A stretch of DNA of 64,000 nt from Candidatus Oxydemutatoraceae bacterium (GCA_965212025.1 OZ243039.1:111216-175215); one strand, 5' to 3'. Numbered from the stretch's first letter, positions 1 through 64,000 are shown. Numbers and translations: made by a program. Notes: generated by a model from the sequence alone, not told the origin.

Positions 1-9899: not shown

Positions 9900-10847
9900 A
9901 TGGAAAAAAACCAAGAGTTTGCAATGACGGAACTCGGAAGAATGGTCATGGCAGATCGCCGTAAAGCCCGTCGCTGGAGCATTTTCTTTCGCTTGTTGTG
10001 GACGCTGCTGCTCATCGTATTGGCAGTCGCGTATGTGCGTAGCCCGGAACCACACTCCGACTCCATGTACTTGAGTGGCGAAAAATCTTCGCCGCACACC
10101 GCGCTCGTAAAACTGCACGGACCCATCTTTATTGACGGGCCAACATCTGCTGAACAAATAAATATGGCACTTCGGGAAGCTTACGGGAACGAAAATTCGA
10201 AAGCGGTCGTTCTTGAAATCGACTCGCCCGGTGGAAGCCCTGTTCAATCCGGGAGAATCTACGACGAAATAAAACACTTGGGTCGGCTACATCCAGACAA
10301 ACCCCTGTACGTAGTGATAGACGATATTTGCGCCTCAGGTGGCATGTACGTAGCCGTTGCCGCCAGCACCATCTACGCAAACCAGGCCAGCGTCGTGGGG
10401 TCGATCGGCGTCATCGCTCCTGGCTTTGGCTTTGTCGACCTGATTGAAGAATTGGGAATAGAGCGAAGGGTGTTAACCGCAGGGACTCACAAAGCCTTGC
10501 TGGACCCTTTCAAAGCAAAAGATCCGGCTGAGGTAGCGAATATTCAGCAGGTGCTGGATGACATTCACCAACAGTTCATTGCCCGCGTGAAAGTAGGTCG
10601 TGGCGACCGCCTGGCGGACGACAGTGAAATTTTCAGTGGTTTGGTTTGGACCGGAGAAAGGGCAAAGGAGCTCGGTCTCATTGACGGTTTTGGAAGTACC
10701 CGCTACGTAGCCGAAGAGATCATCGGGGAAAAAGCCATCGTCGAGTACCGTGCCCATGAAACCCTGGTCGAAGAGTTCATCGGCCGTTTCGGCAGCACCC
10801 TACTCAATACTTCCTATCGTTTCTTCAATAGCCCCAGGTTGCAATAG
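9900..10847 (+). CDS. sppA: Signal peptide peptidase SppA / SohB (S49 family, 36K type)
   Basis: There is an N-terminal TM segment and the motif VVLEIDSPGGSPVQSG…ASGGMY…VGSIGV. AAGGAG lies 9 nt upstream of the ATG. The last 17 codons lie inside tandem-repeat DNA. Confidence 0.8.
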   Translation: MEKNQEFAMTELGRMVMADRRKARRWSIFFRLLWTLLLIVLAVAYVRSPEPHSDSMYLSGEKSSPHTALVKLHGPIFIDGPTSAEQINMALREAYGNENSKAVVLEIDSPGGSPVQSGRIYDEIKHLGRLHPDKPLYVVIDDICASGGMYVAVAASTIYANQASVVGSIGVIAPGFGFVDLIEELGIERRVLTAGTHKALLDPFKAKDPAEVANIQQVLDDIHQQFIARVKVGRGDRLADDSEIFSGLVWTGERAKELGLIDGFGSTRYVAEEIIGEKAIVEYRAHETLVEEFIGRFGSTLLNTSYRFFNSPRLQ

Positions 10848-11910
10848 GACAGAATTCAACGCTCCTTGCGGCACTAACAGCAAAAACGGCGACAGAAACC
10901 TAATTCAGGGAACGCGGCACCCTACTCAATACTTCCTATCGTTTCTTCAATAGCCCCAGGTTGCAATAGGACAGAATTCAACGCTCCTTGCGGCGCTAAC
11001 AGCAAAAACGGCGAAGAAGCTCAACTCAGGGAACGCGGCACCCTACTCAATACTTTCCATAGTTTCTTCAGTAACCCAGGTTGCAATAGGACAGAATTCA
11101 ACGCTCCTTGCGGCACTAACAGCAAAAACGGCGACAGAAACCCAATTCAGGGAACGCGGCACCCTACTCAATACTTCCTATAGTTTCTTCAGTAACCCCA
11201 GGTTGCAATAGGACAGAACGCTCCTTGCGGCGCAGAATTCAACGCTCCTTGCGGCACTAACAGCAAAAACGGCGACAGAAACCCAATTCAGGGAACGCGG
11301 CACCCTACTCAATACTTCCTATAGTTTCTTCAGTAACCCAGGTTGCAATAGGACAGAATTCAACGCTCCTTGCGGCACTAACAGCAAAAACGGCGACAGA
11401 AACCCAATTCAGGGAACGCGGCACCCTACTCAACACTTCCATAGTTTCTTCAGTAACCCAGGTTGCAATAGGACAGAATTCAACGCTCCTTGCGGCACTA
11501 ACAGCAAAAACGGCGACAGAAACCCAATTCAGGGAACGCGTTCACCCTACTCAACACTTCCATAGTTTCTTCAGTAACCCAGGTTGCAATAGGACAGAAT
11601 TCAACGCTCCTTGCGGCACTAACAGCAAAAACGGCGACAGAAACCCAATTCAGGGAACGCGTTCACCCTACTCAACACTTCCATAGTTTCTTCAGTAACC
11701 CAGGTTGCAATAGGACAGAATTCAACGCTCCTTGCGGCACTAACAGCAAAAACGGCGACAGAAACCCAATTCAGGGAACGCGTTCACCCTACTCAACACT
11801 TCCATAGTTTCTTCAGTAACCCAGGTTGCAATAGGACAGAATTCAACGCTCCTTGCGGCGCTAACAGCAAAAACGGCGACAGAAACCCAATTCAGGGAAC
11901 GCGGCACCCT
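10795..11910. repeat. Tandem repeat, unit about 121 bp, about 9.2 copies (one copy is 141 bp with an internal 20-bp duplication). It is non-coding
   Basis: The unit is gcaccctactcaatacttcctatagtttcttcagtaacccaggttgcaataggacagaattcaacgctccttgcggcactaacagcaaaaacggcgacagaaacccaattcagggaacgcg. Copies start at about 10795, 10917, 11038, 11159, 11300, 11421, 11543, 11664 and 11785. The period is not a multiple of 3. Confidence 0.9.
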
Positions 11911-12539
11911 GCAGCACGCAACATCCGACACACAGCAAGCAACGGCAAACCAGTCAAGGCGGTCGGGTCGTCAGCACGTATATGTTCCACCAAAGCAATG
12001 CCCAAGCGCTCATTGCGAAAACTACCCGCGCATGACCAAGGTTTTTCCAAAGCCAGATAGCCGGCAATCTCCTGCTCTGACAATGTTCGAAAGCGAACTT
12101 CTGTCCTGACGTTTTCCACCCACTCGCGTTGTCGAGCGGGGTCAAGCAAGCAAACGCCCGTATGAAAATGAACCGTGCGGCCAGAAACCTGATTGAGCTG
12201 CTTCCTGGCATTGGCATGGTTTCCCGGCTTGCCGATAAAAACCCCGTCAAGACTGACGCATTGGTCAGAGCCGATAATAAGTGCGTCAGGATGATTTTTC
12301 ACCATGACCCGTGCTTTTTCGTGCGCAAGACGTGTCACCAACCCGGAAATATCTTCTCCCTCGTGCGGCGTTTCATCGATATCCGGCACCCGAACTTCAA
12401 AATGCAGATGCAGTCTTTGCAAGAGCATTTGGCGTGGCTTCGAACTGGAAGCCAGTATGATCTCACGCAGTGACACAATCAGTTGTTTTTGGCACGTTTT
12501 CCCGTACGAAACAAGCCAAAGTATTCGTAGGCAAAACAT
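11892..12539 (-). CDS. maf: Maf-like nucleoside triphosphate pyrophosphatase (septum formation protein Maf/YceF)
   Basis: ILASSSKPRQMLLQRL…DIDE…LIIGSDQCVSLDGVFIGKP…. The true start is probably internal to the listed ORF (near residue 25). Confidence 0.75.
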   Translation of the reverse strand: MFCLRILWLVSYGKTCQKQLIVSLREIILASSSKPRQMLLQRLHLHFEVRVPDIDETPHEGEDISGLVTRLAHEKARVMVKNHPDALIIGSDQCVSLDGVFIGKPGNHANARKQLNQVSGRTVHFHTGVCLLDPARQREWVENVRTEVRFRTLSEQEIAGYLALEKPWSCAGSFRNERLGIALVEHIRADDPTALTGLPLLAVCRMLRAAGCRVP

Positions 12540-13056
12540 GCATCAGGAGCGGGCGTTGGCGACTTTGGCGCAGAGACACCGCTCACAGGAGCCACCACGC
12601 TGAAACCGGATTTTTCGGATCCGGTAAGCAGCAAAGCTTTTCCCGTCCCTGGCATTTTTTTTGCCTCCCCTTCCAAGCTTTCAACAAAGCGCGCAACTGC
12701 GAACCAGGGAGAACCTCCTGACCAGTACGCATTGATCCACGGTATGCCCCCGCCGCGATAACGCACGACAGTGACCCTGAAGCGTGTCCCCGCAAAACGT
12801 GCCCCAAGACAAGCTTCCAGCGCGGCGAGCACCGCACCGTCCGCCACCCTATCTTGAACCACAAATATGCACAGTCAACATGTCTCGCACCTGGATACAT
12901 TGTAGAATAACCTGCCCTTGAAATTCCTCCTGCAGCTTTTCTACCTGGATGTGCAGGATCTTCGCTCAAAATAAGTCATGCCCAGGGGAATCGCTTATTG
13001 GAGACTTCGGGGCTTGACAGGACTTTCACCAACGAACACGAAATCTGGAGGCAACT

Positions 13057-13260
13057 ATGGCAGTTCAGAAAAGCAAAAAGAGCCGCTCCCGGCGAGGCAT
13101 GCGCCGCGCGCATGATGCACTGAGCCATCCCACCTTATCTGAAGACCAAACCACTGGAGTGCGCCACCTGCGGCACCATATCGGAGCAGATGGTTTTTAT
13201 CGGGGGAAAGAAATCATTCCCGCCCCGGTAGATGAAGAGAGTGAGGAAGACGAGGAATAA
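13057..13260 (+). CDS. rpmF: 50S ribosomal protein L32
   Basis: [22 protein letters not shown]…. A GGAGG RBS is present. Confidence 0.9.
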
Positions 13261-13327
13261 TCGGCGGTGAGTTGCTTCGCATCAGGAAATCACGGCGAAA
13301 CAGCTTTGGCCACAGGCCTTTGACCGC

Positions 13328-14338
13328 GTGCCGCCAACCATAGCCATTGACGCAATGGGAGGTGATCTCGGCATTGAGGTCACCGTTCCAGCCTCTGTGA
13401 GCGCCTTGTCGGCCAACCCGACTCTGGAACTTATTCTGGTTGGTAAAGAAGAGGAACTGAAAACCGCACTTGCGCTCCACAACGCTGAAAAAACACCACG
13501 TTTGCGCTGTCTGTACGCGAGTGAAACCGTTAACATGGACGACAATATGACAGTCGCCTTGCGCGTGAAAAAGCAATCTTCAATGCGCAAATGCATTGAA
13601 TTGGTCAAAAACAAAGAAGCCTGCGCGTGTGTGAGCTCAGGAAATACCGGTGCTCTGTTGGCAATATCCCGCTACGTGTTGCGCACGCTCACTGGCATCG
13701 ATCGACCAGCCATCGTAACCACCCTGCCAAACCAGCGGGGTAAAACCTATATGCTTGATTTGGGAGCCAATATAGATTGTAAAGCCGAGAACCTTTTTCA
13801 ATTCGCCGTCATGGGTTCGGTTCTGTGCGCTTCGGTGGACCATAAGCCAAAACCGAGTGTGGGCTTGTTGAACGTGGGAAAGGAAGCGATCAAAGGAAGC
13901 GACCGGGTGAAACAAGCAGATCAGCAACTGCGCGAAACCTCACTGAATTACATTGGCTTTGTCGAGGGCACACAAATTTTTGACGGCTCCGTGGACGTGG
14001 TGGTGACAGACGGCTTTACCGGAAACGTGTCTTTGAAAAGCGCCGAGGGCGTAGGAAACTTGATTCTTTCCGAAATTTCCCGGATTCTGAACAGGAACTG
14101 GCGGACAAAATTGCTTGGCATGGGCACACGCAGCCTACTCAGATCCATTAAAGATTCCCTGGATCCCCGTGGCTACAACGGTGCCAGTCTGCTCGGCTTG
14201 CAGGGTATCGTCATCAAAAGCCACGGCAACGCAGATGCATACGCCTTTGAAAAAGCCATTGACACTGCTTATGCCCAGTTCGAAGCTCGCACCCCGAGCC
14301 TGATTGACGAAAGGCTCGAGACCATCCTTTCCAGATAA
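13328..14338 (+). CDS. plsX: Phosphate acyltransferase PlsX
   Basis: GTG start. The IAIDAMGGD motif is present and the protein is collinear with PlsX. Confidence 0.85.
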   Translation: MPPTIAIDAMGGDLGIEVTVPASVSALSANPTLELILVGKEEELKTALALHNAEKTPRLRCLYASETVNMDDNMTVALRVKKQSSMRKCIELVKNKEACACVSSGNTGALLAISRYVLRTLTGIDRPAIVTTLPNQRGKTYMLDLGANIDCKAENLFQFAVMGSVLCASVDHKPKPSVGLLNVGKEAIKGSDRVKQADQQLRETSLNYIGFVEGTQIFDGSVDVVVTDGFTGNVSLKSAEGVGNLILSEISRILNRNWRTKLLGMGTRSLLRSIKDSLDPRGYNGASLLGLQGIVIKSHGNADAYAFEKAIDTAYAQFEARTPSLIDERLETILSR

Positions 14339-14340
14339 AC

Positions 14341-15291
14341 ATGACGTACGCACGCATTGCTGGCACTGGCTCCTACTTGCCGAAAAAAACCGTAAGCAAT
14401 GCGGATCTGGAAAAAATATTGGATACCAGCGACAAATGGATACTCTCCCGGTCGGGCATCGCCAACCGGCATATCGCTGCCCCTGACGAAACTTGCCACC
14501 AGCTGGCAAAGCAGGCTGCGCTAGCGGCTTTTGAAGCTTCCGGCAGCCGTGAAGTTGATTTGATCATTGTTGCGACCACGACCCCGGACAAGTATTTCCC
14601 CAGTACGGCTTGCCTGCTACAAAAAGCGTTGGGGATTGCTGACTGCCCGGCTTTCGACGTACAGGCGGTCTGCACAGGATTTATTTACGCACTGGATATC
14701 GCAAACCGCTTTATCAAAACGAAAGGTGCCACGCGCGCGCTAGTGGTAGGTTCCGAGGTCATGTCCCGCATCGTGAACTGGAATGACCGCACAACCGGCA
14801 TATTATTCGGGGATGGTGCCGGCGCTGTCATACTCGAGGTCAGTGACCATCCGGGTATTTATTCAACACACCTTCACGCAGACGGCAACCATGAACATCT
14901 TTTGCACGTCCCACGCGGCCCCGGTGGAGATCCGGAAGCGAGCCCCTATATTGAGATGCAAGGCAAGGAGGTATTCAAAATGGCGGTCCAATCGCTGGAA
15001 AAAATTGTCGACGAAACCTTGCAGGCCAACGGATTCCAACAGTCCGATATAGACTGGCTGGTTCCACACCAGGCCAATAAGCGCATCATAGAAGCTACGG
15101 CGAGGAAGCTGAAATTGCCCATGGACAAAGTCGTGTCCACGATTGCCGAACATGGCAACACTTCCGCTGCATCGGTTCCTTTGGCTCTGGACACCGCGGT
15201 TCGCGATGGACGGATCCAACGTGGTGAGCATCTGATGATGGAAGCTTTTGGCGGCGGCTTTACCTGGGGATCCGCGCTACTGAAATATTGA
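14341..15291 (+). CDS. fabH: 3-oxoacyl-ACP synthase III (FabH)
   Basis: MTYARIAGTGSYLPKKTVSNADLEK…, with the Cys/His/Asn KAS III architecture. Confidence 0.85.
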   Translation: MTYARIAGTGSYLPKKTVSNADLEKILDTSDKWILSRSGIANRHIAAPDETCHQLAKQAALAAFEASGSREVDLIIVATTTPDKYFPSTACLLQKALGIADCPAFDVQAVCTGFIYALDIANRFIKTKGATRALVVGSEVMSRIVNWNDRTTGILFGDGAGAVILEVSDHPGIYSTHLHADGNHEHLLHVPRGPGGDPEASPYIEMQGKEVFKMAVQSLEKIVDETLQANGFQQSDIDWLVPHQANKRIIEATARKLKLPMDKVVSTIAEHGNTSAASVPLALDTAVRDGRIQRGEHLMMEAFGGGFTWGSALLKY

Positions 15292-15398
15292 CAACAGCGA
15301 TAGGCTTTCTGCACAGACACGAACCGGAAACCTGTGTTTTCGTGACCGGAACAGGGGTTCCCAAAACAGCATCAAAGATTGAGACAACGGAGCACAGG

Positions 15399-17261
15399 AT
15401 GCAGGGAAAAGACACCGACACGCTGAAGTGTGCGAAGGTCGACGCGGGGCAATTTGATGCCACCAGCTTTTTGCGTGGACTGACCAACAAACCAGGGGTT
15501 TATTGCATGCTGGACAACTCGCGCAACACCCTTTACGTAGGCAAGGCAAAAAATCTGAAAAAGCGCGTCTCCTCCTACTTCAGACAACAGGAGGATCGCC
15601 CACGCGTCACCATGATCAGGAGCCGGCTCGCGACGATCGAGGTCACGGTTACAGAAACAGAAGGGGATGCTCTGATGCTGGAATGTAATCTCATCAAAAA
15701 GCTGAGACCGCGCTACAACGTGGTTTTGCGAGACGACAAAAGCTATCCTTACATCCGGATCACCACACAAAACGAATTTCCACGCGTTTCGTTTTACCGA
15801 GGCTCCCGAAAGATACCGGGACAGTTTTTCGGCCCCTACCCAAGCTCTCAGGCAGTGCGCGAAACCCTGAACCTGATGTACAAGGTTTTTCGCCTGCGGC
15901 AATGTGACACTTCGGTTTTTAAATCGCGGTCGCGTCCCTGTCTGCAGTACCAAATCCGGCGTTGCAGCGCCCCTTGCGTCGGGTTGATTCCAAAAAACGA
16001 ATACCAAAGCGACTTGCAAAACGCGATGGACTTCCTGTCCGGGAACAACCGGCGTCTAATAGAACAGCTGGTGGAGAAAATGGACGAGTCAGCGGCACAG
16101 TTACATTTTGAAGAAGCCGCTAAAGTCCGCAACCAGATTGAAATGTTGCGCGTGGTTTCCGAGCAACGTGGCCTGCGTTCGCAATCTGAAAACCTGGACA
16201 TCATCGCGACGCAGAGCAACGGCGGACTTTCCTGCGTCCAGGTCTTTAAGGTCAGAGGAGGACTGAATATTGGCAACCGCACGTATTTCCCAACCATACC
16301 CGAAGGCGGGGTTCGCGACGAAGTGGTGATGAAGGCTTTTATCAGCCAGCACTATCTAGTCCAGAAAATACCACGCGAATTGGTGCTCAATCTTCAGCCA
16401 GAAGACTCGGAGGGATTGAAAGCCATGGTTGAAAAAACCGCAAAGCACAAAGTGCGCTTTTCAACCGGGGTACGCGGCGAAAAGCGAAAGTGGCTGCAAC
16501 TGGCGTGCAAAAACGCCGAATGCGCCTTACAGGCACATCTGCTGACTCGTGAGAACCTTTACAGGCAGCGTGTTGAGCTGCAAAAAGCCCTGGCCATGCA
16601 TGGCGAGCCACGACGCATCGAATGCTTTGACGTCAGCCATACCATGGGCAAAGAAACGGTTGCGTCCTGCGTTGTGTGGAACAAAGAAGGTTCGGATCGC
16701 CAGTCCTACCGGCGTTTCAACATTAAAGACATCACGCCAGGGGACGATTACGCCGCCATAACGCAAGCTCTGACCCGACACTACAAAAGATTGTCGAAAA
16801 GCCCACAGCAGCTTCCTTGCCTGCTCATTATCGACGGCGGCAAGGGACAATTGAGGTGCGCTCGTGAAGTGCTGGAAAGCCTGAACTTGTCTGGCATTCG
16901 CATTCTAGGTGTCGCCAAAGGGCCAGGGCGCAAACCAGGCCTGGAAACGCTGTACACCTTCACGGATGACGGTACGATACGCTCAGTTCCGCTTCCCCTT
17001 TCTGTGCTCCACCTTGTCCTGAGGATCCGGGATGAAGCGCATCGCTTCGCCATTACCGGGCACCGCCACCGCATGATGCACAAACGTAAAGAATCCCCCC
17101 TGGAATCCGTCCACGGCTTGGGGCCGAAACGACGACAGATGCTGATCAAACACTTTGGCGGCTTGCGTGGGCTGTGTCGCGCAAGTGTCCAAGAGATCCG
17201 CACGGTAAAAGGGATTGGCACCCAACTGGCGAACACAATCAAAACCGTGCTTCAGGATTAA
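15399..17261 (+). CDS. uvrC: Excinuclease ABC subunit C (UvrC)
   Basis: The GIY-YIG N-terminus (GVYCMLDNSRNTLYVGKAKNLKKRVSSYF) and a C-terminal HhH domain are present. The start is set at MQGKD, a choice made by alignment to UvrC N-termini. Confidence 0.85.
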   Translation: MQGKDTDTLKCAKVDAGQFDATSFLRGLTNKPGVYCMLDNSRNTLYVGKAKNLKKRVSSYFRQQEDRPRVTMIRSRLATIEVTVTETEGDALMLECNLIKKLRPRYNVVLRDDKSYPYIRITTQNEFPRVSFYRGSRKIPGQFFGPYPSSQAVRETLNLMYKVFRLRQCDTSVFKSRSRPCLQYQIRRCSAPCVGLIPKNEYQSDLQNAMDFLSGNNRRLIEQLVEKMDESAAQLHFEEAAKVRNQIEMLRVVSEQRGLRSQSENLDIIATQSNGGLSCVQVFKVRGGLNIGNRTYFPTIPEGGVRDEVVMKAFISQHYLVQKIPRELVLNLQPEDSEGLKAMVEKTAKHKVRFSTGVRGEKRKWLQLACKNAECALQAHLLTRENLYRQRVELQKALAMHGEPRRIECFDVSHTMGKETVASCVVWNKEGSDRQSYRRFNIKDITPGDDYAAITQALTRHYKRLSKSPQQLPCLLIIDGGKGQLRCAREVLESLNLSGIRILGVAKGPGRKPGLETLYTFTDDGTIRSVPLPLSVLHLVLRIRDEAHRFAITGHRHRMMHKRKESPLESVHGLGPKRRQMLIKHFGGLRGLCRASVQEIRTVKGIGTQLANTIKTVLQD

Positions 17262-17828
17262 ATGGCGGGCTTTACCATAAACCTTCCCAACCTGCTGACT
17301 TTGGCAAGGATATTCTCTGCCCCGCTCGTATGCCTGTTCTTTTTGCTACAGGTTTCCTGGGGGCGGTCGGCGGCGGCGCTGGTTTTTCTGTTTGCCGCGT
17401 TGACTGACGTACTGGATGGCTGGATTGCGAGGCGTTATGGGAAGTCAACACGTTTTGGTGCTTTTCTTGACCCTGTCGCAGACAAGTTGATCGTAACGGT
17501 CACGCTGGTTTTGATCGTTGGACACAACTCAGACCTGCTGACCACTCTTGCCGCGATGGTCATTGTCGGACGTGAAATTGTGGTTTCAGCGTTGCGCGAA
17601 TGGATGGCCGAGCTGGGGAAGCAGGGAGTGCTTGCCAGTTCACACCTCGCAAAAGTCAAGACGGTCGCTCAAATGACCGCCATTACCTTATTGCTTTATC
17701 AGGAGTCGCTGCTTGGCATGTCTACGCTGGATATCGGAAAAGCCATGCTGCTGGTTGCCGCAGCATTGACGTTGTGGTCGATGTTTTCGTACTTGTTGCG
17801 GGTATGGAAATGGGGGAAGACTGCCTGA
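17262..17828 (+). CDS. pgsA: CDP-diacylglycerol--glycerol-3-phosphate 3-phosphatidyltransferase (PgsA)
   Basis: LPNLLTLARI…DVLDGWIARRYGKSTRFGAFLDPVADK (CDP-alcohol phosphatidyltransferase motif). Confidence 0.85.
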   Translation: MAGFTINLPNLLTLARIFSAPLVCLFFLLQVSWGRSAAALVFLFAALTDVLDGWIARRYGKSTRFGAFLDPVADKLIVTVTLVLIVGHNSDLLTTLAAMVIVGREIVVSALREWMAELGKQGVLASSHLAKVKTVAQMTAITLLLYQESLLGMSTLDIGKAMLLVAAALTLWSMFSYLLRVWKWGKTA

Positions 17829-17913
17829 CACTCGCTTCCTGACGGAAAGTGTTTCGCCTGACGTGGCAGCAATACTGCTGAAACCCGGAACCAGCCAAAA
17901 GAAGTGGCTGTAC

Positions 17914-17988
17914 TGGAGCGGGAAACGGGATTCGAACCCGCGACCCCAACCTTGGCAAGGTTGTGCTCTACCCCTGAGCTACTCCCGC
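17914..17988 (-). tRNA. tRNA-Gly (anticodon GCC)
   Basis: The reverse complement reads GCGGGAGTAGCTCAGGGGTAGAGCACAACCTTGCCAAGGTTGGGGTCGCGGGTTCGAATCCCGTTTCCCGCTCCA. Confidence 0.8.
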
Positions 17989-18281
17989 GTCGCGTCAAAA
18001 TTCTATCCCCTGGCATCTCCTTGTCAATGCTTTGGGAACAAGACCGGCTGAAAACACACAAGGTGTCTCATCGGCGCTGCGCCAACTTCAAGAACGCTTC
18101 GGGACACCCGAAAACGTATATTCAGCACCCGTCAAAGGCAGGTTCCGGAGAGAAGCCTCAAAGTCATGTTTCTGCTATTATCCGGAAATATGCACTCGGT
18201 ATTTTCTTGTCCCAAGCGTTGCTTTTGTGGCTCTCGGAACGATAAAGCACACACCGTAGTGCTCGGTTTCATGCCTACGCT

Positions 18282-19523
18282 TTGAAAAATTCGAAGCAGA
18301 TCCAGCGAGTAATGGTGACCAAAAAAGACGCCGAGCCTGAAAAAACGCCTGCTTCGCCGAGCCGCGAAGCAAGCAAAGCGGCACCCCCCCCAAGCGTTCA
18401 GAAAGACGTTCAGAAGAGCGTTAAGAAGCGCTCCAAGTGGCGGCGCTTTCTCCTCTTTGTCTTCTTGCTTACCATAGTGTTAACAGCCTTGGCAGCATGG
18501 GTTGGCTATCCCGCATTCCGCAACACAATCAACACATGGACGGCTTTGTTTGAGAGAGACCATCAGGCCATGACTACCGTTTCCGACAGCCTGGCGCAGC
18601 AGCAAAAGCGTCTGGATGCTCTGGAACGGAACCTTTCGGAAACAAGGAAACTCACGACCGCCAACGCTGAAGAGATGCGAGCCATCAATGAAGAATCGGT
18701 GCAGCAACTTGACCGAAGCAGTGTGCTGGACGCACGCCTGGAAAGGCTGAAAACCAGAATTGAGCGGCTGGGAAGAAAAACCGCGGTGCTGGCTGATCTG
18801 GAGCACCATGTCAATAATCTGGAAGCGCAAATTTCCTCATTGCATGAGCAAATCACTCTCTCCACGCGTAGCCCGGCAGGGCAACTGTTTTTACTGAACG
18901 AGACACTCCACTACCTGGACGGGATTCCCCGAGGCGATAGCGGGCAAGGGGTCGCAAATGGGGCTTTGCACACTGCCATTTCACTGCTTGACAAGCTGGC
19001 TCCCTCGTTGACTTCCAGCCCGGCAAAATCCCTGGGTGCTGAAATAAACGGCCTGCTAAATGAGCAGGATCGGGATATTGCCACCGCGCTGCAACAACTG
19101 GATGCCGTACTGAAAAACGGCCTGGCGCAAAATGCACACGACCAAGACAACAGCGCCGAACCCACGAGCGAAGAACAGAATAATTTCTGGCAGAGATTCC
19201 AACAGACTCTGTCTGAAACAGTCGGGACACTCGTTAGCGTCAAACGGCTCTCTGGAAACCAGCAGCAGCTGAGCGGCGTGACTGTAAATTCCCTGTTATT
19301 GGCACGTACGGCCTTGCTGGCTGGAGACCTGACTCTGTGGCAGCATGGGCTTGACAACGCGCTGCTTTCACTGAAATCTGCAGGGATGGAGCAAACGGAA
19401 GCTTATGCAAGCCTGACGCATACTCGAAACATTTCCCTCGTTGCCGATCTGGCGAGAGTGGATCGTATTTACGCGCTGGTTCAGATTCTTCGCAACAATC
19501 TTCAAAACGGGCGTTCCATTTAA
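18282..19523 (+). CDS. hemX: HemX-like membrane protein (the misnamed uroporphyrinogen-III C-methyltransferase HemX family)
   Basis: A basic N-terminus, a single TM (FLLFVFLLTIVLTALAAWVGY), then a long coiled-coil region. A HemY-like gene lies immediately downstream. Confidence 0.55.
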   Translation: MKNSKQIQRVMVTKKDAEPEKTPASPSREASKAAPPPSVQKDVQKSVKKRSKWRRFLLFVFLLTIVLTALAAWVGYPAFRNTINTWTALFERDHQAMTTVSDSLAQQQKRLDALERNLSETRKLTTANAEEMRAINEESVQQLDRSSVLDARLERLKTRIERLGRKTAVLADLEHHVNNLEAQISSLHEQITLSTRSPAGQLFLLNETLHYLDGIPRGDSGQGVANGALHTAISLLDKLAPSLTSSPAKSLGAEINGLLNEQDRDIATALQQLDAVLKNGLAQNAHDQDNSAEPTSEEQNNFWQRFQQTLSETVGTLVSVKRLSGNQQQLSGVTVNSLLLARTALLAGDLTLWQHGLDNALLSLKSAGMEQTEAYASLTHTRNISLVADLARVDRIYALVQILRNNLQNGRSI

Positions 19524-19538
19524 CCGCGAGAAGACAAC

Positions 19539-20696
19539 ATGAAAAGACTTATTGTGTTTTTATCCATTCTCCTTTTGGCAGCACTGCTTTTCGCCATCAG
19601 CCTGCTCGGCAATGACGTAGGCTCAGCAACCATTACCGTGGGAGACCTCCTGGTCACCATGGAAATTTCGACCGCTTTACTGCTTTTGTTTGGTCTTTTC
19701 CTGGTGTTTTATGCCGCCCTCACTCTCGTGAAAAAACTGACAGACATTGGTACCTTCAGGAAACGTCTGTCAAGCAAGAGACGCACGAAAGACTTCCAGA
19801 GAGGCCTCGTGGAGTACGCCAAAGGCGTCTGGCCAAAAGCACGGGAACACTTCCATCGCGCTGCGACCGAGCCGGAATTTGCATATCTGGCGTCCACCTA
19901 CGCTGCGCGCTGCGCGTTGAAGCAAAATGACGCCAGAGGAACGCGAGCCGACCTTTGCACCGCACAAGAAGCCAATGTGGATGAAGAAATGCTGTTGCCA
20001 CTGCTTCAGGCCGAACTGCATATTGCCGAGGGACAACTGGTTCTGGCAAAAAATTTCTTGCTGAACATGCTGGAGAAACAACCTCAAAATGTTCACGTGC
20101 TGGAATTACTCGTTGGACTTTGCGCTCGCCTTGGCGCCTGGCTGGAACTGGAGCCCTTGCTGCCACGCGTACAGTCGCTCTTTCGCAACCAGCCAGAGAA
20201 ACAGTTTGAAATCGAGCTGGAAATAGGACGGGCACGGCTGGCTTCGGTTGGGAAGAACAGCACATCAGAGCGGGATTTGAATCGTACATGGAACAGTTAC
20301 AACGAAGGAGTGCGTTTTGCGCTTCAAGGTGAATATTCCGGTGCCTTGGTGTCACTGCGCCGCTATACCGAGGCGGAGCGGTTGCTCAGAAAAGCCATCG
20401 AAAAATCATGGAACCGGGAATATCTGGATCGATACGGGCGGATTGATGGAGGCGACGTGAATGAACGTTTAAAGCACGCGGAAAAGTGGCATCAGGACCG
20501 ACCTGAGGATCCGGAGATACTTTTGTGTCTGGGTCGCTTGTACGTACAAAGCGAGAACTGGAACCAGGCCAGACGCCTGTTGCGGGAAAGTTTTCGCCTG
20601 TCTCCCACATTGGCAACCCACCAGGCACTGCTGTCCATTCCCGACTACTACACAGATCGGCAGGACATAGCAGGCATGCCACTCATCGACAACTGA
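19539..20696 (+). CDS. hemY: HemY-like protein (HemY_N TM domain plus TPR-like repeats)
   Basis: Two N-terminal TM segments (MKRLIVFLSILLLAALLFAISLL… / LLLFGLFLVFYAALTLV) followed by a helical repeat region. Confidence 0.55.
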   Translation: MKRLIVFLSILLLAALLFAISLLGNDVGSATITVGDLLVTMEISTALLLLFGLFLVFYAALTLVKKLTDIGTFRKRLSSKRRTKDFQRGLVEYAKGVWPKAREHFHRAATEPEFAYLASTYAARCALKQNDARGTRADLCTAQEANVDEEMLLPLLQAELHIAEGQLVLAKNFLLNMLEKQPQNVHVLELLVGLCARLGAWLELEPLLPRVQSLFRNQPEKQFEIELEIGRARLASVGKNSTSERDLNRTWNSYNEGVRFALQGEYSGALVSLRRYTEAERLLRKAIEKSWNREYLDRYGRIDGGDVNERLKHAEKWHQDRPEDPEILLCLGRLYVQSENWNQARRLLRESFRLSPTLATHQALLSIPDYYTDRQDIAGMPLIDN

Positions 20697-21077
20697 CTGA
20701 ACCCCGAACCCCTTACAACAATAGCCTCTCGATAAATAACGCCGCTTCACACTGAAAGAGTTCGACGGGTTTGGACAAAAGCGGCAAAGCACCATGAAAA
20801 ACCACCCAAGTCTTCGCTGCATGGCTATCTCCGTCACGTTTCCAGCTGTGCGTGGCCACCTCGGCACCGGGCGGATGGGTCCGGAAGGGGATTTTCCGAA
20901 CAGCCCAGCCGATGAATACGCCGGAGGAAGGAGTTACAGAAAGAATCAGGCGACGCGGCAAGCAACGGGAACACACCCTGAGCAGGTTTGCCTTTCAACT
21001 CCCCATGCTGCCACACGTGTACTCTCTCAAATGATTTTTGCCAGTAAACAAGAGCTGCTTCGGGCGGGAGCGTCAAA

Positions 21078-21566
21078 TTGAAACACTACCGGCTGCTGTT
21101 CATTTTTCTGGTTCTGTTCGCGCTGTGGGGACTGATGTCCGGTGTGCCGGATCCTGTGTTGCTGACTCTTGGAGCTGGCAGCGCCTTTCTCGTGCTGATG
21201 CTTACAGCCCGTTTTGGCATCACGGAAAAACACACACACCTTCCCGCCCTTTACCTCAGACTGCCGATTTTTTTCGGCTGGCTTGCGGGGCGTATTTTTG
21301 TTTCCAGCTTCCAGGTCGCGTTCGTCATCTTGCGCCCGCACCTGAAGATCAACCCTGTGTTTGTTCCCGTCAAAATGAAACGCAGCAGTGACTTGACGCT
21401 GACCATTCACGCGAATTCAATCACCCTGACACCCGGAACCCTAAGCGCCGATCTCACCAGTGATGGAGCCGACGTACACGTCCTGCGCCACAACCCTGAC
21501 ACGCAGTCAGAATTTCAGGAAATGGAAAAGAAAATACTTTTTCTGGAAGGACGCGAGCGACAATGA
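21078..21566 (+). CDS. mrpE: Mrp/Mnh cation:proton antiporter subunit E
   Basis: Two TM segments plus the ITLTPGTLS motif typical of MnhE. Confidence 0.7.
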   Translation: MKHYRLLFIFLVLFALWGLMSGVPDPVLLTLGAGSAFLVLMLTARFGITEKHTHLPALYLRLPIFFGWLAGRIFVSSFQVAFVILRPHLKINPVFVPVKMKRSSDLTLTIHANSITLTPGTLSADLTSDGADVHVLRHNPDTQSEFQEMEKKILFLEGRERQ

Positions 21567-21859
21567 CCACTGCCGCACCACTCGTTATCGCTTTGGCAAT
21601 GCTCCTGGTACTGGTTCGTGCCTGGCGCGGACCGAGTCTGTTTGACCGCATCCTGGCCGCCAACACTTTTGGGATACTGACAATGCTGGCGCTGGTACAG
21701 CTGGCGTTTCGTTTTGAGGAATACCCCCTGATGGACATCGCTCTGGCTTATGCACTCGTAAACTTCATCAGCCTGCTGGCTTTCGCGCGTTTTTTCGAAA
21801 GTTCCGAATTGACGGTGCCGGGCGCCGGGCAGAAAAAACGCCGGGCAAAATATGATTGA
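21563..21859 (+). CDS. mrpF: Mrp antiporter subunit F
   Basis: A roughly 98-aa, three-TM protein. RILAANTFGILTMLAL…LAYALVNFISLLAFARFFE. Its start overlaps the upstream gene. Confidence 0.7.
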   Translation: MTTAAPLVIALAMLLVLVRAWRGPSLFDRILAANTFGILTMLALVQLAFRFEEYPLMDIALAYALVNFISLLAFARFFESSELTVPGAGQKKRRAKYD

Positions 21860-22154
21860 AACAGGGCTTGAGTGGCTGAAGTGGGCTTTTTTTCTCACTG
21901 GTTCATTTTTTGTTTTGTCCGGTAGCATTGGAATGTTACGTCTCCCTGACTTCTTTTGCCGTGTTCATGCGGCAGGGCTGATAGACGGGCTGGGTGCCAC
22001 CGGAATACTGCTGGCGGTCATTCTGCACTCAGGGTTTACGCACGAAGCACTGAAGGCAGGAATCATCATTTTCTTTCTGTTGATCGCCTCGCCGGCTTCT
22101 ACCCACGCGATCAGCCATGCAGCCCGGCATCACGGGCGCAAAAGCGGACATTAA
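21852..22154 (+). CDS. mrpG: Mrp antiporter subunit G
   Basis: A 100-aa, three-TM protein with WLKWAFFLTGSFFVLSGSIGMLRLPDFF… (MnhG-like). Confidence 0.7.
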   Translation: MIETGLEWLKWAFFLTGSFFVLSGSIGMLRLPDFFCRVHAAGLIDGLGATGILLAVILHSGFTHEALKAGIIIFFLLIASPASTHAISHAARHHGRKSGH

Positions 22155-22161
22155 GGTCGCT

Positions 22162-22695
22162 ATGCCGCTCACAGGTGAATTCGTATTTTTTGCATTACTG
22201 GCAATAGTGGCGCTGCTGGTGGCACTCAGCCGCCAATTATTTGCATCGGCGATGATCAGCTCATTGATCAGCCTGCTGGCAGCCGTGCTATATACCTACA
22301 TGGCCGCACCCGACGTCGCGCTGACCGAGGCAGTTGTCGGTGCCGGCCTGACGACGGTGTTTTTTCTTATGGCTATCGCACACGTCAAGGAACACCACTC
22401 GCGCCCCGCCAGACACCGCATTTTTGCTTTGCCACTGGTGTTGCTGACCACCGGACTCCTGGTCTACGCAACGATTGATTTGCCACCCTACGGTAGTCCT
22501 GGCACGCCGGCACATTTACACGTCGGCAGCTATTACCTGGAAAACACCATGCAGGACATTGGCTTGCCAAATGTCGTAACCGCCGTGCTCGCGAGTTACC
22601 GAGGCTTTGACACGCTCGGGGAGCTTTACGTGATTTTTGCAGCGGCTCTTGGCGCCATCACCATTTTTGAAAGCTGTGCAAAAAACAAAAAGTAG
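22162..22695 (+). CDS. MrpA C-terminal-domain-like / MnhB-related membrane protein (DUF4040-like)
   Basis: Several TM segments resembling the MrpB-like C-terminal domain of MrpA. The start is set after the mrpG stop. Confidence 0.5.
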   Translation: MPLTGEFVFFALLAIVALLVALSRQLFASAMISSLISLLAAVLYTYMAAPDVALTEAVVGAGLTTVFFLMAIAHVKEHHSRPARHRIFALPLVLLTTGLLVYATIDLPPYGSPGTPAHLHVGSYYLENTMQDIGLPNVVTAVLASYRGFDTLGELYVIFAAALGAITIFESCAKNKK

Positions 22696-22763
22696 CCAGA
22701 ACCTGAAGCGTTCTGACCAACGGCTGGTCATAGACAACCCGCTTTTACGCGAAACGGTTTTCG

Positions 22764-23137
22764 TGATCGCGCCTGCCGTGCTGCTGTTTGCCCTGTATGT
22801 TCAATTCCACGGTGAGATCGGTGCCGGAGGAGGCTTCCAGGCAGGCGTCATTTTTACTGTTGGCATTATTTTCTGCTGCCTGATTTTTGGCACAAAACAG
22901 ATGAAAAAAGTATTGACTGCCCGAGCCGCTGAAATCCTCAGTTGTGCCGGTGTGCTTCTGTACACGGGAACAGGCTTTGGCACCATGCTGCTCGGAGGCG
23001 ATTTTCTGGACTATGACCTATTGTCCACCAGCCCCCGACTCGGGCAACACATCGGGGTCTTCCTGGTTGAACTGGGTGTCGCCATCACCATTGTCGGTTC
23101 CGTAACCGGGCTCTACTACTATTTCAGAACTTTTTAG
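22764..23137 (+). CDS. mrpB: Mrp antiporter subunit B
   Basis: …HGEIGAGGGFQAGVIFTVGII… (characteristic MnhB GGGFQ motif). The GTG start was chosen and is uncertain; the listed ORF spans 22637..23137. Confidence 0.6.
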
Positions 23138-23146
23138 CCAACCCTA

Positions 23147-23512
23147 ATGTTGGACATCATTGGCAACTCCTATCCCTACTGGGTGATCATATTTCTGGTG
23201 ATGGTCGGGCTTTATATCACCATGGCGTATGGAAACATGATCAAGAAAATGATCGGGCTGAACATTTTTCAGACCGGGGCGCTACTTTTATTCATCGTGA
23301 TCGGCAACAAACACCACGCCACAGCTCCTTTGCTGTCACTGTCGTCTGACAGTTTCGTCAACCCTTTGCCGCATGTATTGGTACTGACTGCAATAGTGGT
23401 GGGATTTGCCACGACCTTGATGGGACTCGCCTTGGCGCTTCGTGCTGACCGCCAGTGGGGCACAACTGACGAAGACACAATCACGGCCTCGCTGAAGAAA
23501 AACGGAAAGTGA
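23147..23512 (+). CDS. mrpC: Mrp antiporter subunit C (NuoK-like)
   Basis: A 121-aa, three-TM protein with IGLNIFQTGALLLFIV…. Confidence 0.7.
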   Translation: MLDIIGNSYPYWVIIFLVMVGLYITMAYGNMIKKMIGLNIFQTGALLLFIVIGNKHHATAPLLSLSSDSFVNPLPHVLVLTAIVVGFATTLMGLALALRADRQWGTTDEDTITASLKKNGK

Positions 23513-24990
23513 CTTCCGTTCTCCCGGCTCTGCCCATCACCGTGCCCTTGATTTGCGCGCCTTTTTGCCTACTGCTGCGATCGCCGAAACTGTCCGGCCT
23601 GCTGGCGCGCGCGGCGGCAATTTTTTGCCTGCTGTGTGCTGGCAGAATGGTTTTTCTCACGTACGATGGCAGCTCGGAAGCGTTGATTTACCACTTTGGC
23701 GGGTGGCCTCCGCCCTGGGGTATCGCTTACCGGGTCACCTCATTGAACGCCTTGCTCGCAACGCTGTTCGCGCTGGTGGCCACGCTGGTTCTAAGTGGCG
23801 CACACCTCAGCATGGCAAAAGAGTCCCCGCACCTCAGAGGCGGCCGCTTTTTCGCGCTCTTTCTGCTCTGCCTGGCAGGACTCATGGGAGTCGTGCTCAG
23901 CGATGACATTTTCCATATTTTTGTTTGCCTGGAAATCTCCTCGCTGTGCACTTACGCGCTGATAGCCACCAGCCCTGACCGCTTCGCGACTCTGGCGTCG
24001 TTTCGCTATCTCATCATCGGGTCGATAGGGGCGACATTTTTCCTCATCGGCATCGCCCTCATTTACTTTGCCACCGGCACTTTGAACCTGCAGGACATCG
24101 CACAGCGACTGCCGGACGTCACTGCCCGCCAGCCGGTATACGCTGCCTACGCTTTCATAGCCACCGGTCTGGCGGTGAAGTTCGCGCTTTTTCCTGTCCA
24201 CCAGTGGCTACCGGCAGCCTACTTGGCTGCCCCCTCACCCGTCACCACTTTCATTTCCGCCACTTCCAGCAAAGCGGCACTGTACGTCTTCATTTCTCTG
24301 TTCGTCGGAACTTTTGCTTCTGACCAGGTATTGTCCGGGCTTTCGCTGGGAAAGGTGCTGCTCGGATTGTCAGTGATCGCCATTCTCTACGCTTCGGTCA
24401 AGGCGCTTCAGCAAAAAAACATAAAAAAAATGATGGCATGGTCCAGCGTTGCACAAATTGGCTACATCACACTGGCCATCGGCCTTGCCACCGAGCGCGG
24501 AATCAGCGCCGGGATGATCCATATTTTTAATCATGCGCTGATCAAAAGCGGCATCTTTCTTGCCCTCGCCTGTGTGGCCTACCGTCTGGGCTCCTGTCAT
24601 ATTGACGAGTTGGCCGGTCTGGGCAAACGAATGCCATGGACTACGACAGCCATCATTCTGGGTGGTCTCAGCCTCTCTGGAGTCCCGCTCAGCGCCGGAT
24701 TCATCAGCAAGTGGTATCTGGTCGAGGCGTCTCTTGGCGCTGGCTACTGGCCCTTGATTGCCGTAATACTGGCAGGCTCCCTGCTGTCACTCTGCTATCT
24801 TTGGCGTTTCGTCGAGGTCGCCTGTTTTCAGAATGCCAAGGCTGGCTCGGTGCGCCAGGAAGCCCCGCTGGCCTTACTGCTTCCAAGCTGGATCCTGGTC
24901 GGTCTCAATCTCTTTTTTGGCGTCCACGCAGAGCCAATCGTGAACATTGCCCGACACGCCACCGCCGAGTTGATGAGGATGGCGTTGTGA
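23509..24990 (+). CDS. mrpD: Mrp antiporter subunit D (NuoN/M-like proton-conducting membrane subunit)
   Basis: A 493-aa polytopic protein with NuoM/N-like conserved helices (…WLPAAYLAAPSPVTTFISATSSKAALY…). Confidence 0.7.
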   Translation: MTSVLPALPITVPLICAPFCLLLRSPKLSGLLARAAAIFCLLCAGRMVFLTYDGSSEALIYHFGGWPPPWGIAYRVTSLNALLATLFALVATLVLSGAHLSMAKESPHLRGGRFFALFLLCLAGLMGVVLSDDIFHIFVCLEISSLCTYALIATSPDRFATLASFRYLIIGSIGATFFLIGIALIYFATGTLNLQDIAQRLPDVTARQPVYAAYAFIATGLAVKFALFPVHQWLPAAYLAAPSPVTTFISATSSKAALYVFISLFVGTFASDQVLSGLSLGKVLLGLSVIAILYASVKALQQKNIKKMMAWSSVAQIGYITLAIGLATERGISAGMIHIFNHALIKSGIFLALACVAYRLGSCHIDELAGLGKRMPWTTTAIILGGLSLSGVPLSAGFISKWYLVEASLGAGYWPLIAVILAGSLLSLCYLWRFVEVACFQNAKAGSVRQEAPLALLLPSWILVGLNLFFGVHAEPIVNIARHATAELMRMAL

Positions 24991-26420
24991 GTTACGAGGC
25001 ATGGCTTTTGGTGCTGATCCTGGTGACGCCTTTTCTCTCCGCCATGGGTATTTTCCTGCTGAGAGAGCGTCCCCGGGAAAGAAATGGGCTGACCGCCATT
25101 GTTTCTTTCGTACCACTGGTACTTTTTGCCTTATTACTGGACAGCGACCAAGGCGAAGCACGTTTTGAACTTCTGGAAATCGCCCCAGGGCTGGCTATCA
25201 GCTTTGCTTTGGAGCCTTTGGGTCTGGTTTTCACCGGGCTCGTCGCGGCGCTATGGCCGCTCAGCATGCTGTATTCCATGTCTTACCTGTACGCCAACCG
25301 ATTAAGCAGAAAATCCAGATTTTTTGGTTTCTTTTCCCTGGCGGTAGGCGCCACCTTTGGTGTTGCACTCGCCGGCGACCTCCTCAGCTTATTGATCTTT
25401 TATGAACTGCTGACATTCTGCACCTATCCTTTGGTCACCCACTCGGGCACCCAGAGCGCGCGAAGTGCCGGGCGGCTCTACCTTGCCATGCTCGTCGGGA
25501 CTTCCATTCTGTTTCTGCTGCCTTTCATCATCTGGCTCTGGTTCCAATGTGGAACACTCAGTTTTGTCTCAGGCGGCTTTGTCGGCAACTGCACAGATAT
25601 CCAGACCGCCAACTGGCTTGTGCCTTTGTTCATTCTTGGCGTTGGCAAGGCCGCGATCATGCCTTTGCACCGCTGGTTGCCGGGGGCCATGGTCGCACCG
25701 GCGCCTGTCAGCGCGCTCTTGCACGCAGTGGCAGTGGTCAAAGCCGGCGTTTTCACCATTGCAAAGATTTTTGTTTACGTTTTCGGGCTGGATTTTCTGG
25801 CGGAAATGAACATCAGCTGGCTGGTATATTTAAGCGGTGGCTCCGCCGTAATCGCCTATTTGATCACCATAAGTCAAGACAACCTGAAAAAACGTCTCGC
25901 CTACTCCACAATCGGCCAGTTGTCTTTAATAACCATGGGCATTGCACTTTTACAGACAGCCTTGTTGGGCGCCTTGTTCAACATAGTGACGCACGCTGTC
26001 GGGAAAATAACCCTGTTTTTTGCCGCCGGAGCCATTCAAACCGCAACCGGCATTACCAAGGTCAGTGAAATGGATGGAGTCGGGCGTGCCATGCCCGTCA
26101 CCATGACGACTTTTGCCATCGCCTCGTTTTCTCTGATCGGGATACCACCTTTGGGCGGCTTTTTTGTCAAGCTTTGGCTGCTTCAGGGAGCCTTGACAGT
26201 GGAAAATTATTTTGCGCTTGCCGTGCTGATCATAAGCCCTCTTTTGGGCGCGGCGTTTTTATTGCCCATTGTCCAGCGTGCCTTCGCTGGCACCGCACCG
26301 AAAACACTGTCCGCCCCCCCTGTCGCCATGCGGATTTCCCTGCTGATACCCGCCGCTGCGCTGCTTCTGATTTTCTTTTTCCCAGACACACTGATGCAAA
26401 TCCTGGAGACCGTGAAGTGA
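24987..26420 (+). CDS. Second MrpD/NuoM-like proton-conducting membrane subunit
   Basis: A GTG start overlaps the mrpD stop. …AIMPLHRWLPGAMVAPAPVSALLHAVAVVKAGVF… The ATG start of the listed ORF at 24636 lies inside mrpD in another frame. Confidence 0.65.
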   Translation: MSYEAWLLVLILVTPFLSAMGIFLLRERPRERNGLTAIVSFVPLVLFALLLDSDQGEARFELLEIAPGLAISFALEPLGLVFTGLVAALWPLSMLYSMSYLYANRLSRKSRFFGFFSLAVGATFGVALAGDLLSLLIFYELLTFCTYPLVTHSGTQSARSAGRLYLAMLVGTSILFLLPFIIWLWFQCGTLSFVSGGFVGNCTDIQTANWLVPLFILGVGKAAIMPLHRWLPGAMVAPAPVSALLHAVAVVKAGVFTIAKIFVYVFGLDFLAEMNISWLVYLSGGSAVIAYLITISQDNLKKRLAYSTIGQLSLITMGIALLQTALLGALFNIVTHAVGKITLFFAAGAIQTATGITKVSEMDGVGRAMPVTMTTFAIASFSLIGIPPLGGFFVKLWLLQGALTVENYFALAVLIISPLLGAAFLLPIVQRAFAGTAPKTLSAPPVAMRISLLIPAAALLLIFFFPDTLMQILETVK

Positions 26421-26632
26421 AGAAACTGCTTTTCTGCTGCCTGCTGCTGCTTGGACTCTCCTTGCTGGTCACCGAGTATTTCTTTGAATATCACCTGGAA
26501 ATCCCCTTTGCCAAAAACGGGTTTTTTGCCTGGTATGGCTTCCTGAGTTGCGTGTTGTTCATGACTGTCGCCTTGGGGGTCGGGAAGCTGCTGAAGCGCC
26601 GGGAAGACTACTACGATGAAGACAGGCCGTAG
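26417..26632 (+). CDS. Small two-TM membrane protein (71 aa) with a charged tail …KLLKRREDYYDEDRP
   Basis: A GTG start overlaps the upstream stop. Its 3' half is the unit that is tandemly duplicated downstream. Confidence 0.45.
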   Translation: MKKLLFCCLLLLGLSLLVTEYFFEYHLEIPFAKNGFFAWYGFLSCVLFMTVALGVGKLLKRREDYYDEDRP

Positions 26633-27515
26633 GATGACAAGCCTTGGGGGTCGGGAAGCTGCTGAAGCGCCGGGAAGACTACTACGATGAAGACAGGCCT
26701 TCATGACAAGCCTTGACGTCCGGGAAGCTGCTGAAGCGCCGGGAAGACTACTACGATGAAGACAGGCTCATGACAGCCTTGACATCCGGGAAGCGGGTCA
26801 CAGGCTTTGTGGCATCAATCATGACGCTTAAACCTGGAAATCTCCTTTGCCAAAAACGGGTTTTTTGCCTGGTATGGCTTCCTGAGTTGCGTGTTGCTCA
26901 TGTCTGTCGCCTTGGGGGTCGGGAAGCTGCTGAAGCGCCGGGAAGACTACTACGATGAAGACGGCCGTAGGATGATAAGCCTTGACGTCCGGGAAGCGGG
27001 TCACAGGCTTTGTGGCATCAATCATGACGCTTAAACCTGGAAATCTCCTTTGCCAAAAACGGGTTTTTTGCCTGGTATGGCTTCCTGAGTTGCGTGTTGC
27101 TCATGTCTGTCGCCTTGGGTGTCGGGAAGCTGCTGAAGCACCGGGAAGACTACTACGATGAAGACAGGCCGTAGAGATGACAAGCCTTGACGTCCGGGAA
27201 GCTGCTGAAGCGCCGGGAAGACTACTACGATGAAGACAGGCCGTAGAGATGATAAGCCTTGACATCCGGGAAGCGGGTCACAGGCTTTGTGGCATCAATC
27301 ATGACGCTTAACCCTGGAAATCTCCTTTGCCAAAAACGGGTTTTTTGCCTGGTATGGCTTCCTGAGTTGCGTGTTGCTCATGTCTGTCGCCTTGGGGGTC
27401 GGGAAGCTGCTGAAGCACCGGGAAGACTACTACGATGAAGACGGCCGCAGGATGTTAAGCCTTGACGTCCGGGAAGCGGGTCACAGGCTTTGTGGCATCA
27501 ATCATGACGCTTAAA
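26490..27515. repeat. Complex tandem-duplication array. About four more copies of the 3' half of the small gene occur (roughly 196-240-bp units with nested roughly 64-bp sub-repeats)
   Basis: ctggaaatctcctttgccaaaaacgggttttttgcctggtatggcttcctgagttgcgtgttgctcatgtctgtcgccttggg.gtcgggaagctgctgaagc.ccgggaagactactacgatgaagac… recurs at about 26821, 27040 and 27313 with point differences. Confidence 0.85.
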
Positions 27516-27519
27516 GCAG

Positions 27520-29208
27520 ATGGTTGAGGCGGCTTATTCACCGACTTTCACACCCGCCTTGCTTTTGTTCGCGAGTGCCGTGTTGTTCCCGTTTACTCCC
27601 CAGGCTTTGCGGAGCATGGTTTTGCTACTTTTGCCACTGCTGGTGCTCGTTTTGATTTGGCTGCCGGCAGCAAGCGCCTACCCGGAATGGGAGCTTGCCG
27701 GTTTTCACTTAACTCCCTATCAGCCGCAAGCTGCCGGCAAAGTATTTGCGAGCGCGTTCCTCTTGGCGTTGTTTGCCGGCAACCTCTTCGCACTCAGACA
27801 CGCCAATCTGCTGGAACTGAGCGCTGCACAACTTTATATCGGGAGCGCTGTCGCCCTGGTTTTGTGCGGAGACCTGATCAGCTTTTTTATTTTTTGGGAG
27901 GTCATGACCATCGGTTCAAGCCTGATCCTTTTCGCCGCCGGCACCAAAGCCTCCAGCCAGTCCGGCCTGCGCTACGTATTCGTCCACCTCTTGTCCACGG
28001 CTTTAATGCTTGCCGGAATCTCCGGGCTGGTGGTCGCAGAAGGCGGCGATATCAGCCTCCGTGTGCTGGATGCGGGCACCTTGCACGGAGGCCTGTTCCT
28101 GGCGGGTATTTTGATCAATGCCGGAGCACCCCCGTTTTCTTCCTGGATCTCCGACTCCTACCCGGAAGCCACCCCTGTCGGAACCGTTTTCCTGTCGACT
28201 TGTACCACCAAGGCGGCGGTGTATGCCCTGCTGATATTCTTTCCGGGAGAAACCATTCTGATGGCTTTTGGCCTGTTCATGATTTTTTACGGGATTGTGT
28301 ACTCCCTGCTGGAAAACAACATCCGCCGCATCCTCTCCTACAGCACCGTCAACCAAGTTGGGTTCATGATCACCGGAATCGGCCTTGGCTTTCCCATCGC
28401 TCTGGATGGTGCAACCGCCCACGCTTTTGCCCACTTGATTTTCAAGGGATTGCTTTTCATGTCGGCAGGTAGCGTCTGCATGATGGCCGGAAAAGAAAAA
28501 TGCACAGAACTTGGCGGGCTGTACGGGAACATGAAAATCACCATGGTGTGCGGCATCATCGGGGCACTGTCCATGTCTGCCCTGCCACTGACTTCCGGCT
28601 TTGTCTCCAAGTCGCTGATGCTATACACGATGCAGTTCGAGCAGCACCTCGTTTTGTGGCTGGTGATTACCGCTGCTTCGGCCGGCAGTTTTCTTCACAT
28701 TGGAATCATGTACCCATGGTTCGTATTCTTTCGCCGCAGGCCACACCTGCCATCCCAGGATCCACCCGCCAATATGTGCCTGGCAATGTTGTTTTATTCC
28801 TTCCTCTGCCTGTTTATCGGTGTTTTCCCCACCGTCCTGTATGGGTTGCTCCCCGAGTCACCCGAATTCACCCCCTACACTTTTTCCCACGTGATCCCCC
28901 AACTGCAGCTGCTGTTTTTCTCCTTGGTCGCTTTTATTGTCATGTTGCCGCTGCTGAACAGAACCGACACCCGGAGCCTGGAATTTGACTGGATATACCG
29001 GAGCCTGGGCAAACGCGCCTATACAAGGGTGGTGCACTTTTGTTCAAACGCTGACCAACACCTGCACCTGAACATGGTGCGGGTAAGAAATTTCGGGCGT
29101 GCGTGCCTATTAGAGAAAACCAGACTCTGGCCTGGCAGCATATCGCTCGCTGCCGCTATCGCATGCCTCGTGGCGCTACTGGCTTTCCTGCTGCTGTTGC
29201 AGCGCTGA
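27520..29208 (+). CDS. Third NuoL/MrpA-N/MrpD-like proton-conducting membrane subunit (562 aa)
   Basis: A polytopic protein with …LLENNIRRILSYSTVNQVGFMITGIGLG…AHLIFKGLLFMSAG… (NuoL/M/N family signature region). Confidence 0.65.
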   Translation: MVEAAYSPTFTPALLLFASAVLFPFTPQALRSMVLLLLPLLVLVLIWLPAASAYPEWELAGFHLTPYQPQAAGKVFASAFLLALFAGNLFALRHANLLELSAAQLYIGSAVALVLCGDLISFFIFWEVMTIGSSLILFAAGTKASSQSGLRYVFVHLLSTALMLAGISGLVVAEGGDISLRVLDAGTLHGGLFLAGILINAGAPPFSSWISDSYPEATPVGTVFLSTCTTKAAVYALLIFFPGETILMAFGLFMIFYGIVYSLLENNIRRILSYSTVNQVGFMITGIGLGFPIALDGATAHAFAHLIFKGLLFMSAGSVCMMAGKEKCTELGGLYGNMKITMVCGIIGALSMSALPLTSGFVSKSLMLYTMQFEQHLVLWLVITAASAGSFLHIGIMYPWFVFFRRRPHLPSQDPPANMCLAMLFYSFLCLFIGVFPTVLYGLLPESPEFTPYTFSHVIPQLQLLFFSLVAFIVMLPLLNRTDTRSLEFDWIYRSLGKRAYTRVVHFCSNADQHLHLNMVRVRNFGRACLLEKTRLWPGSISLAAAIACLVALLAFLLLLQR

Positions 29209-29282
29209 ACAAAACCACACCTTTCGCCGCATGCATTCAGACTGTTTCGCCCGACATCCCGCTTCCATCCACCCGGGTTCCA

Positions 29283-31385
29283 TCAAATACTGGCGTATTC
29301 CTGTACGCCGCCCAACCAACGCGCCACGAGCCTGGCACAGACCTCAGGATGTGACTTCAGGATTTGCTCGGCGCTGAACGGGATTTTTGCGAGCATGACG
29401 CTGTCCCAAGTGAAGTCGGCAATGCGAAAACGCATATCGCCGGTTTGACGGGTTCCGAGAAGTTCACCGGGACCACGTAGTTTCAAATCTTCCTGGGCAA
29501 TGACAAAACCGTCATGGTTCTCTTTGATGACCTGCAAGCGACGTTGTGCCCGGGCGGAAATCGACGGGGAATACAGCAACAAGCAGTAGCTGGGCAAATG
29601 GTTGCGACCTATTCTCCCGCGCAGCTGATGCAACTGCGAAAGCCCAAAATGATCCGCGTTTTCAATCACCATCAACGTGGCTCCGGGAATATCGACGCCG
29701 ACTTCCACGACAGTGGTCGCCACCAACAATTGAATTTCTCCGTCGCGAAAAGACGCCATGGTCTCCTCACGTTCTCCGGTCTGCGTTCGCCCGTGGATCA
29801 AGGCAATTTTCACCCCCTTCATTTTTTCCGAAAGAGTCTCGAAAGTCCTGTTCACCGTCTGGTAATCCAAGGTTTCCGACTCCTCAATCAGGGGGCAAAC
29901 CCAAAAGGCCTGCTGTCCGGCAAGGCAGGCCTTGTGAACCCGGTCAATCACTTCATCACGGCGACTCTCAGATACGCTCGCGGTCTTCACAGGAATTCTT
30001 CCACCCGGCATCTCATCGACGACCGAATAATCAAGGTCAGCAAAAAAAGTCATCGCCAGGCTACGCGGAATGGGCGTGGCCGTCATGATTAACTGATGCG
30101 GCACGTGATCACCACTTTGACCTTTTTCGCGGAGTGCGAAACGCTGGTGCACCCCAAAGCGATGCTGCTCATCCACCACAATGAGAGCAAGGTCATCAAA
30201 GACCACGTCGCTCTGAAACAAAGCATGGGTTCCCACGACTATCTTCGCCTTCGCCGAACGAATTTCTTCCAGCACTGATTTTTTCTCTTTGGCACCCTGC
30301 TGGCTAAATAAAACGCAGACTTCCACCCCGACCGGCTGCAGCATTTTTTTCAGATTGTCACCGTGCTGCCTGGCAAGAATCTCCGTGGGCACCATCATCG
30401 CCGCCTGAAAGCCCTGCGAGACAACGCGCAGCATGGACATCACTGCGACCAACGTTTTTCCCGAACCCACGTCTCCCTGCACCAAACGCATCATGGGACA
30501 TGGTTTGCCCAAATCCTCAACGACTTCCCCTATCACCCGGCGCTGCGCACCGGTCAAGTCAAAATCCAGCGTTCGCTCAAATCTCTCGGCCAGCACGCCG
30601 TCTCCCCCGAAAGCACGCGCCTTGCGCTGCTTCAACCGAGCACGCGATGACTTGGTGGAAACAGAAAAAGCCAACAACTCTTCGTACACCAACCGTTTGT
30701 GCGCCAAGCTTTTCCCGTCCAGCAACTCGGCAATATCAGCGTCCTCAGGTGGCAAATGAATGTAGCGAAGCGCCTGCTCCAAACTGATGTCACCGGCTTC
30801 CTTCACCAGACCTGCCGGCAAAAGCTCCTCCAATCCTTCACTGTCACCCAGCCACTTGAGTGCCTTTTTCATGATTTTCCGGATCTCATACTGGTACAGC
30901 CCGGCAGTCAAAGGATAAATCGGAACAAAGGAATCACCCGGCACCCCAGCGCTCGCCTTGCTGACAAATTCCCATTCCGGGTGGATTATTTCCAGGACGG
31001 ACGAGGTCTGGGGCCGGCGGACTTCGCCATAGCCTCTGACCACAGCGCCCTCCCTGAACATTCTCGTGTACATCGGAGAAAAATGGAAAAAACGCAAATT
31101 TATGTGCCCGCTCTCATCGGCAACCGTCACCACCAACATGCGACGGGGACGGTAAAGCTGCCTGCTGCCCATCACGACCCCCTGGAAAAACACCTCCTGC
31201 CGAGCGCGCATTGCTCCGATTGGGCACAGCTGCGAGCGATCCTGATAGCGATATGGCAAATGAAACAGCAGACTCTCGATGGAATCTATTTTCAATTTTC
31301 CGAGCTTGGCAAGAAGGCCTCCATCAACCCCCCCCAGCGTTTCCAGATTCGACGTCATTGGCGCATCATCTGAACAGCGGTCCAT
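29283..31385 (-). CDS. recG: ATP-dependent DNA helicase RecG
   Basis: A 700-aa protein with an N-terminal wedge domain and the helicase motifs GDVGSGKT, DEQHRFG, …ATPIPRS…. Confidence 0.85.
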   Translation of the reverse strand: MDRCSDDAPMTSNLETLGGVDGGLLAKLGKLKIDSIESLLFHLPYRYQDRSQLCPIGAMRARQEVFFQGVVMGSRQLYRPRRMLVVTVADESGHINLRFFHFSPMYTRMFREGAVVRGYGEVRRPQTSSVLEIIHPEWEFVSKASAGVPGDSFVPIYPLTAGLYQYEIRKIMKKALKWLGDSEGLEELLPAGLVKEAGDISLEQALRYIHLPPEDADIAELLDGKSLAHKRLVYEELLAFSVSTKSSRARLKQRKARAFGGDGVLAERFERTLDFDLTGAQRRVIGEVVEDLGKPCPMMRLVQGDVGSGKTLVAVMSMLRVVSQGFQAAMMVPTEILARQHGDNLKKMLQPVGVEVCVLFSQQGAKEKKSVLEEIRSAKAKIVVGTHALFQSDVVFDDLALIVVDEQHRFGVHQRFALREKGQSGDHVPHQLIMTATPIPRSLAMTFFADLDYSVVDEMPGGRIPVKTASVSESRRDEVIDRVHKACLAGQQAFWVCPLIEESETLDYQTVNRTFETLSEKMKGVKIALIHGRTQTGEREETMASFRDGEIQLLVATTVVEVGVDIPGATLMVIENADHFGLSQLHQLRGRIGRNHLPSYCLLLYSPSISARAQRRLQVIKENHDGFVIAQEDLKLRGPGELLGTRQTGDMRFRIADFTWDSVMLAKIPFSAEQILKSHPEVCARLVARWLGGVQEYASI

Positions 31386-31504
31386 CTCATGAAAAACGCC
31401 TGCCCACGCGGGCGACAGGAAACCTGAAACGGCTGCTTTTCCACCGGAGCTTCAGCACATTGTCATCAATCATTCTCACCACGGAAGGCTCCACCCCACT
31501 CAAA

Positions 31505-31663
31505 ACAAACTTTAGCTTGCGGTATTTTTTTCGCAAGAGTAACTAGAGTGTTGGCTCCAGCGATTCGTTTCCCGTCCGCTTGCGGCAGGGGATAAAAACC
31601 CGCTCAACTCACCGCTTTCCCACTGACGCCGCAGGCATCAGTGGGAAAGCTTGAAATCACCTG
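31505..31663. repeat. Direct repeat copy 1 (about 155 bp) containing a 13-bp-stem hairpin (gctttcccactg…cagtgggaaagc)
   Basis: It is about 93% identical to 32136-32292. Together they flank an AT-rich insert. Confidence 0.8.
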
Positions 31664-31708
31664 ACGCGTTAGCCGTCGCCTGGAACGACTTGTTAGGTGT
31701 TTTCATTA

Positions 31709-32059
31709 TTAATCGCATTTTTTTGTTTTACTGGCTTCTTTCAAAGCGTTATATTCACCTTTAACTTTCGCTAGTTTTTCTACTTCTGATTTATTATCGT
31801 CAATCACAAAATATGATGGCCAAAATAACCAACCAAATGCTAATTTGGTATTTTGAGATTTTGCTTTGGAGTCTACATTGCCAGCCATTAATGAGGCTCT
31901 TTGTTCCACAATATGTAATTCGTTTTTAAGTTCTGAACACGATCTTTTGTCATATTTGAATGAGCTTATATATTCTGGTTGGACTTGTGTTGACGTTGTA
32001 TTACACCCTGTTAATATCAATGTGAATAATATTATCCCACTTATTATTGTTGAGTTCAA
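31709..32059 (-). CDS. Predicted lipoprotein (lipobox LILTGC) encoded in an AT-rich islet. A TTG start is proposed
   Basis: …LNSTIISGIILFTLILTGC|NTTSTQ… GGAGA lies 8 nt upstream of the TTG. Local GC is much lower than in flanking genes. Confidence 0.45.
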   Translation of the reverse strand: MNSTIISGIILFTLILTGCNTTSTQVQPEYISSFKYDKRSCSELKNELHIVEQRASLMAGNVDSKAKSQNTKLAFGWLFWPSYFVIDDNKSEVEKLAKVKGEYNALKEASKTKKCD

Positions 32060-32135
32060 TTTTTTATCTCCATTTCTTTTGTTTACGAAAAATAGAAAGG
32101 ATGAGTTGAACGACACTCTAAAGAAAAAAGTAAAG

Positions 32136-32292
32136 CAAACTTTAGTTTGCGGTATTTTTTCGCAAGAGTGACTGGAGTGTTGGCTCCAGCGATTCGTTTC
32201 CCGTCCGCTTGCGGCAGGGAATAAAAACTCGCTCAACTCACCGCTTTCCCACTGGCGCAGCGGGCGACAGTGGGAAAGCTTGAAGTCACCTG
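32136..32292. repeat. Direct repeat copy 2 (about 155 bp). It is the partner of 31505-31663
   Basis: The sequence is the same except for a few substitutions, including in the hairpin loop (ggcgcagcgggcgac versus gacgccgcaggcatc). Confidence 0.8.
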
Positions 32293-32681
32293 TCCCACAA
32301 GCGGCAGGTGGAGTGATTTGTCAGCTTACTGCTTCCTCAACCAATCTACTACAACTTCTCCTGATTTTTCAGACACTTCAAAATGTGTTGTTTCAATAAT
32401 TTTCCATTGATTGTTTGAGCTTGTTGGCACATGGGAGAAATCATAACCTTTGTTCTTGTGTTGTTTTTTACGTGTCGCCCGGACAATCCGGGACACAGGA
32501 CTCATCCAACGGCTATCCGCCATATTCCACAAACTTTCTCAATCGCAAAAATAACACAATTTTAGAGGCTGTTTGCCTGAGCTTTCGGCGAATGGCACGC
32601 TTCAGGCAAACCCACGCCGGGAAAAACACCCCTGACCGGAAACATCTGCCGCAACCCAGTCACACATTGGACAGGCGTAGC

Positions 32682-33821
32682 CTAGCGTATACGAATGTAG
32701 GCGCCATTTTTACACGCCAGAAAGCCACTCAGCTCCAGTCCCAGAAGCAGGGATGACACCTCGGACACCTCCAGTCCGGACGTTTCCACCAAGGCATCCA
32801 CAAAAATTCCCTCGTCATGGGATATAGACTGAAGCAAATTCTCCTGCGCCCGACTGAGCTCCTGGTATTCACCGGCAACATGACTTTGTTCACGCTGTTG
32901 GTGTGCCTGACCCTCTACCGCCCGCGCTGGTGTCATCCCGGACTTTTCGCAGACAGACGGCAGTTCATCCAGCACATCCTGCGCGGACTGCACAAGCTTG
33001 GCACCCTCCTGTATCAACTTGTGACACCCCGACGCCATGGGATTGATGATTGACCCAGGCACGGCAAACACCTCCCTGCCCTGTTCTCCGGCGAGCCGAG
33101 CCGTAATCAGGGAGCCACTGCGCTTTTCCGCCTCAATGACCAATACACCCAGCGAAATACCACTCATCAGACGGTTACGGCGGGGGAAGTTCTTTCTGTG
33201 AGGGGCGACACCGCAGGGAAATTCAGAGATCAAAGCTCCGTTTGACACGATTTGACGCGCCAAACCCCAATGCCGTGCGGGATAGACCGTTTCCAACCCG
33301 GTGCCCGCCACTGCAACGGTTGTACCACCAGCACCCAGAGCCGCCCGATGGGCTACAGCGTCAATCCCCAACGCCAGCCCGCTGGTAATCGTCAGACCAG
33401 ATTTGGCAAGCTCCTGCGTCAGCTCTCTGGCGTTGCGCTCACCACCCGGCGAAGGATGACGCGAACCCACAACCGCAAGTTGCGGACGATTCAGAAGCGA
33501 TACGTCTCCGACCGCGTACAAGACAAGCGGGGGATCGGAAATTTCCCGCAACAGCCTTGGATAGCACTCGTGACTATGGGGCAACAAGTGATGATTTCTG
33601 CACTGCAACCAGCCCAAATCCCTGGACAGAGAGTCGGGATCCACAGCGTTCAGGCACTTGAGCACTTCATCTTTGAAACCGGCCGAACGTAGCTGCCCAG
33701 CACTCGCCGCGAGCACTGCCTGAGCATCGCCGAAGGCTTCAAGCAGGCGTATGGCAGTCACGCAACCAATACCCGGAGCGTGATGCAGGCGCAACCAGGC
33801 TATGGCATCGTCAGGAAGCAC
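32682..33821 (-). CDS. dprA: DNA-processing protein DprA (Smf)
   Basis: Rossmann-like core GIDAVAHRAALGAGGTTVAVAGTGLETVYP… The length of 379 aa fits DprA. Confidence 0.8.
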   Translation of the reverse strand: MLPDDAIAWLRLHHAPGIGCVTAIRLLEAFGDAQAVLAASAGQLRSAGFKDEVLKCLNAVDPDSLSRDLGWLQCRNHHLLPHSHECYPRLLREISDPPLVLYAVGDVSLLNRPQLAVVGSRHPSPGGERNARELTQELAKSGLTITSGLALGIDAVAHRAALGAGGTTVAVAGTGLETVYPARHWGLARQIVSNGALISEFPCGVAPHRKNFPRRNRLMSGISLGVLVIEAEKRSGSLITARLAGEQGREVFAVPGSIINPMASGCHKLIQEGAKLVQSAQDVLDELPSVCEKSGMTPARAVEGQAHQQREQSHVAGEYQELSRAQENLLQSISHDEGIFVDALVETSGLEVSEVSSLLLGLELSGFLACKNGAYIRIR

Positions 33822-33946
33822 GCGCGTATCCCCTTACTCTGGTAGTCGCGCCCGGGAGCGGCGCAAACGTGTAAACAAGCCCAAAACATAGCATCACCAG
33901 AGAATTTGGCGTTATACTGCTGGCAGTTCCACGAAGAGAAACCCAG

Positions 33947-34492
33947 ATGGCTAAATTGGAAATACTCATTTTCCCGGACACAAGACTGCGGAAAAAGGCC
34001 GTACCAGTTGAGTGCATAGACGACAAAGTGCGCCAGATGGCAGATGACATGCTGGAAACCATGTACCACCACGAAGGAATCGGGCTTGCAGCGGTACAAG
34101 TCAATATCCAGCAAGCGTTGGTCGTGATGGACTTATCAGACCGGAAAAATGACCCCAAACAACTGATAAACCCTGTGCTAAAGCACGCCGAAGGGGAAAT
34201 CATCATGGCAGAGGGCTGCCTGTCTGTTCCGGAATTTCAAGCCGACGTCAAGCGCGCAGAACATATCGTCGTCAACGCCCTCGATGTCAACGGCGAACCC
34301 ATTGAGCTGGAAGCCAGCGGCCTGGCTGCGATCTGCCTGCAACACGAAATGGATCACCTGAACGGAAAGCTCTTTGTCGATTACCTGTCTCCCCTGAAAC
34401 GCTTTCGTCTGATGGAAAAGCTCAAAAAAGAAAACCTCGGGCGCCTGAAAAGCCAGCCAAACGCCAACAGAGACGTGCTTTCCCAGACTTAG
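33947..34492 (+). CDS. def: Peptide deformylase
   Basis: The motifs [17 protein letters not shown] and HEMDHLNG are present. Confidence 0.9.
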
Positions 34493-34539
34493 GGACAAGC
34501 AGCCAAGCAGCCAAACAGCCAGGACACCAGAGACATTCT

Positions 34540-35541
34540 GTGTTGCGCGTTCTTTTCGCCGGCAGCACACCGCAGGCAAAAACTGTTTTGCAGTACCTCC
34601 TGGAAAGGCAGGACACCCGATACCGCATCTGCGGGGTTTATACCCGACCAGACCGAGCCAGCGGCCGCCGGCTACGAATCCATAAGGCACCAACCGCCAC
34701 TTTGGCAGAGGAACACCAACTTCCCGTCGAGAAGCCTGACACCTGGACTCCCAAAGCACAACAGTGCCTGGCGGGTTTTTTCGCAGACCTCTTCATCGTA
34801 GTCGCCTACGGGGCTTTGCTCCCCCGCACCATACTCGACACGCCAAAACTCGGCTGCGTGAACATCCACTACTCTCTGTTGCCACGCTGGCGGGGAGCCG
34901 CGCCCGTTGAACGCGCCATTCTTGCCGGAGACCGACAGACCGGAATCAGTCTGATACGCATGGCGGAAGCCCTGGACGAAGGCGATATCATCACCGCTCA
35001 CCCACTGACAATCCACAAGACCGCCACAGCCGGCGAACTGAAAGAGCAACTCACCACCATCGCATGCAAATTGCTGGATCAATTCCTTGCCGAACCAGAC
35101 ACGGCACTGCAAAAAGCGCAAACACAGGCGAGAGAAGGAGCCACATACGCTACAAAAGTGCGCAAGGCAGAAACCTTGATAGACTGGAAGAACAGCAGTG
35201 CCGAACAGGTAGTCCGCCAGGTCAATGCCTTTAATCCCCGCCCGATGGCACACACCATTATCGCCGGCAAAAATGCACGCGCTTCGGACGGAGCTGCCAC
35301 AGCCTGTCTACATCTGCACTGTCCGGAGACGGTCAACCCGGGTGACACACGCATTAACATACTGCGTGCCAGCGTTGCCGAAAAAAAGCACCCACACACC
35401 GTTTCCGGACACATGAGGAAAGACCACAGGCGACTGCTGGTTTCCTGCCAAACCGGCACTGTGGAAATTCATGAACTGCAGCCACAAGGGCGCAAAGCCA
35501 TGAAAGCCATCGATTTCATCAACGGCTTCCTTCCTTCCTGA
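34540..35541 (+). CDS. fmt: Methionyl-tRNA formyltransferase
   Basis: The N-terminal formyltransferase domain (…NIHYSLLPRWRGAAPVERAI…) plus a C-terminal domain. It lies immediately after def. Confidence 0.85.
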   Translation: MLRVLFAGSTPQAKTVLQYLLERQDTRYRICGVYTRPDRASGRRLRIHKAPTATLAEEHQLPVEKPDTWTPKAQQCLAGFFADLFIVVAYGALLPRTILDTPKLGCVNIHYSLLPRWRGAAPVERAILAGDRQTGISLIRMAEALDEGDIITAHPLTIHKTATAGELKEQLTTIACKLLDQFLAEPDTALQKAQTQAREGATYATKVRKAETLIDWKNSSAEQVVRQVNAFNPRPMAHTIIAGKNARASDGAATACLHLHCPETVNPGDTRINILRASVAEKKHPHTVSGHMRKDHRRLLVSCQTGTVEIHELQPQGRKAMKAIDFINGFLPS

Positions 35542-35545
35542 AAGC

Positions 35546-36130
35546 ACCCGGCACACCCACGCGTCCCTACCTGCACAGCTCAAAGCCAGGACGAACCACA
35601 CAAAGGCATGGCATGACAAGGAACCAGGAATCACAAAGGGAAGTAACCCTGGTCAGAGCACTGCCGACAGACTGAATGTTCGCGCCTTGCCACCCCCCAC
35701 CCATGGCGTGGCACACTCAAAGCCAGGACGAACCACAGAAGGCATGGCATGACAAGGAACCAGGAATCACAAAGGGAAGTACCCTGGTCAGAGCACTGCC
35801 GACAGACTGAATGTTCGCGCCACCCCCCACCCATGGCGTGGCACACTCAAAGCCAGGACGAACCACACAAAGGCATGGCATGACAAGGAACCAGGAATCA
35901 CAAAGGGAAGTAACCCTGGTCAGAGCACTGCCGACAGACTGAATGTTCGCGGCACACCCACGCGTCCCTACCTGCACAGCTCAAAGCCAGGACGAACCAC
36001 AGAAGGCATGGCATGACAAGGAACCAGGAATCACAAAGGGAAGTACCCTGGTCAGAGCACTGCCGACAGACTGAATGTTCGCGCCTTGCCACCCCCACCC
36101 ATGGCGTGGCACAAAGAACCCATCTGTCCG
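35546..36130. repeat. Tandem repeat, unit about 130-136 bp, about 4.5 copies. It is non-coding
   Basis: The unit is ctcaaagccaggacgaaccaca.aaggcatggcatgacaaggaaccaggaatcacaaagggaagtaaccctggtcagagcactgccgacagactgaatgttcgcg…ccatggcgtggcaca, starting at 35579, 35715, 35845 and 35979. Confidence 0.85.
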
Positions 36131-36219
36131 CCAACAGGCAAGACCGGGAACGCATTCAAAAGGAACCCCTGACGGTACAGGAGCGAAAAACACGTCGGGA
36201 CAGTTAGACAGCTGACGCT

Positions 36220-36966
36220 TTATTGTCGGGCAAGCGGACCAGACAGCTTCTCCAGGTACATTTCGTACTTGACCTCTCCGTTGACGATTTTTTCACCCCT
36301 CACCGGCAAATAATCGTATCTCGGACTCGTCCAGAACCGGTAGTCTGTTTTTCCTCCCCTGCGCCGTTCCAGGATTAATGTCCGCAACGGACCGAGAACC
36401 GTATCGATTTCTTCCTCACCGACAACCTCGTAACGGTGGTCTTTCAGTTTTCCCCTGCTGACAACCCGGTAATCCCACGGCCCCGATTCCCCACCCTTCA
36501 TGTCCGCCATAATCTGCGCCTGCATGGCTATCTCATCCAACGTTCCGGCAGACACCGGAAACTCATCCTGCCTTCCCCGGTAGACGACCGAAACCTGACT
36601 CTTTTCCCAGTCGAAAAAAAGCTCCTCCCTGATATCCTTCCCGATCTTTGCCACGTAGTTCAAGGGCACAATGCGGGCATCAAGCCACCGCATGTTCCCC
36701 ACCTTCATTTCCGAAGGTACAAACAGGGAAAAAAGACCCGAAGGAACAAGCTTGCGCGTCATCACATGCCCATTTTCAGAGCGAACAAGGCTCAGCTCCA
36801 GATCGGCACCGTAGAGGGCTGCCGTTACCCGGTAAGAAGCCATGAAATCAGCCAGGGGAAAGTCGCGACTGCCAGCGTAACCGGGAAGTGTACAAAGCCC
36901 TGCCCAAAGCAGGGCAAGGGCAAAAGCAATGGAGCGTATGCTCCGTGGCAAGCGCCTGTTTCTCAT
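36220..36966 (-). CDS. Secreted hypothetical protein (DUF3108-like)
   Basis: The signal peptide is MRNRRLPRSIRSIAFALALLWAGLCTLPGYA. The DUF3108 assignment is from memory and is tentative. Confidence 0.4.
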   Translation of the reverse strand: MRNRRLPRSIRSIAFALALLWAGLCTLPGYAGSRDFPLADFMASYRVTAALYGADLELSLVRSENGHVMTRKLVPSGLFSLFVPSEMKVGNMRWLDARIVPLNYVAKIGKDIREELFFDWEKSQVSVVYRGRQDEFPVSAGTLDEIAMQAQIMADMKGGESGPWDYRVVSRGKLKDHRYEVVGEEEIDTVLGPLRTLILERRRGGKTDYRFWTSPRYDYLPVRGEKIVNGEVKYEMYLEKLSGPLARQ

Positions 36967-37367
36967 CACCTGTCTGGAAAACATCAGAACCCTGTGCGTG
37001 GTATTTAGTTCCGGAAGACACACCCACGTCTCCCCGAAAGACTGGCAGTGATAACACACGGGCGAGCTGATGGCAAGGAATGCCGGCAAACTCCCCGGCA
37101 CACACGTCTCACGCTGCTGCCTGGAGGCTTATCAGTTCTGAAGGATGGCTCCGACTACGACAACACCCTCAGCTTCCACGGGATGATCCCCTGCTTGCTT
37201 TCCATCGACCAATAGATACAGCACAATGCCGTGATCACTCATGGTATTGGGCACCCAAATACCAGCAACGAAGCGGAGACTGTCAGGCTTCCAATACCTT
37301 CTGTCAGCTTCTGACCCAACAAGCCTATCAGGTTCAATAACGCGACCTGCATGGATGGCCGAACCTC

Positions 37368-40300
37368 CTACCGTACTGCACCTCCTAAATACACCCTCAC
37401 ACGCAGCGACATCGCGGAGAAGATGTCTCCTCCTGCAAGCCGTAATGTTGGCAGCTCATCGTCTCTGCCAAAATTCCAAACCCCTTCGCTCCATCCGGCG
37501 TATGTGACAGCCGGCAATCCACACGTCCCGCCAGCCGCTGCGCCAAGTGCGGTCGGACAGGCAAGCTGCTCAGAAGTACGTATCTCGCCCCAACTATTTT
37601 CCTGACCTGTGTATGTGTGGTAGCTGCTAGCAATGCTGTCTTCGCCACCTTCGCTAAAGCCCACGAGACCACCAATTCTGGTGGTTGTCCCTGTTACTGT
37701 GCTAACTGTGCTAACTGCGTAGGTGTTACTGATGATGCTGCCGATTCCATGGAACCCTACGAGACCGCCAACATTTTTCACCCCTGAAACGGAACCCGTC
37801 GCATAGCTATCTGTGACGCTTGATGCGGCTTGGTATCCCACGAGACCACCAACGTTGTTTCCCCCTTCTACTCTGCTGTCTGCATGGCTTCGGCTGATGC
37901 TGGCACCCTCTTTATTTCTTCCCACGAGACCGCCAACATCATTTACTCCTGTTACCGTACTGGCCGCATAGCTGTTGCTGATGGAACCAAGGCTCTCTCC
38001 CACGAGACCGCCAACGAGGTCAGTGCCTGTTACCGTACTGGCCGCATAGCTTCGGCTGATGCTGGCACCCTCACCATTATTTCCCGCGAGACCGCCAACA
38101 TTATCGCTTCCACCAGAAACTGAGCCTGTCGCATAGCTGTTGCTGATGAAGCCATGGCTGCCGCCCACAAGGCCGCCAACGTTATCGCCGCTTCCAGAAA
38201 CTGAGCCCGTCACGTAGCTGTTGTTGATGAAGCCATGGTTGCTGCCTACGAGACCGCCAACATTTTTCACCCCTGAAACGGAACCCGTCGCATAGCTATC
38301 TGTGACGCTTGATGCGGCTTGGTATCCCACGAGACCGCCAACGTTGTTTCCCCCTTCTACTCTGCTGTCTGCATGGCTTCGGCTGATGCTGGCACCCTCT
38401 TTATTTCTTCCCACGAGACCGCCAACATCATTTATTCCTGTTACCGTACTGGCCGCATAGCTGTTGCTGATGGAACCAAGGCTCTCTCCCACGAGACCGC
38501 CAACGAGGTCAGTGCCTGTTACCGTACTGGCCGCATAGCTTCGGCTGATGCTGGCACCCTCACCATTATTTCCCGCGAGACCGCCAACATTATCGCTTCC
38601 ACCAGAAACTGAGCCTGTCGCATAGCTGTTGCTGATGAAGCCATGGCTGCCGCCCACAAGGCCGCCAACGTTATCGCCGCTTCCAGAAACTGAGCCCGTC
38701 ACGTAGCTGTTGTTGATGAAGCCATGGTTGCTGCCCACGAGACCGCCAACATTTTTCACCCCTGAAACGGAACCCGTCGCTGAGCATCCCTCTATCACAC
38801 CTAAGCTGTAACCAACCAGTAACCCTACGCCATTAAGCCCGGTCATACGCGAACCGACCAGTATGACGTCCCGTATGGTCGCACCTTCTGCCAATACGGA
38901 GAACAGACCTACGTTGCTTTCGGTGCTGCGGCTGATCGTCAGCGAACTGATCACGTAGTTGCTCTCGTTCACGAAAGAGCCCGAAAAACTTGCGATCGGC
39001 TCAAAACCTGCACCCTCGTTCCAATCCTTGGTCTCACTGGCATCAATGGTTTTCACCAGCCCGTAATACGCACCCGGGTTCGATCTCACATCCTGCAGCT
39101 GACAGAGCCTTTTGATCTGGTAGGGATCCTCTTGTGTCCCCATACCCTTCTGCCCTGCCACCAAGTCCACACCCAGCTCCGGAGAGCACACCGTTTTGAT
39201 GGTGACGGTGAACGTGGTCCTTTCACCAGCAGGACTTGCAACTTCCAGCACAAAGCTACCCACAGGGTCAAGCGAACTGCGGCGCACCTCCACCTTAACA
39301 GTGCCTCCCTTTGTCGTACCGCTGAACACCACAGTCGAACCCTCTGCTATGCCATCCCTGCTGAAAAAATCCCACGATAAACCGGCACCGCCAGAGTCAG
39401 GACTATCGGGGTCGGTTGCGCTAAATTTTAGAGTGGCACTGGACGAACTATCCTGTATCGTTCTGGTCTGCTCCCTTCCACCAACCACCATCGGGCGCGG
39501 GTTCCCAACCAAAACCGGAAGCCGGTCAACATTGTCAAAAATACTGTTCGTGAGCTCAACATCAAAGCTCTCGCCAGCCAACCCAGCCAGCCCCCCATTG
39601 CCCACTATCACAAGCGTTACAACAGAGCCATTTACCTCTGTGCCGGTTGTGTCCTTCGCAGGGTCAACAAAGTAGACCAAATGATGCAGCAAGGGCGGCA
39701 CGCCGGAAAGAGACCACGTGAAAGTGACTGATTCTCCAGGAGGACCCGGGTAATCTGCCTCCAAGGTAAGACGCGCAGTGCCCGTAGAATCCATCCTCAC
39801 CACCAACTTGGCGGAACCTTTGATATACGGCTTCCGGTTCAACTCCGAATTCCGGTTGCCAAACAGTTGCGGCAAGTCCGTAGCGCTGCCAAAGTCCCAA
39901 ACACCCGTGTCCCAATCCCTGTAAGTCCTTTCGCCTGAATCCGACAGACTACAGGTCGCGCTGGCCGCCGTCGGACAACGCAACTGCGCAAAGATGTGTT
40001 CTTCCCCCAAGCCATTGTTTCGTCCTATGGCAGCATAATAACTGTTAGTGATGGAGGGGTCTAAACTCTCGCTGCCCACAAGACCGCCAATTCCGTCACC
40101 GGTTCCGGAAACCAAACCCGTAGCGTAGCTGTTGTTGATGGCACTGAAGGAATGGGTAATCCGACCTATAAAGCCACCAACATCACTCTCCCCGGAAACC
40201 GAACCCGTCGCATAGCTGTTGTTGATGGCAGCACTCAAGGTGTAGCCCATAAAGCCACCAACATTGGATTTCCCTGTTACCATGCTGGCAGAATAGCTGT

Positions 40301-41016
40301 TGTCAATGTTCCCTCCTGTAATACGGCCCGCGAGGCCACCAATGTAGTCACCGGTTCCAAAAACCGAACCTGTCGCGTAGCTGTCTCTGATGCGTAGAAT
40401 GTCACTGAATCCCACGAGGCCGCCAACATACTGACCCTCCCCGGAAACCGAACCCGTCGCAGAGCAGTCCTCTATCACACCTTCGTTGCTGACCAACCAA
40501 TGACCCTACGTATTCATCCCCGGTCGTACGCGAGCCGACCAGTATGATGCCTCTTAGCGTCGCACCTTTTGCCAATCGGGAGAACAGACCTACGTTGCGT
40601 TTCGGTACTACGATTGATCGTCAGCGAACTGATCACGTAATTGCGTGTGCTCACGAAAGAACCCGAAAATCCATTCTACCTGTCGCAGTACTTGCGATCG
40701 GCCTAAAACCCGCACCAATATTCCAAGTCTTGGTCTCACTCGCATTAATGTCGGCCACCAGAACGTAATGCGCTGTTAGGCTTGAACTGATGTCTTGTAA
40801 CTGACACAGCGTGGCAATTCGATAAGGGGTGCTGCTGCTTCCACTCCCCTCCTTCACCTTCATGGCAGATGTGCACCCATCGGAGGCCTGTACTAAGGCG
40901 GGCGACAGAGTGCAGAACAAAACAAGCAGCAGGCTGACACACGCTGCCTTTCCAAAATCCGTCAAGACCGCACCCAAAACCGCATGTCTGATACAACGAA
41001 CACCAAGTTTTGCCAT
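37368..41016 (-). pseudogene. Giant surface-protein gene A. It has a signal peptide, an N-terminal conserved domain (EDPYQIKRLCQLQD…), multiple about 20-aa Gly-rich 'NNSYATGSVSGxxDVGGLVG' (GLUG-like) repeats and a conserved C-terminus. It is disrupted near its 5' end (40500-40660) by indels
   Basis: The main ORF 37368..40496 is 1042 aa. The N-terminal fragment ORF 40651..41094 carries the signal peptide and the domain start, and the rest continues in shifted frames. A perfect 489-bp in-frame internal duplication occurs (37770-38258 = 38259-38747). Confidence 0.6.
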
Positions 41017-41939
41017 AAACCACCCCAACAACCAATAACAACAGACTAAAGACGCGGGACGACGATACGCCATATTGTGTCGCAAAGCAAACAAACGAAC
41101 CAGTCTTAGGAGCAGACCACTATGATACTACTTTTGGGGTAGATAAAAACACAATAAACAGGGTTATCCGCTCAGTAAAGCCTGGCCAAACAGCAAGCTG
41201 TCAATGGCTTTAAGCCTTTGGGGGGGAGGCAGAACAGGAAACAATGACCTGGCTTTTCGTCAGGTTTGGTGCGGGAGCGTTCCGGAAGCATCGTACGCCT
41301 GCCAGGCCACAGCATTCAGTCACTCACTGCCAAACATATTGTCAAACATTGGAGACTGTTGGGGGCATCAATGGCCGCCCGGAAAATCTGAAGGCAGTGA
41401 TAACACATGGGCGGGCTGATGGCAGGGAACGCCGGTGTCCCCGGCGCACATGTCTCACGCTGCTGTCTGGTGTCTTATCAGTTCCGAAGGATGGCTCCGA
41501 CTGCCACGCCACCCTCGGCTTCCGGGGAATAGTCCCCTGTTTACTTTCTCCTGACCAACAGATACAACATAATGCCGTGACCACTTTCATGGTATCGGGG
41601 CACCCAAATATTTACGACGAAGCTGGGATTATCAGGTCTTCCAATACCTTCTGTCAGCTCCCTCTCCAATAAGTCTATCAGGTTTAATAACACGGCTTTC
41701 ATGGATGGCAATCTCTTCCATAAAAACCTGGATAAACCAAGCTTGCCCGGGGGTCTTTTCTGCCTGAATACATACAAAGCCAGGCTCTTAATAAACCACA
41801 GACGTTTGCCATCAAGCCAGTACATTGACCGGCCAGCATTCAGGATTATTCCGGGTCAGCCTTTTCGCAGCCTTTTCTCGCCTCGCTCTTACCTGTCTGT
41901 CCTGCCTTTTCCGCTATCCCAAAGGAGTGACCGAACCTC

Positions 41940-44900
41940 CTACCGTACTGCACCTCCTAAATACACCCTCACACGCAGCGACATCGCGGAGGAGTCGGGG
42001 TCTCCTCCTCCTCCAGACCGTAATGTTGGCAGCTCATTGGCGGTGCCAAAATTCCAAACACTTCCGCTCCATCCGACGTATGTGACTGTGTCAGCCGGCA
42101 ACGGACACGTCTCACTGGACATTGCGTCAGGTGCGGTCGGACAGGCAAGCTCCTCAGAAGTACGCCTCTCGCCCCAACTGCTTTCCTGACCTGTGTATGT
42201 GTAGTAGCTGTTAACAATGTCACCTTCGCCACCTCCGTTAAATCCCACGAGACCACCAACATTGTCTCTCCCCTTTACTGTGCTAACTGCGTAGGTGTTA
42301 CTGATGCTGGCACCCTCACCATTACTTCCCACGAGACCACCAACATTGTCTCTCCCCACTACTGTGCTAACTGCGTAGGTGTTACTGATGCTGGCACCCT
42401 CACCATTACTTCCCACGAGACCACCAACGAGGTCAGTGCCTGTTAACGCATAGCTGTCAGTCCCACGAGACCGCCAACATTATTTACTCCTGTTACCGTA
42501 CTGGCTGCATAGCTGTTGCTGATGGAACCAAGGCTCTCTCCCATGAGACCGCCAACGTTGTTCACCCCTGAAACAGAACCCGTCGCATAGCTATCTGTGA
42601 CACTTGATGCGGCTTGGTATCCCACGAGACCGCCAACATCATTTACTCCTGTTACCGTACTGCCTGCATAGCTGTTGCTGATGGAACCAAGGCTCTCTCC
42701 CACGAGACCGCCAACATTATTGCCGCTTCCAAAAACTGAGCCTGTTACTGAGCATCCCTCTATCACACCCGCGCTGACACCAACCAATAACCCTACGTTA
42801 TTACGCCCGGTCACTCTTGAACCGACCAGTATGACGTCCCGTATGGTCGCACCTTCTGCCAATCTGGAGAACAGACCCACGTTGTCCGTACTACTGCGAC
42901 TGATCGCCAGCGAACGGATCACGTGGTTTCCCGGGTTCACGAAAGAGCCCCTAAAGTTTGCGATCGGCTCAAAACCCTCACCGTCATTCAGCATACTCGG
43001 GCTATTCCCATTAATCTCAGCAGCCAATTCGAAGTACGCTGTTGGTCTTGAACCGATGTCTTGTAACTGGCAGAGCCTCATGATCTGGTAGGGTTCGTCT
43101 TTGCTGCCCGAGCCGTTTGCCGACGCCAAGTCTTCGCCCGGCACCTGAGAGCATGCCGTTTCCATGGCGACAGTGATCAAGGTTCTTGCACCAGCAGGAC
43201 TTACAACTTCCAGAACAAAGCTACCCACATCATAAAGGTCAGGCGAACTGCGGCGCACCTCCACCTCAACAGCGCCTCCCGTTGTCGTACCGGTGAACAC
43301 TACAGTCGAACCTGCTGCTATGTCATCCCTGCTGAAAAAACCCCACGATAAACCGGCACCGTCAGAGTCAGAATTGTCGAGGTCAGTTGCGCTAAAACTT
43401 AAAGTGGTTCTGGTCGAACCATACTCTATCGATCTGATTTGCTCCATCCCGCCATCCACCATCGGGCTCCCCACATTCTGAATCAAAATCCGGTCATCAT
43501 CGGTGGAAACATTGTTCCCGAGCACAACATGAAAGCTCTTTCCGGCCAACCCTTTATTGCCCACTACCTCAAGCCTTACCGTACTGAAATCAGTCGTGCG
43601 GTCTCCGCCAACAGTCAAGGTTGTGCTGGTCATACCGCGTCCGAGGTCAAAGTAGACAAAATCGCTTAGCGAGTCCGGTATGCCGGAAAGAGACCACGTC
43701 AAAGTAACACGTTCTCCCGGAGTACCTGCGTAATCTACCTCCAAGGGAAGTTGCGTGACGTCCGCAAGATCTATTCTCACCACCAACTCGGTGGAACTTC
43801 TGATATATGGCTTCAGGTTCAACTCCGAATTCGGGTTGCCCAACAATTGCGGCAAGTCCGTAGTACTGCCAAAATTCCAGACACCCGCGTTCCAATCCCT
43901 GTAAGTCATCTCGCCGGAATCCAACGAACAAGTCGCGGTAACCGTCGTCGGACAACGCAGCTGCGCAAAGGTGCGTTCTTCCCCCAGACCATTGTTCCGC
44001 CCTCTGGCGGCGTAGTAACTGTTAACAACTTCATAGTTGCTAACAACTCCAGAATTCGAAACAGTTTGTCTCGCCGTTCCCACGAGGCCGCCAACATCAT
44101 CTCGCCCGGAAACCGAACCTGTCGCGTAGCTGTCTGTGATGCTTGAGCCACGTTGTTGTCCCACGAGTCCGCCAACATTTTCTCGCCCGGAAACCGAACC
44201 TGTCGCGTAGCTGCATAGCTGTTGTCGATGTCGGAAGTTTGAAACCCCACGAAACCACCAATGTTGTCACCGATTCCAAAAACCGAACCCGTCGCGTAGC
44301 TGTTGCTGATGGTTGAGCCGGAATTTAGATTCCCCACGAAACCACCAATGTTGTCACCGTTCCAAAAACCGAGCCCGTCGCGTAGCTGTGGTTGATGTCT
44401 GCGTTCCGTTGAATGCCCACGAGGCCGCCAACAAGAAAGATCGCCCGGAAACCGAACCCGTCGCATGGCTGTTGCTGATCCTTGGTCTGTAGGTTATGGT
44501 TACATGGTCGGCCGTGTCGCCGATTGTGAATCTCCCACTAGGCCGCCAACTTCTATTCCCCGGAAACCGAACCTGTCGCGTAGCTGTTGTTTATGATTGC
44601 ATCGCTTTTCCCACGAGGCCGCCAATAAATTTATCCCCAGAAACTGAACCCGTCGCATAGCTCTTGTTAATGGTTCCAATCAACAATACTTGACCTAAAT
44701 TCTGAAGCGTTGCATTGTTCTGTACTGCCCTTCCCACGAGGCCGCCAACACTTGCTCGCCCAGAAAACCGAACCTGTCGCGTGGCTGTTCTTTATGACTG
44801 CGACTCCTAGCATGGAAACCAACGAGGCCGCCAACATCAGATGTTGACCCGAAAACTGACCCCGCCGCAGAGCAGTCCTCTATCACACCTTGACTGTGAC

Positions 44901-45432
44901 CAACCAATGACCCGACTACACCAAGCGCGGTCGTACGTGAGCCGACCAGTATGATGCCTCTTAGCGTCGCACCTGCTGCCAATTGGGAGAACAGACCTAC
45001 GTAGCCTTCAGTACTACGATTGATCGTCAGCGAACTGATCACGTAATTGCGTGTGCTCACGAAAGAGCCAGAAAATCCAACTAAAAAGCCAAATCTAGTC
45101 GCAGTACTTGCGATCGGCCTAAAACCCTTATCTCTGTTCCAAGTCTTGGTCTTACTCGCGTTAATGTCGGCCACCAGAACGTAATGCGCTGTTGGGTTTG
45201 AACTGATGCCTTGTAACTGACACAGCGTGGCAATCTGCCAAGGATTGTTTTTGGTTCCACTCCCCTCCTTCACCTTCATGGCAGATGTGCACCCATCGGA
45301 AGCCTGTACAAAGGCGGGCGACAGAACGCAGGACAAAACAAGCAACAGGCTGACACACGCTGCCTTTCCAACATCTGTCAAGACCGCAACTGAAACCGCA
45401 TGTCTGACACGACTGACACCAAGTTTTACCAT
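41940..45432 (-). pseudogene. Giant surface-protein gene B, a tandem paralog of gene A. It is heavily degraded into at least four ORF fragments
   Basis: The fragments are 41940..42416 (C-terminus shared with gene A), 42443..44164 (573 aa, GLUG-like repeats plus middle domain), 43906..44466, and 44695..45504 (signal peptide MVKLGVSRVRHAVSVAVLTDVGKAACVSLLLVLS…). The repeats in 44200-44700 are decayed. Confidence 0.55.
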
Positions 45433-46235
45433 AAGCACTCCAACAGGCAATGACGGGAAACGAAAGACGCGGACAGCGATACGCCATATTGTGGCGCAAG
45501 GCAAAGAAACGAACCAGTCTTAGGAACAAGGTCATCATTCTACTACTTTTGGGGTAGATAAAAACACAATAAACAGGGTTATCCGCTCAGTAAAGCCTTT
45601 GGGGGGAGGCAGAACAGGAAACAATGACCTGGCTTTTCGTCAGGTTTGGTGCGGGAGCGTTCCGGAAGCATCGTACGCCTGCCAGGCCACAGCATTCAGT
45701 CACTCACTGCCAAACATATTGTCAAACATTGGAGACTGTTGGGGGCATCAATGGCCGCCTGGAAAATCTGAAGGCAATGACAAGCGGGTTGGACTGAGGC
45801 TGACATCGGGAAACGTCGACGAACTTTTTGGTAGGGAATTTGGAGGATATGCGGCCGGCCGGGGAAGTCCGCTGAAACCACACCAGAACGCCAAAGCTTT
45901 GGCGGGGAGGCTGATTGACCGAAATTGCAGAATATCCAAGATGGGGGGCTTAGTCCGTGATGCTTTGCGTCAGTACCCGGGTATGACCTGAAAACAGAAG
46001 AGCATGGGCAGGCTGCTGCAAACCATTGGCTGGACTTGTCAACACACCGGCGAAATAAACCAGTCCAGAGGTAGCGGACTCCACAGCGTCTTCCCTGTCG
46101 TACACGTCTGGAACCTTTCAGCGCCAAATTTCCCCAAGTCTGCATCACAGACTGGCGCTACGGCTTCATCCATCGTGGCATTAAACGAACGCACAATGCC
46201 AAGTGGCCAATGCTTCTGCTATACTCTTTCCGCAC

Positions 46236-46808
46236 ATGGCTTCCCTCCTTCCAATGCCACGTACGGCTACGTTTTCGAGCCTGGTTTTTTTTCTGCTGTT
46301 TGCAAGCGCGACACAGGCCGCCGACTTCGTAACCATCGACAATATCCAGAATCCGGTACGCCATGACACCGTCTACGTTCACACCAAGGCCAAGATCCTC
46401 CTGCCGTTCTGGGCCGAAAAAATGCTACGTGAAGGGGTTCCTTTGGAGTTCATTCTTGATATAGAAATTCGTGAGCACCGGGAATGGCTGCTGGACAAAC
46501 TGCTGGTCAACATCAGCGTCAAACGTCGCTTGGGATATCGGCCGGAAACCGAAAGTTACGTGGTGGAAAAGCTCCCTGGTGGCGATCATACATCGTTCGA
46601 AAAACTGGCTTCCGCATTGGGATATCTCGGAAATTACCACAACATTCCAGCCATTTCCGAAGAAATCGCCAGATCGTTAAAGAAACCATACGTCAGGGTA
46701 CGTGTGACCGTACCCAGAACAATTCTGCCACTGGACGCACAGTTGGAAAGTCTGATTTCCGGTCACTTTCTGCTTTCGTCTGGCTGGTATATAAAGGACT
46801 TGAGATAG
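46236..46808 (+). CDS. Secreted hypothetical protein (DUF4390-like)
   Basis: The signal peptide MASLLPMPRTATFSSLVFFLLFASATQA is present. The family assignment is tentative and from memory. Such genes usually neighbour rsmB. Confidence 0.4.
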   Translation: MASLLPMPRTATFSSLVFFLLFASATQAADFVTIDNIQNPVRHDTVYVHTKAKILLPFWAEKMLREGVPLEFILDIEIREHREWLLDKLLVNISVKRRLGYRPETESYVVEKLPGGDHTSFEKLASALGYLGNYHNIPAISEEIARSLKKPYVRVRVTVPRTILPLDAQLESLISGHFLLSSGWYIKDLR

Positions 46809-46976
46809 GCCTGCCTGCTCTCTTGATTTTGGAAGCAACAGTCAGGTCGCCAACTGCGCGGCAATTTTGGGCGCACACCTTCCGCCCTGCAAACTGACAA
46901 ACCGTCGTTCAGGCAGACAAATGAGAACCGATAGTCCGCGCATCCTGGTGGGCAGGGTATATGTGACACCACCGTC

Positions 46977-48350
46977 ATGAAAATTATCGTTCTTGGATCC
47001 GGGCAGATCGGTACTTCCCTGGCATCCATACTTTCCCGGGAACATCATGACATCACGCTCATTGGCACAGATGCGGAAAGACTACATGAATGCCAGAACC
47101 ATAATGATTTGCGCGTCGTGAACGGACACCCTTCCCACCCCCACGTTCTGGAACAGGCCGAGTCCGGAGACGCCGATATGATGGTTGCCTTGACGGGAAG
47201 TGATGAAACCAACATGGTGGCGTGCCAAGTGGCACACACCTTGTTCAATGTGCCGAAAAAAGTGGCACGGATTCGGGCGCTCTCGTACCACGAACGCCCG
47301 GATCTGTTCAGAAATGACGCCATCCCCATTGATTTCCTGATCAGCCCGGAAAAAATGGTTTCACAAAATCTTGCGCGGCTGATCAGGGTCCCGGGAGCCT
47401 TGCAGGTCGTCGAATTCGCTGCGGGGAAATTATTGCTCGTGGCGGCAAACCTGGGAGAGAACACTCAGCTGACAGGACGAACCCTGCGAGAGTTCAATAA
47501 TGTCTTGCCCGGCGTCACGGCTCGCGTAGTTGCCATCTATCGGAACAACCACATGCTGTTTCCGGACGGCTCACTGCGACTGAAATCCGGAGACGAAATA
47601 TTTTTTGTTGCCCCTGAAAAGCATGCCAAAACTCTGACGGCGGCTTTAAGTACCAATCATCGCCCGTCACGAAAAATTATTATCGCGGGAGGCGGATATA
47701 TCGGGAAAGATTTGGCGCAAATCCTGGAAGATGACCACAGCGTGAAGATAATTGAATGTGACAAGTCGCGCGCCAAATACCTGGCGTCTGTTTTGGACAA
47801 AGTCATTGTGTTGCGTGGCGATGCCACCAGCGAAGAAATGATGGAGCAGGAAGACATTGCAAGCACGGATATGTTTTGCGCGCTAACGAATGATGACGAA
47901 AACAACATTCTGTCGGCGATGCTCGCGAAGAGGCTGGGGGCACAAAAAGTTGTTTCCCTGGTCAGTCGGGCAAGCTACATCAACCTTATCCAGAGCGGTA
48001 CGATTGACATCGCAATCTCTCCCCAATACGACACTGTGGACGCGCTGTTACGGCATATTCGCCGCGGCGATATCGCCAGTGTGCATTCCATGCGCCATGG
48101 CAAAGCGGAAGTAATAGAAACCATCGCCCATGGCGACCATGAGAACTCTAAAGTGGTTTCGCGGACGGTAGAGGAAATCGACTTTCCAGACGGGGTCGTC
48201 ATCGGGGCACTCGTGCGAAACGACGAAACAATTATGGTACACAGAGACACGACCATAGAGTCCGGCGACCACATCATCTTGTTCGTCGGCGACAAAAAAC
48301 TGATCCCACAGGTGGAAAAACTGTTCCAGGTTAGCGCGACGTTTTTCTAA
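46977..48350 (+). CDS. trkA: Trk potassium uptake protein TrkA (two NAD-binding plus two TrkA-C domains)
   Basis: MKIIVLGSGQIGTSLA… and a second KIIIAGGGYIGKDLA Rossmann motif. Length 457 aa. Confidence 0.85.
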   Translation: MKIIVLGSGQIGTSLASILSREHHDITLIGTDAERLHECQNHNDLRVVNGHPSHPHVLEQAESGDADMMVALTGSDETNMVACQVAHTLFNVPKKVARIRALSYHERPDLFRNDAIPIDFLISPEKMVSQNLARLIRVPGALQVVEFAAGKLLLVAANLGENTQLTGRTLREFNNVLPGVTARVVAIYRNNHMLFPDGSLRLKSGDEIFFVAPEKHAKTLTAALSTNHRPSRKIIIAGGGYIGKDLAQILEDDHSVKIIECDKSRAKYLASVLDKVIVLRGDATSEEMMEQEDIASTDMFCALTNDDENNILSAMLAKRLGAQKVVSLVSRASYINLIQSGTIDIAISPQYDTVDALLRHIRRGDIASVHSMRHGKAEVIETIAHGDHENSKVVSRTVEEIDFPDGVVIGALVRNDETIMVHRDTTIESGDHIILFVGDKKLIPQVEKLFQVSATFF

Positions 48351-49798
48351 TGCGTTCGCTACTGGTCCCCAGGACTCTCGGCATCCTGTTGATGTTTTTT
48401 AGTAGCGGGATGCTCATACCTCCCCTTTTGGCGTTGGCTTACAACGAAGCTCAGGGTTGGGTTTTTCTTGTCGGTTTCGCTATCACTTTCTTAAGCGGCG
48501 CTCTGCTGTTTCTGCCAGCGCGAAATGCGCGCGGCAACATGACCTTACGTGAGGGCTTTTTAATCGTCGTATTGTTCTGGATCGTCCTGGGTCTTTATGG
48601 AGCCCTGCCCTTCCTGCTTTATCGGACGCCCGATATTTCCGTTTCCAACGCCGTGTTTGAATCCTTTTCGGGACTGACCACCACTGGTGCAACTGTGCTA
48701 TACGGGCTGGATGACATGCCCCGTGCCCTGCTGTTTTATCGCCATTTGCTGCAATGGATTGGCGGACTCGGGCTCATTGTGCTGGCGATCGCGGTTTTGC
48801 CCATACTCGGCGTCGGCGGTATGCAATTATTCAAAACCGTAACTCCGGGGGCGATTCGAGACCAGAAATTCACACCGCGCATAAAAGTCGCGGCACAGAT
48901 GCTCTGGTACATTTACCTTGCCCTGACTGCCGCTTGCGCTTTGGGCTACTGGCTCGCCGGCATGTCTCTTTTTGACGCGGTCTGCCACTCTTTTTCCACC
49001 ATCTCAATCGGTGGCTTTTCAACCCATGACGAAAATTTCGGATACTTTGACGGCTTCTGGATAAAAGCTGTTGGCATCTTTTTCATGCTCATTGCAGCCA
49101 CAAATTTCTCTTTGCATTTCATGTTTTTCCGGCGGCGATCCCTCAGACCTTACCTGGCGGACCATGAACTGAAGACTTTTCTGCACATCATCGCTCTGGT
49201 GTCGGTATTGACAATTCTTTACCTGGCACTCAGCAACACTTTGGCAACTGAAGAAGCCATGATGCAGGGGGCTTTTCAAGCGGTGTCCTTTGCGACCACC
49301 ACCGGCTACACGACCGCGGATTTCAGCTATTGGCCTGGCTTTGTGCTTTATTTCCTGATACTTGCCAGCTTCATTGGCGGCTGCGCCGGTTCAACAGCCG
49401 GAGGATTAAAAGTGTTGCGCTTTCGCCTCCTGATCAAGGAATGTTCGCGCGGATTCTTCTGGCTAATCCATCCTCGAGCCGAAGCCCCATTGAAATTTTC
49501 CGGTAAAATTATTCCGGAAGCGACCATGCGCTCAGTGTGGCGTTTTTTTTTCGTCTACATTCTGGTCTTTTTCATACTCATGCTGTTCCTGCTGGCTCTC
49601 GGCTTGCAGCCAGACAGCGCTTTCTCGGCAGCTGCGGCAATGTTGAACAACCTGGGGCCGGGGCTGAATGAAGTCGGTGCCAATTATGCACTGGTCAGCG
49701 CTCCCGGAAAATGGGTGATGTGTCTGGCAATGCTGCTTGGCAGACTGGAGATTTTTACATTGCTGGTCATTTTCACGCCGCGCTTCTGGAGTCGCTGA
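48350..49798 (+). CDS. trkH: Trk potassium uptake protein TrkH
   Basis: A 482-aa polytopic protein with TrkH-type selectivity-filter-like repeats (…GFSTHD…, …TTTGYTTADF…). Confidence 0.8.
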   Translation: MRSLLVPRTLGILLMFFSSGMLIPPLLALAYNEAQGWVFLVGFAITFLSGALLFLPARNARGNMTLREGFLIVVLFWIVLGLYGALPFLLYRTPDISVSNAVFESFSGLTTTGATVLYGLDDMPRALLFYRHLLQWIGGLGLIVLAIAVLPILGVGGMQLFKTVTPGAIRDQKFTPRIKVAAQMLWYIYLALTAACALGYWLAGMSLFDAVCHSFSTISIGGFSTHDENFGYFDGFWIKAVGIFFMLIAATNFSLHFMFFRRRSLRPYLADHELKTFLHIIALVSVLTILYLALSNTLATEEAMMQGAFQAVSFATTTGYTTADFSYWPGFVLYFLILASFIGGCAGSTAGGLKVLRFRLLIKECSRGFFWLIHPRAEAPLKFSGKIIPEATMRSVWRFFFVYILVFFILMLFLLALGLQPDSAFSAAAAMLNNLGPGLNEVGANYALVSAPGKWVMCLAMLLGRLEIFTLLVIFTPRFWSR

Positions 49799-49807
49799 TC
49801 CGTAGTG

Positions 49808-50227
49808 TCAGGGTCTTAGCACAGCCAGAAACACGATAAGAAACAAGCCCACCACTGGCAATTCATTAAACCATCTGTACCAGTTATGGCTGTGCGTGTT
49901 CCCGCGATTGGCAAAGCGCTTCAATAAAACCCCACACTGAAGGTGGTAAACAAGCAACAACGCGATGATTGCCAGCTTGGCAAAAATCCAGACTCCGGTG
50001 CTGTACACAGCCCAGGAAGGCAGTAAAACCAACAGACCAAACAGCAGGCTCAGCACTGCGCTGGGGGACATGATGCCGTAATACAGTTTGCGCTCCATGA
50101 CGGCAAACCGTTCCAGACTGATTTCGTCCTGCGCCATGGCATGATAGACAAACAGGCGGGGTAAATAGAAAAGCCCCGCAAACCAGGTAACGGCAAAAAT
50201 GATGTGCAAGGCCTTCAGCCACAACAT
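49808..50227 (-). CDS. hemJ: Protoporphyrinogen IX oxidase HemJ (CopD/UPF0093 family)
   Basis: MLWLKALHIIFAVTWFAGLFYLPRLFVYHA… is a strong match to the HemJ N-terminus. Length 139 aa with 4 TM segments. Confidence 0.8.
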   Translation of the reverse strand: MLWLKALHIIFAVTWFAGLFYLPRLFVYHAMAQDEISLERFAVMERKLYYGIMSPSAVLSLLFGLLVLLPSWAVYSTGVWIFAKLAIIALLLVYHLQCGVLLKRFANRGNTHSHNWYRWFNELPVVGLFLIVFLAVLRP

Positions 50228-50279
50228 AGGGACTCACTGACTGTTAACACGGGCAACACGAGCGCATTGTCAGCCAAAC

Positions 50280-50355
50280 TGGTGGAGCGAAGGAGATTCG
50301 AACTCCCGACCTTCGCGATGCGAACGCGACGCTCTCCCAACTGAGCTACCGCCCC
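50280..50355 (-). tRNA. tRNA-Ala (anticodon read as CGC; G3:U70 present)
   Basis: The reverse complement reads GGGGCGGTAGCTCAGTTGGGAGAGCGTCGCGTTCGCATCGCGAAGGTCGGGAGTTCGAATCTCCTTCGCTCCACCA. Confidence 0.7.
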
Positions 50356-51061
50356 ACGAGGCATCAAAAACCAAATTTGAGCCAGGCAAGCTGATTAAGA
50401 AAACACTTGAAATTCGCCACGCACAAAGCCGGTTTGTCCTGCGATGCTAAACCCTCGCACCTGAAATCGTCAAGGAAGACCATCCAGGTGATGCGCCGGA
50501 ATTCTGTTCGCGCATCACAACATCACGGCATCACGGCATCACGGCATCACGATATGCAGGAATCCTCAAGAGCGAGTCAATACCTGTGACCTTGTCGAAA
50601 GCTGTGGGATCTGCGGTCATCTTGTGTCAGGAAAAAGCAGTACGGCCAGGCTGCAGAACGAGCCGCACCTTGCTTGGGAAGTGAATGTGCACCTCGGAAT
50701 TGATAACCTCAAGGACAGGATTAGATCGCAAGTGCGGGGTTCGCGGACTTATTCCGCCGGGATTTTTGACTATGATGGGCGGTGCATACGTCATGCTGTT
50801 CTGCAGGTTGATAGCGACACTGTCGGAACCGTGTCAATTCTTTGCAGGAGAATTTTGCAACCCGGGCGTTCTCAGCTGGCGTAAGGGTGCCGGCTGACGG
50901 TGCCCACGTGCCCCCGCAAACATTTGTTAAAGGTGGCAGAAACAACCCTGATGCTGATAAAGGAAGGTTAACCGGTTCGCATTCCGGTCAGGCTTTCCTG
51001 GCATCGGAAAGCACGGGGAAGACCCCTGCCAATACCCCAAACATAAGCCGTTGGATTTAAA

Positions 51062-52015
51062 TTGTTGCCGTTTTTAACTTTAATACTGTCGCTGGCATTG
51101 GTCATGATGTCAGCCGAAAAAATGCTCGACGGAGCAGAAAGCATATCCCGGCACTACCATGTTTCGCCGTGGATACTGGGTTTTATAGTGGTCGGCTTTG
51201 GAACCTCCGCTCCAGAGTTGACGGTTTCAACCATAGCCGCATTTTCCGGAGAAATAGATATTGCGGTTGGCAACGCCATTGGTTCGAATATTGCCAACCT
51301 GACTTTTATACTCGGCGTATCCTTGCTGGCTTGCAAAACAATCAGCGGCAGCATTTCTGGCAAACCATTGCTGGTGTTGCTGGGTGTCACCTTGCTTCCA
51401 TTGCTTGTGCTTTTTGACCACCGCCTGCAATTGACGGAAGGCCTGCTGCTGTTATCGCTTCTGCTTGCCATTGTTTTCTGGGTGGTCAGGGGGGGGGGTC
51501 TGGGGCTCAGCACTGCAGACACCCTCAAGCCCAAAGAGGCCGCCACGGTCAGACCAACCTTGGCCTGGGTCTGGCTGTCCCTTGGCATGGCCGTATTGTT
51601 GCTTTCATCCGAGGTCTCGGTGAATTCGGCGGTAGAAGTCGCAGAAATCCTCGGGATCAACAGCGTGTTCGTCGGCTTGACGATTATTTCTCTGGGCACT
51701 AGCCTGCCTGAACTGGCAGTATCGCTGTCCGCCGCCAGACGAGGGAATTCGGAAATTATTTTAGGGAATATTTTTGGCTCCAATATGTTCAATTCGCTTG
51801 GCGTCATCGGGGTTTCCGCGCTGATCAACCATGACAACGTCGCTTCCGAACTGCTTGACAGGGACACGGTGTACATGATCGGGGTCACCGCGCTTACCGC
51901 CGTGTTACTCTGGCTGTGCCGACACCGCCTTGTGTCGGGCAAAGTATGCGGGACTATGTTGCTTGCCTTGTATCCCCTTTACCTTCTCTTGCTTTACAAT
52001 CACGCCTTTGCCTGA
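51062..52015 (+). CDS. yrbG: Ca2+/Na+ antiporter (CaCA family, YrbG-like)
   Basis: Two alpha-repeat motifs (GTSAPEL… and GTSLPEL…). Length 317 aa with 10 TM segments. Confidence 0.8.
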   Translation: MLPFLTLILSLALVMMSAEKMLDGAESISRHYHVSPWILGFIVVGFGTSAPELTVSTIAAFSGEIDIAVGNAIGSNIANLTFILGVSLLACKTISGSISGKPLLVLLGVTLLPLLVLFDHRLQLTEGLLLLSLLLAIVFWVVRGGGLGLSTADTLKPKEAATVRPTLAWVWLSLGMAVLLLSSEVSVNSAVEVAEILGINSVFVGLTIISLGTSLPELAVSLSAARRGNSEIILGNIFGSNMFNSLGVIGVSALINHDNVASELLDRDTVYMIGVTALTAVLLWLCRHRLVSGKVCGTMLLALYPLYLLLLYNHAFA

Positions 52016-52056
52016 GACCACGCCCTTAATTGCTCAAGTACCCTTGATGCCTGCAG

Positions 52057-53043
52057 ATGACTGACAGAGACAATTTTCTACCAGAGAAGGCACTGGAAGT
52101 GGCACGGCGGGTGGTGGACATTGAAGCGCAGTCGGTCACCTCACTGAAGGCACGCCTGGGCGAGGAATTCGTCCGTGCGTGCCGCTTCCTGCACGGTTGC
52201 GACGGACACATCATTCTGATTGGCATCGGAAAGTCGGGATTTATCGCAAACAAGATTGCTTCTACGCTGGCGAGCACCGGCAGCCCCGCTTTTTTCATCC
52301 ATGCAACCGAAGCCAGCCATGGCGATCTGGGAATGATCGCCAGCACTGACGTGGCAGTTTTGTTATCCAACTCCGGTGAAACAGCGGAGGTCACCAAGCT
52401 GCTTCCTATCCTGAAACGTCGGGGAGTCACCACAATCGCTTTATGCGGGAACCCGGATTCCAGTTTGGCAAACAACGTTGACGTATGCCTGGATCTCAGC
52501 GTCCCGGAGGAAGCGTGCCCCTTGAACCTTGCGCCAACTGCGAGCACCACGGTGTCGCTCGTGATGGGAGATGCGCTGGCACTGGCACTCCTGGATGCCC
52601 GGGGATTTACGAGCGAAGAGTTCGCGCGTAACCACCCGGGAGGGCGCCTCGGTCGCCGCCTGCTGTTGCAGGTTGATGACATCATGCACCGTGGTGCCAA
52701 GATGCCTTGCGTGGGCTTACAGACTGCTTTGCCTGACGTCCTGTGCGAGATGTCTGCCAAACGCCTGGGAATGACATTGGTGCTGGACAGGAAAGGAGCC
52801 ATGGCAGGTGTCTTCACTGACGGGGATTTGCGGCGGGTACTGGACAGTGGCGTTGACCTTCAAAATACTCAGGTTCGTGAGGTGATGACCAAAAAATGCC
52901 GCACGATTCTGGAAGGCACGCTCGCAGCCGATGCCTTGACAATCATGGAGCAAGAAAGCATCAACGCCTTGCCAGTGGTGGATAGCAAGGGGAAGCCACT
53001 GGGTGCCTTGAACATTCACGATTTGTTACGCGCCGGACTATAG
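52057..53043 (+). CDS. kdsD: Arabinose-5-phosphate isomerase KdsD (SIS plus two CBS domains)
   Basis: The SIS motif ILIGIGKSGFIANKIASTL is followed by tandem CBS domains. Length 328 aa. Confidence 0.85.
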   Translation: MTDRDNFLPEKALEVARRVVDIEAQSVTSLKARLGEEFVRACRFLHGCDGHIILIGIGKSGFIANKIASTLASTGSPAFFIHATEASHGDLGMIASTDVAVLLSNSGETAEVTKLLPILKRRGVTTIALCGNPDSSLANNVDVCLDLSVPEEACPLNLAPTASTTVSLVMGDALALALLDARGFTSEEFARNHPGGRLGRRLLLQVDDIMHRGAKMPCVGLQTALPDVLCEMSAKRLGMTLVLDRKGAMAGVFTDGDLRRVLDSGVDLQNTQVREVMTKKCRTILEGTLAADALTIMEQESINALPVVDSKGKPLGALNIHDLLRAGL

Positions 53044-53072
53044 TCTTGCCGGCTTACAGGCTGACGGAAGGT

Positions 53073-53825
53073 CTACAGAAATCCAAGCGGCCTTCCCTGC
53101 CGGTCAAACCCCTCACCAAGATAGACTTTCCTCGCCCCTTCGTTTGCCATCACTTCCAGAGAGGTGCCGGCAGCAACGATTTTCCCATGGTGCACAATGT
53201 AGGAGCGGTCACACGCCTGCAAGGTTTCTGAAACATTGTGGTCGGTTATCAGCAGACCCAGCCCGCGGTCTCTCAGCTGCTGCATGATGTTTCGTATTTC
53301 CGTTACAAAAATGGGGTCTATCCCGGCAAAAGGCTCGTCAAACAACATGAAAGATGGCCGAAACGCCAGTGCCCGCGCAATTTCCACACGCCGCCTTTCG
53401 CCTCCTGACAAAGAACGACCCAAAGAAGAGCGAACAGTTTCTAAATGAAATTCTTCCAGAAGTTCCCCGAGCTCCCGTTCCAGCGCACTTTTGTTTTTGT
53501 AATCCCGTGCTTCAAGGGCGACACGAATATTGTCTGCCACGCTGAGCTTGCGAAAGACAGACGGCTCTTGTGGAAGGTAGGAAATGCCGCAGATGGCACG
53601 TTTGTGCATTGCCAGGGTGGTGATGTCTCGGTGATCCAGAAACACGCGACCACGACCGGGAAAAATCAAGCCTGCCAACATGCGGAAAATCGTGGTTTTC
53701 CCCGCTCCGTTGGGTCCCAGCAAGCCGACAGCTTCCCCGCTCTCAAGACGCAGGGACACGTCGTCCACTGCCTGCAGGCTACGGTAGCGCTTGCTTAAAT
53801 TTTCCGCTTTGAGTACCCGTTTCAT
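53073..53825 (-). CDS. lptB: LPS export ABC transporter ATP-binding protein LptB
   Basis: Walker A GPNGAGKTT, the signature LSGGERRRVEIARAL, and Walker B LFDEPFAGID are present. Confidence 0.85.
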   Translation of the reverse strand: MKRVLKAENLSKRYRSLQAVDDVSLRLESGEAVGLLGPNGAGKTTIFRMLAGLIFPGRGRVFLDHRDITTLAMHKRAICGISYLPQEPSVFRKLSVADNIRVALEARDYKNKSALERELGELLEEFHLETVRSSLGRSLSGGERRRVEIARALAFRPSFMLFDEPFAGIDPIFVTEIRNIMQQLRDRGLGLLITDHNVSETLQACDRSYIVHHGKIVAAGTSLEVMANEGARKVYLGEGFDRQGRPLGFL

Positions 53826-53994
53826 GGTCACGCCTTTTGGCAAAAAATCGCGGTTTCCACCGCTTCCCTGAGGTTCAGCAAGCAGACGACTCCTTCGCTT
53901 TCAAGGCGAACTGTCGCCGGAGAACCACGACCGCTCTGGCTAAAATTCTCTGCTTTGGGTGCTGATCTCACGGTGACGCATTTTCAGCAATCAT

Positions 53995-54645
53995 TTATGG
54001 CTGCTCACCGTCTTTCCCGACCGACTCCACGCGGGTGGTTTTGGGAACAACCTTTCGCAAAACCTTTCGTTCCAGTCTCTCTCCGTCACGGCTTTCAATC
54101 TGGGTTAAGGGCACCTTCCCCGCTTGCGGCTTTGGCAAGCCGGTCTTGGCGGCAGGCTTCTTACGCGGTTTGCGCTCCGCCTCCTTCAGCTCCAGGCGGA
54201 CGCGACCGCTGCCTTCAATCGATTTGAAAGTATCATTGCCCAGATTGTAAATAAAGCCCTCGCCACTGAGCGTGCTGCCTTTATTTTCCATGCGCACCTC
54301 GCGCCGAAAATAAATCACATCCTTGTCCAGATTGACTTCAATTTCTTGCGCCTGCGCCGTCAAGGTCTCTCCGTTGCCAACGACTATTTCAAACTTGCTC
54401 AGACCTGAGGTCGCCACAATCCTTTCTATCACGTCCTGATTTGCATGCACTTCAACCCGATTGCCGGACAGGCGAGCCATGCCACTGCGAACCCGCACAT
54501 TTCCTTCGTAGACGCTGATGCCACTGGCTTGGTCAAAATCAAAAGAATCCGATTCAATCTGTACGCTTCTTTGCGAATCTTCCGCCTGGGCTGAGGCGGT
54601 GAAAAAAAGCACTGACAGCAGACAATGGAAGACAAGCAGATTCAT
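53995..54645 (-). CDS. lptA: LPS transport periplasmic protein LptA (OstA-like)
   Basis: A signal peptide plus an OstA_N fold. It lies between lptC and lptB. Confidence 0.7.
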   Translation of the reverse strand: MNLLVFHCLLSVLFFTASAQAEDSQRSVQIESDSFDFDQASGISVYEGNVRVRSGMARLSGNRVEVHANQDVIERIVATSGLSKFEIVVGNGETLTAQAQEIEVNLDKDVIYFRREVRMENKGSTLSGEGFIYNLGNDTFKSIEGSGRVRLELKEAERKPRKKPAAKTGLPKPQAGKVPLTQIESRDGERLERKVLRKVVPKTTRVESVGKDGEQP

Positions 54646-54658
54646 CAAGCGACAGAAC

Positions 54659-55225
54659 TTAACCATTGGGGCTCAGCGTCAAGCGTACCGAAGACAGCAA
54701 ACGAAATTTTCCGGTCTCGAAATCTACCGTGGCACCCACTCCCTCCAGAACATGGGTTCCCCGCTTCAACACGGCCTTATTCTCTGTTTTCGCAGACTTG
54801 CCCAAGTGGTCGACCAGCAGATCACTGGTTCGCAAAGTTTCAACCATCTTGCCTTGCAGGTTTTTTTTCACGACAAAGACATTACCAGATAGCAACAGTT
54901 CTTTGTCGTCGATATTCCCGACATCCGACTGAACAGAAGTGGGAATCCCGGCCGACGAAAAATGTTGTGCGTTCACCGCCTCCATTTGTAATTCGCCCCC
55001 GAACCGGTGTTTGAGCGAATGACCCTGAAGCCGGGACAACAACTGACCCCTGGCATCATAGATATATAGCTCCACACCATTGAAAAAGCTGCTTGCCGTC
55101 TGCCCGGAAGCCATGTTTTGGGTCGCCCGCTGTGGGCGGTCAAAATCGGCGACCAGAACGTACAGCCCGGCTGCCAGCGCAACCAGCACCGTATAGCTCA
55201 GAAAAAAAACCGGTCTTTTATTCAA
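54659..55225 (-). CDS. lptC: LPS export protein LptC
   Basis: An N-terminal TM anchor, a length of 188 aa and a position between kdsC and lptA. Confidence 0.65.
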   Translation of the reverse strand: MNKRPVFFLSYTVLVALAAGLYVLVADFDRPQRATQNMASGQTASSFFNGVELYIYDARGQLLSRLQGHSLKHRFGGELQMEAVNAQHFSSAGIPTSVQSDVGNIDDKELLLSGNVFVVKKNLQGKMVETLRTSDLLVDHLGKSAKTENKAVLKRGTHVLEGVGATVDFETGKFRLLSSVRLTLSPNG

Positions 55226-55761
55226 CTCAAATACTGGGCAAGCACTTTATCCATGCGTGAAGACGCCCGAAGAATATATTCGCACAACTCACGCACTGCC
55301 CCATGCCCGCCCCGACACTGCGAAACCCAGTGCACGTGTTTCTTTACGAACTCGTGCGCGTCGGCTGGCGCACAGGAAAAACCTGCTTGTTGCAGCATTG
55401 GCAAATCCGGCAAATCATCTCCCATACACGCGACTTGCCCGCACTTCAGACCGCACTCTTTGACGAGCTCGGCAAATATATCGGCTTTTTTGATGAAGCC
55501 CTGGTACACACGTTCCACCCCCAAGTCTGACATGCGCTTGCCAAGCGCTGCCGACCGTCTTCCGGAAATAATCGCAATTTCAACGCCGAACTGCTGTAAT
55601 TCCTTGATGCCATGCCCATCTCTGGTGCTGAAGAATTGGCTCTCCTTGCCATTGCTGTCGATGTGCAGTTGCCCGTCAGTCAGCACCCCGTCCACATCTA
55701 AAACCAGCAGTTTTATGCCACGTGCCCGGTGAGAAAGGTTTTGTATTGCGTCTGGTGTCAT
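55222..55761 (-). CDS. kdsC: KDO 8-phosphate phosphatase KdsC (HAD family)
   Basis: LVLDVDGVLTDG… GDDLPDL HAD motifs. Length 179 aa. Confidence 0.85.
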   Translation of the reverse strand: MTPDAIQNLSHRARGIKLLVLDVDGVLTDGQLHIDSNGKESQFFSTRDGHGIKELQQFGVEIAIISGRRSAALGKRMSDLGVERVYQGFIKKADIFAELVKECGLKCGQVACMGDDLPDLPMLQQAGFSCAPADAHEFVKKHVHWVSQCRGGHGAVRELCEYILRASSRMDKVLAQYLS

Positions 55762-55915
55762 AGAAAAGCCTGGCTTCGCCCACCCCTTGACCGGTCACGG
55801 GACGAGGCAGCTACCCCGCGAATTTCAGATCCCGAGCTTGCACCCGTTCATGGGTGCGACACGGCGGGCGCAGTGATTATAATGCGAAGCTACATGGTAA
55901 AAATAAGGAGAAACT

Positions 55916-56254
55916 ATGAAGTTACAAATAGATGGACGACATATTGAGGTCACGGAAGCCATGAAGGAACACATAATCTCCAGACTGGAAAGCCTGGACA
56001 CGTACATCCATAAAGATGCGACCACGCACGTCATGGTCAAATTGGAAAAACACAGACACATCGTGGAAGCCTCAGTCACCGCATCACACGCTGTTTTTTT
56101 TGCAACTGCGCACTCAGAGGACATGTACACCGCCACAGACATGGTCGTGGACAAGTTGGCACGACAGATGTCCAGGAACAAGGAAAAACGCACCAGCCAT
56201 CACGAAGACGAGGTTATCCACCATAAACCCGTCAAACGCGCCACAAGGCGCTAA
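55916..56254 (+). CDS. hpf: Ribosome hibernation promoting factor (Hpf/YhbH)
   Basis: MKLQIDGRHIEVTEAMKEHI…. Length 112 aa. Confidence 0.85.
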   Translation: MKLQIDGRHIEVTEAMKEHIISRLESLDTYIHKDATTHVMVKLEKHRHIVEASVTASHAVFFATAHSEDMYTATDMVVDKLARQMSRNKEKRTSHHEDEVIHHKPVKRATRR

Positions 56255-56256
56255 CT

Positions 56257-56709
56257 ATGGACTTTAGCAGCTATCTCAACACTTTCACGGTGCGGTTAAA
56301 CGTTGACTTGAAAAACCAAAGAAAGGTTCTGGAAGCGCTGGCGGAGATGCTGAGTACCGGTCGCCGTGACATTCAGAAGCAGGAAGTCTTTAGCAGAATG
56401 CTCGACCGGGAAAAACTGGGGAGCACCGCGTTGGGCAACGGGATTGCCGTCCCTCACTGTCGTCTGGACAATCTTCCGCAACCTGTAGCAGCCGTTTTGG
56501 GTGCCACTAACGGAATTGATTACGACGCACCGGATCACAAGCCGGTCAAACTGTTTTTTTCCCTGTTGGTTCCCAGCGAGTCACAAAGCGAATACCTTCA
56601 CCTGCTGGCAGGTCTGGCCTCCCGGTTTCAAGACCCACGGTGTGTCAAAGCGTTGATGAAGTCGCAAAATCAGGCGCAGATCGTACGCGCTCTGGGAATC
56701 AGCCAATAA
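56257..56709 (+). CDS. ptsN: PTS IIA-Ntr (PtsN)
   Basis: A 150-aa EIIA(Fru-type) fold with the phosphorylatable His context GNGIAVPHCRL. Confidence 0.8.
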   Translation: MDFSSYLNTFTVRLNVDLKNQRKVLEALAEMLSTGRRDIQKQEVFSRMLDREKLGSTALGNGIAVPHCRLDNLPQPVAAVLGATNGIDYDAPDHKPVKLFFSLLVPSESQSEYLHLLAGLASRFQDPRCVKALMKSQNQAQIVRALGISQ

Positions 56710-57666
56710 GTGAACAAACTGGCGGCACAGTCCAGGATCCAGGTACGTGGGCTTTACGAGGAATGCCACAAAAGTCTGGCGCTGACGTGGGCGGCAGGGC
56801 ACTCAGGGGCTGAACGAGCCTTTGACAGGACTGCCCAGGAAGGAAAAGGTGCCGCTGGTTTCGTAGGGTATTTCAACCTCATCCACCAAAGTCAGATACA
56901 AATACTCGGAACCGTCGAGTTGCACTATATCCAGTCTCTGGATCAGGAAGAACAGAAGGGCGCGCTGGACAAACTGTTCAGCCCGGAAACCGCGACAGTT
57001 GTCGTGGCAGACGGCTGCGAACTGATGGCGGATTTCACCAGGCTGGCCGATGAACGTCACATCGGGCTTTTCAGCTCACCAGTCTCTGGGGTGCAGATTC
57101 TCTCGGACATTCAATATCACCTTAATTGGGCGTTCGCGCCACATCTCACCATGCACGGGGTTTTTATGGAAGTGATCAGTACCGGCGTGCTGTTGTCCGG
57201 GGACAGCGGGGTCGGAAAAAGCGAGCTGGCTTTGCAGCTGGTGACCAGAGGAGCCAGACTGGTCGCCGATGATGCCCCCTGGTTTGCACGCATTTCGCCG
57301 AACATTGTCGTTGGAAAGGCTCCACCCATCATCAAAGACTTTCTGGAAGTGCGTGGACTGGGGGTGCTGGACATCCAGAAAATGTACGGTGACAGTTCCA
57401 CCAAGGACAACAAATACCTGGAACTGATCATCAACCTGAAAAACAAACAGGGCAGCTCCCCGGAAATAGATCGCATGCAACCTCCAGCCACCTCAAAAGA
57501 CGTGCTGGGTGTAACCATCCCGCTTCTGACTTTGCCAGTCGCCCCCGGCTGGAATCTTGCGGTTTTGGTGGAGGCTGCCGTGAGAAATCACATCCTGACG
57601 CTAAAAGGCCACTGTGCGCACGATCTGCTCGCAGCACGACAAAGGCAATTTCTTGAGCGACACTAG
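56710..57666 (+). CDS. hprK: HPr kinase/phosphorylase HprK
   Basis: The P-loop GDSGVGKSELALQL and the signature LEVRGLGV are present. Length 318 aa. Confidence 0.85.
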   Translation: MNKLAAQSRIQVRGLYEECHKSLALTWAAGHSGAERAFDRTAQEGKGAAGFVGYFNLIHQSQIQILGTVELHYIQSLDQEEQKGALDKLFSPETATVVVADGCELMADFTRLADERHIGLFSSPVSGVQILSDIQYHLNWAFAPHLTMHGVFMEVISTGVLLSGDSGVGKSELALQLVTRGARLVADDAPWFARISPNIVVGKAPPIIKDFLEVRGLGVLDIQKMYGDSSTKDNKYLELIINLKNKQGSSPEIDRMQPPATSKDVLGVTIPLLTLPVAPGWNLAVLVEAAVRNHILTLKGHCAHDLLAARQRQFLERH

Positions 57667-57753
57667 CCATGCCCTTGATACGCACAGCCTCAGCTGTTTC
57701 AGCGTGTACCAAGACGCGGAAACTGAAGGCCTTGTTGCCTTGCACTGTATGCC

Positions 57754-58248
57754 ATGTCCGTTAGTATTTTGATCATTTCGCATGAAGGAGTGGGCAATGC
57801 CTTGTTAAAAGTCGCCCGGGGCATTCTTGGTGATGTCGCGACAAAAATATCGGTTTGCGAAATTTTGCACTCTGACACGTGCGAGGCACAGCTACAGTCA
57901 ACCAGGCATTCACTTGCGGAGCTGAACTGCGACGACGGTGTTCTGGTGTTGACCGACTTGTTCGGTGCCACTCCCAGCAACATTGCATCCCGATTTTGTT
58001 CGCATGGTGTACACGTGGTTTCGGGAATGAACCTGCCCATGTTGCTCAAAGCCCTGTACGCATCGCAACTTCCCCTGGACGCCTTGGCGAAAGTTGTGAC
58101 AGAAAGGGCGCGCCAAGGTATTCTGGAGTTAAAAAATGAACCTGCCCATGTTGCTCAAAGCCCTGTACGCATCGCAACTTCCCCTGGACGCCTTGGCGAA
58201 AGTTGTGACAGAAAGGGCGCGCCAAGGTATTCTGGAGTTAAAAAATGA
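57754..58248 (+). CDS. PTS EIIA, mannose/fructose family. Its 3' end is altered by a perfect 110-bp tandem duplication
   Basis: MSVSILIISHEGVGNALL… (catalytic His context). The protein is extended to 164 aa by duplication of 58029-58138. Confidence 0.65.
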   Translation: MSVSILIISHEGVGNALLKVARGILGDVATKISVCEILHSDTCEAQLQSTRHSLAELNCDDGVLVLTDLFGATPSNIASRFCSHGVHVVSGMNLPMLLKALYASQLPLDALAKVVTERARQGILELKNEPAHVAQSPVRIATSPGRLGESCDRKGAPRYSGVKK

Positions 58249-58514
58249 TAGTCAAGACAGCAAAAATCACTAACAAACTCGGACTCCATGCCCGTGCCGC
58301 TTCCAAGCTGGTCGCAACGGCATCCCGGTTTTCGTGCGAGATCACCATCTCCAAGGACAGTCATGAGGCCAACGCGAAAAGCATCCTCGGCGTCATGGCT
58401 CTTGCGGCAGCCCTCGGAGCGGAGGTACAGCTCGTTACCAATGGCGAGGATGAAGCGGACGCTACCCGGGACATCCTGAGTCTGTTACACAACAAGTTCG
58501 GTGAGGCAGAGTGA
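58245..58514 (+). CDS. ptsH: HPr-like phosphocarrier protein (NPr/PtsH)
   Basis: …NKLGLHARAASKLV… with His15 and Ser46 contexts. Length 89 aa. Confidence 0.85.
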   Translation: MIVKTAKITNKLGLHARAASKLVATASRFSCEITISKDSHEANAKSILGVMALAAALGAEVQLVTNGEDEADATRDILSLLHNKFGEAE

Positions 58515-58539
58515 AGCCTTCAGACCGGAGAAAGGAAAG

Positions 58540-60261
58540 ATGAGCTTATTGCTGAAAGGTACCGGTGCTTCGCCGGGAATTGTCGTCGCAACGGTTCACG
58601 TCGTGCACCGAAGGGCAGTCGAGGTGAGCAGGCGGGATATTTCCAAACCCGAGGTAGTCGCCGAGGTCACCCGCTTTGAGGTAGCGCTGGGAAAAACCCG
58701 GGAGCACTTGGTCGAGATTCGCTCATCCCTGGAGGACACACCGGGAGTGGCTTCCTTCGTTGATGCCCATTTGTTGATGCTCGATGACACCCCGCTGAGT
58801 CTGGAGCCTGTGGAGTTCATTCGCAAAGACCGGTGTAACGCCGAGTGGGCAGTGAAGCATGCGCACGACAAGTTGCTGGATATGTTTCAAGACATGTCAG
58901 ACGGATACCTCAAAACCAGAGGAGATGACATCACCCAGCTGAGCAAACTGATCCTGGGGCACTTAGTGGGCGAAGACCAGGCAATCAAAAGCAGTGAAAG
59001 GCAAAAACTGGAAGGGAAAATCATTGTCGCTGATGATTTGACGCCTGCAGACACGGTGGTCTTGTGTAACTGCAAAGTCCAAGGCTTCATCATAGAATTA
59101 GGAGGGGTCACTTCCCACACCGCGATCCTGGCACGCAGCATCGGTATCCCGGCGGTGGTTGCAACACATGGGGCGCGGCAACTTTTGCAAGAAGACGAGA
59201 CCATCGTTCTCGATGGCAAAAATGGCGTCGTGATTGCCGACGTGACCCCGGAAACACTGGCGGAATATCAGGAGAAAATCGCAGCAGAAAAAAGCCGAAG
59301 ACGAAACCTGCTGCAATTACGCCACCGCAAGGCGATTAGCCAGGACGGGATTGAAGTTGAAGTCATGGCCAATATAGAGCTGAATGCAGAGATTGACGCA
59401 TTGCGTTTCTCCGGCGCTGACGGGGTAGGCCTGTACCGCACCGAATTTTTGTACTCCGACCGGGACAAGCCGGCAAGTGAGGACGAGCAGTACGAGGTCT
59501 ACAGGAAATTGGTGGAAACCATGGACGGCAAGTCGGTCACCATCCGTACGCTTGATATTGGCGGGGACAAGGAATTTGACCCGGATTACCAGGGAGCGCT
59601 GGCGGCAAATCCAGCACTGGGTTTGCGTGGAATCCGAAGGTCACTAAAAGAGCCAGAAGAATTTCTCAAACAGTTAAAAGCGATTCTGCGAGTCTCCACC
59701 CTGGGTCCGATAAAAATTTTGATACCCATGCTGACCAATGCGCAAGAAGTCGCACAAATCAAACAACTCCTCAGCAGGGCACGCCGTGAGCTGGAAGACA
59801 GCAAGGTCAAATACGCCACGCGTGTTCCCTTGGGAGCCATGATTGAAGTACCGGCAGTCGCCTTATACGCCGACTATATGGCGACCATGCTTGACTTTCT
59901 CTCCATAGGGACAAATGACCTCATTCAATACACCCTTGCCACTGACCGCAACGACGATGAAGTGAGCCATCTCTATGACCCGATGCACCCCGGTGTCCTG
60001 ATGCTCATAAAAGATGTGCTGGAAGCAGGCAGAAGACAACAGACCCCGGTAGCCATGTGTGGCGAAATGGCGGGCGACCCTCTTTTTACACGCCTGTTGC
60101 TGGGCATGGGGCTCAGGGAATTCAGCGCGCCCCCGAATAATCTTCTGGAAGTCAAGGAAATCATACTGAGCAGTGACGTTGGAGAATTGCGAAGAAAATG
60201 CAGTACCATCCTCACGCCCGCGGGTTCTGCCGAGTTGGCTCGGCGCATAGCACACCTCTGA
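58540..60261 (+). CDS. ptsI: Phosphoenolpyruvate-protein phosphotransferase (Enzyme I)
   Basis: An N-terminal HPr-binding domain, the phospho-His domain (…GGVTSHTAILARS…) and a PEP-utilising C-terminus. Confidence 0.85.
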   Translation: MSLLLKGTGASPGIVVATVHVVHRRAVEVSRRDISKPEVVAEVTRFEVALGKTREHLVEIRSSLEDTPGVASFVDAHLLMLDDTPLSLEPVEFIRKDRCNAEWAVKHAHDKLLDMFQDMSDGYLKTRGDDITQLSKLILGHLVGEDQAIKSSERQKLEGKIIVADDLTPADTVVLCNCKVQGFIIELGGVTSHTAILARSIGIPAVVATHGARQLLQEDETIVLDGKNGVVIADVTPETLAEYQEKIAAEKSRRRNLLQLRHRKAISQDGIEVEVMANIELNAEIDALRFSGADGVGLYRTEFLYSDRDKPASEDEQYEVYRKLVETMDGKSVTIRTLDIGGDKEFDPDYQGALAANPALGLRGIRRSLKEPEEFLKQLKAILRVSTLGPIKILIPMLTNAQEVAQIKQLLSRARRELEDSKVKYATRVPLGAMIEVPAVALYADYMATMLDFLSIGTNDLIQYTLATDRNDDEVSHLYDPMHPGVLMLIKDVLEAGRRQQTPVAMCGEMAGDPLFTRLLLGMGLREFSAPPNNLLEVKEIILSSDVGELRRKCSTILTPAGSAELARRIAHL

Positions 60262-60359
60262 TAAAACACGCAATGTCATTTGCCGGCTGCGTCTCAAGTA
60301 GCGCGGACTTGGCAAGATGGCTTGGCGTCTTGCTTTTTTTCTGACCGGGAAACGGGACG

Positions 60360-64000: not shown

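Follow-up and report, generated by a model that had tools for sequence, protein, structure and literature searches.

Between fmt and trkA, where rsmB would be expected, the 64,000-nt stretch of DNA analysed here (the window) carries two giant repeat genes that are both broken, which raises the question of what these genes encode and whether they still vary as live surface-protein genes or are remnants. We consider it likely that the locus is the decayed local version of a conserved, recombination-prone locus, and that both genes are defunct members of a family of secreted beta-helix proteins that is confined to this lineage and probably acts in adhesion.

The layout of the locus is as described in the original prediction. 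dprA (32682-33821, minus strand) and def (33947-34492, plus) precede fmt (34540-35541, plus), the intact left anchor of the locus (Pfam Formyl_trans_N, 2.3e-33; Formyl_trans_C, 5.2e-20), which is 88% identical at the nucleotide level to the fmt region of a 3.0-Mb relative (L005). The fmt-trkA interval holds a DUF3108 gene, two tandem GLUG-repeat genes of ~3.5 kb on the minus strand (genes A and B) and a DUF4390 gene, and is followed by trkA and trkH, both intact (46977-49798, plus; trkA, 46977-48350; TrkA_N, 1.4e-48; TrkH, 2e-83). The housekeeping genes around the locus are intact. Between the convergent fmt and DUF3108 genes lies an A-rich intergenic tandem repeat of 4 x ~132 bp (2 x 267 bp) at 35549-36113 (TRF score 831-929, 88-92% matches), two units of which match exactly over 103 nt; it gave no RNA-fold signal (z-scores -0.14 to +1.67). 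rsmB is indeed missing from its usual place after fmt. The RsmB SAM-binding motif CAAPGGK is absent from every frame of the whole 64-kb window and no recognisable rsmB remnant was found in the intergenic DNA flanking the block.

The DUF4390 gene (46203-46808, plus; PF14334, E=8.5e-23, 81 bits versus a cut-off of 27) had been counted as part of an inserted block. It is a homologue of plrP, the normal neighbour of rsmB in the canonical order rsmB-plrP-ntrY-ntrX-(trkAH) (PMC13001219), and is therefore not cargo; it represents ancestral context and the right anchor of the locus. Close plrS neighbourhoods have an adjacent sensor kinase and an upstream rsmB in 98% (PMC13001219). In the window, plrP is orphaned (i.e., ntrY/ntrX, too, are missing after it), and neither a kinase gene (ntrY/plrS) nor rsmB was found at the window locus or at the corresponding loci L002 and L003. 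trkA directly follows plrP in all three genomes, after a gap of 169 bp in the window, and the window PlrP is 93% identical in amino acids to that of L003 and 76% to that of L002. The order and orientation of plrP, trkA and trkH are thus shared with the rsmB-plrP-plrS/ntrY-plrR/ntrX-trkA-trkH cluster of beta- and gammaproteobacteria; however, the window and both relatives lack rsmB and the NtrYX-type pair at the locus, and GLUG/DUF3108 cassettes occupy rsmB's place. The DUF3108 gene (36220-37023/37101, minus) is intact, encodes a signal peptide (PF11306, E=1.3e-14, 54.9 bits versus a cut-off of 26) and is 100% identical to the 267-aa public protein P0135. DUF3108 has a YmcC-like beta-barrel fold (PDB 3FZX; PMC4364669), and a sequence search of the PDB with the window protein returned no match.

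GLUG-type repeat proteins with a signal peptide had been predicted for gene A (37368-41016, minus) and gene B (41940-45432, minus), and Pfam searches bore this out. The long, 1042-aa ORF of gene A (37368-40496, minus) matches GLUG (PF07581) with E=2.1e-59 (194.4 bits versus a cut-off of 20.5), and all four gene B fragments also exceed this cut-off (25-55 bits). The repeats recur every 78-84 bp (26-28 aa) and are thus longer than the ~20 aa originally given. Each gene encodes a Sec leader, a first series of cap, GLUG beta-helix, cap and two Ig/cadherin-like domains, a second series of cap, helix and cap, and a C-terminal tag; the 1042-aa ORF covers, in order, the end of helix 1, C-cap 1, two Ig/cadherin-like domains, N-cap 2, ~20 GLUG coils, C-cap 2, a linker and the tag. 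A conserved "N-domain" noted earlier is present but occurs twice per gene, which reveals a two-module architecture, and the copy quoted as this domain, EDPYQIKRLCQLQD, is the second cap, located after the middle domain.

The 5' fragment of gene A (40651-41016, minus; ORF translation) encodes MAKLGVRCIRHAVLGAVLTDFGKAACVSLLLVLFCTLSPALVQA, an extended Sec-type leader, followed by the first part of N-cap 1, and the leader M.KLGIRCVRRAVSGA.LTDFGKAACVSLLLVLSCVLSPAFAQA is common to most full-length homologues. At the other end, an invariant 12-residue tag, LRV(R/K)VYLGGAVR, stands directly before the stop codon in all of the 27 or more intact 3' ends examined. It reads LRVRVYLGGAVR in gene A (37371-37406, minus) and recurs in L002, which is more distant (LRIKVYLGGATR). 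The earlier reading had overlooked that each gene consists of two modules, that the leader is conserved and the tag invariant, and that the genes are set in cassettes, as described below. Read directly from the sequence, the tag has no hydrophobic helix, and NCBIfam sorting domains gave no match to known C-terminal sorting signals (PEP-CTERM, GlyGly-CTERM, LPXTG, IPTL-CTERM and others); the tag could be a novel sorting signal. Searches for a TPS domain, an autotransporter barrel or a T1SS signature were negative. Pfam and NCBIfam detected neither TPS (PF05860) nor ESPR (PF13018) in the leader-bearing fragments or in the intact homologue P0002, no autotransporter Pfam match indicated a type Va 12-strand beta-barrel in these proteins, which end in LRVRVYLGGAVR after a short linker, and the loci inspected contained no TpsB or transporter gene.

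AF2 modelling of the gene A ORF yielded a beta-helix with pLDDT ~90 (190 aa of coils) and an Ig-like domain and second cap with pLDDT ~80-94; the last 31 aa scored 33-39, and the first Ig-like domain was modelled at low confidence. Foldseek returned IgA1-protease helices as the best PDB matches of the predicted helix (3n6z, TMq 0.52; 6xja, TMq 0.47; prob 1.0) and cadherin EC12 as the best match of the Ig/cadherin-like domain (7tni, TMt 0.61, E=1.6e-4), and the window genes gave no Pfam cadherin or Ig match. The GLUG region thus models as the same beta-helix as the IgA1 protease N-terminal domain. The N-cap weakly matches Peptidase_M26_N (E=7.7e-4), and the window genes had no match to Peptidase_M26_C and scored 19 bits for NCBIfam ZmpA against a cut-off of 3000. 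An adhesin-like or protease-associated role, as originally suggested, is reasonable as a conjecture because of this IgA1-protease-like helix model and a matrixin fragment in a relative (below).

Both copies are degraded, as predicted. In gene A, where a break had been placed near 40500-40660, a three-frame trace and alignment with gene B revealed three disabling indels in the first cap domain (40489-40679, minus): a 10-bp deletion at ~40679 and +1 insertions at ~40599 and ~40489. These indels lie in non-repetitive cap sequence, and their sum of -8 bp puts the leader and the 1042-aa ORF in different frames. A further 3.1 kb of gene A, of the same repeat type as gene B, is free of any frameshift and includes a recent internal duplication of 2.1 copies of a 489-bp unit of six GLUG coils (37756-38780, minus; 99% matches, TRF score 2029). 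Gene B has the same architecture but is split into at least five ORFs with in-frame stops (three-frame trace, motif/frame scan). At least three breaks had been claimed here; we found nine frame changes between successive GLUG motifs, eight in 44835-44212 and one at 42478 to 42428; homopolymers in the lesion contexts do not exceed 5 nt. An intra-coil deletion at ~42440 is out of frame. No lesion in the window lies in a long homopolymer. Both the gene A duplication and the gene B intra-coil deletion speak for recombination.

The conserved 5' region of gene A (41017-41420, minus) contains a TTGACA-containing block at 41184-41218. Compared with the DNA upstream of gene B, its overall identity is 84% and rises to 96-100% over a 190-bp stretch; upstream of gene B, the 35-bp TTGACA block is deleted at ~45598/45599. 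Both copies would be pseudogenes here, gene A through its out-of-frame leader and gene B through its frame changes and the loss of this promoter-like block, and we thus expect no surface product from the locus. The suggestion of live "repeat-driven variation" is not supported, because the number and kind of lesions point to dead genes.

A tandem duplication with conserved 5' and 3' flanks had also been proposed, and the comparison of genes A and B agrees: homologous segments with 80-96% identity are spaced by 3968-4416 bp, and both flanks are conserved. One copy of a 3' intergenic element directly follows the gene A stop codon (37044-37369, minus). A second copy (41393-41709, minus; 81% identity to the first) lies downstream of gene B, from whose stop codon it is separated by a 220-bp insert (41710-41939). 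The 40 copies of this element gathered from the window and related loci showed no consistent reading frame, codon periodicity or excess RNA structure. In relatives, homologous ~310-bp regions lie directly upstream of most family genes and the DUF3108 gene is part of the repeated unit; each repeated cassette comprises a 5' region of ~310 bp, one giant gene and at least one 3' element of ~230 nt, in some cases also DUF3108.

Sponge-associated gammaproteobacteria of one lineage (Ca. Porisulfidus / Oxydemutatoraceae) carry this locus, and the source is probably a sponge-symbiont genome. DUF3108-GLUG-plrP-trkAH synteny is common to two other genomes of the lineage. The 2.0-Mb relative (L002) has DUF3108, a four-module gene, plrP and trkAH; its GLUG gene carries at least three frame changes (i.e., it is broken too), and this outgroup resembles a small state of the locus. 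In the 3.0-Mb Ca. Porisulfidus relative (OZ244118.1), fmt (end ~2,087,117) and plrP (start ~2,247,871) are ~161 kb apart, and the ~103 kb sampled of this interval holds at least 16 intact family genes, all on the same strand and encoding 754-5453 aa (~86 kb coding), plus fragments. DUF3108-homologous DNA recurs in this array as one intact copy (L006 14583-15386) and several degenerate ones, and one fragmented array member contains a Matrixin C-terminal part (30.3 bits versus a cut-off of 24). The flanks are 93% identical to the window in nucleotides, the GLUG genes only ~70-75%. What had been termed an accessory block is thus not a strain-level insertion, given a layout common to two other genomes and a ~161-kb array in one of them. 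A search with the non-GLUG part of the protein gave only 25 representatives at E<=1e-30 among 1.84 billion, and sequence searches indicate that the tagged GLUG family, which is uncharacterised, is lineage-restricted. Among the best 120 of 4970 matches, homologues from the 1.92-Mb source contig were P0001 and a tag-less distant GLUG protein, P0115; the homologue matches listed included no intact family member from the source genome.

We propose that the product of a cassette gene comprises a long Sec-type leader, one to several cap/helix/cap/Ig modules, a final helix, a flexible linker and the 12-residue tag, where a module would have an N-cap and a C-cap at the two ends of a right-handed beta-helix built from GLUG coils of 26-28 aa, followed by two Ig/cadherin-like domains. 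Most likely, such proteins leave the cell and act as rigid rods, either on its surface or after release, that bind ligands of the host or the matrix; they would probably serve as adhesins. Copy number and gene length probably change via unequal recombination between cassettes and between coils.

Intact genes could look broken if the frameshifts were assembly or consensus artefacts of strain mixture or repeat collapse in a long-read metagenome assembly. The lesions do lie in repetitive DNA, and the related genomes are PacBio HiFi/metaMDBG-type metagenome assemblies, in which strain variants can be merged (PMC12988363). We nevertheless think this unlikely: the gene A indels fall in non-repetitive cap sequence while 3.1 kb of near-identical repeat type has zero shifts, gene B combines its nine frame changes, in contexts lacking homopolymers above 5 nt, with in-frame stops and a missing conserved upstream block, and the syntenic gene in the independent 2.0-Mb genome is broken as well. 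That the 1042-aa ORF still functions as a leaderless protein from an internal start is extremely improbable; although it is long, uninterrupted and called as a protein in public data (P0001), it starts within a GLUG coil without the leader and first cap present in every intact relative, and a cytoplasmic role for a beta-helix/cadherin-like rod with a C-terminal export-type tag is not obvious.

Broken copies might instead serve as silent donor cassettes of antigenic or phase variation that feed an expressed copy elsewhere, as patchy high identity (5' region 96-100%, coding 80-90%), the recent 99% internal duplication in gene A and the fast evolution of family genes relative to their flanks would allow. 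Yet each copy still has a leader, a 5' region and a 3' end of its own, in the manner of full genes and not of cassettes lacking a promoter, array members in relatives are intact complete genes, the listed homologues include no intact family member from this genome, and the locus showed no gene for an invertase or recombinase, which makes this explanation very unlikely. It also seems improbable that the family is primarily proteolytic or enzymatic, with the beta-helix as a substrate-binding arm as in IgA1 protease. The closest solved folds, the weak N-cap similarity and the Matrixin fragment fit such a role, but a peptidase domain is absent from both window genes and from the intact 2612-aa and 1803-aa homologues tested, and ZmpA scores of 19-33 bits fall far below the cut-off of 3000. 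We therefore retain the reading of a decayed locus of probable adhesins. A bolder extension of it, which we regard as doubtful, is that the tag and leader mark a new route by which these sponge symbionts export or anchor giant beta-helical proteins, that DUF3108 may be a receptor or chaperone, and that the fmt-plrP locus is a dedicated generator of surface-protein diversity. If so, the route would be previously undescribed, and the locus may grow to ~5% of a genome or collapse, as here, once its function is no longer needed.

Several known systems resemble this family in part. Streptococcal IgA1 protease / ZmpA-C and the Bacteroides ovatus "putative IgA1 protease" BACOVA_03286 (PDB 6XJA, 3N6Z) share Pfam GLUG and the predicted beta-helix, and the similarity of the window sequence to PDB chains is marginal (E ~3e-3). 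In contrast to IgA1 protease, the window genes lack the M26 catalytic domain, LPXTG and Gram-positive anchoring, and are multi-module, with Ig/cadherin-like spacers, another leader and a unique C-terminal tag. TpsA/FHA-like hemagglutinins with GLUG repeats are likewise proteobacterial exoproteins of very large size, with a beta-helix and an extended signal peptide, and the distant matches P0031 and P0048 have ESPR, TPS and GLUG domains; the window genes differ in having neither TPS nor ESPR, and their loci in having no TpsB. Chlamydial Pmp autotransporters, a polymorphic multigene family of beta-helical surface proteins, share with the present family the many paralogues per genome, short glycine-rich repeats folded into beta-helix coils, members that are often frameshifted, and presumed host interaction. 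Pmps, however, are type Va proteins with a C-terminal beta-barrel, whereas this family has the 12-residue tag at its C-terminus and its genes form a single, very large head-to-tail array at one fixed site of the chromosome.

The original prediction placed two degraded giant genes for glycine-rich repeat proteins in an accessory block between fmt and trkA, where rsmB would be expected. We derived the gene order from an ORF listing and Pfam scans. It runs from recG through a 203-aa ORF with no Pfam match (31709-32320, minus strand), dprA (32682-33821, minus), def (33947-34492, plus) and fmt (34540-35541, plus) to a DUF3108 gene (36220-37023/37101, minus; PF11306, E=1.3e-14), gene A (37368-41016, minus), gene B (41940-45432, minus) and a DUF4390 gene (46203-46808, plus; PF14334, E=8.5e-23), followed by trkA, trkH, a UPF0093 gene and a Na/Ca exchanger. 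The housekeeping neighbours are all intact. GC content across the block is even (0.50-0.56), so composition gives no sign of foreign origin. rsmB is indeed missing after fmt: the whole 64 kb, read in every frame, lacks an RsmB-type SAM motif, and three-frame translation with a motif search found no rsmB remnant in the bordering intergenic DNA (35542-36219 and 45505-46202).

Both giant genes encode GLUG-repeat proteins. The 1042-aa ORF at 37368-40496 matches the Pfam GLUG profile at E=2.1e-59, and all larger fragments of gene B score above the GLUG gathering score. As predicted, the two are tandem paralogs with conserved flanks, forming direct-repeat units offset by 3968-4416 bp with segment identities of 80-96%. 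The shared flanks comprise ~390 bp upstream, including a 190-bp stretch at 96-100%, and ~320 bp downstream at 81% identity. The repeat period within the genes measures 78-84 bp, equivalent to 26-28 residues rather than the ~20 first estimated, and gene A carries a 489-bp internal duplication at 99% identity.

The predicted fragmentation of both genes was borne out. A three-frame trace and alignment to gene B revealed a 10-bp deletion (~40679) and two single-base insertions (~40599 and ~40489) in the first cap (helix end) domain of gene A, which put its leader in a different frame from the 1042-aa ORF. Gene B has nine frame changes between consecutive GLUG motifs: eight fall within 44835-44212, and the ninth, at 42478 to 42428, is an out-of-frame deletion within a coil (one GLUG repeat unit). 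That these breaks are artefacts of assembly strikes us as quite improbable. The longest homopolymer at every lesion site is at most 5 nt, and in gene A repeats of this type run for 3.1 kb without any shift. A deletion upstream of gene B (~45598/45599) has removed a 35-bp block that includes a perfect TTGACA; this block is present upstream of gene A (41184-41218) and kept upstream of family genes in relatives. We thus read genes A and B as real pseudogenes and infer that their function has been lost in this genome. For annotation, the GLUG ORFs of the window should be entered as GLUG-family pseudogenes and the DUF4390 gene as an orphaned plrP.

The DUF4390 protein located the two nearest genomes. 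OZ244118.1, labelled uncultured Ca. Porisulfidus sp. (2,997,607 bp), shares 93% amino acid identity in DUF4390 and 93% nucleotide identity in the flanking DNA, and OZ250161.1, a Ca. Oxydemutatoraceae bacterium (2,000,500 bp), shares 76% amino acid identity in DUF4390. Both Porisulfidus and Oxydemutator are reported as sponge symbionts (PMC12988363, PMC11685487). Sanger sponge-project genomes of this kind are PacBio HiFi/metaMDBG assemblies (PMC12988363). In the 2.0-Mb genome (locus L002) the order is DUF3108, one family gene, plrP, trkA and trkH. The family gene encodes four modules, each built on a GLUG helix between two caps, behind one leader; it has at least three frame changes, so this copy has decayed as well. 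In the 3.0-Mb genome (the relative that supplies loci L003, L005 to L009 and L011), plrP adjoins an intact four-module protein of 2612 aa with zero frame changes, and a second family gene comes next. Judging from this synteny, the block is a conserved locus and not a private insertion. The observation behind the original prediction was confirmed and its core interpretation right; what needs correcting is where the block begins and ends, its description as accessory, and the architecture.

Further homologues looked up in the 3.0-Mb chromosome all lie on the same strand, at ~2.085-2.248 Mb. There, fmt (88% identical to that of the window) ends at ~2,087,117 and plrP starts at ~2,247,871, giving a fmt-plrP interval of ~161 kb compared with 10.7 kb in the window. 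The ~103 kb of this interval that we sampled holds 16 intact family genes with ~86 kb of coding sequence, whose products measure 754, 970, 1083, 1091, 1102, 1271, 1343, 1353, 1547, 1651, 1855, 1903, 2088, 2612, 2700 and 5453 aa. It also holds one intact DUF3108 gene and several degenerate copies. Similar arrays occur on lower-coverage contigs of the same ENA assembly, and a second, smaller family locus of the 3.0-Mb genome (L008, L009) adjoins McrBC and fragmented type I R-M genes. A dozen ~70-aa head-to-tail ORFs of unassigned nature also adjoin that locus. Two stretches inside the array (L011 4969-5445 and 7585-8127) encode small tail-anchored coiled-coil proteins with AAENKN-type internal repeats that have no counterpart in the window.

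Family genes of the window and the 3.0-Mb relative are ~70-75% identical while their flanks are 93% identical, an indication that array members turn over fast or are replaced by non-orthologous ones. We propose that array size would change through unequal recombination, both between cassettes and between coils. At the array edge (L005 20192-20892) lies a partial second copy of the 3' half of fmt, 85-92% identical to window positions 34777-35591, and this anchor gene seems to have been duplicated in part as the array grew. As to the direction of change, the small state is the one seen in the outgroup, which would favour expansion in the 3.0-Mb lineage; however, both small-genome copies are decaying. 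At this single site, bounded by housekeeping anchors, the 1.9-Mb genome has two pseudogenes and the 2.0-Mb genome one broken gene, whereas the 3.0-Mb congener has ~161 kb containing at least 16 intact giant genes. The contrast amounts to a clean natural experiment that shows how genes for host interaction expand and decay. Sponge symbionts have inflated repertoires of adhesion-type repeat proteins, and to our knowledge the gain and loss of these repertoires are poorly documented.

We reconstructed the protein architecture from intact homologues and two AlphaFold models built on family alignments. The leader is long and Sec-type, with a basic extended n-region, a hydrophobic core and an AxA site (e.g., MVKLGVSRVRHAVSVAVLTDVGKAACVSLLLVLSCVLSPAFVQA/S, the slash marking the site). 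Module 1 consists of an N-cap (…PYxIxxLCQLQ…), GLUG coils, a C-cap (NSYYA…GLGE…QLRCP…W.FG..DLPQL) and then two Ig-like domains; module 2 consists of an N-cap, ~20 coils and a C-cap, followed by a variable linker and the protein terminus, LRVRVYLGGAVR. The predicted signal peptide, repeats and shared C-terminus stand, and the single N-domain and middle domain give way to two modules, each with its own N-cap. The coil region is predicted to form a beta-helix (pLDDT ~90) whose best PDB matches are 3n6z, a 'putative IgA1 protease' (TMq 0.52), and 6xja, the S. pneumoniae IgA1 protease (TMq 0.47). The second Ig-like domain is modelled confidently, with a cadherin repeat as its best match (7tni, TMt 0.61), and the first Ig-like domain and C-cap are modelled poorly.

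The last 12 residues form a tag, L[RK][VA][RK][VM]YLGG[AS][VT]R, found directly before the stop codon at all of the 27 or more intact 3' ends examined, in both window genes and in the gene of the 2.0-Mb relative. What stands before it, across a variable linker, is a C-cap in some cases and an Ig-like domain in others; this speaks for an element in its own right that does not belong to the fold before it. A flexible tail is suggested by pLDDT values of 33-39 over the final 31 residues, tag included. The tag has no transmembrane segment and matched none of the NCBIfam sorting-signal models; fitting no known sorting signal, it offers a concrete starting point in the search for a mechanism of secretion or anchoring. 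Searching 1.84 billion representatives by a full HMMER scan with the C-cap and Ig-like region recovered 84 proteins at E<=1e-3, 25 of them at E<=1e-30. The weak matches were confined to the C-cap, evidently an end-piece common to GLUG helices in general, and on these searches the family appears restricted to this lineage. A word-based search with the leader recovered 14 short proteins. Public data list the ORF-A protein on a contig of 1,918,571 bp. At least one further GLUG protein comes from the source genome: P0115, from public data, lies on the same 1.92-Mb contig as the window, has 1584 aa and an fn3 domain, is 31% identical and lacks the tag.

These proteins would be exported by Sec, followed by a further outer-membrane step, and may act as rigid rods, displayed on the surface or secreted, that attach to ligands of the host or the matrix. 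Whether they serve adhesion specifically is, in our view, evenly balanced. A protease-associated role is possible for some members. The adhesin or protease-associated reading of the original prediction gains from the IgA1-protease-like helix fold and from a fragmented array member (L007 4618-7644) with a Matrixin/metzincin C-terminal part (PF00413, 30.3 bits against a cut-off of 24), so at least one family member was once protease-linked. It does not extend to an M26 catalytic domain; neither this nor TPS, ESPR or autotransporter-barrel domains occurred in the family proteins scanned. No paper in the literature searched links GLUG proteins to sponge symbionts; relative to that literature, the kind of protein is known and the variant and the behaviour of its locus are new. 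The larger context, namely a lineage-specific cassette family, a unique tag and a ~161-kb array in a congener, is of more interest than the window pair itself.

The cassette comprises a 5' region, the family gene, a 3' element and sometimes DUF3108, and constitutes a unit trackable across metagenomes. The 5' region (~310 bp, 70-82% conserved) lies directly upstream of most family genes. The 3' element (~230 nt) follows every family gene, starting directly after the stop codon and often in tandem, with copies in the window at 37044-37369 and 41393-41709, in related loci such as L004 and L007, and up to ~10 in L011 1589-4479. We rejected it as a gene, since the longest ORFs lie in differing frames among copies and variation has no 3-nt periodicity, and as a structured RNA (RNAalifold -63.8 versus -60.3 +/- 3.6 in column shuffles). 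Opposite-strand ORFs of 150-611 aa in the relatives' arrays (L011 1589-4479, with 352- and 611-aa calls; L005 14815-15279; L006 9160-9633 and 15615-16136) were likewise rejected as genes and attributed to antisense read-through of tandem intergenic elements. Their peptides are repetitive and have tblastn matches in the window's intergenic DNA; these public gene calls are probably spurious.

By genetic criteria, PlrP (DUF4390) belongs to the NtrYX-type PlrSR system as its third component; of the close plrS neighbourhoods, 98% have rsmB and plrP upstream of plrSR, and trkAH sometimes comes after (PMC13001219). In the window (gap 46808-46977), L002 and L003, trkA directly follows plrP with no NtrY/NtrX-type kinase or regulator between them; thus rsmB and ntrYX have been lost or moved from the cluster, leaving plrP orphaned. 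DUF3108 proteins are beta-barrels with a YmcC-like fold (PDB 3FZX; PMC4364669). The co-travel of DUF3108 in the cassette is striking, and a search for its close relatives gave only four matches, all from this lineage and from contigs that carry GLUG genes. DUF3108 is intact in the window beside two dead GLUG genes, and just one copy is intact in the large array, which argues against a strict one-to-one partnership.

An Rfam scan of 35000-47000 (E<=1) returned only a chance lncRNA match, and promoter and terminator scans gave counts no higher than background. Convergent fmt and DUF3108 are separated by an A-rich tandem repeat of four ~132-bp copies (35549-36113), in which two variants alternate with a 267-bp super-period; the relative has one copy (L005 22638-22760), and fold z-scores of -0.14 to +1.67 led us to reject it as an RNA. 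The 203-aa ORF between recG and dprA sits in a low-GC patch (31500-32500, GC 0.40-0.42 versus ~0.54 around). Two sequences that are single-copy and intergenic in the window (50456-50670 and 53688-53908) occur as three to four tandem copies in L003 (14443-15020 and 18384-18894), and the genomes of the window lineage and the 3.0-Mb relative seem prone to tandem amplification of ~200-bp intergenic segments.
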